From Daphnia carinata (lineage: Eukaryota): a stretch of DNA of 64,000 bases. The notes beneath the pieces were generated by a model. It ran no database searches and was not told the origin of the DNA. It saw only the letters and a list, made by a program, of their open reading frames with translations. Positions 1 to 64,000 of this stretch are shown in pieces. The translations under genes were made by a program, and so were the position numbers. Numbering within the stretch: position 1 is the stretch's first letter; each line of letters begins with the position of its first letter. The stretch spans positions 372,001 through 436,000 of the forward strand of contig NC_081333.1 in NCBI RefSeq assembly GCF_022539665.2, given 5' to 3'.

Positions 1-157
1 TATTTGCAAAATTCGTTTCTTTCATTGTCTGTGTTAGCTTTGTTCACACATTACATTAATCAATTTTTTTTTTGGCTTTGTTTTATTTGTTTTTGTCACA
101 TTTGATGGTAAGGTGACGGGTATTGGTTTATCGTTTATCTGTAAGCATTCTATTATT

Positions 158-222
158 ATCCAGGGATCGAACCCTGGATGTTCGGCATACCTCGCCGATG
201 CTCTACCAATGAGCCACGAATC
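158..222 (-). other. tRNA-like module (degenerate tRNA or SINE-head-like; no acceptor stem)
   Basis: The minus strand reads GTGGCTCATTGGTAGAGC (A-box/D arm), TCGGC-loop-GCCGA (anticodon-like stem) and GGTTCGATCCC (B-box/T arm). Confidence 0.7.
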
Positions 223-347
223 ATATGATTTTAAGTTGGCTTTTTTTTCTAGTCACTTGTGGACTTGCATTTATACTTAGAATAAAACTGAAATGCAATT
301 CTGCAATATACTCTTGTACATTATTCTACTTCATTTTTACACATCTA

Positions 348-408
348 CTGAGGTTTGAACCCAGGGTAACAGGTATCGCAGATAAAAGCTCTACCACAGA
401 GCTAAGAA
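348..408 (-). other. tRNA-like module, second type
   Basis: The minus strand reads TAGCTCTGTGGTAGAGC...CTGGGTTCAAACC (A-box- and B-box-like); similar to 5318-5375. Confidence 0.55.
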
Positions 409-512
409 CCTTATGGAAGCTATAGAAAGATAAACATATAGTTGTGAAAAACTGCATAAACATCCAAGACGATAACATATGATATGCGATAATAAAAAAT
501 TTAAATATATCT

Positions 513-575
513 CGTGGCTCAATGTTAGAGCATCGGCGTTGCACGCTGAATGTCTGGGGATCGGTTCCCATACGA
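513..575 (+). other. tRNA-like module
   Basis: GTGGCTCAATGTTAGAGC followed by a TCGGCG-TTGCA-CGCTGA stem and a decayed T arm; inverted paralog of 158-222 and 5050-5110. Confidence 0.6.
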
Positions 576-889
576 GTAAAACAAAATACAAAATTACTTC
601 ATAAAATATCCAGATTGTTCCTTGAATCTAAGTTGAACAATTCAAAGAGTGTAATAAATAATACTTACAGACAAACGATAAACCAATGGAAACAATGCTT
701 ACCATCAAAGGTGACAAAAACAATAAAGGTGAATTAAGCAAGCTAAATATAAAAAGTGTAACGTATGAACACAGCGAATACAGACAATGAAAGAAACGAA
801 TTTTGCAAATAATATTTTATAAAAAAAATTTTATTGACAATTCTCTGCACATTACAATTATTTTTGCAACTTTAAAAAGGCACAATAGC

Positions 890-1250
890 CCTTTCAAAAG
901 TTGCCGTCAACCCAGGCAGGGGGAGACACTGCCTTGTTGACCCACCGGGGAGATTACCCGGTGATTGGCTAAGAGAAGCCGGAAGAAGAGCTGAAGATTT
1001 GGAACATTTTTACAGGAGCGATTAACCTTTAGTTCGGATTTGTGGGCAGCCACATCACCCTCCGTGAACACACATCATCGGACGAAGCGGCACCCCACGT
1101 CCCCTTTCCGGCCAGAGCCCTCCAAACCTCGGTATATGTTGTTTTTATATATACCGTACAGTAGGGGCATGACCCCCTACGGGCTTATTATGAGTCAAGG
1201 GGAAACGGGGCTTCAGAAAAGAAGGGAGCCCAGATATGCACTTCAATTTT
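890..1250 (-). repeat. Copy 1 of a GC-rich, hairpin-rich repeated element (left arm of a large inverted repeat)
   Basis: Reverse complement of ~4370-4700. Shared blocks include GAAGTGCATATCTGGGCTCCCTTCTTTTCTG, AATAAGCCCGTAGGGGGTCATGCCCCTACTGT and CCGGCTTCTCTTAGCCA...CACCGGGTAATCTCCCCGGTG. Confidence 0.85.
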
Positions 1251-1259
1251 TTTAATATC

Positions 1260-2706
1260 AAATACCGTCTGGGGAATCCGAATTAAGTATAGCAATGTCA
1301 TGTCATCCATCCAATCAATACAATTTATTCAGTGTCTTGCCCCAACCAAGAATCTTTTCAGATCCAATGTTACTATTAACCTATATTGAGAAAAGAAAAA
1401 CAACACCGTTAAACACATCAATTGTTGATCATGGAACTTACATGACTCATAGATTCAACTTCTGGTGGAAGCTTGGGAAAGGACATACAAATTGCAGATT
1501 AACTTCATTGTATAAGGCTCTTGAATGATAAACTAGCACCTGTAGAATGTTGCATTGTTGATAGTTGTGTTCCCAGTACATGAAAATCCTTTCCTATTGG
1601 ATAAAATTTTTTTTGGTAGATAAGACCTGGTTGGCAAAAAGGAGGAGAAATTCTTCGTCATAAATTCAAAATTATTTGAAGAAAAATCCTTTCATACCTA
1701 AAGAGTCCATGTATGATGTTCATCTCTGCAATAGCAGCAAAATTAAAACATCTTTAGGGCCATTTAAGTACCCAGTTTCCCCAACACTCTGAACGTAAAG
1801 GACAAGTTGTTCTTTAGACAGAGAAGCAGAATTATTTGAGGCTTCTAGCTGTGACAGAACTATAAAGGATTGCTGTTGTACTGGATTCATTAACACAAGA
1901 TGGTACTTCTCATTAGGCAATTTGCATTACTCTATTAATTTACCTCACACCTTACGGTAATGCACTCTCAGTGTTTTTTCATCTGTAGGCTCACTCTTCC
2001 ATCCTGTAACACTTCCAGACTTGATTTGATCCCCCGTTAAAATCTGTGAATGCAAAATAATAGCATTAAAAATACTTTTTCGATAGACAAAAAACCGAAA
2101 AGTACCTAATCCATGTTTCATGTTGAACTTGTGCCATTTCTGGGTTTCTGTACCACACCCATTTTCGGCCCAAATACGTTCCCACAATTGTTCAGTTCCT
2201 TCACTGCATGAGCTTATTACTAACGATTCTTTTAGTGCAGCACTAACAGAATTTAAATTTAACACACTGTCATGTGGTGGACTGAATAACTAAGCAATAA
2301 ATAATTGTTTTTTAAAATTCTATACTTATTTTGAATTCTTATTTAAAAACTTTAGGTACCTGGCTGTGTTCGCCTAATGCCAACTCATCCTCACGTTCAG
2401 TTACAGATGAGTTTTGAAAAACCTCCTTCACTGTTTGGAAACTGTTCCGTTCCAATTTGTTCTTTTCCCCTAGCTGAGCTTGAAGACTCAAAATTTGAGC
2501 TACAAAACACGAATGAATAAAAGCAAATGAATAGAATCATTACGTGTTAGGCCTACGATCCTTAGCTTTGTTATCTAATATTTTGTGTTGTTCCAATAAC
2601 TGGGCCTGCAGCTTCATAATTTGATCTAATAAACAATAATTAATAATTGAAAACCAATATAATAATGTTTATACTTACCATTTTTTTGTTTTATTATCTT
2701 ATCCAT
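1260..2706 (-). pseudogene. Decayed multi-exon gene of unknown function with a coiled-coil-like N-terminus
   Basis: An ATG near 2706 and clean GT-AG introns join MDKIIKQKN|DQIMKLQAQLLEQHKILDNKAKD|PQILSLQAQLGEKNKLE. Downstream exon-like ORFs are at 1945-2265 and 1720-1920. In-frame stops and frameshifts are present. Confidence 0.4.
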
Positions 2707-2914
2707 TTTTCAATTGTTCCTCCAGCCACGCGTTGTTCTCCAGCCACGCTACTCAATTAACTGCTAATGGGATACAATTAACTGAAATTGCTTACATGCC
2801 TGTAATAACGAAACCGACTGATAGATGGCTACGGGTAGAAAAAAGAGAAAAAAGTGCGTTTTTTTTTTTTCCGCCATTTTTTTTTTTTTTTTATGTAAAA
2901 CGGATTGCCATAAA

Positions 2915-2945
2915 AAAACGGATTGCCATAATGGCAATCCGTTTT
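2915..2945. repeat. Perfect 15-bp inverted repeat with a 1-nt spacer, plus an extra direct half-site
   Basis: AAAACGGATTGCCAT-A-ATGGCAATCCGTTTT; the half-site AAAACGGATTGCCATA also occurs at 2897-2912. Confidence 0.95.
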
Positions 2946-3149
2946 ACCCCAAAAATATAAAAAAATATCGGCCTTTTTTTTGTTTCACTGCTTTCGCCAC
3001 CTCCCGGTCAGATTTGTAGGTAATTCTCTACATACCAAATTTTTCTGTTGCATCATGCTAGCGCAGTAGCGTACAGTACTTTGCGGTTGCCAAACGTCGT
3101 CAGGCTATTTCGTCATACTGTGGTTTCACCCCATCTGTCATTTGTACCA

Positions 3150-4372
3150 ATTGTAGATATTGTCCATAACAAGTCTTCATGTTTACATTCTTGCCAGTGG
3201 TGCTGATACTTTTTTTTATCACAACCGCTTGTTTCAGCTGTTCCAAGTGAAGCATTACTTATGCAAGTACTTAAAGAGGGCTGACCATTACAAAAGAAGA
3301 GCTCATCGCGGTATGTTATGAAATGAATAGATTTTTAAAGAAGGAAAACTTTAAACCTCCCCTATTCCTCATAGATGCTGTGATGGTATGTTTGCAAAAC
3401 TGGAAAAAATTCTGTGCTATGGTGGCCTTAAGTAGGTGCTCAACATTTTGAAAAATGTGAACAGCAAAAACAGTTGGTCAGAATTCCAAACGTCAAAAGT
3501 ACTTATTTCTGGAAAATTAGTTAATCTACGTCCTGATTTTCTGCTGTTCCATCAGTCACTATGCAGTGTGTTTGAACAATGAAAGCATTCTTGAATCAGA
3601 CTGCTTCAGTTTATATCGAAAATGTACTGCTTGTCATGCCCTGTGACCAACTTCACAGGACTATGTTGTAAGTTAGTATCACTTTACAAAGCCAAATAGG
3701 TGTAACAAAATGCAATTTTGTAAATTTTTTATACAGAATTATTTTACTGCTTTGTTTCATTGTACAGCAAATTTAGATTACATGCCTAGTACGAAAGAGA
3801 TCAAGTATATTACCGAAATTGGCAATTTCCCTTTGCGACATTCAAACTCCTCAGTCTGTCATTCTGATACAGGGGTCCTGAAAGAAGTTGGAACATTTTG
3901 AACCATCTCATCCAATAAGTCTGTCTCTTTTTTTGTGCCTGGAAACCCATGATTACAACTAATTAAAATTCCATTATTGTGATATTTGCATAGGTATTAG
4001 AAAATAGGTAGTCGCTTAATGATTAGTTTCTTCACTGCCCGTCAACTTACCACCCAAGCAAGCACTTTGTCTGTCAAACCATTAGCTGAATACAGTTAAT
4101 ACCAGTAGTTCACCAAAACAAGAGGTAAAGAAGGATTGCACCGATCCTTATTGAATATATATTGATAGGCAAACATTTAAAAATTGATTCATGTTTCGTT
4201 TTCTTTAAATAGGTTAAGAATCATACTGAATCAAAAGAGGTATCTAGTCGAACCAAATTTCATAATGATAACGGTTGGAAGCCCGAAGGAATTTTTGAAA
4301 AATGCTTCCTGCCCATTACCTTCAGTCGTTGCTGCGGCCCGAAAACAAAGAATTAAAAGTTATATAAATTGA
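3150..4372 (+). pseudogene. Possible decayed multi-exon gene, divergent from 1260-2706
   Basis: Intron-like segments (GTATGT ~3311 to CATAG ~3375; TTTAAATAG ~4211) separate exon-like sequence with many stops. No recognisable domain. Confidence 0.25.
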
Positions 4373-5110
4373 AGTGCATATCTGGGCTCCCTTCTTTTCT
4401 GTGGCCCCGTTTCCCTTAAATTTTTAATAAGCCCGTAGGGGGTCATGCCCCTACTGTGATCAGCAGTAAACGGTTGTGAGTGCGCTGTCCGGAAAGGGGA
4501 CGTGGGGGTCCCCATGGTTCGATGATATCATTGGAGGGCTGTGGGGCTACCCAAAAATCCGAATTAACGGTTAATCGCTCACGTAAAAGCTTGTCCGCAA
4601 CCTTCGCTCTTCTACCGGCTTCTCTTAGCCACGCACCGGGTAATCTCCCCGGTGAGTCAACTGAGGTAGTGTCTCCCCCTACCTTGGTTGACAGCAACTT
4701 CGAAATCGGCTATTTTGCCCTTTCAAAGTTGCAAGTCTTTAACTTGTGCCGAATATTGTCAATACAAATTCTTTAAAAAAAATTTACATTTGTGTCTTTT
4801 TTACTTGCTGTTGCTCTGTCATTTTGTGGACGTATACGTTATACTTTCAATTTTTATTCTGTTTCAATTTATGGGAGAATATTTCGTTGTTAGACGACTT
4901 CAATGTCTATGGAACGATGCACTTTAATCCCACTTCATGGAGATTCTACAACTTTATGAGCATTAATGATATTGAATTGTATACATGCATTATATTTCTA
5001 ATATTACATTTTGAGTTATGTATGTTTATTTAATTTCATTTTGACTCTCTAGGGGATTGAACCTTTAATTTGTAGCGTGCGACGCTGATGCTCAACCATA
5101 GAGCCATGAA
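4370..5110 (+). repeat. Copy 2 of the structured element with AT-rich tail and tRNA-like module (right arm; pairs with ~510-1250)
   Basis: Strong inverted match of 4370-4700 to 890-1250 and a weaker match beyond. The tRNA-like module at 5050-5110 (-) matches 513-575 (+): GCGTCGCACGCT versus GCGTTGCACGCT. Confidence 0.8.
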
Positions 5111-5317
5111 TCTTGTAAATTAGTGAACTATTTTTCCATGTCTTTTGAAGCAAACCTATTTGCACTTGTAATGATATTGTTGTGCGTCCCAACGCAATCT
5201 AATATTTCCGTATCGGAATGTCACCTATAAATACAATAGAGTAATTCTTTTTTTGTACAAAGAAATATTGTCTACAGCGGGAACCATGACTCGACCCTCT
5301 TGCACATAGGATCCAGA

Positions 5318-5375
5318 CGTGACTCGAACTCTTGACTTTCGATTACCGTAGTCAGACGCTCTACCTCAGAGCTAT
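5318..5375 (-). other. tRNA-like module resembling the tRNA-Arg(ACG) anticodon arm
   Basis: The minus strand reads TAGCTCTGAGGTAGAGCGTCTGACTACGGTAATCGAAAGTCAAGAGTTCGAGTC. GCGTCTGACTACGG is characteristic of eukaryotic tRNA-Arg(ACG). No intact cloverleaf. Confidence 0.55.
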
Positions 5376-5424
5376 CAGTATTACATTATTTCCCGTAGCG
5401 TGCTAATACGATACAGCGTAACGT

Positions 5425-7380
5425 AAAATAAGAAAAAGTCGGGCTTATTTTTAAACCTGACTGTACATCAGATGGCCGTGCATGATAAGGTTAAAATAAT
5501 AGTATGTGGTATATCTTCATGCTATGATCTATATTTACCAGGTATATCTTCCCATTAGCGTGATACATAATGCTAGTAGTCTCTGTTAACTAAGTACATC
5601 AATAAACCAACAGTAAAATAACAAAACAAGCACGAAAGAAGCCACTACACCATTTCATATATGATCAAAATGCTTAAAATAATTGGCATATTAATGTTCA
5701 TTTTTTAGTTTTTGCGAAGTTGAAAAAGAAAATTACCGGAAGTGACCGAAAGTAGGCTATATCTCCAGAAATACTGGACCCACAACAAAACGAATGTGAT
5801 TTTCGTGATCCTCGTGAAATTTAAGGTGTGTCTGACCTATTTTGACCTGTTTTTGGCGAAAAGTCCAATTTGGCCAAAATCGCGATTTTTCCTGAACTAT
5901 AGTTCAGGGAAATTTGCGATTTTTGACGATTTTCGGGTATTTTCTACTGACACATGGATTCGACCCCAAATTTCATGAGGATTACGAAGATGTGGTTCTT
6001 TTTCCATTCAGACCAACAGATAGTGAGTTATTAAGCAATTTCAAACCGGAAGTTATACCGGAAGTTAAAATTTCGAAAATTTAAAAAATGAACTATGTTC
6101 TCGTTTACAAGGTACACAAGATCTGCATAGTTTCAGTCGTAAACTATAGTAAATGAACATAACATGGCCTTTCAAAGTTCGTAAAGTTCAGTTTTCAGGC
6201 ACGACATGTATACCACTTCAAAGCACTACCACACACATAATAATGGAAGCAAATGTTTCAAGTCATCCCCTTAATTTGATAGCCATCAGAATTAAGGCCA
6301 TGGTGAAACTGATACGGTTATGAGCAGAAAAAAGTAAACAGGAGATCCAATTCTTGCGGAACATTAATAGCAAATAGCACATCTTGTTAGAATTTCTTGA
6401 AGGTTTATGCCAATAAAAACTGGCCTATAAACTTAAAAACTTCTGTTACAGACTGTGAATATTTTGTTGCATTGAGAAATGAATGCTACCACGCTTGTAA
6501 CAATGGCTTTATCCAGAATGATACAACATGAGACCTGGTTTTCCAAAAGTACGTTAATATTACCTTGTTCTATGCCCAACAGCTTACATTTTGTGTTGGT
6601 AACGAAGCAGCGTAAAATTTGCACATCAATAATAGGGGTGGAGGTAAAAACAACAAGCTATTCCGACGAAGTAAACTCAAATACACGCTTTCAACGTAAC
6701 AACAAAGTAAACAATGAGAATCACATGTCAAAAATAGTTTGGATTTCAGCCGCTAGAGGCTGGTGAACTTGCAACGCCCGTCCGCTGGAAATTATGTTCG
6801 GCCAGCTTTTAAAATAAGCCCAACAAAATAAGCCCGATTTTTCAACTTTCGAAAGGCAAAACAACCCTTATGAGTGTTAGTTTTTGCAGAAACAAATTTT
6901 AAGCCCGAATAAATAAGCCAGACTTTTCTTAGGCCTTGGGCGGGGCTTATTTTCGTCGGGCTTAAAATTTGTTTCTGCAAAAAAATAATAGCATTAAATC
7001 TAAATAACTATAGATGATTCTGATTCAAAATTAACCAAGGAATACGAAAGCGGAATTTGTTTTTACGTACAATATGTAGTTTTGGAGTAATTTAAAATAT
7101 AAAATTAGTGTGTGTGCGAATCGAGATCATTACTAGCGCGCCAGTACGCTACAGCGCTAGCGTGACACATCAATGCACAAATATTAGTGTATTTCATAAA
7201 CCATCGTCTTAATGATAAAAATAACAATTTTCCCATAATCAGCATTTGATTTGGAGTATATCTATGATATTCAACCAATTCTTATGCGTGTCGTTGAAAA
7301 TCAGATTTAAAAAATTAAGCCCGACAAAATAAGCCCGACAAAATATGCACAACAAAATAAGCCCGACTCTTTCTATTTAT
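5425..7380. mobile_element. Non-autonomous DNA transposon-like segment with repeated AAAATAAGCCCGAC motifs and a probable nested insert
   Basis: AGAAAAAGTCGGGCTTATTTT (5431) is inverted relative to AAAATAAGCCCGACTCTTTCT (~7354). The motif is repeated in both orientations at 6810-6965 and 7315-7370. An internal segment at 5460-6210 has its own inverted repeat (TCGTGATCCTCGTGAAATTT / AAATTTCATGAGGATTACGA) and CCGGAAGT repeats. Confidence 0.5.
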
Positions 7381-8779
7381 TGTTTTTTTTTCAAAAACCT
7401 AAACATTGCTATAAAAATACATTTTTTTAAATTCAAAATTTTATGTTGTTGTCGAAAATCGAGTTTATTTTGACTTGGGATTTATAGTTAAAGAGTTATT
7501 TAAGATCGTTTTTGAAACACATCGAATATTTTGCTGCAACGCGCTAGCTATGGATTATGGGTATATCCACGAAACCATGGGTTATGCATGCTGTATAAAG
7601 ATTTCTTTCTCTTTGCTTCTATTTTGTTCAAATTTTACGCTGATGTCGGAAATCGAGTTCGTTTTGACATGTAGGTTAGTGAGGCAATTCCCACGGTAAT
7701 AACATTCGCGTTTTTTCAATTTATTGGTTGTTTTCTTCTAAAAACATGAAATAATGGAAAATTATACATGATTTGCATTCAACAAGAATCACGAATATTG
7801 GCTTTATTTTGGCGAGAAATATTTGGTTTTTGAAATAAACGTAAACGGCGTGCTTTCCTATGGGAATTACCACTTACTAGTCACGTTCTGTTAATAAAAC
7901 AGTTCTGCCCAGATTGTATAGACTGTAAAGACTTTCGGTTGAACGGACGGGAACTTTAAATCCAATAATCTACGCTATGGTTTTCAATGTGTTTATTTTT
8001 AGGTCACTCATTTTATATTAGTTATTTAATAATTAAATTTACCTCTTTCACAATACTGTGTTCTAATGGTTTATTTTGTCAGCCTGAGAATATTTCCCCA
8101 CGTTAAACTATGTCAAGTAGATTTCTGCCAGCAGAAGTGATCAGAGTTTCACTATCTATACAATAAAAATTAAAAAAATAAACATTAATTAATGCAATTT
8201 TTTGAATACACCTAAATACCCTTCAGGCTATTGGTTCCTGTTCAGGACGAAGATAGAACAATTTAACAAGTAAATTTTCTATATGTTCAAAGGTTCTTTC
8301 ATCTGCCTTATTCACTGGTACTTTCTGACCGTCATGCAGCAGTAGTTCTTTCAGCCATGTCTGTATAAGAAAGTGTAATTCAATACTCTTAGATTTTAAC
8401 TTTTCAAGGCCTATGAGTGTCAACGATAATTTGTAACTAAACTACACAATTTACTTCAGGCTGGTGTTCACTTGACTTGATGAATTTCAGTGCCAAGCCT
8501 GGCCCTGTGACAGTGGTGACGCTATTAGGCCAGCCAATAGGTTCTCTCTCTCAACTGGTGTTTTACTTATTTCCCTAAAGAAAACCAAATTCGTTATAAA
8601 GTGATTTGGTAACCGCTGTTACGTAGGAGCTTGAATGATTTTGTGCGAATGATTCATAACCTAAAACGTTGGGACAGAAGCAAACGTAAAATTCTGTTAG
8701 GGTTAAAAAAAGTGACCATGTCACTGGACTTCTATAGAACGTCACTCTGGAAAACGTGACCTTACCGACGTTGCTTCTA

Positions 8780-8850
8780 CAGTGCCGGTCCAGTTATAGA
8801 ACCGGCCTGTGCGCGGTTCTATAACTGAATGGTTCTATAACCGAGCAGCC
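8780..8850 (+). mobile_element. Solo or partial terminal repeat of the MITE family at 9084
   Basis: TA|CAGTGCCGGTCCA start, followed by the hairpin CAGTTATAGAACCG...CGGTTCTATAACTG (8791-8828). Confidence 0.7.
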
Positions 8851-9083
8851 GATCTCAGAGCCACCTATCGTCGATTCTTTCATCACACAGATTTTGACAG
8901 TATGTGAATGTAAAAGCGAATAGCACAGGGATAGTGCTGATCTCTATGCAACTACCCAGAATAGGGGGAAGGGGGTTCTTATATTAGAATTTAATACCTC
9001 AACCATTCCTGCATTATTTTACCAACAATAAGGTTCTACCACAAAGAGAATGCCCCATCAACGATTGGTCATTATATAAGATA

Positions 9084-9557
9084 CAGTGCCGGTCCACTTC
9101 TAGAAACCCTTAGCTATGGAACCGGCTCGGTTATCGAACCGATTTTTATTTCCCCTGTTTCAGCGCCCATAATTAATAAATGGAAAAAAACAAAACGACA
9201 CGAAAAGTGTCATTTTGTAATACAGTTATTTAAAAATTCTGATAACATTAAAAGGCAAAGAGAAAAGCAGCACGATAAGTCATTTGTTTTATTGTTTTCC
9301 GCCTGAATTCGTTTGGAAGGCTATTATTTTACGTAAAGTCATTAAGCCAATTTGTACTATTGTCTAAAATTGCTAAAACCAATTTCAATAACATGTGCTT
9401 GTACGTTTTAAAATGCGTAATCCGTACGTTCGAACCCAAAAATATGGATTTAGTTCAAAATACAGCCAATGGCGGCGCTGAAACACGGCAAGGAAAAATC
9501 GGTTCGATAACCGAGCTGGTTCTATAGCTAAGCGGTTCTATAAGTGGACCGGCACTG
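9084..9557. mobile_element. MITE, Tc1/mariner-type, about 474 bp with ~85-bp imperfect TIRs and TA flanks
   Basis: TA|CAGTGCCGGTCCACTT...CTCGGTTATCGAACCGATTTTT at the left end, and AAAAATCGGTTCGATAACCGAG...AAGTGGACCGGCACTG|TA at the right end. AT-rich non-coding interior. Confidence 0.9.
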
Positions 9558-9875
9558 TACCGATTCTTCTTTTAGTTCCATATGATTTCCAACGGTTGAG
9601 AAGTAAATTCTGTCGCTAACACATCATATTACAAATAAACTGTACGTAGGTTGCACACAAAAAAAAACAACAAACAAAAGTAACATTAAATTTCGAAGAA
9701 GTGTGCATCACCTATTAGCAAGGCTGAAAGACGAATGTTAAAGCATTTGTGCATTGAATTTGAGTTAATGAAACTGTTAGAAAAGAATTTCACGTGCGGC
9801 AGAAAAGGGACAGTAAAAACACGAAGCGGAAACGAACATGGTAAAAGGAAAACAAACAGAACGGGGAATTCTAGT

Positions 9876-12442
9876 CTAAAAGGATGAAAATACCTTTCGG
9901 TTGTTTAAGTTTTTGGAAGAAGAGCAGTTTTGTAACACAAGCTGACCATCAATCCCTTGAAGAGTTCTGAACGCCTCAAGTTGCTTCAGAGATATTCCTA
10001 CGGGCTCTTTTAAAATGATCCATGTTACAACTTCGTTGTAGGGAGGTGTTGTCAGCGATCCAAAATAGGTAAAGAAACAATTACGAGTTTCAGAGCCAGG
10101 AAGGAATAATTCGAGTGGGGAAGGCAAAAGAATTTCCTTGGATTGACCTTTCAGTAGACGACATCCTTCTATCACAGGGTGCAGAATGGCATTCTCGGTT
10201 TCTTGAACCTAATAAATAATAAAAATTTAAAAAGAATTAGCTAGAGAACTGAAATGTAGCCTTAAAAGATCTCCCTACGTGAAAGTGCCTACCTTTAGCA
10301 TTACAGTTAGAATAGCGAATCCATTACGATGGCTCTTTGCTTCTTGGAGGGAGTCAAAAACCTGATTCTGGTGAACAATATGCATTTCTGCCGCAAATTT
10401 CACGCCGTCTATAGTATGTTCACTTCCGTTTGCATCACATCCCCAGTGGAAATGGAGTTGAAGTAACTTATATCGACCATCAAGGGATCCACCAGTTATG
10501 TAAGGTACAGAGTCCAATTTTTCATTATCAGCCGAGAGTTTCACTAGAGATAAAAAAAATGGTGTTTAGTCAATAACGAGTAAAGATAAGGCACTATCAA
10601 CTGATACCTACCAGAATGACCATCATTATGTACCACTAGCGGGACATTGGAATCGTAGCCCCAGAATTTAAGTTCAGGGAAATTTTTACGAACAGCATTT
10701 TGTGAAAGAATTTCTATTGGTGACAGGTCAAGCCCCTCAGCTGCCGCCATGGCATCATCTGCCAATGCCGCATGAAACAGTACTGGCATCTCAGAAGACG
10801 AAACCCAAATAGCATGTATGCCTTAGGTGAATGTTGTTCCCTAAAAATATATTTTTACCTTGGGTGCATATGGACGGGTTATGGCATGACCGATTCGCAG
10901 GTTGAATTTTCCAAATATTGCATTGTTCATTGCGGCGATGGCATCATGCGCTGAGTTGCTGGAATTATATTCTACGAAAGCGTATCCCTCGACATTCTCT
11001 GGATTGGAACCCCGATATAACTGACAGAATCTAATCGTGCCAAATGCAACAAAAACACTATACAAAAAAAAAATAAAAAAATAAAAGAAGTAATGTGATA
11101 GACATTCGGATACTTTTAGGATTAGGTATTCTTCTCCATCCAATTGAGGAGATAAAATTAAGGGAGCTTAATGGAACATCCCTAAATAATTCAATACAAA
11201 ATACCTTCGTAAATCTGCTTCTGTTTTATCAGGATCCACTGAGGCGATGTAAATACCATTCCACTGCTTCGATGCTTGGATCATCCGATTAAGAGCTGGC
11301 TCTAAATGTACATCATTGTGTGCCCACTGCACCTGTGAAAGAATAATGTGTATCAGGCATTTATTTCTTTTGTGGGCTTCATTCTGATGGCCCTTCGCGA
11401 ATGTTCACAATATGCGTAAGATTATTTTTAATATACCGCTAGTTTTCCTACTTCAGCCACTATGCCATTCAACTGTTTCATAGCCAGTTGCGCGGCATCA
11501 ACGAGTTCAAACTGAACGTAGGCAAATCGATTGAACAGCAGATCAATTGTTTCAATATGGCCAAATGGACGAAAAATCTGCCGAATTTCTTTTTCACTCG
11601 ATATACCTTTGAATCCACTAACATGCAACCTTCCTCATGTGGATGATGTCCGGCATTAAAGTTTTTTAGAAATTTCTAAATGTATATTTATTTACCTTCT
11701 AAAAATAGCCTGGACTGGGAGGCCCTAAAAATAACTGAGTGTTAATAAGTTATATTGATAAAGACTGCACTGATTGAAACAAAAATTTTCCCCTACCTCA
11801 TCGTGTGGGATTCGGATTTGTGTCTCTGAAAGAGAATAATATGTAAATTTTTAAACATAAAACAAAAGACATGATTGTGGTTTGTCATAAACAGAACAAA
11901 ACAAAACATAAAATATAATGCAAATCGTCCACCCTTTCAAGATCAGACCAAGCCTACACAAACTATCATTTTTTAAATTTAATTAGGAATTAGTTTAGAA
12001 AAAAATCTACAATAAGCTTTGGTATCACGCATGAAGTGGTAATAGTAATAAACAATTATCCAATTAGTAAATTTATCTTGACAATGAAAAAGGGCTAGAC
12101 AGTTTCGCTATAAATATGAGATATGAAGCCACCAACAGCCAAGTAAGATCAAGTACCATCCTAATATTTTAATACATCAACATCATCAATATGTCAAAGA
12201 AAGTTTTTCTTAACATAAGAGTTGTATAACTATACATACCAGTGACCTCTTGAAGCTCTGGAGTGGTTTTAACTTCACTATCTGGAGCAGATTGCGATTG
12301 CTTGGCGCCTAAATCCAATTTAGCCTGATTTAAGAAAAAACAACTCTGTTCAGTTGAAAAGTATTCTGGTGAATGACCAGTGAATGTGGCATTGAAGCCG
12401 CGAGAAAATGAATAGTTTTACCTTTTTGTGTTTATGAGGCAT
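9876..12442 (-). CDS. Predicted PUF60/half-pint-like tandem RRM - alpha-carbonic anhydrase fusion protein (481 aa, 10 exons)
   Basis: Exons 12442-12422, 12324-12240, 11825-11797, 11724-11696, 11629-11437, 11332-11205, 11057-10859, 10789-10612, 10543-10293 and 10208-9876 are all GT-AG, phase-compatible and stop-free (1446 nt). RRM1: LHVSGF...FAYVQFELVDAAQLAMKQLNG. RRM2: IYIASVDPD...SVFVAFG...GYAFVEY...DAIAAMN...LRIGHAITRP. CA: SPIEI, NDGHS, QLHFHWG, GSEH, EMHIVH, GSLTTPP. The domains are clear; the fusion depends on the 69-nt intron 10858-10790. Confidence 0.7.
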
Positions 12443-12589
12443 TTTCAGGTCTGATGTTTTAGCTAAGGACAAACGAAGAATATATTTATAACTGAAGAAG
12501 ACTTGTAAAAACACCTATATTGTTGTCACGACTATCGACTAACGACACCGGCAAGCGAATTTCGAAATGACACCAACGATGGAACCATT

Positions 12590-12600
12590 CAGTGTTGCCA
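12590..12600 (-). promoter_or_regulatory. TGGCAACACTG candidate core-promoter motif upstream of the RRM-CA gene (repeated in each tandem copy)
   Basis: CAGTGTTGCCA lies ~150 bp upstream of the ATG. I recall this motif as promoter-associated in arthropods; function here is inferred. Confidence 0.35.
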
Positions 12601-14225
12601 CATTATCATTTTAGATGCTATAGTTGTTACAATGTAGCAGCACCGAACACTTTACAATTCAGGCCATCTTTTCAGTCGTTTCACCGGCCATGTTAACAAT
12701 TCGCTTTGTTATTACTAATTAGAAAGGCCGACGAGTCTTTAGGACAAAGCTTGCTTCAGTGGCGTTCCACGGTAACTTGGCTACACCTAACTAAGGATCC
12801 CTTACGTTTTCTCAGGATTCTAAACAGATAAAGAAAAAAGGGTTGTCATTATACCACAGCAACAAGTCCTCCTTTCCCTCGGTTGTTTCAAGCCAGGAAC
12901 CATGTTTCCATGGCTCCCATGTTAGACCCGTGCTCCCCGTGCACTTTAACGACCTGAGCGATATCGTACAATGTGCGGCCGCACATCGTATTCCATCAGC
13001 GAAAACCACCAAGGGAAGACATTGGGCTAGCTTCACTTTGCTAGTCTATATGAGAGGCCTCTTAGACAGGGATCTGACGTATCAAGGCGTAGGATACCGA
13101 CCTAGCTAATGTCTAAACTCATAGCCGAAGGACTTGTTTACGGGAAACAAGCCAGCTAATTTTTTTGAAGTTAAGGGACATGGTTCTTAATGCCCATCAG
13201 ACCTCGTGTGCACAAGACCTACCAGACCCTCTTCTTCTGCCTATACGACAACCCCACTTTACATTTTGCTTTACCATCTGTTTTATACTGTTCCAGTTAT
13301 GGCTCAAAGCCATAAACAGAGTTAGCAAACGTTTTTCCGAGTCCAATTTGGTCAATAACACTTCACCAGGGATCACGTATGGATAGTGAGAAAATCTAAT
13401 CAAATTCGAACAAAGCTCATATAAAACTTCTAAATAAAACCAAATTGCAAAATCTATACAACCATTTTCATTGTTTTTACTTTCCTTACAATAGAAGCAG
13501 GAATAGCTCTCGGCTTAGTAGAAGACATCGCAGGTGGCTTGCCGCTAGAGGGCCATCCTAAAACTATCATTAAACCTTTTCCTGGCTTCATCCAACGGTG
13601 TTTGCAAATCGTACTCGAGTCCTGTAGAATTCATAGTCACAATCGGCCGAAACATACGCTAATAGAATTGTACAACCTTAGCAACGGTGAAAACGACGAG
13701 GTTGTTCATAATACAGTAAAGTTCCGTGCATCGTCATAGTAATGATGACGAGGTGACACAACCCTTTACGATGAAAATGCCTTGCTGCACCAAACAGATT
13801 GATTATCGTTCCCGGCCACATCAATTGTCCTCTGCTTTGTCAATGCCTCATGTTCTATAGATCATATTACCTAAGCATGTATTACCTTAGATATTCAAAA
13901 GACTTTGGAATTTGACTTGTGACTTACTGAATGACTGACTGGAGACTTGAAATTTCCAATAAATCGCTAGAAACGTAGAATGGCTAAGTGCGTTGCAGTC
14001 ACGTTTTACCAGTATCGTAATATTTCGATGCTTGCATGTTATGCATGCTATGTCGGCTTCGTCATTTCAATCGACATATTCTTAAAAAACAGGAAATGTC
14101 CCTCCCGAGTGCGAAGCCTTCTTCTCTTTACAGGTAACTTAACGGAAACAACAGCCGCTGATCCTGTTTCAGGTGTGAAATGTATCAATCCAATTACGTA
14201 CATTTTTTTAAAGAATCATGTGCTA

Positions 14226-16039
14226 TCACCTCGAGCCACAGCGACAGAATGTTTGGTACCTGGTTTTAAGTTCAGGGAAATTTTTACGAACAGCATTTTG
14301 TGAAAGAATTTCTATTGGTGACAGGTCAAGCCCCTCAGCTGCCGCCATGGCATCATCTGCCAATGCCGCATGAAACAGTACTGGCATCTCAGAAGACGAA
14401 ACCCAAATAGCATGTATGCCTTAGGTGAATGTTGTTCCCTAAAAATATATTTTTACCTTAGGTGCATATGGACGGGTTATGGCATGACCGATTCGCAGGT
14501 TGAATTTTCCAAATATTGCATTGTTCATTGCGGCGATGGCATCATGCGCTGAGTTGCTGGAATTATATTCTACGAAAGCGTATCCCTCGACATTCTCTGG
14601 ATTGGAACCCCGATATAACTGACAGAATCTAATCGTGCCAAATGCAACAAAAACACTATACAAAAAAAAAATAAAAAATAAAAGAAGTAATGTGATAGAC
14701 ATTCGGATACTTTTAGGATTAGGTATTCTTCTCCATCCAATTGAGGAGATAAAATTAAGGGAGCTTAATGGAACATCCCTAAATAATTCAATACAAAATA
14801 CCTTCGTAAATCTGCTTCTGTTTTATCAGGATCCACTGAGGCGATGTAAATACCATTCCACTGCTTCGATGCTTGGATCATCCGATTAAGAGCTGGCTCT
14901 AAATGTACATCATTGTGTGCCCACTGCACCTGTGAAAGAATAATGTGTATCAGGCATTTATTTCTTTTGTGGGCTTCATTCTGATGGCCCTTCGCGAATG
15001 TTCACAATATGCGTAAGATTATTTTTAATATACCGCTAGTTTTCCTACTTCAGCCACTATGCCATTCAACTGTTTCATAGCCAGTTGCGCGGCATCAACG
15101 AGTTCAAACTGAACGTAGGCAAATCGATTGAACAGCAGATCAATTGTTTCAATATGGCCAAATGGACGAAAAATCTGCCGAATTTCTTTTTCACTCGATA
15201 TACCTTTGAATCCACTAACATGCAACCTTCCTCATGTGGATGATGTCCGGCATTAAAGTTTTTTAGAAATTTCTAAATGTATATTTATTTACCTTCTAAA
15301 AATAGCCTGGACTGGGAGGCCCTAAAAATAACTGAGTGTTAATAAGTTATATTGATAAAGACTGCACTGATTGAAACAAAAATTTTCCCCTACCTCATCG
15401 TGTGGGATTCGGATTTGTGTCTCTGAAAGAGAATAATATGTAAATTTTTAAACATAAAACAAAAGACATGATTGTGGTTTGTCATAAACAGAACAAAACA
15501 AAACATAAAATATAATGCAAATCGTCCACCCTTTCAAGATCAGACCAAGCCTACACAAACTATCATTTTTTAAATTTAATTAGGAATTAGTTTAGAAAAA
15601 AATCTACAATAAGCTTTGGTATCACGCATGAAGTGGTAATAGTAATAAACAATTATCCAATTAGTAAATTTATCTTGACAATGAAAAAGGGCTAGACAGT
15701 TTCGCTATAAATATGAGATATGAAGCCACCAACAGCCAAGTAAGATCAAGTACCATCCTAATATTTTAATACATCAACATCATCAATATGTCAAAGAAAG
15801 TTTTTCTTAACATAAGAGTTGTATAACTATACATACCAGTGACCTCTTGAAGCTCTGGAGTGGTTTTAACTTCACTATCTGGAGCAGATTGCGATTGCTT
15901 GGCGCCTAAATCCAATTTAGCCTGATTTAAGAAAAAACAACTCTGTTCAGTTGAAAAGTATTCTGGTGAATGACCAGTGAATGTGGCATTGAAGCCGCGA
16001 GAAAATGAATAGTTTTACCTTTTTGTGTTTATGAGGCAT
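14226..16039 (-). CDS. Truncated duplicate: two PUF60-like RRMs plus a short CA fragment and a novel tail (about 281 aa)
   Basis: Same first exons as 9876-12442. Exon 8 crosses the tandem junction: ...KNFPELK-TRYQTFCRCGSR*. Confidence 0.55.
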
Positions 16040-17822
16040 TTTCAGGTCTGATGTTTTAGCTAAGGACAAACGAAGAATATATTTATAACTGAAGAAGACT
16101 TGTAAAAACACCTATATTGTTGTCACGACTATCGACTAACGACACCGGCAAGCGAATTTCGAAATGACACCAACGATGGAACCATTCAGTGTTGCCACAT
16201 TATCATTTTAGATGCTATAGTTGTTACAATGTAGCAGCACCGAACACTTTACAATTCAGGCCATCTTTTCAGTCGTTTCACCGGCCATGTTAACAATTCG
16301 CTTTGTTATTACTAATTAGAAAGGCCGACGAGTCTTTAGGACAAAGCTTGCTTCAGTGGCGTTCCACGGTAACTTGGCTACACCTAACTAAGGATCCCTT
16401 ACGTTTTCTCAGGATTCTAAACAGATAAAGAAAAAAGGGTTGTCATTATACCACAGCAACAAGTCCTCCTTTCCCTCGGTTGTTTCAAGCCAGGAACCAT
16501 GTTTCCATGGCTCCCATGTTAGACCCGTGCTCCCCGTGCACTTTAACGACCTGAGCGATATCGTACAATGTGCGGCCGCACATCGTATTCCATCAGCGAA
16601 AACCACCAAGGGAAGACATTGGGCTAGCTTCACTTTGCTAGTCTATATGAGAGGCCTCTTAGACAGGGATCTGACGTATCAAGGCGTAGGATACCGACCT
16701 AGCTAATGTCTAAACTCATAGCCGAAGGACTTGTTTACGGGAAACAAGCCAGCTAATTTTTTTGAAGTTAAGGGACATGGTTCTTAATGCCCATCAGACC
16801 TCGTGTGCACAAGACCTACCAGACCCTCTTCTTCTGCCTATACGACAACCCCACTTTACATTTTGCTTTACCATCTGTTTTATACTGTTCCAGTTATGGC
16901 TCAAAGCCATAAACAGAGTTAGCAAACGTTTTTCCGAGTCCAATTTGGTCAATAACACTTCACCAGGGATCACGTATGGATAGTGAGAAAATCTAATCAA
17001 ATTCGAACAAAGCTCATATAAAACTTCTAAATAAAACCAAATTGCAAAATCTATACAACCATTTTCATTGTTTTTACTTTCCTTACAATAGAAGCAGGAA
17101 TAGCTCTCGGCTTAGTAGAAGACATCGCAGGTGGCTTGCCGCTAGAGGGCCATCCTAAAACTATCATTAAACCTTTTCCTGGCTTCATCCAACGGTGTTT
17201 GCAAATCGTACTCGAGTCCTGTAGAATTCATAGTCACAATCGGCCGAAACATACGCTAATAGAATTGTACAACCTTAGCAACGGTGAAAACGACGAGGTT
17301 GTTCATAATACAGTAAAGTTCCGTGCATCGTCATAGTAATGATGACGAGGTGACACAACCCTTTACGATGAAAATGCCTTGCTGCACCAAACAGATTGAT
17401 TATCGTTCCCGGCCACATCAATTGTCCTCTGCTTTGTCAATGCCTCATGTTCTATAGATCATATTACCTAAGCATGTATTACCTTAGATATTCAAAAGAC
17501 TTTGGAATTTGACTTGTGACTTACTGAATGACTGACTGGAGACTTGAAATTTCCAATAAATCGCTAGAAACGTAGAATGGCTAAGTGCGTTGCAGTCACG
17601 TTTTACCAGTATCGTAATATTTCGATGCTTGCATGTTATGCATGCTATGTCGGCTTCGTCATTTCAATCGACATATTCTTAAAAAACAGGAAATGTCCCT
17701 CCCGAGTGCGAAGCCTTCTTCTCTTTACAGGTAACTTAACGGAAACAACAGCCGCTGATCCTGTTTCAGGTGTGAAATGTATCAATCCAATTACGTACAT
17801 TTTTTTAAAGAATCATGTGCTA

Positions 17823-19636
17823 TCACCTCGAGCCACAGCGACAGAATGTTTGGTACCTGGTTTTAAGTTCAGGGAAATTTTTACGAACAGCATTTTGTGA
17901 AAGAATTTCTATTGGTGACAGGTCAAGCCCCTCAGCTGCCGCCATGGCATCATCTGCCAATGCCGCATGAAACAGTACTGGCATCTCAGAAGACGAAACC
18001 CAAATAGCATGTATGCCTTAGGTGAATGTTGTTCCCTAAAAATATATTTTTACCTTAGGTGCATATGGACGGGTTATGGCATGACCGATTCGCAGGTTGA
18101 ATTTTCCAAATATTGCATTGTTCATTGCGGCGATGGCATCATGCGCTGAGTTGCTGGAATTATATTCTACGAAAGCGTATCCCTCGACATTCTCTGGATT
18201 GGAACCCCGATATAACTGACAGAATCTAATCGTGCCAAATGCAACAAAAACACTATACAAAAAAAAAATAAAAAATAAAAGAAGTAATGTGATAGACATT
18301 CGGATACTTTTAGGATTAGGTATTCTTCTCCATCCAATTGAGGAGATAAAATTAAGGGAGCTTAATGGAACATCCCTAAATAATTCAATACAAAATACCT
18401 TCGTAAATCTGCTTCTGTTTTATCAGGATCCACTGAGGCGATGTAAATACCATTCCACTGCTTCGATGCTTGGATCATCCGATTAAGAGCTGGCTCTAAA
18501 TGTACATCATTGTGTGCCCACTGCACCTGTGAAAGAATAATGTGTATCAGGCATTTATTTCTTTTGTGGGCTTCATTCTGATGGCCCTTCGCGAATGTTC
18601 ACAATATGCGTAAGATTATTTTTAATATACCGCTAGTTTTCCTACTTCAGCCACTATGCCATTCAACTGTTTCATAGCCAGTTGCGCGGCATCAACGAGT
18701 TCAAACTGAACGTAGGCAAATCGATTGAACAGCAGATCAATTGTTTCAATATGGCCAAATGGACGAAAAATCTGCCGAATTTCTTTTTCACTCGATATAC
18801 CTTTGAATCCACTAACATGCAACCTTCCTCATGTGGATGATGTCTGGCATTAAAGTTTTTTATAAATTTCTAAATGTATATTTATTTACCTTCTAAAAAT
18901 AGCCTGGACTGGGAGGCCCTAAAAATAACTGAGTGTTAATAAGTTATATTGATAAAGACTGCACTGATTGAAACAAAAATTTTCCCCTACCTCATCGTGT
19001 GGGATTCGGATTTGTGTCTCTGAAAGAGAATAATATGTAAATTTTTAAACATAAAACAAAAGACATGATTGTGGTTTGTCATAAACAGAACAAAACAAAA
19101 CATAAAATATAATGCAAATCGTCCACCCTTTCAAGATCAGACCAAGCCTACACAAACTATCATTTTTTAAATTTAATTAGGAATTAGTTTAGAAAAAAAT
19201 CTACAATAAGCTTTGGTATCACGCATGAAGTGGTAATAGTAATAAACAATTATCCAATTAGTAAATTTATCTTGACAATGAAAAAGGGCTAGACAGTTTC
19301 GCTATAAATATGAGATATGAAGCCACCAACAGCCAAGTAAGATCAAGTACCATCCTAATATTTTAATACATCAACATCATCAATATGTCAAAGAAAGTTT
19401 TTCTTAACATAAGAGTTGTATAAATATACATACCAGTGACCTCTTGAAGCTCTGGAGTGGTTTTAACTTCACTATCTGGAGCAGATTGCGATTGCTTGGC
19501 GCCTAAATCCAATTTAGCCTGATTTAAGAAAAAACAACTCTGTTCAGTTGAAAAGTATTCTGGTGAATGACCAGTGAATGTGGCATTGAAGCCGCGAGAA
19601 AATGAATAGTTTTACCTTTTTGTGTTTATGAGGCAT
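17823..19636 (-). CDS. Second truncated RRM-only duplicate (about 281 aa)
   Basis: Same structure and junction-derived tail as 14226-16039; the differences seen are intronic. Confidence 0.55.
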
Positions 19637-19999
19637 TTTCAGGTCTGATGTTTTAGCTAAGGACAAACGAAGAATATATTTATAACTGAAGAAGACTTGT
19701 AAAAACACCTATATTGTTGTCACGACTATCGACTAACGACACCGGCAAGCGAATTTCGAAATGACACCAACGATGGAACCATTCAGTGTTGCCACATTAT
19801 CATTTTAGATGCTATAGTTGTTACAATGTAGCAGCACCGAACACTTTACAATTCAGGCCATCTTTTCAGTCGTTTCACCGGCCATGTTAACAATTCGCTT
19901 TGTTATTACTAATTAGAAAGGCCGACGAGTCTTTAGGACAAAGCTTGCTTCAGTGGCGTTCCACGGTAACTTGGCTACACCTAACTAAGGATCCCTTAC

Positions 20000-22510
20000 G
20001 TTTTCTCAGGATTCTAAACAGATAAAGAAAAAAGGGTTGTCATTATACCACAGCAACAAGTCCTCCTTTCCCTCGGTTGTTTCAAGCCAGGAACCATGTT
20101 TCCATGGCTCCCATGTTAGACCCGTGCTCCCCGTGCACTTTAACGACCTGAGCGATATCGTACAATGTGCGGCCGCACATCGTATTCCATCAGCGAAAAC
20201 CACCAAGGGAAGACATTGGGCTAGCTTCACTTTGCTAGTCTATATGAGAGGCCTCTTAGACAGGGATCTGACGTATCAAGGCGTAGGATACCGACCTAGC
20301 TAATGTCTAAACTCATAGCCGAAGGACTTGTTTACGGGAAACAAGCCAGCTAATTTTTTTGAAGTTAAGGGACATGGTTCTTAATGCCCATCAGACCTCG
20401 TGTGCACAAGACCTACCAGACCCTCTTCTTCTGCCTATACGACAACCCCACTTTACATTTTGCTTTACCATCTGTTTTATACTGTTCCAGTTATGGCTCA
20501 AAGCCATAAACAGAGTTAGCAAACGTTTTTCCGAGTCCAATTTGGTCAATAACACTTCACCAGGGATCACGTATGGATAGTGAGAAAATCTAATCAAATT
20601 CGAACAAAGCTCATATAAAACTTCTAAATAAAACCAAATTGCAAAATCTATACAACCATTTTCATTGTTTTTACTTTCCTTACAATAGAAGCAGGAATAG
20701 CTCTCGGCTTAGTAGAAGACATCGCAGGTGGCTTGCCGCTAGAGGGCCATCCTAAAACTATCATTAAACCTTTTCCTGGCTTCATCCAACGGTGTTTGCA
20801 AATCGTACTCGAGTCCTGTAGAATTCATAGTCACAATCGGCCGAAACATACGCTAATAGAATTGTACAACCTTAGCAACGGTGAAAACGACGAGGTTGTT
20901 CATAATACAGTAAAGTTCCGTGCATCGTCATAGTAATGATGACGAGGTGACACAACCCTTTACGATGAAAATGCCTTGCTGCACCAAACAGATTGATTAT
21001 CGTTCCCGGCCACATCAATTGTCCTCTGCTTTGTCAATGCCTCATGTTCTATAGATCATATTACCTAAGCATGTATTACCTTAGATATTCAAAAGACTTT
21101 GGAATTTGACTTGTGACTTACTGAATGACTGACTGGAGACTTGAAATTTCCAATAAATCGCTAGAAACGTAGAATGGCTAAGTGCGTTGCAGTCACGTTT
21201 TACCAGTATCGTAATATTTCGATGCTTGCATGTTATGCATGCTATGTCGGCTTCGTCATTTCAATCGACATGTTCTTAAAAAACAGGAAATATCCCTCCG
21301 AGTGCGAAGCCTTCTTCTCTTTACAGGTAACTTAACGGAAACAACAGCCGCTGATCCTGTTTCAGGTGTGAAATGTATCAATCCAATTACGTACATTTTT
21401 TTAAAGAATCATGTGCTATCACCTCGAGCCACAGCGACAGAATGTTTGGTACCGCCCGTCTATCTAGATATTTCGAAAATTCAATTAACAGCCGCATCGG
21501 TTGGAAACAAGCAATCTTGTCCAGGATGAATTTATCTCGGCCATAAAAAATGGGGCAAAGCAAAAGCCGTGTGCTATTTGTTTCCTTTCGGGTCAATATC
21601 TTCTGGAATTATAAGAAATGATAATCCTTTTGAAGAAATACTGAAGTGAGAAAATTTACATTCTGGTAGAGCGAAATCTCCATTTCCTTTGCCAATACTA
21701 TTTTCAAATCAGGTGTACATTGTGCAGTTTCTTTCTTTGCCTGTAAAAGAATTTGCAATGACATCCAAATTAGTTTAAGGAATTATGTTAGAATTAAGAA
21801 GAAAGAATGCTACTTTGGGCCAAGTCAATAAATATCTTCTCACCATTGTAATGTGAACCAATTAACAGTTAATAATTTTCCACCATGGAACCAAACTGCA
21901 ACTAGCACGGTCACAAAATGCCCAATTGCTGGTAATACCTTTAATTGCACATAGATAATATTATTATTGAAGTACGAATTCTCTAAAATTCTTTTACCTG
22001 AATATCATAGTGGTCTGCCACCAGGAGTCTTTCAAACTCGACTAATCTCTGTTTGCTTCTGATCAAGAGTTTAAACAACCACATGTGTTTATTTTGAGCA
22101 GGATAACAAGGATTCCTAGATCTAGCCCTTTAACTTGGAACAGATAATGTTATTTTTCATTTGACTTATAATCCTAAACACAAGTTCAAGTCCAAGTGCA
22201 ATTGCCTGGGGAGTTAATCATTTGAACACCGAGTGAACTGATAGTAGTCCTCAAATCGTCTTATGACTAAGACTTTTGGTGACCACCATTCACATGAACC
22301 TGAATGTTTAAAGCCAAAAACATTAGGTGAATATATTTACAATTCAAAAATCGAAACCTTATAGTCACCTAAAATTCAGAGTACAAAGAACATTACAGTT
22401 TGTGAAGTCAGCATCCAAAGAATCAAAGGAGATTTTGCAATCCATTTTAAACCCATAGAAAGTTTTGAGAGCCGTCCAACAGGTAGTTTATCACGGACTC
22501 CATTACGGCA
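20000..22510 (-). pseudogene. Possible decayed multi-exon gene cut by the right breakpoint of the duplication
   Basis: Exon-like minus-strand segments with GT/AG borders (e.g. AKKETAQCTPDLKIVLAKEMEISLYQN near 21650-21740; ORF 21387-21596 crossing 21453; ORFs 20391-20597 and 20006-20230). Stops are present and no homology is recognised. Confidence 0.25.
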
Positions 22511-23686
22511 TGTTCGGATTACACTTGTTTAGTTCAATCCTGTTTACATTCAATCTGTTGAAAAGAAATAATCGGTTAAGCAAAATAACTGTACATAACA
22601 ATAAGGATTTAATTTTTGAGCCCGCCAAAACTATCACTCTTCGATTACATATCGATAGCACGATGCATACGGTTATTCCAGCGGAATGTCCAAATCTATG
22701 GCGAGTTGGCAGACTGAAATATTTTTCTTTTGAAACAATTTGTTTTAAAAATCAAGATAATTCCGATAATAGATTGAGAGTGATGAACTTTTCCAAGAAG
22801 CAGGAAAACGATTGGAAGCTGACAGGTTAGAAAATGGAATGTACTTCGTGGAAAACCAGCCCAAAATAAGACAAATCGGAAGAGCAAGGGAAAAAGACAA
22901 TCTCCAACACAGAAATTGACGACGTGACGTTCAAAACGGCAAGATCGTTTCAAGGTGGACACTAAAAACCCTTCCCAAACTAAAGAGAAAAGAGAAATTA
23001 AGGTTCGTCGATATGCGCGGGAAAATGCAAAATGGCCGACATCATCATCGAGATTTTTCGTGGAAGTTTCGCATTATGTAAATAAGCCGGCCTTGAATTT
23101 CACTACACACGCATTATCTTTGTCATCTGTCTTTGTTTAACAAAGGAGTAATGGTAGGGTTAAACTAGACAAACTTATTGCGACTATCAACGTTGATGAC
23201 ATTCGAATGCAATTCCGCATCAAACGAAAATCCGCCCCCTACACACACACAAATTTCAGCTATCTGAGTAGACAAGGTCGACAAAAGGTTGAAGTCTGTG
23301 TTGAAAAAAAATGATGGGGAAAGGTTTTTTCTTAATAACACGCAAATTTCACTCTTTTTACTTGCCAATTCCCCCCCATTCCCCTTAACTCTATATTACA
23401 GAACATTTCCCTCAAGGCTACAAGATGAAAGGGCTAACAAAACAGCAGACGATTGGCTGGCAATTTCGTCATTTCACTTCCCTCGTGTATGTTAGATGGC
23501 CCTTCCCCCCTTTTAAAACAAAATTTACCGTTGTATTTTGTGTCACCTTTCCGTAGAGAAGATTGTGCAAGAAAGCAAATTGCAGTTTTAGTTGCGTTTA
23601 ATCCCTGGACAAGTACAGGCCTGCATTTGGCTGACTGTCTTCTTATACATTTCCGGATTTTTGCTCAGTGCCTGTTTCCCCCCGCC

Positions 23687-25152
23687 ATGCAACTGGAGGT
23701 AAGTAATGAAATTGGTGTTAATTTACAGTAAAATTAAAATACCTTTTTGTTGAAAGAGGAGAGATGAATCTCCAACTGGAGATAGCACAGAGTTTACTCT
23801 TCGTTGGCATCATCACGACGTCAAGTTGGCCGATACGATGACTCGCGCTTGGGAGAAGAAACTCTTTTTGGACGTGACTTTAGCCAGCGGACACAGGACC
23901 ATCGGCGCCCATCGACTCGTTTTGTGTGCCTGCTCTGCCCTGCTAGAGAATCTGCTCACTTCACCGGCCCATTCGCCCGTCCAATCCCACACAAATCCTA
24001 TGCTCTATTTCAACGATATCGACTTTGAGGATTTGGAAGTGCTGGTTGAATTCATGTACCGTGGAAGTATGACTGTCACGTATCAAACGTTGCCGGGTAT
24101 CATTAATGCGGCGAGAATTTTGCAAATTCGCGGCCTTAATCGAGGTAATTTATTTTAATTTTTAATTGTTGAATTTAGTTTTGATTTATTTGATTTTTAA
24201 AGATATTGATGAACCGGTTGATTCGCCACCGGAATCGAGTGGATGCAGCGAACCGCCTGTAACGGAGCCGATTGGCGAACCGACACGTAAACGAATGAAG
24301 AAAGAGGAAGACATTCCTCGACACGTTGAAAAAGAAGAACCTGCAGATTCAGATCATGAGGAAATTCAAACACATGGCACTATGATGGATCATCCAAATT
24401 TTGAAGAACAAAAACAACAACAATTGGCTGCTTTTCTGTCGGTTTTGGCCCAGCAAACACCACTTAATCCATCGACTAAACAGCCTTCATCAAGTGGACC
24501 AAGTATAACACCTTTTATTATTATTTTTGAATTTTTTAATAAAGAAATGAATTTAAAATAGGTCCAGCATTACGGTCAAGGCTGGTCTGGGATCCAGCTC
24601 ACATTGTCTACCTGGAGAGTTGGTACGGAAGAGAGACGAGATACCCCAATCTAGCTCAGTGTCAAGCCTATGCCAATCAACTCTCTACAGTGCCGCAAAC
24701 AGGTGAGTTCAACTTTAAGCTTTCTTCACTTGAAGAGTTAAATATTGGAATCTTACCACACAGATCAAAGTGGCAAATCACGAACGTCCATGTCAGTCAC
24801 GGCTCAGAACGTGTCTCATTGGTTCCAGAACAGGCGTCGTAAAGATACACATCCAGAGATCGAAGAGAAACGTGTGAAACGCAGTCAGACTCGTCGGAGT
24901 AAATCGATGAAAACCAATGCTGGTGGCAATCCGCTGGATTTAACACAACCCAGCGTTCCATCTCAACGAAACAAACCGACAACGCCGCACAGTCGTTCAC
25001 CACAAGAACAATCGCATCACGAACACGAAGATCGAGATTCAGACGAAGAACCCGGGCTGTGCATTGCGGAACAGGCTCACACGAATTCGTACAATAGCGA
25101 CACGGAGAACGATCATCCGGCACCCATCCATCATCCGCAATATCAGGTTTAA
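23687..25152 (+). CDS. Tramtrack-type BTB/POZ protein with an atypical homeodomain (5 exons)
   Basis: Exons start at 23687, ~23757, 24203, 24562 and 24764. BTB: EFTLRWHHH...FLDVTL...AHRLVLCACS...LVEFMYRG...AARILQIRGL. Homeodomain: RSRLVWDP...LESWY...YP...YANQL...VTAQNVSHWFQNRRRKD. Confidence 0.85.
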
Positions 25153-26067
25153 TTTTGTGAAATTTACTTGTAAAAAAAATCGTTCCTTCAAATAATTTTT
25201 TTCCTGGTCCTAACCCTCTATAAAATGTAATTAAAGAAATTTTCAATTTTTTTTTATTTTCGATAAAGGATAAATAAAAAATTCGAACACGTTTGTCATA
25301 AAACAATGTATTTTGTTTAGTTTTTTTTTTAATGCTTTTTTTTTCTTCTCGTGTTGTGAAACTAAGGTGGGAAAACGATCGGGGTTATACAACATATGCA
25401 AAAGTTTGGGGAATAATTTTTTAAAAATCAATTTTTTCTTAGGTAGATACGCAAATTGCTTGCGGGGCAGATGGAAAACCGAAATTGAAGTTATTAAATT
25501 AACACCGCCATAGAACCTAAAATGACGATACCAAAGGGATAAAGAAAAAAACGTCCATGACTTAAATAATAATAAAAAAAAATGTTAATTTCTATCCAAT
25601 TTCAGAAATTACGTTGTAGAATTGAAGAGATATGATGAGAATATAGGGAGGCAGTATCATAGTAAATAGGACGAGACTTTGGTACACCACGAACACGGAA
25701 AGAAAAGAAAAAAATCTACAATTTCTTTTTTTCGATTAAGGAAAGAAAATCATAACGATTAAAGACAGCGGCACCTCTTCTGTGTACACGAACAACATCC
25801 ACAACTGAATGCAAACCAAAGATAAATCGTGCAGGAAGGTCTCTCTACGACAATTAAATAATAATAAATCAATTTAAACTAAAAAATTGGTAGTTTTAAA
25901 GGGCAGAATATACGTAATTTTTTTTTTTTAGTTTTCAATATGTGGGTGTAGGAAGAAAAAAGTTCGGGGGCTCTAGTGGCACTTGGTAAAATCCCTGACT
26001 GTGCTGCCTGTTACACATTTTCCGCACGGAAATAAGAACGGAATCCTCGCTAAAAAAAAAGAGAAGT

Positions 26068-29000
26068 TTAATGTTTGAAGTGGGGGGAGGACCGATCGGA
26101 AGTGGATCGAGCTCGGCGGAGTGAAGTGCCACGTCGTATTTGATCCATCAATGATTCACGATGGTGATCGTTTGACTGTTGTTGGCCATCGTGATGATTG
26201 CGACTGTGGCGCTGCGTAGCGGATTCCGCCTGCCCACCTGGTGAATGCCCTTGTTGCTGTTGCGCTAATTTAGCATTCAATTGATGGACGAAACTGGACT
26301 TGGACAACAAGCCTGAAACGACCTTACCACCGGCATCCTGCAAATTAAATTAAATTATCGTCTTAATTATTTTTTAAAAATTAAATTTGAATTAAATATT
26401 TCGTACGGTAGGATGACTGGGCATCTGTTTGGGCAGCGTCTTGTTGTGATTGGCCGGCGTCGCTTTGGACATTAAATTCTTCGTCAAGGTAAACGTATGA
26501 TGGGCGTGGTGCTGATCTGAATGGCGTTGGGCCTTGGGCGTGGTGCCCAGCGTTTTAGCCAATACGGCCGGCGGATGATTGCCACGGCCGTGCATCAACG
26601 TCGATGATGAATCGCTGGTTGCTCGCATCGACTGAGCTCGACGGACCACACCCGGACTAGCCGGTTGATGACGTATTTCGTTTAACGTTTTGACGGCATC
26701 CGCTACGCTCAAGGAACGTTCGGGAATGATGGCCTCTTTCGTGACTGGCGCTGGGCTGACGTCTTCCTCAGCCGTTTCTAGTAGGAAATCCGGCGGAGGA
26801 GGTAAAGCGGCCAAATCAATTTCGTCAACAGACGAAGGCGCCACCACATTCACTTCCGGAAGGGGTGGAACCAGATTCACGTCTATTTGATTGATCACGA
26901 AAAATTATTTAGGAGAAAAGGTAAAATTATAATTAGGGGTATTTAATTAACCATCGGTGTGATGAGCTTCGTCGACGTTGCTGACTTCGTGGAGCGTAGC
27001 GAACGACGGGATGGACGTCCGTTTCATAGTCGACATGCGCACACTGCCTCTCGGATTCCAATCGGCGCCGGCCCCCATCGATCCCTGATCGACATATCCT
27101 TTGGAAGGTGAAAATCATATTTTATAGAATTTTTTTTCTTCTTTATTTTTGAAATGGGGTCTATTAAATTATGATTGGGAGACTGGGGGGAGAGGACAAA
27201 TAATAAAAGGGGAGGTTGTTGTACCTGAAAACGAGGCCGGTCTGCGCAAAAGTGGCCTTGAACTACAAGCCGGAGGAGGAGGAGGAGGAAAGGTTTGATG
27301 GCGCCACATCGAGTCTCTCGATGGGCCATGACACGAACATGCTATCGTGCCCAATGCGAAATAATAACGAAAATTATAAAAAGCCAAACTAAAAAAACAT
27401 GAAAAGCAAACTACAAACAAAAAACAGCAGCCAAACATCAACTTGGAAATGGATTTTTAAAGAGATGCGATTGTTTGTATTCTAAATACCTTGACCATCC
27501 TCGTAAACGGTGCACGAAGCCAACGACGTATAGATGGCGTGAGAAGCGGGATCATCTCCATTCATCGCGGCCGCCTGTTGTCGTAGTTCACTGGCGTTCA
27601 TATAAACTGGCTGAGGGACAACTGAAAGAACAAAGGCATTTTTTCAATTGTTTTGCACGAAAATAATCAGAACGGACTTCATAAAAATTCTTTTACGACG
27701 TTGAAAACTGCCAAATTGTTACCCCGAAAAAAAAACTATTAAATAGCTTTTTGTTTGTTCACACCTTTGATTGCGGTTTGCCTAACGAACATTTGAATTG
27801 ATTTTGGAATTTAAAACAAAAAATGTCGGACACCCCCCACTAGCAAAAGACAAAAGAAAAAGGGAGAAATATATAATTAAATGTGGATCCCCTGCGGAAT
27901 GATGATGGATCCACAACGGAATAAAAGTGAGCCCTCGAGGGGGCAGCACACACACAATGGAAGTTGCACGTACTCATATCAGGCGCTGCTTGATGAAAAT
28001 CGGGCAAGATGGAGGGTTGTTGATTGTCCGTCTGTAAAACTAAAGAGTTTTTCTTGTTGACTTTCTCCGATTTAGTTTTACCCGGCGGCGGCACGACAGG
28101 GCGTTCCAGAGACGAACAACGTTGCGGCAACGGCGGCCTGCCCGCCGTGCCTTGATTGCCCGTCGTTCCCAGACTCTCTTGACTTCCGTTGTTTCCATTG
28201 CCGCCGGCCTTTAATTCGCGACATCGTCTCAACGTCTCGTATTCTGGCGATTCTGCATTTAAAAAACAAATGGAACTAGAGATAAAGAATTGAATTTCAG
28301 TTTGCTAATGTCATGATACAAACCGGTCGGTGTTGAATTATTAGCCCGATCGCATTTATCGGTGCTGCTCGTGCACGAACTTTGGCCAGTGGTGGTCGAC
28401 GATGATGAAGAGTATTGTTCCAGCGGTTGGAATGTGTAGACGGACAGAGCAGCTCGTTGATGATGTCCTTTTTCATAAGCCGTTGAAATTGTATGTGGCC
28501 TTTCATTGATCATTACCATATGAGTACTATTGCTCGCTTGCCTATCGTACTGGACCGTCTCCTAATTTAAATTTTAAAAAATAGGGGGATTAATTAAATT
28601 TTAAAGACATTTTTTGATTCGTTTGGAAAGAATAGAGAAAAGAGATAGGAAAAAGCAAGTGTTAATACTTGAAGGTTAGGCCAGGTAGAACCCATGCCGG
28701 GCGGGTAGGGCGTGCAGGGCGTGCTCGAGTTGCTGTTGGAACTCGAACACTCTCCACTGGAATTGCTGGAAGACACGAGTTCCACCTTTTTTTTTTTTTT
28801 TAAGGGATTGGATTGAAAGTTTTAAAAAGGATGAAACATGAAGAAAGAAAAAGAAAGGATGAAAAGAAAAAAGATGTACCTCCTGGGCCAACAATTGATT
28901 GGATGGCGGGGATGAATTGGGTCTGTATAGAACAAGCGTATCTTGAGACGTGAAACCGGAATCTTGAGACGAAACGCTCGACAGTCTCACTCCGGCGTTG

Positions 29001-32000
29001 ACACCGGCCACTTGAGACAGCGATCTGTGGCGGATGTGTTGCTGCTGTTGTTGCTGAATAGCATGACTAGGCGAGTTCATTAATTGGTGGTTCTAAAATT
29101 TAAAACGGATTTATTTAAAAGTTATAAAGAAAAGCAGGAAAAAAATTGGATTTACTTGGGAATGAGAAGCAACGCTTCCGCTGGATGAGCTGTGGATCGA
29201 GCCCAAACTGCACATGGAAGACTTGCGCGATCCGAGGGAACTGGGACTACTCGGCGGCGTCTGAAGAGCCCAGTGATTGTGGTCCGTCGTTCCTTTCAAC
29301 TCGGAAATCATCTAGAAAGAAAATTTAATTAAACGACAAAACTCTAAATTAAGAAATTAACAATGAATTCACTTGTTCAGTGGATGATGGCAGCGAGAAT
29401 GGATCAGCTGTGTGCTTGTCTAGTTGGGTAATAATCTCTTCCAGGTGACTCAATTCAGCCATCATCGACATTTCTTCGCTCTGATTAAAATGTCACAACG
29501 ATTTAATAAAAACGGAAATGAAAAACTTAGAAATTTGGCTGTTACCATGACGGGCTTGAGGCAAGCGACAAAGAGGCAATAGCGACTGCGTTCTTCCACC
29601 AGGGCCGACTTCAACGCCTGCTTTTCCGTCTCCTGTTGCAACGAAAGAAAAAAAAAGAAATCGAAATTGAATTGCATCTAAATGGAATAAGCGAGAGAGA
29701 AGCAACGAAGGGAGGAAAAGGAGAAAACCAATAATCAATAGTACGGAAAGAAACACAAGGGGGGAGGAGAATAGCCTCTAGCGTCAGATTACTAAGTCCT
29801 GGATTTCATTCAGTGTACACACATTGGGATTCTTTCCTTGGCCATTCTTTTTGACAAATCTTCTTATTTTTCTTTCAAAACACAACGAAGGTTTACCTGG
29901 AGAAGGGCAAGGCGTGAATTGAGGTCGATTTGAGCGGCATCGGCTGCACGGAGGAGCTCCTGATTGGCAGCGTTCAATTGGCGGTCATTGGCACCAGTGG
30001 GGTTCATTTGTTGGCCCATCATTGCAGTTGCGTGACTACCTCCTCCAGCCATCCCGCTGCGGATCTTTTTGGCTTTCTTCTGCCACCGTTGCGCCTCTGC
30101 CGTCCGCTTCTTGATATCCGCCCTGACTTTCTTGTACTCTGCAATCGTACCCCAACAATAAATTCAATCAACCCGAAATTTAATTTAGCCAACAATCTTT
30201 TACCTTTCGAGTGCTCCTTGTCAAGATTTACCACCATTTTCTTCCATTCCTCCAATTTGTCGTGTAATGGAAGAACAAGACACTCCATCAGCGCGCTGTT
30301 TTGAAAAAATTAAATTAAAGCCGGAAAAAACCCAGACATTTAAATGAAAAAGAATTAATATTTCGACAACGTAAATATTCAAACTGATTTGTATGACAGA
30401 TCACGTTCCCCCCACACTTGTCCTTTTCAATTCTTTTTTTCCAAAATCAAATTATAATCATATGGATTTTGCAGCTTGTTGAAGAAATCGTGCGTATGCG
30501 TGCCTATGTCAATAACCCGAGCCTTTCCCCTTCCTCCCCTTTTTTTTATGACCAGGCACGTCTGTATTTTTCCCTACCTGGAATTTTTCTCTCATCATCA
30601 TTTTTTTTTTAAGTCCGGGCGGGGTTGAAAAAAAATTGTTATTTGTTACTAGACCGTTCACGCGTGAAACGTGAGTCTCCCGAAACGAGGAAACAAAAAG
30701 GGGAGAGAGAAAGAGAAACAATAAAAAAAAAAAGAGCTACTGGGCTTAAGTCCGTTATCCGCTGGAACAAACATCCCCCCTCTGTGGAATTTAATTTTAG
30801 TTTTCCCATTTGGTTCACTGGACTGTGGAACGGGGTTTTTACGACGAGACAGAAAAAAAAAGACAAATGAATGTGTCGCAAGTCATTTGTTGATGACATT
30901 GACGAGTTCACCTGGTGAATGTTTTGAGACGGGCCTCGACGGCTTTGTGGCGGAGGCAGATACGAGTGAGGACCGTACCGATATCTTTGGTGGCTCCTGT
31001 TTTCATAGAAATATGAAAGAAAAAGATAAACATGAGATTTTTGATGGTTTGAACGGATGCCGGATGAAAGATCAAAAACAGCTGATGACTAGGATATAAA
31101 GAGGGCGTTTGTTATGAACGCTACATAACACGTTGAGGGGTGAAACGTTGGGGGAGAGAAACGAGGGGGAGAAGTCAAGAAAAATCCGAAAATAGAAAGT
31201 GTGTACACATAAAAATGGATAAATAGAACTGAAAAAGGGAGGAGACCCAAGTTGTTAAAGGTGAATCTTCTTTAAGTCGTACAAAAGAGGAGGTGGGAGG
31301 AGTAGTCAATCGTGATGGGTCATTTTCCAAAAAAAAGGTGAAGAAAAGAGAATCGTGACCAAGAGATCAAAACACGGCAATAAGAGATCTCGTTGTTTCT
31401 TTATATTAAAGGAGCAAAAAAAGAGCTTTTCTTTTTTAATAAGACCGGCGTCGCCGTCATAGAGAAGTACTTCCGGAGGATGTCGTTGATTGAATTACAC
31501 AAAAAATGCTTGTGGTTTGCTTTAAAGGGTGGAACGTGAAATTCTTGTTTACATCATCAAATTTTACACACAGATTTTTGAAAAAAAACATAGTGCCCCT
31601 ATTTCCTATGTCACAGGGACAATAGTTTGAAAACAAAAGTTGAACGCAGATGGTTTTGTCGTGTTCTATTAGATTTGCCTAGTACTTAACTAACTGCATA
31701 CAAAAGAGAGTAGAGGGGGAGAGATTGGGTGTAGAAAAGTCGTGGAATGAAGGAATGAAGAGGGGTGAAAGTGATGGATCCAACGGGGGGGAAGGTTATT
31801 GATCTGTCCTAGTAGCTCCTGCCTTTTTTTGTCCTCTCAGCACGCGCAACTGGACAAGGATATTTTTTCTTCTAAACATTGTATCACTAATTCCTTGTAT
31901 TTTTCTATAGACTTCGACACCCGAATATGATGGATCTCTGTGAATTTCTGCAATTATCCTCGGTGCAACGAATGATTAGGGAAATGAGATTATCAAACTT

Positions 32001-33406
32001 TTCTTCAAAGCGATTCAACTATTATTACTTTTTCTTAAGGGGACTTTTCTACGTGATCGATAGCTTTTTATTCATGAACGCACTGAGGGGGGGGGCAGAC
32101 CTTATTTTATTTGTAGGAGCATTCCATCATAATGCACATCGTCGATCAAAAGGTCTTACTCTACATCTCCCATTTCTGTTTAGATTGGTACGTCATTGCA
32201 AGACTTGGCAACGCTGCAGCGTCGTCGGGGGGCGTCGGCACAACATAAAAAACTACCCTGGGACAAAAGAATTTTTGTTTTTTTTCCCCTAACAATTTAA
32301 ATATTACAAACTCAAGTTATTTTCAACAGGTGTCAAATAGGACTCATTATCATATCAAGTCTAGACATGAAACGGTGGAATGTTATTTACCTTTGGCGTT
32401 GGTGGCCGAGTCGGCAATCTTCTGAAAGGCATCCAAGTAGGCGGCAATGACTGATAAGGTCGATCTGTTTAAGAAGATAACATTTAAAGATTAGAGATGT
32501 AAAAAGATTCTCTTATTATTTTCGAGAATTTGACACCACCCGCTGCCATGGGGCATTGCGGTCTAAACCGCAACACGATCACAGTCCATGACATTGAGAA
32601 TTTTCCCTGGGAGGAGAATATTTTTGTGCACAGAAATCAATACCCCAAAAACCTTCAGGGTCCAATTGTTGAAATTTTAAAATTCCATTCGACCGGAAGA
32701 GATAGGGGTTGTTGACCAACATTTAAAAATCCCTCCCCCACATCATCAGTGATGAAAGATTTATCAAAAATATGTTTCAACTCACTTGAGCGCTGTGTGA
32801 AGTTTGGAGGCTTTGGACAGGAAATCTTCCCAGAGAGGAGCACCAACCTGTAAATAAAAAAAAAACACAATTTATCAAAAAAAAAATATATTTAAATGTA
32901 TTTTTCTAAATTTCCCACTTCAATTGGTTTAATAATTTTTTATTTCTTTACGAGCCACCGCACCCATAAAATTCAGTGGCAGGGGTAAAAAAAAGCGGGC
33001 AATTAAGTGCCCGAGGCGGTTCTAGTTTTCCACAAGACCCTTCAAAACATCTGCCACCGGAAGTTTACAACACTCTACACAACTCCCCAACTGCAGAAAA
33101 ACCACTACACCACACACACACACTGTGTGTGTATATGCCGCCTTCTACAGTGTATACACCATCCGAAAATGGTCCCAAACTCCCTCGACAACGCCGACCA
33201 CCATTTTCTTTTTTACATGTTGTTGTTTTGCTATAGGCGCAACAAAAAAAAACTCCAGACAAAATCCCGTTACAATAAAAACGAGTTTTTTTTTCTTTTA
33301 ATTTCGTAAAGAGACACGTTACCTTCATGTCGGTGATGATTTGGTGAAAGAGAGCGCCCATGGCGCTGCCAAACTCCTTGTCCACCGTCACCGTTAGTGT
33401 CTCCAT
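26068..33406 (-). CDS. MTSS1: Missing-in-metastasis / MTSS1-like protein (IMD/I-BAR domain, Ser/Pro-rich middle, C-terminal WH2)
   Basis: KEFGSAMGALFHQIITDMK, AYLDAFQKIADSATNAK, RICLRHKAVEARLKTF, PLHDKLEEWKK...LDKEHSKEYKK, ALVEERSRYCLF, RLSSVSSQDSGFTSQD, and the WH2-like SLMDQIRRGTSLRRARSTSDRSSP. Confidence 0.92.
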
Positions 33407-34695
33407 AATAACAAATGTTTTTTTTTTCTTTTCTTTCCAAATTTGGCTTTCTCAGTTTCTAGACGCAACGTGGCTCTTGAATGTCAAACAACTTGTACTT
33501 TCATTTGCCACATTTCACTCTCTCCCACCATACGCCAATCCATTCGTTCCCCCCGTAAACAGCAGCACCCCTTCGTTTTGCGCCACAGTTTTTGTCAGAT
33601 GGCGGCAGAGCACAATTCTATGGTCGGGTCCTGATGTAGAGTTGTTTGCCTCGTGTTGTTTCCAAAACAGTTAGGGCTATCACACACGCTAAGCCTTCAG
33701 GCGACACTTTTCTTTCACCGTTACCACAAAAAACACAAACACCACAAGGTTCTCTTCTTAGTAGTTGATGTTATTTTTGTAGATTTTTTCAATTTTCCTC
33801 TCTATTACGCACACTCGTAATCTAGGGTGAATCGAATGAGCTGCCTTCTTTCTTCTTTCCAACCCCAACTTCAAAAGCTTTTTTTTTGGTGGCAAAAAAA
33901 AACGTTGGGTCGACGATGCACGGACGCTACTTCTCAGAAGCTCGCGTTGCTACTAACTTGCCTGGACTCGCGCTGTACGGGAGGTCTATAGTTTTCCCTC
34001 TTGGTTTCAAGCTCCTCCCACTGCAAGCCATCTAGCGGTCGTTTTAATTACTTCTAGGAATTTAAGGATAAAACAAAAAGAAAACACGATGGAAAAAGAT
34101 ATGTATGCGAAATGTGTTCCATGCATGATAACATCGTCAGCCAAGGAGAATCTGTTCACGTTTGTTATTCGAGTGCTAGGTTCTTGTATTCAAGGACGGA
34201 TAAAAAACTTGACATGACAACAAACGGCCACCGAATGCATGATTGCTAAACCACTTGAAACGATTTGAGCTTGACTAGCGGGAAAGAAAAAAAGCATTTC
34301 TTTTGGTTTTTACGGTCCACTGCTAATCGGACATTGCAGATTATTGATGCAACGTTTTTCTCCGACATTTTCAAACTCGTTTTCTTGTTTGTTTTGGAAT
34401 ACGAGGCTCTCCCAATGGATATCACTTTTCCATGACGCGACCTCTTTGACGTGTTTCGTAATATTATGGCTATATATGAATAAAAATCCGCAAATAGTTA
34501 CTTTTTTCACCCTGTTGTACCAGACAGCAAAGAGATATCGATTGCCGACACGTCTTTTGCGGTTTCTCGTATCAATTTTCGTGGAAGAAGAGAATCAATT
34601 TACGTTTCTTGTGAAAAATAAAAAATGAACGTTGAACGATTCAAGAAAAGAACGATAAAGAGACATTACTTTTTGGAAGTAGATTGACATTTCTT

Positions 34696-36781
34696 TTAAC
34701 GATTTAAATATTCTCCAAGTTCCTTCAGTAATGCAAGCTCATCATGAGGCCAACGATACGATCGATAGGGCGTCAGCAAACAAAAAGAAGAACTACTCCG
34801 GTTTCCTACAATGAGGTCGTCATCAAAACTGCAAACGAAGCATTAAAAAAAATACAGTTGAAGAAACTTGATTTCCTTTCTTAAAAAGAATAAACCGTTA
34901 CCGTATAGCGAAAACTTGCCGATAGACATTATTTTCATCAATATGATGGAACAGCTGATTAAGCCGGTAACAACAAACTTGATCGACGTCACCATAATCT
35001 GCTTGGCTTTTACTTCTTAGAAACCATTCTTGACAACGCATCATCTCCGAGCACAAGAAGATCACGATGCGGATATGGTTGGGTTTTGCCACTTGGAGGT
35101 GATTAGAGAACCACTCAACTCCCTCAATGGCTGCCAAATCTATGTCGTCTGCTTCATCCAAAACCTTTCCCCCATTTTTCGGGGGAAAATAAAATGGTCA
35201 AGGACAGTTAACACAAATGTCTTAATCGATTACATATACCTTCCCATTGGGCACGTAATTCCTAATTGCTTCTTTTAAATGTGAAACGTGATGAGCTAAT
35301 CGGTTAATCGATCGATTGCTGTACAAGAACAGTATCGGAATTTCTGTTGATGTTGTAACATCTTGTTTCAAAAGAATGTCAGCAGGGCTGTGGAAATCAT
35401 CGACAATTAAGTTTGGATTCATTTTGCGCTTGAGCAAGGCCCGAATGATGACGCAAATGGACAAGATGGTGACGGCAACACAGGCCAGCAGATAAAACCA
35501 AATATCCATCTCGGAGTAATGCGTCAGAACCATGGTCTTCTTTTCTTGTTGTTCCCATCGTAAATCAATGCTCGTCTATTAAATAATTTATCACCAATAT
35601 TTATCGATCTGATTTACCTCTCAGTTGGACAATGTTGCTGTAACGGGCGCAGGTCTTGTCTGGGTCAATCAATGGAGGATCACATCGATCGTCGTCGGGA
35701 ATCACGACGACGCAATAATAGCCGTAAGACAAATTCTGGAATGTAACAACTTGCCATTCCTGGATGGCATGGTCTGGAAAAGAAATGTTTAAGTATTGGT
35801 TATTGATGGGGTCGTCCGTTTCACCACATTCCATCAGATGATCGTCAATGTCATCATGTCGAAAGAGTTGGACGTTGTAAAAGCGAAATTCAGACGCGTC
35901 GTGCAGTTTGATAAACAGACTCAGGTCGTGCTGGCTGGTCGCCGATAAATCAAGGCTCAAGTTCCACTTGAAAACGTCATATTCGACGACGTCGGTATAC
36001 AAATAAAGTGGTTGCTCCAGTAGTTGACAAGCTCTTTGAATCGTGTCATCGTGGTAGAAATCCAAACGAAAGCAGTAACATCCGGTATAGATATGGTCCA
36101 GCAACACTGACGCCTGCCTCTGTGTGTCATCATCAAGTTTTTCATATGACCTCATTTGTTTTTATTTTTTTTTAAATAATATTATTTTATAAAGAACATT
36201 ATTTACTTGGCCAGCTGGAATGGTTTTATCGTACTGGGCTGTAGTTGTCATGTCGTCGCTTGCCCAACAAATTCGGTGTGACTGGAGAACAGTGGCGACA
36301 TCTTCCATCATTCGACTTTTACACGTTTCGATGGGGCGACATTCGGTGCTGTTGGTCAACCATCGCAATACTTGAACATCGACATTGTTGACAGGCTGAG
36401 GAGACTGCCGGGATAATGTCAAACCCGAGCTCAAAACTGCCTCCTCAATATTTATGTTCAACAGCGCCGTCCGGCTGTTTGGATCGTAATCGACTGGACA
36501 AACAAGAAAGAAAATCCAATGTCATCAAAATGTTGGCAAAAGTTCAAATCGGAATTTATCTTGTCCCAGAAGGAAAACCTGATGGTTGGTGTTGGGTAGA
36601 CAACTTTCTCTCTTGCTCCTGTAGGGTAGTGGATGCCTTATGAAGCATGTGACATAAATTAAAAGTACAAATTCTCGTTAAAGCCATGACAATGTTTTAA
36701 AATCAATTGTTTAAACATTCGAAATAATACCTGTCTTGCCAGGGTCAGTAACAATAACGTGAAACAGAAATCTGCACGCAT
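34696..36781 (-). CDS. Single-pass type I membrane protein, IL-17 receptor-like, with a SEFIR-like cytoplasmic domain
   Basis: Signal peptide MRADFCFTLLLLTLARQ; Cys-containing beta-rich ectodomain (VTFQNLSYGYYCVVVIP); TM helix IWFYLLACVAVTILSICVII; cytoplasmic ILFLYS...HHVSHL...GKV-LD...GVEWF...IVIFLCS...VFAIRF pattern. Confidence 0.65.
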
Positions 36782-37377
36782 TATACTTTCGTGACAGCGA
36801 AAAGTGAACGTCGGCGGGGAACTTTCAATTCCTACATTGCAAAACAAAAAAGGTTAAGGTAGATTACATTTAAATTGTACCTTTTATCTCGGGTCCTTTT
36901 ATCAGCGATAAAAATAAAAAGGGGCAGTCTGTCGCATTTTATCAAACCTGGAAAACTACTAAAAAAACGGTTCAAGATCAAACGAAATTTCGAAACCTAA
37001 AGAAATAAGATGAAAAAATAGTTTAAAGAAAGAAAGAAAAAAGAAAAACTAAATTGTATTTTCGAGCATTGGTTTGTTTTTGTCGTTTTTCTTTCACTTT
37101 GATGAGGGATGGAGATGAACCGCAATAACAAAAAATCACGGCCCATCTCCAGCTGTGTGAATGAAAATACAAAAAGAAATTTCAATGACAACAAAAATAA
37201 TAACTGAAACCAATTCGAGAAAATAAGAAAAAGCGAGAGGATCAATAATCAACGGGTTGACTGGTTGTAGTTCTCTTTTTTTTTTGTTGTTGTTGTTTGC
37301 TCCAATGATAAACACAAAGGAGGGGGGCGGGAGGCAAATACACCGGAAAACGGAATTGTTTTCATCCTATTCAATAT

Positions 37378-40300
37378 CTATTGCGATACAGCAGCATTGG
37401 TTTTGCTCGTCAAGTAAATGCCAACGGCTTCGGCATCGCGGCCAAGCCAAGCTGCGTTCAGGCGTACTGATTCAACGCTCTGCTGGACAGTACGCTCAGT
37501 TCCGACACAATGATGCTCCTATAAATCAATAAACAAAATCAATCGAACTTCAGGCATTTTGCTAGTACGAATTTAAAATACCTTGAAAAAGTTGTCGATT
37601 TCAATGGCCTTCTCTTCCGAAGCGAAATTCTCCGTTAGAGATTTAACCAGCCGGACCAAGAGGAATGCCCCCTTAAAGCGCTCGTTGAAGAGATCCCAGT
37701 TGTCTTTAAAGTAATTCCAGGCCAATTCGCGACCGAGTTTGCTGGATGCAACCGACGAGATGACGAAGACAGTGTCTTGCGATCGCACTTCGTTCGACAT
37801 GGCAAACGCCAGGACCTGTCAAAACAAACGCATTAAAAAATAAGTTTTGGAACAAAAACAAAAGAAATAAAAATCGCAAACCTCTTTAAGGATTTCTTCG
37901 TTCTTGATGGTGCCCAAAGCGCTGGCGATGCGATCCTTTTCTTCGTGCAGCGTTGCTTCGCGATAAATACGCAAAAGATCATCGTATTTGGATCGGCTGC
38001 CTGTCCGCAACACGGCTTTGTAGACGGTCGAGCGGAAATCGGCCGGAACTTGTTCTTGGCCCTTGATGTGTAGGTCGAAACGACGCTCGGCCTCGGCGAT
38101 CACTTCCGGATCGTCAAACATGGCCATCCTGCCCAAAAGCAAACTACGCAAGAGCTTGGTCAAGTGCTCTTCGTCCGGCTTCGATTCCCAGCCAAGTTTG
38201 CGGGTCATCCCGCCCAGCAATCGACGACCAAAACCTGTAAAACATTTTTAAAAATCAACTTTTATAATCCAAACGTAAAAAACAATCTTTTACTTTTCAA
38301 CAGTTCGTGGTGTTCGGTGTAGGCCAACAGGTGCGACAACTTGCTCAAGGCACTGCAGACGCGGTTCCATACAGTGTACTGATCCTCGTTAGCAAAAGCC
38401 TCTAGCAATGTCAACGCTTCCACAGTGGAAGAATGACCGGCCTGAACCAAAGCAAACAGATCGTCCAAGAGGCCAAGACGATCCAGAGGTGGTAGAGTCT
38501 GATGGTCGATAGCAGACACCAGCTGTTTGAGTAGGTCAGGTTCGTAGCAGGTACGATAGAAGCCAACTTGTCCTGGATTCATCTGAAAACAATCATCAGG
38601 ACGAATATCATCTAGGACAACTTCAGCTGTTTCTCCTTCCAACACGAACGATTTGCTGGGCGTGGTGGGCGAGCGGGACGTGGCGATTTCGATCGGCACC
38701 ATCCACATGGTGTTGTTTTCGTCTTTGGTTCCGTCAGCCAAGAATCGCTGTTGACTCAACTGCAAGATTCGCTTATCGTCGCCCTCCTGTCGAGCTGTTA
38801 CCCGGATAACTGGGAAGCCCATTTGCTTCGTCCAGCCAGACATAATGCTCCCAACTGGCTTACTGCTGGCCTCGCTCAAAGCTGCCCACAAATCCTCGGT
38901 AAAAGTGTTGCCGTACTTGTGCCGGGTAAGGTACAGCTTCATTCCACGTCGGAAATCCTGAATGAAACAACACGTAAGTACATTTTGTTCCCTTTTTAAT
39001 GGGATTATCGTTTGCTTACGTCATCTCCGATGTAGTTGTGCAACATGCGAATGATGGCCGCTCCCTTGTGGTATGAAATATCGTCAAAGATCTCGTCGAT
39101 TTCATCTGGATGACCGATAGGCACTTCGATGGGGTGGGAGTTCTTCAAACTGTCGAGATCCAAGGCCGGAGTGGAAGTATCGGTGACAAATTGCGTCCAA
39201 ATTTTGAACTCGGGGAAGAGATGGTCGACGCAAAGGGATTCGACGAATGTGGCGTAACCTTCGTTCAACCACAAATGAGTCCACCATTCCTGTGTTTAAT
39301 TAATTAGTATTAAAATATAAAATCTTTAGCTGTCAAAAGAATTTACCATGGTGACAAGATTGCCGAACCACTGATGGGCGAGTTCGTGACCGACGACAAT
39401 CGCAACCCATTGACGGCGTTGTGTTGACGTGTTTTGATCATCAACCAAGAGGCAAGTCTCTCGATAAGTCACCAAACCCCAATTCTCCATGGCACCTAAT
39501 AGCAATGAAAGTATTACAATAGAAAGTGTTTAAAACATTCTGGAAGTACCGGCGGCGAAATCAGCAACGGCAACGAGATCCATTTTTGGTAAGGGATATT
39601 CGACCCCAAAGTATTCCTTGTAGTACGGCAAGACCTTGGCGGCAACATAAAGTCCGAAGCGGCCCTGTTCCTTCTTTCCCACCGGAGTATACACTCGCAC
39701 CAAAACGCCGTCAGTAGAGCGCTCTTCGACATAGTCGAATTCACCGACAACGAAGGCAACAAGATAAGTCGACATGATCGGTGTGCGATCAAACTTGACG
39801 ACGTGCAGGTTAGGATCAGCTTCGTAAGGCAACTCGGACACCACTGGCTATTTCAAATCAAACTGTTATTCTGTTGAAAATGTCATTTTTGCAACTAGTT
39901 ACCATGTTGCATAGAGCCACACGATCCTTGGGCACCACCAAAGTAATATCAAAAGTAGCTTTAACAGCTGGTTCATCCCAGCAAGGGAAAGCACGCCTGG
40001 CATCTGTGGGCTCAAATTGAGTCACACCACTGTACCGTTCTTCTCCATCAGCACTGCAGGGAATAATAAAAGTGTTAACTTATGCTGTTACTTCATCAAC
40101 TGAAACTCACCTGACATATTTGCTGCAATAGAAACCTTTTAGCTTGTCAATGATGGCTCCCTTGAACGCCAACTTCAAATAGTACTGCCCGGGCTGCAGC
40201 ATGGAATCAAGCTTGAATGTCACCTTTTCATTTTCTACATCAAGCACAATATTGCTAATATTAGTCTCCTGACCAGATTCGTCGGCAATTCTAATATTTT

Positions 40301-40931
40301 CGAGCTCCAGTTCCAGAGAGTTCAAAATAATTTGATCCACCGGCTCAACAACCTGTGTGAAACAAAAGAAAATGTATTAACAGGCATTCCAAACATATGC
40401 TTTAGAATGCAACACAACACATGAGACACTAGTAATACAAAAATCAGATTAGCAGAATGGCAAATACATAAGACACACTGAATGGAGATTTAGTTAATAA
40501 AATTGACTATCAATTACTTTCAGCGTGACACTCTCATGCCCTTCGAAGACGAGTTTGACCAAATCAGGCTTAATAGTGATGTCATAGTGAACGGGTACAA
40601 CGGTCTTAGGCAGACGTTCAAAAGGTTTGACAGGTAGCATTTTGCAATTCAACTCTTCTTTTCCTTGCTGTTCGAATTCGCTTCTCGCTTTAGTTTCTGA
40701 TCTACCTGTCACAAATCCACGTATCTGCGAAAACCTCTGACACAAATAGACAGGCCGATAGGCTAACGTCGTAAATGGACACACGGCCAGCTGATTTGAC
40801 AGCACGAGGCCGGAGACGACGACGCGGTAGCGATAAAGCTTAAAGCTTTGTAATAATTCCCCTGAGGCTAATATTCTATTCTGAGCTAAAGCCAAACGTA
40901 TCCCTCTTGATAAATAAAAAAGTATAGCCAT
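37378..40931 (-). CDS. NPEPPS: Puromycin-sensitive aminopeptidase (M1 family)
   Basis: FERLP...[64 protein letters not shown]-terminal ERAP1-like helical region ending [14 protein letters not shown]. Confidence 0.96.
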
Positions 40932-41121
40932 TCTTCAACAGTTTCAATAAAACAAAATGATGTTAATATGCCAGTTGTATTAGGACAAATAAAGGAAAAA
41001 TTCGAAAAATTTTAGCCGGTCAGCTGAGATTCGAAGGATGCTGTTTAGCCTTTCTCTGCAATGCTGTTACCGGCAATTTAATATTCAGCCGAAAGGAAAA
41101 ACAGGATATTTCTTTTATTCA

Positions 41122-44074
41122 TTACTGATTAAATCGCTGACGGAGGTCTTCAATTTCTTTCATCATTGCGGCTGGTAAATCTTCATTTATTTGGTCTGTT
41201 AAATATTTTTCAATGTTGTCTATTTCGGCCTTCCAAAAGTCCTTGGGCAAATCGAAAAGTTGTTTCCAGTCAACCGGACTCTCTAATCCATCCATATTTA
41301 TCGAGCCTGCATATCAAATGCTAATAATGCGGACGAACAACTCTGACCAGATTTTCCACTTGAACGCACCTTGTTTCGGAATGAACCCAATGGGGCTCAT
41401 CTCTGCGATATCGTCTTTCTCGTCGGAGCAACGACGGAGGATCCAGTCAAGGACGCGAATGTTTTCACCGAACCCGGGCCAAAGGAATTGCCCCTATAAA
41501 TAAATACGTATATATCTAATTCCAGTTTAATACAAAAAACAGATGGCTTTTAACGAGTACTTTGGAATCGCGACGGAACCAATTGACGTGGAAAATTTTA
41601 GGCATCCACCTTCCGGGCATCTCCATTTCCAGCCAATGGTTAATGTAATCGCCGGCATTGTAGCTGAGGAAAGGACGAGCAGAAAACGGATCATGCATCA
41701 CTTCATGGCCAGCGTATTCAGCCGCCGATGTGGCCTCTGAACTGACTGTAGCACCGACGAATACACCATGTTGCCAGTTTAAAGATTCATAAACTAACGG
41801 GACGCCCGTCGGACGACGTCCTCCGAAAATGATAGCATCGATAGGCACTCCAGCAGGATCTTCCCAGTTTGGATCGATAGTTGGACACTGACCGGCCGGA
41901 GTACAAAATCTAATAATAGATTACACGTTTTCTTTTTAAATAGTTGGAGGAATTGAAACAGCTTTAGTTATCAAAGATCTTCACACGAGCATCACCCCAA
42001 CATGCAATTAACACTTCACGGAAAGCAGCTTAACAACGACAGAGTTCCTTGTCAACAAAGGATGTCCACAGTGTTCGTTATCTGGACATTAATTGACACT
42101 GAGCTCCAGGTGGTAAGTGTTTGCAGTCAAATCCCTAGTACGACTACATGTGTATACTACTTACAGTAGGAGCTAAAGGTCATAAATCTTTGTCATCGAA
42201 AAACCGCAGGGGGGATCATAAAAAAAGCTCATTAAGCTCTTCTCATCCTTCAAAAAAAAAAAGTTTTGAGAGATGAGTTTTCCTTTCGTTTTACCTGGAA
42301 TTGGGATGGGCTGCAGGGTGATCGCTGCCTGGCTGCCAATTTTCCTCACCCAACCAAGAGGTAATGGTAACTCCTTCAGGTAAGTCCTTTTCTAAACCCT
42401 GTTGTTAACAATGACGACAAGCATCGTGGTAAAGGCAAAAAAAAAAGCCACACGTTTTATGTAGAATTAGAGAAAGTTATACCTCCCAAAAAACGCCGCC
42501 ATCAGACGTTCTTGCTACGTTTGTGAAAACCGTGTTTTTCTGGATCATTTGCATGGCGACAGGATTGGTCTTGTAATTTGTACCTTTAACGTTGGTGTTG
42601 TAAATTTAAATGAAATCAATTTTACATTTTAGATAAATGAAACCTGGACAAACGCCAAAGAACCTGAAAAAGTAATTAAATTCATATAAATTGGTTGAAT
42701 ATTGATTAATTATCGAGATTTTACCCATTTTCCGGATTAATGGCTCTGAGTTGGCCTTTATCGTCGAACCTCATCCATGCAATATCTTACGGGCAGAATT
42801 TATCATTAAGATTTGTTACGATGGTAATATTTAATAATTATTTTACCATCTCCAACACACTCCACTTTGTAGCCAGGCAAAGTGGGTGTCAACATGGCCA
42901 AATTAGTTTTGCCACATTGACTAGGAAATGCAGCAACCAGGTAACGTTTCACGCCTGCGGGATTAGTTACCCCGACAATCTGATAAAGCAATCAATTAAT
43001 CACGGGTTATTTTTTAAATGAATAACATTTCAGTACCAGCATGTGCTCGGCGAGCCATCCTTCACGACGGGCAATGGCAGATCCGATGCGAAGTGAAAAG
43101 CATTTTTTACCCAGCAAAGAATTGCCTCCGTATCCACTTCCAAAAGACATCACTTCGTTCGTAGCCGTCCTGAGTTTAAATCAATTTGAAATTGAGCTTA
43201 TTAAAATTATTGAATTAACGAAAATGTCTAACTTGTGGGCGATGAACGTCAGTTTAGGATTACAAGGCCAGTTACGCTGAAGTGGCTCTTTCAAAGGTAA
43301 TGGACAACCGACTGAATGCAAACAACGGACAAAGTCGCCTTCACCGATAGCGTCCAGCACTTGCTTGCCCATACGCGTCATAATCCGCATACAAGCAACG
43401 ACGTAGGCGGAATCAGTGACCTGGATCCCGAATTTTGACAGAGGAGAGCCCATAGGTCCCATGCTGTAAATAATTAAAATCAATTAAATTTTGGCCATTG
43501 GAAAAGCTTTTAAATTGATACCAATAAGCCAACAGGTACATTGTTCTTCCTTTCATACATCCGGGGAATCGTTCTTGCATTGCCGTCTCGAGATCTCTGG
43601 GTGACATCCAATTGCCTAGCTGGCCTTTAACTCCCGGTTTCGGTAATGGAACTGCCTCACGCTGCAATCGCGTAGAGATGAACGTCTTTGATTCAACACG
43701 GGCTACATCACGAGGATCAGTATGGGCTAGTACACTACACGAACAAAGAAAATTATATGAACGTTGGGGATCTAGGGCTTTTTTCAATAAATATTTGAGT
43801 TACCAGTTTTCGTATTTGGGCAACGGTTGGATAATACCCTCGGCCATCAAAATGTCCAGCATAAGTCGATTTTCTTCGTCGGAACCGTCGCAAATGTGGA
43901 CGTACGAAGGTTGGCATAACTCCACGTCGTGTTCCAGAAAGGTCAATACCTTGAAAAGGAAAGGTGTACAATCAGAAATGCGTTTTTAAATTAAAAGATT
44001 AAAATCACCTTATGGGGTAGCGAATCTACTTCACCACGAACAACAGTAATTCCTTTGAAAGTGACTTGTTTCAT
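41122..44074 (-). CDS. Pepck: Phosphoenolpyruvate carboxykinase (GTP)
   Basis: [93 protein letters not shown]. Includes a 20-nt micro-exon near 42644-42663. The start codon is uncertain. Confidence 0.96.
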
Positions 44075-45080
44075 TTTGAAACGTGCAACGATGTGAATAT
44101 TCCAATAACTTTTACTTTCGATATTCGATGCTTGGCAGAATTTACAATAGGACGTGGACACGACTGAAACTTGTCAAGCAGATATACCTGTTCCCTAAAT
44201 GACGAAGTAGAGCACAGCAAAACGTTATTGAGAGAGCAGTCGACGTCTGTACAACCAATCCAACTTTCTTTAAAGACATACTCATTCATCGTATTTTTCT
44301 GGGTATTGCAATATTCAGAAGAATCATTTTTCCGAGTATTGTTTTGACCCATCGTATTATTGCTAGCGTTTAGAAGAGCATTGACAGGGTGCAGGTGATA
44401 ACAATCCCTTGCGAATATCGAGAGAAGGAACAACGTTATTTTGGAGTTTTATCGATCTCCAAGTGTCGTCATTTTTGGGAGTTATCAAGTTGTGAATGAT
44501 CTGAAACATATCGCATGACTCTCAAATACAGTTCATAGGTTAGGTTCGGGGATTTTGAAATCAATAAGCGATTTTTCCTTGTAATGAAAGTGGAACTGAT
44601 GGAAATTAAATCAAATGTTTTTCAACTGAAATAAAAATAACAAAAGGTACAACGGCTGAGAGAAATTTGATCGATGATAATGCTGCAGGGGACAATAGCA
44701 TGAACAGGTTTCGTGTTCGTTCTCGTCACCAGACCTGTCGTAATTGACATAGTTCCATCGTAGCTATTTGCTTTTCTCACTTTCATGTGCTGATATGAAA
44801 CTTCAACTTTACTTTACTGCAAAAGCAAATAAAACTGGCTGCACACAGCTGGGCTTTATCCCACCACAACAAGCTAACCTCTGACAGAATGATTTTTTTC
44901 CCCATCCACCACGTCAAAGCTACGTGTTTCACAACCGGACTACTAATCAATTAAAGCATGATTGACTTTGAATTTATCACGTTCTGCATTGCCATATCTT
45001 TAGAGCGACTATGATTCCATTGGAACATAAATATCGCACTTCGAAATGAGGGCCTTACAAAACGCATTCGATGCCAAAGA

Positions 45081-47231
45081 ATGATGACTCGCTTATTAGC
45101 TAAGTTAACACCAATTTGCCTTTTAATATGTACCTGCCCAACTTTTTCAAATGCCATAGGTCTCACTTTGGAAGAACAAGTGCAACAGTTGGGAGCAAAC
45201 TACGTGAGTAAATCTAATTTTCATTCTGTCCATTTAATGGAATTTTTCTTTGGGTAGTGGCTTATTTATATCATATTATTAGGGTAAGCTCAGGGAATCC
45301 GTCGAAAGCAAAAATGCTCAACTTGAGGCAAAAGTAATTGAACTTGAGGCAAAAGTAATTGAACTTGAGACTCATGTTCAAAAACAGGTATTGATTGCCC
45401 TTTCTTTCTTAACAGAAATATCATTCATGTTGAAACTTATTCAAACCAGGATATTTATAAGAATAAAATCAGGACTGTTCTGGAAACGAGAATTACTCAA
45501 CTGGAAACGCTGGTGGAACAGAAAGACCACGAATACGTGAGATATTTCCTCTCCACTGTTAATTCACAATAATATCAAGCGTTCATAATTGGTCATTTTG
45601 TAATTATTTGAAACATGCAGATAACTCTAGTGGAAAGAATTGTTCAGTTGGAACGTACCCAGTACGGTCGAGCAGGTGAAAATTTTGTCGTCAATGATGG
45701 TGCAGTTACCCGTCAGTCATCTGGAAGAAGCGGTATCGCACGTACGTGTCGAGACGCTCACCTTGCTGACCCATCCCTTTCTTCCGGCAACTACTGGATC
45801 GATCCGGATGGACAAGGAGTTGGTGATGCTCCGATATTTGTTTACTGCAATATGACATCAGGTACAGTAAGAATTTTAAATTCATCATTAAAGGAAGTCA
45901 ATTTCAATTACACTCTGTCCAGGAACAACATCTATCTCACACGACAGCGAAGCGCCCATGGATGTAGGCCATTGTCTTGATCCTGGATGCTATTACAGGG
46001 CTGTGAACTACAATGCTAGCCTCCGACAAATATCAGCATTGGCTGAGCTGTCTGCTGAATGCCATCAATCTATTCAAGTAAAATATTTTAAAATTAATGC
46101 CAATTACCAGTTCTTATCAATAACTTTTATGGTATACAACTAGTACGAATGCAACTTCGCGCCATTCGAGTTTGATGGCGTTCCATATGCGTGGTGGAAC
46201 AACAAAGATGGCGGCTCCGAATACTTCTGGGCAGGCAGCAACGCCAGCGTACACACCTGTCAGTGCGGCATTGAAGGTAACTGCTTCGATGCTTTGCAAA
46301 CATGCAATTGCGATTCTGCAGCGCCCATTCCACTAGAAGATAAAGGCAAGTTGCTTCCTATTTTGAAATGCTTGTCGTTACTTGATAGTTAAATTTTTAA
46401 ATGTGATTATTTGAAATCTGAAGGAATAATTACAAGAAAAGACCTCCTGCCCATCACAGCGCTAAATTTTGGACGAACCCAACTTTCAGCTTCCTCCGGT
46501 GTTCACACGCTTGGTCCATTTGAATGCACAGGTCAAACAGACATATCAGGAACGCCTTCCTCGTGCCAAGACTTGTGGAGGGCTGGACACAGCTTGAACG
46601 GATTATATTCAGTCATGGGAACTGCAATGGTGGAAAGCGTTTACTGCGACTTTGCGAAATTGCCTAATGATGCAGGTATGAGATACAAGATACACACCGT
46701 TAGTAAACTAAATCGTTTTTTTTTTGTACATATGAACCTGTTGTATGCAATGAACAAGGTTTCCAAAAGTGGATTGGATTTGTAGATGTTAAATCATCCC
46801 CCACTTATTTCTATGTTCAAAGAGAAACTCGAGAATACTATCAAGTGGATACTCCAATTCCATTCGATGTTACAAATCTTAACACTGGAAGAGCCATGAA
46901 CTTACAATCCGGAATATTCACAGCACCTCGAACGGGGATATACTTTTTCACTTTCACCGGCGTTGTTAGCTTTCCAGGAACTTCTTCGGACGAAAGTTTC
47001 GTTTGTATCCTTTACAAGAATAACGATTTTTCGAACGATATTGCCGCCTACATCAACAACAGTGGGACTGAGAATGAATATCAAATGTTTTCCTTGCAAG
47101 CCACACTACCTTTGCAAACAGGAGATCAAATCTGGGTGGAAATTTATTCCATGTCCCCCGGGGTTTTTCTGTACGGTTACCGTACTACACACTTCAGTGG
47201 ATGGCTTCTAGAAGAAAATATATCACTATAG
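45081..47231 (+). CDS. Secreted C1q-domain protein with a coiled coil and fibrinogen/collagen-NC1-like modules
   Basis: Signal peptide MMTRLLAKLTPICLLICTCPTFSNA; heptads LEAKVIE (21-bp tandem repeat at ~45320-45370); TCRD...GNYWIDPDG...VYCNM and SCQDL...GLYSV...VYCDF modules; C1q signature PIPFD...GIFTAPRTGIYFF...LQTGDQIWV...THFSGWLL. Confidence 0.88.
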
Positions 47232-48728
47232 TTGGATGTTATTTAGACCACTACGAGCAATAAAGCTTTTAATCAGATACAATACATCTTCTAAGAACAA
47301 AGTTATCTAGTGTGCTACCTCAATGCAATATCTCGCTTTTGATGCGTTTCCCAACACATCCTTAAACAACTGAAGAGCAGAATAGCTTTCATATCTTTCT
47401 GCTACAATTTATAGTATCATTTTGGATCATCGGATGGTGACCAGACATAAACACCTTCTCGGTTGGCGGTAATATATCACGCGATGTTGGACAAAAGTAA
47501 TAATTTATCCGGAAAGTAAAAGAAATATCAGTAGCTCATACGAAAAGCTGCTTAAAGCGACAAATACCTTTCCACAAATTAATGTGATGAATTGGTTATA
47601 TTCTTCACAAATCAAATTCGAATAGCATCCAATATTTTTCAGTGTAGCCATTCCTTGGCAGTTTCTGTACCTAACAATGAAAATCCAATGTTAGCCACAA
47701 AATAAAAAATGATCGTTTGTTTCAACTTACGCTGTGAGGTGGGGTAACTTTGGTAAAAACCTGAAATCTACAGAATTGTAGTGCAATTTCACTTGAGCAA
47801 ATCATCTTTCAAATGTAAAATTCAGGCTCATGGGTGTTTGGCTTAAAATTCAGCAATACAAAGGCATGGTTCTTCCCTATAGGCTCCTTGAGAGTAGTAC
47901 CAAATAAGACTAAGCAATTTCATCAGAAAATATTCTTTGGATAAAACAGATCAACCTACATTAAGATATGAAAAGGGTTAGTGTCAAGCAACGAGCCAAC
48001 GAAACACTTATTTCATTGATAACAACCGCAAACCAAAAATGTGAACAATCCAGTAATGGTAAGTCGTACTTATAAAGAGTGTCGCCCACGTTCTTTCTGT
48101 ATTTTTTTCTTTTCTTTTGTTTTGTTTCGTTTTTTTTCCCTCCATTTCTTTCTTTCTCTTGCACAGAATTTAACAGTTGAAGAACCTTATCTGCTTGGCA
48201 GCAATCGAAGACGAGCTGCATTGTTTGCTGTGGCGGCCATGTTGCTCTGACGATAATGGGTCAACCGCTGGCATGTTGACTTTGATAAATAGGGGAATAG
48301 AAATCAGTTGTGGCATTAACGTTTCACTCCACGTGTGATGAGTTCAAAAGATGAATTCATCACAGGATTTTTCCCACCACATCACTAGGCATCAATCACA
48401 TCGGGGTCGGTGTTGACGAGGAAGGGTTAACAGACTCGTAACGATACTTACTCTAAAAACTGCGCGGGAGATACTGCGAAAGAGGAAGTGAAGATTAGCT
48501 TGGGGCTACTACGTTGCGTAACATACAAAAAGCGATGGTTAGAATATAACTTTTCTAGCAACTGAAGACACTTTACACCATTAATAATAATGAGCAAAAA
48601 TGAAATCAACTTCAATCGGCTTCTAAACTTATAGAAGCAATAATGCAAATGCTCATTGTACACTTACTTGCCCCTCGAACTGGCAACACTTTCCAAAGCA
48701 TTTTTGTAAAAATTTTTTAAAAATAACC

Positions 48729-49265
48729 TTTGGGCCCTGGACGTACCCAGAGTTACTAGTATATATATATTGGTATATATATAGTACTCAGTATAGATAT
48801 ATCATATATATATATATCGTTGCTAAATGCAAAAAAAAAATTTTTAGATAATACAAAAATAGAGATTCGAACCCAAGAAATCAGCACGGCACGCGCGAAC
48901 TATTCCTCAGCGCTAATGCTCTCTTGCACTACTACATGTATGCCTATTTGAATAGGTGGCATCCGAAGCAAAATTTGGTTGGGATGTGCGGTCCTGGCAC
49001 AGTGGTTATCACCCACGCTTTGTAATCTGAAGTCCTCGGGTTCAAGTCCCGCCACCGCCAATTTCCGGCAATTTCCCTCCCTCCCCTCCCACCACCCTCC
49101 CTCCCACCCACCCCTCCAATACATCATTCAAGACTCGCAAGATTCTTCATCACATCGGATTCGCAAGATTCTTCATCTCGTCGAATCACGCAAGATTCTA
49201 CATACATCGGACATCATCTACCTCAAGAAAGAAGAAGAAGAAAGAAGAGCCATGCCTACTATAAA
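48729..49265. mobile_element. Composite repeat: Helitron-like terminus, (TA)n tract, two divergent tRNA-like modules, C-rich tract and short tandem repeats
   Basis: Hairpin CTTTGGG...CCCAGAG followed by CTAG|T (48756-48760); TGGGTTCGAATC on the minus strand near 48865-48876; tRNA-like module at 48988-49060 (+); GCAAGATTCT three times at 49137-49200; GAA-rich end. Confidence 0.45.
48988..49060 (+). other. tRNA-like sequence (pseudo-tRNA or SINE head)
   Basis: GCGGT...TGGCACAGTGG (A-box)...CGGG-TTCAAGT-CCCG (T arm)...ACCGCCA. Partial acceptor pairing and a poor anticodon stem. Confidence 0.6.
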
Positions 49266-52200
49266 GGGGCAAAAATGGCAGAATAAAAATTACACACACA
49301 CACATATACACATACACCACTCACGACACGTATACAGACGTTTCACATCGATCTGTAGTACCGTTCACTACACGTTAAAGATCGACCCACAAACTGAGGT
49401 AGAGAAGAGGTGATCGTGGAACGTAGGTTGTTCGTAGGTCTCCCCATGGCCTGAAAGACGGTTCATGGATGCAGGCAGCTTATCATCGGGATATGTGACC
49501 CTCTTCGATACCAAAGTTTTTGTTTTCCTTACCGTGTCCAGTGTACAATAATTCGACATGGCGCCTTTATCATCTTCATTGATTCACGGCTTTATCGATA
49601 TTTAAAGCTACATCGTCTGCTTCAAAAAGAGGCCCATCTGCTCTTTTTGAAAGACTAGTCTTCGGGAATGGTTAACTCACTTTTCTTTTCCCACTTAACT
49701 TTTCCCCCTTTTCCCAACGAAGATCTAACATTGTAACATTGCAAAGTACCACGAAAACGTCGTTTTCTTCATTTTTGTTACAAGATGGAGCGATTCTATG
49801 GTGCCCGTAGAAGTAAAAAAGATGACTTCCATGCCAATTTCTGTTATTAATGCATATTAAACTATTGTATTCCTAGAAGTGAGTTTTCGAAATTGTAAGC
49901 AAAGGATGTCTACTTATTCAGGCTTTTAGATGAAATCATCTTTAACGTATCCTTCCCTCTGTGCAGGAACCAGCCTTTCCAACTGTTGGGCAACTCATAG
50001 CAAGAAAAATAGGAAAAAAACCAAATGAGGGGTTTTCCCGATGAGTTATCGACTTCTTGACACCTCGTGAAGACAGACAAGTAAGTGAATAGTTGTGAAA
50101 GTCATCTTGAAATGTTCCCCGCCATTTGCTCATTTTCACACGAACTTCTACCACAATCGTTTGCCTAGCTCAATTTCCTTCGTTAATGATCTCGGGTTTC
50201 ACTCTGTCAGATTCCTTCCCCTGCAGCTGTTCGCGGTTGCATAATACCAGCCTCTTGAGTGGGTGTGGGAAAAAAAAAATTGCTTTTTTAGCCACTATCC
50301 AAGAACGTATACAAGACAATGAGCGATCCAAGCGGGCACTTGTCTTAGCCCCCGTCGCGTTTTGCATACGACATTATAGAATTTTCATGTTGATATCCCA
50401 GCCGCTGTGTAGAAGCAAAAAAACCGCAAGCATTATCTACCCCATTTGCATATCTAATCTGTTGGGTGATGGGCTTAGACAGCGGGACAAACCATGCGGG
50501 CGTAGCTCGCCAATCAGACGCGCTGTCGCCTTTCGTCAGCGTTTCTTTTAATTCTCTTTTCTTTATGCAGGTCTTTCTGACGTGTCATCTCGAGAGAGAG
50601 TCTTTGTCACTGAAACGAACAATGTCTGAATGACAACGGCGTCTACATGTGAATTATTCTCAAGGTAAAAAACTGAGCTTGTGACAACATGTTAAACGCA
50701 GTTCTTGCAGATGATGATTGGTCGTCTGCTTGATCATTGCATATTTAGGCGTAGTTATGCAGACGACGTTTATGGGACATTGGTTTCAGCAACTCAGCGA
50801 TGCGTCCACCTTTATCCGGTTAAAACCGAAATGTGAAAGTTTAACAATTTGCAATATCCAATTCCATATTGCACAAAGAATTATTTTTAAATTGTGGGAG
50901 GGTTAACCAAATGTCCTTCAGTTAATTTGAATTGTCAGAGGTCAAGGGTCTCGCAGTTGGATAGATGAGCACATCCGGTTCTCTGTTGTGTTTAACGACT
51001 TGCACGATTCTCCATTGTCTATGGCACAAACGAGGAATGACTGCTATTGTTCCAGGTTTTTCCCCCCTATTTTTGTTTCCATTCACGATGTGCCGAAATC
51101 CGGGGCCACCATTTGCGAAACTGTTTTGAATATGAGCGCATGGCCTTGGCAGGATGATCCAAAAGAATAACAGGAATATACGCCATTTTCTCTTTCCACA
51201 CAGTTTGTCGCAGGCTATTCCACCTGGCCTTCGATACGAATTTCAATTATGCAATGGAGCATATCTTTGGAGTACGTGTTCCAGTCGGGGGACCTTCGAT
51301 TTATTATCCTGTGACCAAAGGACCGTCTCATGATGCATTGAAAAGGTTGCAGACGACACATCCGCTAAATACCTACGTGGCTCTTTTGCTTTACCTGTAT
51401 GCAAATGAATGTAGGGCCTACGTGATGGATGGACGCATTTCGCCGCAAGACTTGCATTCTCTTTCGCAAGAGATGCCGATGGATCAGTGGCGCCATGTTT
51501 TAAGTGCACCCCTCTTTGTATCGACGGTTCTAATTTTAGTTTGAACGATAATTATTTCGGTTTACCTCAGGACACTGATAGTCGTCCAGCACAAAGTTTA
51601 ATTCAATTCCAGGAAAATGGGAATTCAAGTGAAACAGACCGTGCCAATCTGCTGGATAGAAAAAAACGTCTGCGGAGCATTCGTTCAAAGTCACCTTGAA
51701 AGACATAAAGTGGAACAGAGCGCAAGAATTTTCTTTTTCGACGTTCGTTTGCCAATGATAATGAGATGATTAGAATGTTGGCACGTTTCTTGATTATTCA
51801 CCACTCGTTTATTTGAAAGAGAGTCAACAGGGTCAACTGCAATTGTTAGACGAGGAGGGGTTGCACATTGACGTAGAGCCCATTTCCAGTGTATGATGGT
51901 GTCTCGTCATTGAGAAAAAGAAAAATTATGGCCGGCGTGCCAGCCCCGTAGTGTGTATTAGCACGCCAACAGTCGATCAGCTGATTCGATTTTTTAAAGG
52001 TTTGCAAGAGCCTAGGGAAGAATAACAAATGATGATGATAATCTTCAGACGATCGATGCGTGCATCCCTTATTTGCGATTTGAACACTACGTACGCTAAA
52101 GGTATATATTTGCATATCGTGCTATGCAAATGACGCGGAGATCGCGGACAAGTTTTTCCGTTGCGTACGTGCAGAAGGTTTTCGATCGGTCGTACTGTTT

Positions 52201-53624
52201 TCCTATTTAAAAGAAAGCGGTTAGCTAAAAGTTTGCTTTTGCGTATAGCACTTGCAAATACGGGGCGCACCGATAAGCGGCGAACAACGGTGTGTCAACA
52301 CCCGACTGATAACGTCGGCAAAATGCGTTTGTTCAATGGACTTTACGTACTTTGTTTCAAAGAGCATCGCCAGCATTATACCTTTAATTCAACCTAAATC
52401 CCCGTTTTGTTGTTATCCATTTCCTCCTTTTTTTTCTGTTATTGGTCCTATAAAAGTGCGACAGTGGCGCACTGTGTCAGTTGTGTCCGTCAACCGTTCA
52501 AGTACAGCTGCTCAGCGTTTAAAAGACAAACATGTCCATTATGCGTGCACGTACTGTACGACCTAACAAGCAGGTATGTAAATTCCCCATTTGCGGCTGA
52601 TTTTGTTTTCAACCGCATGTTTTTTATTCACACAAAAATTCTAAACCGCATCTCATTTATTTTGTGTGTGTGAACGTTATTTAATTTCTCAATATTAGGA
52701 ACGCAATTTCACCTTGACGGCGGTTATTTGGTGGATGATTCCAGCGTCCGTCGTCTGCGGGATGCTTCACCCTGCATGTGCGTGACCTCGAAATTAAATA
52801 AAACTCTCCATTTTTTATTAACGACTATAAGAAAAAATGATGTAATATAAATGTTGATGTAAGAGTATAATAATAACAGGCTAACGATGAGCTGACGATT
52901 AAAAAAAATCAGTGGACTTGCGTTACGGCGGGCGGCAGCAGACGAATGCGCTGGACGAGAGGACGGCCTCCACCGTGATGACGATCGATGACGCAACCGT
53001 ATCGTTCCTCTTCAAAGTGAAACTGTTTCCGTTCCGGTTGAAAACGGCGCTGGACGAGTCGACGGCGAGAGGCAATTTGGGTACGGCGCCAGAGACGGGC
53101 ATCGTTGCCTTCGGCATTGACCTCGGACTACCAGGCGCAGTGGGCGGAGTCGGATACGGACATCAAATGCCAATCGAATCTTTATCTATTTCATCGGTTA
53201 GCATTCACGCCAAATCTCTTTCCAATAGTATCGAAAATGGTCTTAAAGAGTATTATAGATTTTAATTCAATCATACGTTCATATACGTCAGGAGATGATA
53301 TATACTAGAAAGTGAGTTAGGAATACAATTTTATCTGAAATGATTTATTGCTATTTTTTTTTTTGTACCAATTCCAAAAATGACGTTTAAAAAATTTAGA
53401 ATTTTTCCCCAATTTCGTTTCGCTATAATTCCGACACCGGTGAAAAGATCGAAAGTTCAACACGCGTTAAGATTTGGCCAGCAAATTGCAGAGTTCAGGA
53501 CATTGTTCGTGTAATGATTGCACCTACCGACCAACCAAAAATAAAATTAATAAAAGAAAATTCAATGGATTATGCAAAACGATTAGAAAGGAAAAAAATT
53601 GTAATTCTTACCATAGCAAGTGTT

Positions 53625-53970
53625 TTACCACCGGTATCCGCGGTAGACTTCACGTGATTCGCCGGAATGATTCTCAATCGAGTCGTAATAGTATTGCTGG
53701 ACAGCTGCTGGACGATTCCATCCGCGGTTGGCATTGTAGGGGTTGTACGAGTTGTAAGTATTGCGACTGTACACGGGAGCGCTGGGCCTGTAACGAGCGA
53801 CGGGCACGACGTTGCGATAATAGTAAGTACCCTGAGCCTGGGCACCGCTATCCATCAACATCACGGTCATGACACAGGCAACGAGCTAAAAATATTCAAA
53901 TGAATTTTTTTTAAATGAAAGAAGAGATTTTAAAATGTTATTTACATACCATGCAAGAGTAGAGAGACAT
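53625..53970 (-). CDS. Small secreted Tyr/Arg-rich protein with an acidic S-x-E motif, paralog 1
   Basis: A 21-nt first exon (MSLYSCM) splices to LVACVMTVMLMDSGAQAQGTYYYRN...WNRPAAV...DSIENHSGESREVYRGYRW. TATAAAA lies ~70 bp upstream. Confidence 0.8.
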
Positions 53971-56415
53971 GTTGAAGGAAGTTAGTTCGCACTGGAAGGC
54001 ACACTGGGAATGTCTTTCATCGTGCCACGGTTCCAGTTTTTATAGGGAACGGATGGCATAGACAATATAACAAGTTTGCTTCATGACGTGCTATAATATC
54101 CTTGAAAATGAATACTTTTGAGGTTAGACTCTTCTGTGGGTGGTGGAATTCGATGGACGAGCTCCTCTCCTTTTTTTTTTGGGCTCCTTCGTTTCCGTGA
54201 TGCACTTTTTTTTGTTGTAATTGCTACTCTATCCCAAACGCCCTCACGAACCGGGGAAAAACATAATTTTTTTTGTGCCTTTGGAAAACCCGCATGAATA
54301 TGCAGCCGCATCAGGAGGATGTTTTTCGTGATAGGAGAAGTTTGTTATCAAAGTAAAGCTGAGTAGGTGGAAGAAGATAGGGTACGCCCCCTTTTTTTTT
54401 TCATATGATTAGTTCATTGAAATACACAGGTGTTCAATTAGGATCTAGAAATGGCTTTATGAATTTTATTTCTTACTACCCGTGTTACAGCCGATTTATC
54501 TTTTAAAACTATGCAACTTACGTAAGTCATTCCGGGTTATCCGGGGCTAGCTGAAAAGAGGTATTTGAAAATGATACACATTAATGTCTTCCATGAATGT
54601 CCATGTTCTTTTTGTTTTTGACCTTGGATTCTGTTTCATGGTTTTTGCAGGTGAGATTGTTCCACATGAATGGAGATCGGGTACGTAACAATAACTTGAT
54701 GTTCAATTCAAGCGCTTCACTAAGTATTATTGCACCATGAATACATTCACCGAAATCTCCTTGGATTTTGAGTTTAAAGCATTTTTGCAATCGACATTCG
54801 ATTGATGAGTCAGGTATGCGTGCATAGGGGCTGCGATGATTAGCTGTATACAGGTTCAGACTTGAAAGTCAGTGGCATTGAAACGAATATATGGGGGGAT
54901 GCTATTAATTTTTTCTAATTCTATTGATGTCTTGTTTACTGCATCTCTATCCTCTACATTATCGCTAAATACATTCGATAATGATGACACGACGCAAAAA
55001 TTTTGGGCACGATTCATCTTCATGGCCAAAAAAAAATCAAGAGTTCATATTGATATGCTATAAATCCTCTCTAATTTAAAAATGCTTAACAAAAAAAAAA
55101 GTGGTAAGGTATTCCAAGGTAAACGAGGGAAATTCTTTTTTTATGAATAAAATGGCAAGTTCCGCCACCATCATGCGCCCTGTTTGTGATTGACATCTGA
55201 AACTGATGTGGCAATCCTTAAACAGAATAAAAAAGAGGATGTCCACGTTTAGCATCGTACCAAACATGGACATCTTCTTCAACGTTGCATACGTTAAGTT
55301 CACTGACAGATTAGCCGCTTGTCACACACGGCATTCCTCTAATTCGGCGTCACGGTTGGTCTGCGTATCACGTAGAAAGTTTGCCACTTTCTTATGCATA
55401 TACAAAAGGAATGTCGATTTTACTTTTGCTTTCGAAAGAAAATCTGAAGAAGAAGAGTCCCTCTCTTCCTCCCTCTTGTTCTTGGTGGTTCTATTCTTGA
55501 CAGTCTAACTGATGAATGGCCCGGTTATACGTCTCTCTTTTTAACATGCCCTTTTTTATATTTTTCAAGACTTGTGTTCGTTTCATGGAGAACATCTTTA
55601 TATGGCCTTTCGTAGTGTACTATACAATGCGAGCCTCCACGTTTCGCATAATTATAGACCTTTTGACCTTAACTTGGCCTCGTCTTGAAGACCAACAAGT
55701 CAGCTCCTAGTCCTCATTATTTTTCTTTTTTGGTTTGAAGGCTGAATGAGTGCACTCAAAACATCCGCTCTATATACTCGTTATGCGTAGGTATGAAACA
55801 ATGAGACAGGTGTTTATTCTAGAGGGCCGTATCGAAAGGCTCTTCGTTCAGTTTTTAGAGCAGTCTTGATAAACAATGATATTTTACCTTTTGGCAAAAG
55901 GGCGAGTCATGCGGTACTTGACGTAATGAGTCTTTGATGCATATGCGCCATTAAAACGTCGATCGAATTCAATGCTATTGTCTAGATTTAGATAAACGGT
56001 GTATATTATTATTATACAATGATTACAAAATACAACTGGCAGAATGACATCAAAACACTGGAGTTTTGAAAAACATTATTTTATCCACTGAAAAATTTCG
56101 TTTTCTTTTTATAATTTCCTCCAAAAAAACATGGGTGCGCAGGTGATCGCCGTGCCCGTATATATTTTTCCAGCGTTTTTGAAGTTCCCCAAGCAAAACT
56201 ACACGTTCCAGTGTCGGGCTATTAGGTGTATGTAATTGCGTTTGGCCCCTGCGATGACCTGTCGACCAACAAAAACAAAAAAAAAAACAAAAAGTGAAAG
56301 GTAAAAAGCGTCACGCAATTGAGAGGGGCGCATCACGTCAGGGGCACGATCCTTGTGCGCGTTTTCGTGTTCCAAACGGGGCCCACCTTTCTAAAGTGAA
56401 TGGGCCACTCACCTT

Positions 56416-57062
56416 TTAGTATCTGCGATACGGCGCCAAGAATCGTCTGTACACATCTTCGTCCGACTCGTCCGAATCCGAATGATAGTACGTCGTTTTC
56501 CTGCCCGTCTTGGCCGTCCTCCTGTAGACTTCGTCCGACTCACGAGAGTCTGACCCGTAGTAGTAGTAAGGCGACGTCGGTTTAATAACGGGCTGGATGG
56601 GTTTGTTGATCTTGGCGAATCTTCGATACACTTCGTCGGATTCATCGGACTCGATCGAATCGTATTTCCATTTGTATTGCGGCTTCACTGCTGCTGGGCG
56701 GTCCCAGCTGTTGGCGAACGGGTTGTAAGGTTTGATGAACGAGTTGAAGGATTTGAACGAATCGTCATCGATCGAGTTGATCGAGTGGATTGAATTCTTC
56801 TTGGCAGGGACGGTCTTGTAACGATTGGAAGATGGCCGATAGTAGTACGTGTCCTGCGCAGCCACGTAGTTATCCGTCACGACAACCACAGCGCAAACGA
56901 CGAGCTGTGATCAACCCCGCACAAAAAAAGAAATTAACATAAGAATTAGAAAATAGCGGACGCGATCAGAACAGAATGAAATGCAACTTTCACTTGTATG
57001 CACCCAAGACTTTTCTTTTTTTTTTTTTTTCTTTTGTTTACCATAAAAGAGCAGCGTAACAT
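56416..57062 (-). CDS. Small secreted protein with three DSxESDE-VYRR repeats, paralog 2
   Basis: A 21-nt first exon (MLRCSFM) splices to LVVCAVVVVTDNYVAAQDTYYYR...WDRPAAV...DSIESDESDEVYRR...DSRESDEVYRR...DSDESDEDVYRR. TATAAAA near 57130. Confidence 0.85.
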
Positions 57063-59001
57063 TCTCTTGTTGTTATTCGTTCAAAATGTACTGATGGAAT
57101 GAACTCTCTGCTCTCGGTTGGCACTCTGTTTTATAGGAAAGTGTGCTACGACGACGTGTCTACGGTTGTAGCACCAATCAACGATGGACCATCGTGCTCT
57201 TATATCCTTGGGCTATTGTTGTTGAGGCATCCCTCTCTCTTCTTTCTGCATTTTTGCTGATGTCGTTTTCTGAAAGGGCCTCACCTGTCCTTTGCGGAGA
57301 GCTCTTTGAGTCATCCGTGGCCATTGCGGCCTCAAGTCTTGTAGGTCCTTAGAGCTGGCCACCATGTGGCTCTATTCCCACAGTTTTAAACGCATCATTT
57401 TTGCATAACGAATTGATGCGTGTAATGAGAAAGAAAAAAAAAAAACGTTTTTGAAATTGTTGGTGCGTAATGGAAATTGTTTGTGGCGTTCCAAACAAAT
57501 GAGCTTTGCACTTTCATTCGTAGATTAGCGTGAAGGGCGCAATGACCCTCGCTTCAATTTGTTTTGATGACGAATGATGTTTTATTATGATTTATTTTTT
57601 GGAACAATATCAATCGTATTTTTGATTGGTCATATTGAAAGAAGACGCCGGCAATTGTCCCGAATTCAACGATTGCGTGCCAGCGAAAATCAACAAATAA
57701 AATTGACTGTTATAACAATCAATTTTCAAATTTAAACTGCGCAGCAGCGTGTCTACCTTCGCCCTTGGGCAATCACCCAGCTAAATTTCGTTTTGCATTT
57801 TATTTTCATCTGTCAATCAAAAAAAGAGAATCTCATTTGAGGGTTAATAGCAGTTCAAAATTCATTTCAATAGAAGATTCACTCGACATGTCCCTAGACA
57901 TTGTCTGTATGCAAATTCCTCATATTATAATAGAAACCTCACGAAAGCAAATTTTCTCAATGCAAAACTAACACAAAAGGATTTTTCCAATAATAATAAT
58001 AAAAAAAAGAGCTAAAAAAAAATTCCTTGTTGGGCATTTCAAGGTTCGACAGCGTGTCGTAAATGTCACTGTGCTTTAAAACCCGGTGTTATCAAAAAGA
58101 AGATGCCGGTACGTACCTCAAGAAAAACAAAAACTGCTCCTCACAATAGCAAGGGGCATTGCGAAATCTCACGGGTTCAAACCCACATACAAGCACGACA
58201 CGATTGTTCTCACAAACGCATTCATCTGAAATACACGTCGATACGTCCGTAACAGAGAATCCTATCTTCTACACTTTAGACAGGAGAACTGTTTAAAAAC
58301 TGTAGGGGATTTTTTTCATATTTCTTTTTAGAATGTAACCAAGAAAATGATGAAGGTCTTTCGTCATAAGTGGTGTATTATTATAGAACAGGTACAGCTG
58401 GCAAAACAAGGCAAAACAGATATCGGATGAATCTCGGGGATGTATTTCGAGAGAAACTTTCACTTTTTACTTAATAAAAAAACCTCTTTTTTACGTGAAA
58501 AGAGAGCTTTTGTACTTCGTGTTCACCGAGTTCCATGACCATATATTATTCACTGCTTAATTGCTTCGTCCTCCACAGTTATCGATCTCATTTCTGTTCT
58601 TTCTTCGTGGAGGAGGCCAGAATACAAAAAGGAAAACTTCTAACGTTTTTTTTTAAGGCGTCTTAGTTTATGTAATAAAACGACGCTACACACCTCAAAG
58701 AAGAAATCCTCTCTAATATCCCGCGATCAAACAAGAAAAAGAGAAAGGCGTACCATTCAAAAACTATTTTTTTTTTTGAGGAGGAGGAGGGAAATGAAGC
58801 GCATCGTTTGCCAGGTGTCAAAAAATGGCTGCCGCGCTCTCACGTTTCCCTTCCCTTCAAAGAATCCCAGATGCTGGAACATCCGTCTGATTCTCCTCTT
58901 TCAAAAAAAAAAAAAAAAAAAAAGAGTCTTCTAAAGAAAAGGGTAAACCCACCACGTACATAAAAAAATTTTTTTTAGAAAATAAAAAAAAAGGGGTCCG
59001 A

Positions 59002-59560
59002 CTACCACCAGCGTCTGTTTTCACGAGATTCGAACGAATCATTTTCATCGGAATGGCGCACGTTCCATCTGGTTTGTTGTTGTCGGACGGGAACAGCTGC
59101 TGGACGGTTCCACGCGTTGCTGCCCTGAAAGTTGTTAGTGACGGAGTGCCTCTGAGCCCGCGGTAAAACGGAGCGATGACGGAACCTGGACTCGGACGAT
59201 TCGATCGAATTATCTTCGATGGAGTTGTCGAAATTGATCCTCCATCTGTTCTGTTGTTGCGCAGCTGCCGGCCAGCCCCATGCGTTGTTGCTTCTGGCCA
59301 CTACCGGATTGAAGGCGGAGAACGAGGTGTGTGGCTTGTGAACATTGCGGCTGACGGACGGAGTGCTCTGCCTGAAACGGCTGGCCGACGCAGCATTACG
59401 GAAATAGTACGTGTTTTGCGCTCCGACGCCGCTATCCATCAGCATCACGGCCACACTTGAGACGACGAGCTTTAAAAAAAAACAAAAAAGATGATAAGTG
59501 AATTAAATGTTTTTAAAATAAAAATTAATATTAGTTTACCAAGGCAGAGTAGCTCAACAT
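59002..59560 (-). CDS. Small secreted Arg/Ser/Asn-rich protein, paralog 3
   Basis: A 21-nt first exon (MLSYSAL) splices to LVVSSVAVMLMDSGVGAQNTYYFRN...WGWPAAA...SIESSESR...WNRPAAV...DSFESRENRRWW. TATAAAA near 59635. Confidence 0.82.
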
Positions 59561-62500
59561 GTTGTAGGAGAAGTTCGCTTGGATTGAAATGCACAAGAGG
59601 AATGATGTCTTGGTCTTTGGTGGGCATCCATTTTTATAGGATGGTAGGAGCCCGACCGCCGAGACCTCGAAGCACAGCGACACGCAACCTGAAAATATCC
59701 TTGAACAAAGAAAACAAAGATTCTCACTCCAATGGCTCTCAACGTTCGGCAACTTCTTTGGCGGGGGCGTGTAGTTTGACATCGAACTCCTCTCTCTTTT
59801 TTCTTTTCTTAGCGTTTAGCGTTCCCCTTGAAAATGGTCCGACCTCCTCAAACGTCTTCATTTCTCGTTCATTTCTTGCTCCTTTTTAATTGAATAATCA
59901 TCAAATATTCATCGAAATGAATAAAAGTCTGAATTTTTAATCGTTGCGTTAGTCGAGCGTGAAAAGCCAATCATGTCAATCTGCCATCCGCATCGATAAA
60001 CCGCCGTTACGCACTTGCGATCTCGTTAAACGATCCCGATCCAAGCATTGAAACTTACCAGATGTTAAACTCAATCGACAGGTGCTGTTTTTTTTGTTTT
60101 TTTTGCATTCAATTCAACTGAAGAAGAAAACAATGAGTCGACGTTGACGGAATGCAATGATGAGTTTCCGTTCGTCTTTTAGTGCTTTCAAGGAAGTTTC
60201 CAATCTCGTGCGTTTCCCATTCGCACGATGGATGACCCGAATGCCGAGATGCATGACTACTCATCCTCTCAAGGCCGCGTGAAAAATATATATTTTTTTA
60301 AAATCATTTTAATGTCTCTCTTTCCATTGCGGCAATGCTACCGCATTTAAAAAGAGATTACGCCAAAGATCGTACAACATTTGTAGAACACGGTGGTTTT
60401 TGATTGCACCGCACAACGATTATGTCTTAAAATTTAAGGCGGCGCCATTTTAAAAAAATACAACTTCAAAACTGAGTTAGTTTAATACACCATTAATTTT
60501 TTTTTTTAACGGTTATCTTCAAGGTAGACGTGTGGGGTGATGATAAGTCAATAAGGTCATCCAGTTTCGCAATTGCGTCTAAAAATGGTAGCGAAACAAG
60601 TTGGGCACGAGGGGAGAAGGTACATTCCAATTAAAATTGTGCGTACGTGCCTAGTCGATAGCCCTGATGAGATGAGAATTTCATCATTTGAAAGGCGGCA
60701 GAGCCTTCCATCAAATAAGCCAGAGATTGTATGTATATATACAGCATATATTACGGTACAATTATTATCTGTACATGTTCAAAAAGGACGTCCTATATAA
60801 TTAGGACCCCACCCGTCGTTTCAGCTCCACACGTACGCAAAGAAGAAGATTACATTTTTATTCAGGCCACTTTGAATATTCGTGAAAGTATTTCTTTGGG
60901 ATATACTCAAAATTCTGCTGAATGACAGTCTATTTTACCTGTGTGTGTGTGTGTAATCCAGTTGGCACAACAAAGCCTGTTAACCGGTGTATGCATGTCC
61001 TGACATGACATATGCACTGGTCTAGACTGACACGTTCGGAACCTGTCTGAGATGACCTGAATCGAAAAAAAACCACAAGAAAACGATAAAAGGAGGGGAA
61101 CGTATTAAAAAAGAGATGTGGTACGGATTTGAATGTGAGCGGAATGGGTTTCAATGGTTTTCTTTCTCTAACTCGAAAAGCTATTAAGAGAAAATGTGCT
61201 AAAGCTTAGGACACGTGTCGGCTTGTCGTGAAACAAAGGAAAACGTCAAACTTTCTTTCCCTAATGATTAATGTCTCCAAAACGGTTCATTGTGTGCGTC
61301 CATATTTGTGCATCTAATGACGACCTGTAAGAGGAAACAAAAAAAAAAAAACTTGCAGTCCCTTCCTTTTGTTCTGTCAGCTCTTTGACGTTAGAGCGGT
61401 AGGTGCCCCTATAGATATAGACTTTTGCTCAATCATGACAGCCGACTTGTTTTGGGATTACTTGCCGTTAAAAGTGAAATGCATTATCATCATTGCTGAA
61501 TCAAATGCCAGAATTCAGGTCAATTGAAATTCAAATCAGACTTTCATGCTGTGTTCTCGAATGATATTTGCACAGAACCTCGAAATTCTTCTCCATTTTT
61601 TCATGGTTAGACCTTTGGTTCGGAGTTGACCAATGGGCTTCATCCGAGTGTTCTCACATATTTTTGCTCGTTGTCCTTACACACATCACTCGGGGGCATC
61701 CATCGAAGCTCCTTGGCCTTAGAGCATCCTTATTACATGGCGCTACCCTTTTAAACAACAAACGTATTTTTTTACATGAATTTTAATTGTATCCGATGAC
61801 CTCGGATGGAAGATAACAGAGCTATACGAGTTAAGGATATGGAGGTGACATCCGAAGAAGATTGTGAAGGACATCCTGATGGTGGAGGGATGGCCGCATC
61901 CTAAAGGTGAGCAGTTCATCACGACTATTGTTATTCGTAACCGTCACGAATAGGGAAGGTCATAACCAATAAAATTATACACACTTAGATGTGAATATTA
62001 GATATTGTCAAAACAAATAGTTTTTGTTTCTTTGCAATCATTTCCGGATTATGTATGTTGCGGAAGGGAGAAGAAAAAAAAAAAAAGGACCAGTTGTAAG
62101 GACGGAAATTTAATGCGGAAGTGAAAGTGAATAAGGACAAAATTCAATGAAAACCAGATCCATAATTTATTACCTTGTTTTAATTGAAATGACCTCGTGT
62201 ACTCAAAGAAAATTCTAATGTCGTGAAATACAAATAAACGATCATTGATTTAAGTGATTTCTCACGTTTTAAATTGTTTTGAAAAAAAAAACTCAAGCTA
62301 AAAAAGTGAGAGTTTATAACTTTGGCAATTATGGACGTGTTTTCCTCCTTCAGTCGTAAGGATGAGTTAAAGGCACGGCGGATGCCTGTCCGCCTTATTT
62401 TCACTAATGACTTGACGCATCGTCGCTAGTAGTGGACGAGGCCATGGTGTGCCCGTTGCCCAAGTCAAGACCTTTCACTTGCACTGCTGAGTATAGCAAT

Positions 62501-62827
62501 TATGGTGAAATCAGTTGCTCTTCCTCCACCTTCAAAAATGAATAGCCATCACGAGAATGTGAAAAGCAAGTTTTATTTCACCAACTCCGTTTGAATGACA
62601 GTGATTGAACGCTCGCTCCCATTGCTTGTAATCAATTATCTTATGCGTACATACGGCTGTGTTCTATTTCGCTTGAACGTTTTGTTTATCTTGCAATTGT
62701 GAAAAGCTTTCGACCAACCTTCAACATGTCGTTTAAACTTTCAAGCGATGCTTCTGAAACGGCAGCTGAAAATGTATAGCGAATAGATCTTCATGATGTG
62801 AACTCTTCCCATATACGAATGTGAGTA

Positions 62828-63542
62828 GGGGAGGGTGGGCGTGGTTGGAACACAAAACTTATTTTTGTTCCGTACGATTACAAAAATCGTCCAAGTAAAG
62901 TAAAAAATATATAGATTTGTAGCCAGTTATCTCAGCTACATAACAGTATTTTTTTGGGTGGGTTCGGCAAAGTTTAATATGTGCTATGAGTAAAAAACCG
63001 GAGGTACCCCAAGTTGTTTCAATTGCCAATTCTACTCGGCAATTGAAACAGGGCGTCTGGGCAATTGAAACGTGGGTTTTACATAAGAGAGCTCCCGCGT
63101 TTTACGAAAAAACTAAAATGACGATATCTCAGAATCAGGGATACTCATTCATTGGAACAAGGTGTTCCAATTGCTCCGACCATGGGTCTTCTCGGAGTTT
63201 TAATTTTTATAGGTGATAAAGTTAAGCTAGAAAAAAATTAATGTGATCAACTTATAGCTTAATGAATGACGAATGATTGGAGACCTTTTTTAATGATTTT
63301 CTCCATCGTTTTCAGTGTGAAAACGAAAAAATTGTCTGCAAAAAAACAACAAATGGGCAGTCAAAAAACAATTTTCTGGGATAATTCGAAAACTTTTAAA
63401 TTCTAAAGCCTCAAATTTTTTCTAAAAATGTAGAACCCTAATTCCCGTTAGTTCAAATTTTTTAAACAAAATCTCTTACATACTTTAAGTGGTAGAATTT
63501 TTGTTTCAATTGCCGCGTGTTCCAATTGCGCCCACCCTCCCC
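62828..63542. mobile_element. MITE, about 715 bp, with 26-bp imperfect TIRs and TA flanks
   Basis: TA|GGGGAGGGTGGGCGTGGTTGGAACAC at the left end and GTGTTCCAATTGCGCCCACCCTCCCC|TA at the right end (3 mismatches). Internal CAATTGAAAC / GTTTCAATTG repeats, including a hairpin at ~63015-63050. Confidence 0.85.
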
Positions 63543-64000
63543 TATCCAGCCGAGTTTGAGGAACGTTGGACATTGATTCATCACACAGAAAAACAACGGA
63601 CCAAAAGAAAAACAAGGAAACGCGCCTATGCTATTTAGCATGCTTACACACCGTGAAAATCCCCTTGTTTAATATTCAAAAATATTCACGACTATCAACG
63701 GTTTTCTCTTGTTCCTGGATATTATGGAAAGGACGTGCTGTGGCTTGTGCCTAGGTCATCGTTAATCATTTCGACAATTTAGCAATCGAGACCAAGACCA
63801 CTAAAAGCTAGTTCGATAACCTTGCACGCTTGGTTTTGAATCCAAGGTGATTCCCCCCCGTGGCTTAGATTGAATGCTGCCGGATCTCATTGCTCGACCG
63901 GAATCAAATCGTATAAATACGTGCATACCCAGACAGCCAAAGTATTATTCACTCAACGTTTTGCAAAGCCACTGGAGCTACATACAAACATGTGCCGACT

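What the first reader, a model, noticed from the sequence alone, without database searches (positions are those of the whole stretch)
9876..12442. Chimeric gene: PUF60-like tandem RRMs fused in frame to a catalytically complete alpha-carbonic anhydrase
Seen: ten GT-AG exons join with compatible phases into a stop-free 481-aa frame. The 69-nt intron 10858-10790 links ...HAITRPYAPK to MPVLFHAALADDAMAAAEGLDLSPIEI. The CA part keeps three zinc-ligand histidines (HFH, EMH), GHS (His64 position), GSEH and GSLTTPP, but lacks a signal peptide and the usual N-terminal W-x-Y...W segment. Known: RRM1, the linker and RRM2 align by eye with the splicing factor PUF60/half pint, which has an Ala-rich linker after RRM2 and a C-terminal UHM. 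Inference: the Ala-rich stretch sharing exon 8 with the CA start is PUF60-derived, so CA replaced the UHM. This would give an RNA-tethered or nuclear (MPHKHKKAK) CO2/pH enzyme. I know of no described RRM-CA protein. Caveats: the linking acceptor is a weaker GAG, and intron retention gives RRM-only ...KVKIYF*.
Basis: partly seen in the sequence, partly recalled or inferred. Interest (0 to 1): 0.9.

Follow-up and report, generated by a model that had tools for sequence, protein, structure and literature searches.

The report
Water-flea splicing-factor/carbonic-anhydrase chimeric gene
A water-flea gene joins the two RNA-recognition domains of a fast-evolving copy of the splicing factor PUF60 to a carbonic anhydrase with an intact zinc site, likely making an intracellular, possibly nuclear CO2/pH enzyme; Daphnia magna databases hold it as one protein, but in this genome the splice site that joins the halves is likely damaged.

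Summary
The ten-exon, 481-aa, stop-free RRM-RRM-alpha-CA frame is confirmed. The window's exons match proteins NCBI assigns to Daphnia carinata at 100% identity. NCBI splits the locus there into a 233-aa PUF60-like and a 253-aa CA2-like protein. Five named D. magna records hold the same architecture as one 486-490-aa protein. No other species with it was found, and no paper describing it.

D. magna has A-S-S-S-E before MPVLF. The original acceptor was therefore likely a TAG 15 nt upstream, now TGG. No RNA reads could be laid.

The CA keeps its zinc triad, His64, Glu106 and Thr199, and shows signs of purifying selection (p=0.004). It has lost its N-terminal arm, its disulfide and the QSP and RPxQ motifs. 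The RNA-binding face of RRM1 is altered. The locus lies in a threefold 3.6-kb tandem array whose extra copies truncate the CA.

Verdict: a real, apparently undescribed chimeric gene. Whether this genome makes the fusion is open (about 40%).

The parts
12422..12442 (-). Exon 1 (start codon, basic N-terminus). A TATAAA lies at 12490.
   Evidence: the same residues open the 233-aa protein P0121
12240..12324 (-). Exon 2. With exon 1 it forms KKAKLDL, an NLS-like motif kept in both species; it resembles the KYPRLDL stretch of the Daphnia PUF60 N-terminus (by eye).
11797..11825 (-). Exon 3
11696..11724 (-). Exon 4
11437..11629 (-). Exon 5: RRM1 (RNP2 Tyr replaced by His; 7-residue deletion in the beta2-beta3 loop)
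   Evidence: Pfam PF00076 E 1e-10; alignment to human PUF60
11205..11332 (-). Exon 6: inter-RRM linker helix and start of RRM2
10859..11057 (-). Exon 7: rest of RRM2, ending at a phase-0 donor
   Evidence: PF00076 E 1e-9
10790..10858 (-). It holds an in-frame stop at 10843-10841, a branch-like CTAA at 10826, the inferred lost acceptor (TGG, 10807-10805) and 15 nt reading VSSSE that are coding in D. magna.
10612..10789 (-). Exon 8: Ala-rich leader (about 20 aa, predicted helix) joined without an intron to the CA start, with His64 at its end. A competing out-of-frame CAG acceptor lies at 10783.
10293..10543 (-). Exon 9: zinc ligands H318, H320, H342 and E329 (model numbering)
   Evidence: PF00194 E 4e-26
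9876..10208 (-). Exon 10: T424/T425 gate, Cys203 position is Tyr, RPxQ motif lost, stop; no GPI or membrane tail
   Evidence: PF00194 E 9e-21
14265..16039 (-). Tandem copy 2: the whole RRM half plus exon 8 up to FPELK; CA truncated
17862..19636 (-). Tandem copy 3: same truncation
10667..21453 (.). Three-unit tandem array (about 3.6 kb per unit; 2, 8 and 6 differences between unit pairs) with the same 4-base filler at both junctions

Best explanation
The locus is a chimeric gene in which a fast-evolving PUF60 copy, cut after RRM2, runs into an alpha-carbonic anhydrase with an intact zinc site inside exon 8, and it likely makes an intracellular, probably nuclear CO2-hydrating enzyme whose PUF60 half would serve as import signal and docking module. 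Shown: the architecture, the intact zinc, His64, Glu106 and Thr199 residues, the loss of signal peptide, disulfide and UHM, and the fused 486-490-aa records in D. magna. Inferred: the fusion arose at DNA level after duplication of both parents (intact PUF60 lies on another contig). The Ala-rich helix likely fills the place of the CA N-terminal arm. Catalysis is likely slower than in CA II (Asp62, no Trp5/Tyr7 arm). RNA binding is likely weak or changed. In this genome the original acceptor of intron 7 is likely lost, so the 481-aa protein is made only to the extent that the next AG (GAG, in frame) is used (about 40%); otherwise the output is a 233-aa RRM-only protein.
For: Five of the 13 members of the P0002 cluster are named D. 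magna proteins of 486-490 aa with both domains, from three accession series (KAK, XP, KZS), and all five share the junction STAIASSSE-MPVLF. The CA has no start of its own: Pfam's CA match begins at profile position 11 inside exon 8, and no exon for the CA N-arm or a signal peptide was found between the halves. Window-versus-D. magna differences fall in 7 of 100 conserved CA columns against 31 of 153 variable ones (Fisher p=0.004; at a stricter cut 4 of 59 against 34 of 194, p=0.059). The CA model has pLDDT 92 and matches human CA II at Z 33, rmsd 2.4 over 241 residues. Canonical 614-615-aa PUF60 is intact on another contig in both species. KKAKLDL is kept in both. The GAG is the first AG after the lost site and lies about 35 nt from a branch-like CTAA. 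The window lineage shows no excess of derived changes (RRM 9 against 5, p=0.42; CA 10 against 8, p=0.81).
Against: NCBI annotates the identical window proteins as two genes, the first ending in the retained intron. None of the 8 Logan fragments in the cluster crosses an exon junction. GAG is the only such acceptor among nine introns, and an out-of-frame CAG lies 7 nt downstream. The in-frame position of the GAG is no evidence of selection, since it is simply the old Glu codon. RRM differences do not avoid PUF60-conserved columns (21 of 112 against 15 of 62, p=0.44), and RRM1 is only 74% identical between the two species while PUF60 RRM1-2 is 175 of 175. The window CA matches 46 of 59 consensus columns; the median of 77 other CAs is 54 and only 1 of 77 scores as low. 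D. magna genomic DNA could not be read, so the former TAG is inferred from protein. Localisation, activity and RNA binding are untested.
Confidence: 0.6

Rival explanations
1. The fusion is real in D. magna but has split in this genome. With the acceptor lost, transcripts keep intron 7 or use the out-of-frame CAG, giving three copies of a 233-aa RRM-only protein; the CA is silent, decaying or translated alone from the internal Met as a 253-aa enzyme. This differs from the best explanation only in what this genome makes.
For: NCBI's split annotation, with four accessions for the same 233-aa protein. TGG stands in all three copies. The tandem array triples the RRM half and truncates the CA. The window departs from three more CA consensus columns than D. 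magna (46 against 49 of 59) and has lost RRM1 R187 and P188 equivalents that D. magna keeps.
Against: All CA exons are open and spliceable, relative rates are equal, there is no AATAAA or ATTAAA in intron 7 or exon 8, and an in-frame AG is available.
Confidence: 0.5
2. The RRMs are passengers. The PUF60 half gave only a promoter, a start codon and a nuclear signal, and the selected function is an intracellular CA.
For: RRM1 has His for FIR Tyr115, a deleted beta2-beta3 loop and changed R187/S189 equivalents; in FIR only RRM1 binds nucleic acid. There is no sign of constraint at PUF60-conserved columns (p=0.44).
Against: Both RRMs keep open frames, Pfam scores far above the cut-off (83-89 bits) and 74-83% identity between the species. 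Fast change could also reflect new specificity. This genome has amplified exactly the RRM half.
Confidence: 0.3
3. The CA domain is a folded but nearly inactive scaffold or pH sensor, in the way CA-related domains of receptor phosphatases are, and modulates an RNA-binding regulator.
For: Gln28, Arg246, Gln249, the N-arm Trp and the disulfide are lost, and Asn62 is Asp, in both species.
Against: CA-related proteins are defined by loss of zinc or active-site residues (PMC4393933, section 3.1); here all are kept in both species.
Confidence: 0.2
4. Two neighbouring but independent genes that gene predictors merged in D. magna and that the first reader merged here.
For: NCBI splits them in the matching species. 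No RNA evidence was seen directly.
Against: Only 69 nt separate the halves. The CA lacks its own N-terminal arm and first exon. Five D. magna records from three accession series agree on one junction, and RefSeq lists it with alternative isoforms.
Confidence: 0.07

Closest known systems
PUF60 / FIR / half pint (Daphnia orthologue P0370, 614 aa)
   Same: Tandem RRM1-linker helix-RRM2, 41% identical; Ala-rich stretch after RRM2; similar basic motif near the N-terminus; 6 Daphnia-specific residues shared against 4 consensus ones among 24 such columns.
   Different: No UHM and no long low-complexity middle; RRM1 RNA face altered; 74-83% identity between two species against 100% for PUF60 RRM1-2; fused to a CA.
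Alpha-carbonic anhydrases (PF00194; human CA II; Daphnia CA1-CA7)
   Same: Fold (Z 33, rmsd 2.4 over 241 residues), zinc triad, His64, Gln92, Glu106, Thr199/200.
   Different: N-arm replaced; QSP and RPxQ motifs broken; no signal peptide, disulfide or GPI tail; long unresolved branch, parent paralogue not identified.
D. magna LOC116919181 / OUZ56_006224 and _006233 / KZS16118 (database records only)
   Same: Orthologous RRM-RRM-CA protein, 74-86% identical by region.
   Different: Has five more residues at the junction and is annotated as one protein; named only 'carbonic anhydrase' or 'uncharacterized'.
Other CA domain fusions (receptor tyrosine phosphatase gamma, seen) and young chimeric genes such as Drosophila jingwei and Sdic (recalled, no call)
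   Same: A CA domain reused in a multidomain protein; a new gene built from parts of duplicated parents.
   Different: Those CA domains are extracellular and, as recalled, non-catalytic; none is joined to RNA-recognition motifs.

Membership tests
alpha-carbonic anhydrase (catalytic) | Three zinc-ligand histidines (94, 96, 119) | tested here: met
   H318, H320, H342 in both species
alpha-carbonic anhydrase (catalytic) | His64, Gln92, Glu106, Thr199/Thr200 (list from PMC4393933 section 3.1) | tested here: met
   H286, Q316, E329, T424, T425
alpha-carbonic anhydrase (catalytic) | Alpha-CA fold and Pfam PF00194 above cut-off | tested here: met
   212 bits, profile 11-254; pLDDT 92, Z 33
alpha-carbonic anhydrase (catalytic) | Conserved structural motifs QSPI and N-RP-QPL; N-terminal Trp arm | tested here: not met
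   Gln to Leu, Arg to Ser, Gln to Lys, Trp to Leu in both species
alpha-carbonic anhydrase (catalytic) | CO2 hydration activity | not testable with these tools
   needs an assay
extracellular (secreted/GPI) alpha-CA | Signal peptide and Cys23-Cys203 disulfide | tested here: not met
   both Cys positions replaced; no hydrophobic N-terminus in the sequence (read by eye, no predictor run)
cytosolic/mitochondrial alpha-CA clade | Descent from the intracellular clade | tested here: inconclusive
   falls outside it in both trees, but the AU test does not reject the grouping (p 0.48); no named Daphnia cytosolic CA was in the set
PUF60/FIR/half pint | Tandem RRM1-RRM2 closest to PUF60 | tested here: met
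PUF60/FIR/half pint | C-terminal UHM (third RRM) | tested here: not met
   2 RRM stretches against 3 in P0370; no UHM match in the window
PUF60/FIR/half pint | RRM1 nucleic-acid contacts (FIR R113, Y115, F157, R187, S189; PMC10229228) | tested here: not met
   R kept, Y to H, F to Y, R to W (window) or R (D. magna), S to H or D; mapped by counting along the alignments
PUF60/FIR/half pint | Being the species' orthologue | tested here: not met
   an intact 614-615-aa PUF60 exists on another contig; this is a derived paralogue
PUF60/FIR/half pint | Poly(U) binding and splicing activity | not testable with these tools
   needs an assay

The most novel reading that the evidence does not exclude
Some Daphnia evolved an RNA-tethered nuclear carbonic anhydrase: a PUF60-derived RRM pair with new specificity carries an active CA to particular transcripts or spliceosomes and couples local CO2/pH to RNA processing. 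D. magna keeps the fusion; the window's lineage tunes the ratio of fusion to RRM-only protein through a weakened acceptor and extra RRM-only copies.
Probability: 0.15. Interest if true: 0.85.

Novelty: new variant of a known kind. Interest (0 to 1): 0.55.

Why it matters
No RRM-carbonic anhydrase protein was found in the literature searched or in any organism other than these two Daphnia. If the enzyme is active and nuclear, it offers a direct way to ask what a CA does next to RNA, in D. magna, a standard laboratory species. The locus also shows three steps of gene evolution side by side: fusion of two duplicated parents, likely loss of the joining splice site in one lineage, and tandem amplification of one half. 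The base at 10862 marks copy 1 three nucleotides from the donor, so existing RNA-seq could settle the splice question.

Tried and rejected
No whole genome is held for the window. The look-up of sequencing runs listed no RNA holder; that is no evidence either way, and no reads could be laid. The metagenome scan with the D. magna protein gave 10 loci of 29-35% identity to the CA part only, none a relative of the fusion. The single-sequence fold of the whole fusion was unusable (pLDDT 38), so nothing is claimed about how the domains pack; complex prediction was not used. The ESM Atlas gave no usable hit. Earlier findings of the scan: none returned. Trees did not identify either parent. In the CA trees the fusion is a long branch, weakly beside an insect extracellular clade in the 81-row quick tree (support 85) and unresolved in the 26-row careful tree. 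In the RRM tree (22 rows; 3 rows dropped because a motif did not match) the branch is saturated and grouping with Daphnia PUF60 is neither shown nor rejected (p-AU 0.53). The control for the shared-residue count did not set Daphnia PUF60 apart (net +1, tied with other rows). A CA origin of the Ala-rich leader was considered: it scores negative against 63 CA N-arms, no better than shuffles (216 of 300); a PUF60 origin scores positive but not significantly (27 of 300 against Daphnia PUF60, 40 of 300 against 112 PUF60s). The alternative 3' end of D. magna isoform X2 was not found downstream in the window. An assembly artefact for the tandem array was considered and thought unlikely, since the junction holds four bases found in neither parent flank and the units differ at 2-8 positions; copy number is unverified. 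Literature: searches returned 0 papers; others returned listings with no RRM-CA protein; 'RRM', 'RNA recognition' and 'fusion' occur 0 times in the main text of three Daphnia or arthropod CA papers, and 'RRM' 0 times in one supplementary file. Subscription journals and bioRxiv supplements were not visible.

Full report
Observation. Joining ten minus-strand exons between 12442 and 9876 through nine GT-AG introns gives 481 codons and one terminal stop. Intron 7 (10858-10790, 69 nt) ends in GAG; the other acceptors are three CAG, four TAG and one AAG. Pfam places RRM_1 in exons 5 and 7 and Carb_anhydrase in exons 9 and 10 above cut-off, and weakly in exon 8.

Organism and relatives. The last exon is 100% identical to a 253-aa 'carbonic anhydrase 2-like' and exon 7 to a 233-aa 'PUF60-like' protein, both named Daphnia carinata by NCBI and both on a contig of the same length. 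The 233-aa protein is the intron-retaining product; the 253-aa protein starts at the first Met of exon 8. The next hit in both searches is a 487-aa D. magna protein carrying both Pfam domains. Its cluster has 13 members: 5 named D. magna proteins of 486-490 aa from three accession series and 8 Logan fragments of 68-99 aa. All five full-length records share one junction; none of the fragments crosses an exon boundary. No other fused protein appeared: 1 of 120 listed hits carries an RRM, 1 of 120 carries a CA domain, one search found 2 hits among 9 candidates, and among the 282 proteins held after the search of 1.84 billion representatives (13,562 hits, best 150 listed) only the five D. magna records match both halves. 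These searches need shared words or list only the top hits, so absence elsewhere is a weak result. Both species are placed in subgenus Ctenodaphnia (PMC9820869, passage). That RefSeq isoform sets and this UniRef accession block reflect transcript data is recalled, not checked.

The junction. D. magna has TRP-STAI-ASSSE-MPVLF. The window has TRP-YAPK, the donor, and before MPVLF the frame reads TGG followed by V-S-S-S-E, in all three copies. The simplest reading is that the original phase-0 acceptor was a TAG at 10807-10805, now TGG, and that the next 15 nt were coding. A branch-like CTAA at 10826 suits that site. A CAG 7 nt further would give a 250-aa frameshifted product, and retention gives 233 aa. 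That CAG usually outcompetes a nearby GAG is recalled. No RNA run was listed, so I put the chance that this genome makes the 481-aa protein in quantity at about 40%.

Tandem array. The region 10667-21453 is three 3.6-kb units differing at 2, 8 and 6 positions by pair. Each unit holds 1.8 kb of upstream DNA, the RRM half and the first part of exon 8; only the unit nearest 9876 continues into the rest of the CA. If spliced at GAG, copies 2 and 3 stop 12 residues after FPELK. Both junctions carry the same four-base filler, which suggests one duplication followed by unequal crossing-over (inference). The differences leave the 233-aa protein unchanged, which fits the four accessions NCBI lists for it.

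RRM half. The best solved-structure matches are PUF60/FIR (E 6e-30; next family 1e-17), and the two best BLAST scores for the D. magna half among the proteins fetched are Daphnia PUF60s. Canonical PUF60 is intact in both species on another contig and in four other Daphnia, so this is a derived copy. It evolves fast: RRM1 56 of 76 and linker-RRM2 76 of 92 identical between the two species, against 175 of 175 for PUF60. Differences do not avoid PUF60-conserved columns (p=0.44). In FIR only RRM1 binds nucleic acid, through R113, Y115, F157, R187 and S189, and the RRM2 surface is occluded (PMC10229228, passages). Counting along the alignments, the fusion keeps the first Arg, has His for Tyr115, Tyr for Phe157, lacks seven loop residues, and has Trp/His (window) or Arg/Asp (D. 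magna) at 187/189. RNA binding is therefore uncertain. KKAKLDL is kept in both species and fits a classical nuclear signal pattern (recalled). The Ala-rich leader resembles the PUF60 segment after RRM2 and not CA N-arms, but order-specific similarity is not significant (27 of 300 shuffles). The RRM tree is saturated and uninformative.

CA half. His64, Gln92, the zinc triad, Glu106 and Thr199/200, the residues listed as defining in PMC4393933 (section 3.1), are all present in both species (CA II numbering recalled and checked). Of 59 columns conserved in at least 75% of 77 other CAs, the window matches 46 and D. magna 49 (median of the others 54). Shared losses include the N-arm Trp, both disulfide cysteines, Gln28, Arg246 and Gln249. 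Asn62 is Asp; Tyr7 and Asn62 shape the proton-transfer water network, and N62D favours the outward His64 conformer in CA II (PMC6032174, passages). Between-species differences avoid conserved columns (7 of 100 against 31 of 153, p=0.004; stricter cut p=0.059), and CA identity (196 of 231) is near that of an ordinary Daphnia CA pair (204 of 230). Neither lineage shows an excess of derived changes. The model built on 76 CAs has pLDDT 92, with the leader as a lower-confidence helix (55-76), and matches CA II at Z 33, rmsd 2.4 over 241 residues, the leader aligning over the N-arm region; the input alignment may bias that placement. The parent paralogue is unresolved.

Mechanism. Most likely, duplicates of PUF60 and of a CA were joined in frame inside exon 8. 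The PUF60 half supplied start, basic signal and RRM pair in place of the CA's own N-terminus; loss of the disulfide fits life inside the cell. The product would be an intracellular, probably nuclear CA of reduced speed, docked by the RRM pair to RNA-protein particles or partner proteins. The residues and architecture are shown; activity, location and docking are inferred. Rivals are fission in this genome (0.5, compatible with a real fusion in D. magna), passenger RRMs (0.3), an inactive CA scaffold (0.2) and annotation merging (0.07); they overlap and do not sum to one.

Known or new. The fused protein is already in databases for D. magna under uninformative names. Searches for the combination or the accessions gave 0 papers or unrelated listings, and three CA surveys do not mention an RRM: PMC4393933 (passages, sections 3.1 and 3.2), PMC2689847 (passages) and PMC13367328 (passages and one supplementary file). 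Subscription journals were not searched. I rate it a new variant of a known kind: a lineage-restricted chimeric gene with an apparently undescribed domain pair, interest 0.55.

Noticed in passing
window 20000-22600, minus strand: Short exon-like open frames suggest an unnamed gene just upstream; the array starts inside it at 21453, so its 3' part is copied into each unit. No credible Pfam hit for the pieces tested.
   Followed up: partly
window 23754-25152, plus strand: BTB domain (E 7e-20) followed by a weak homeodomain-like match below cut-off: a likely BTB transcription factor.
   Followed up: partly
window 9082-9559: 86-base inverted repeat, 89.5% identical, about 300 bases past the CA stop; looks like a small non-autonomous transposon. 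A similar end sequence is near 8780-8850.
   Followed up: no
window 1-4781: Two diverged inverted repeats (815-1255 with 4360-4781; 1-158 with 652-811), about 76% identical; likely old transposon remains.
   Followed up: no
window 26392-47231: Open frames resemble, from memory and untested, a missing-in-metastasis-like protein, a puromycin-sensitive aminopeptidase, phosphoenolpyruvate carboxykinase and a C1q-domain protein.
   Followed up: no
window 56416-59502: Two low-complexity, probably secreted proteins with repeated Ser/Asp/Glu and Tyr/Arg motifs.
   Followed up: no
window 11630-11695: Intron 4 ends in AAG with a poor pyrimidine tract (0.48), yet the annotated proteins of both species use it; weak acceptors are tolerated in this gene.
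   Followed up: partly
proteins P0002 and P0122: One D. magna assembly holds two fused copies with nearby locus tags, 97% identical, so the locus is duplicated in that species too, there with the CA whole.
   Followed up: no
proteins P0174 and P0284: Another D. magna CA pair, nested among extracellular Daphnia CAs, has also lost both disulfide cysteines.
   Followed up: no
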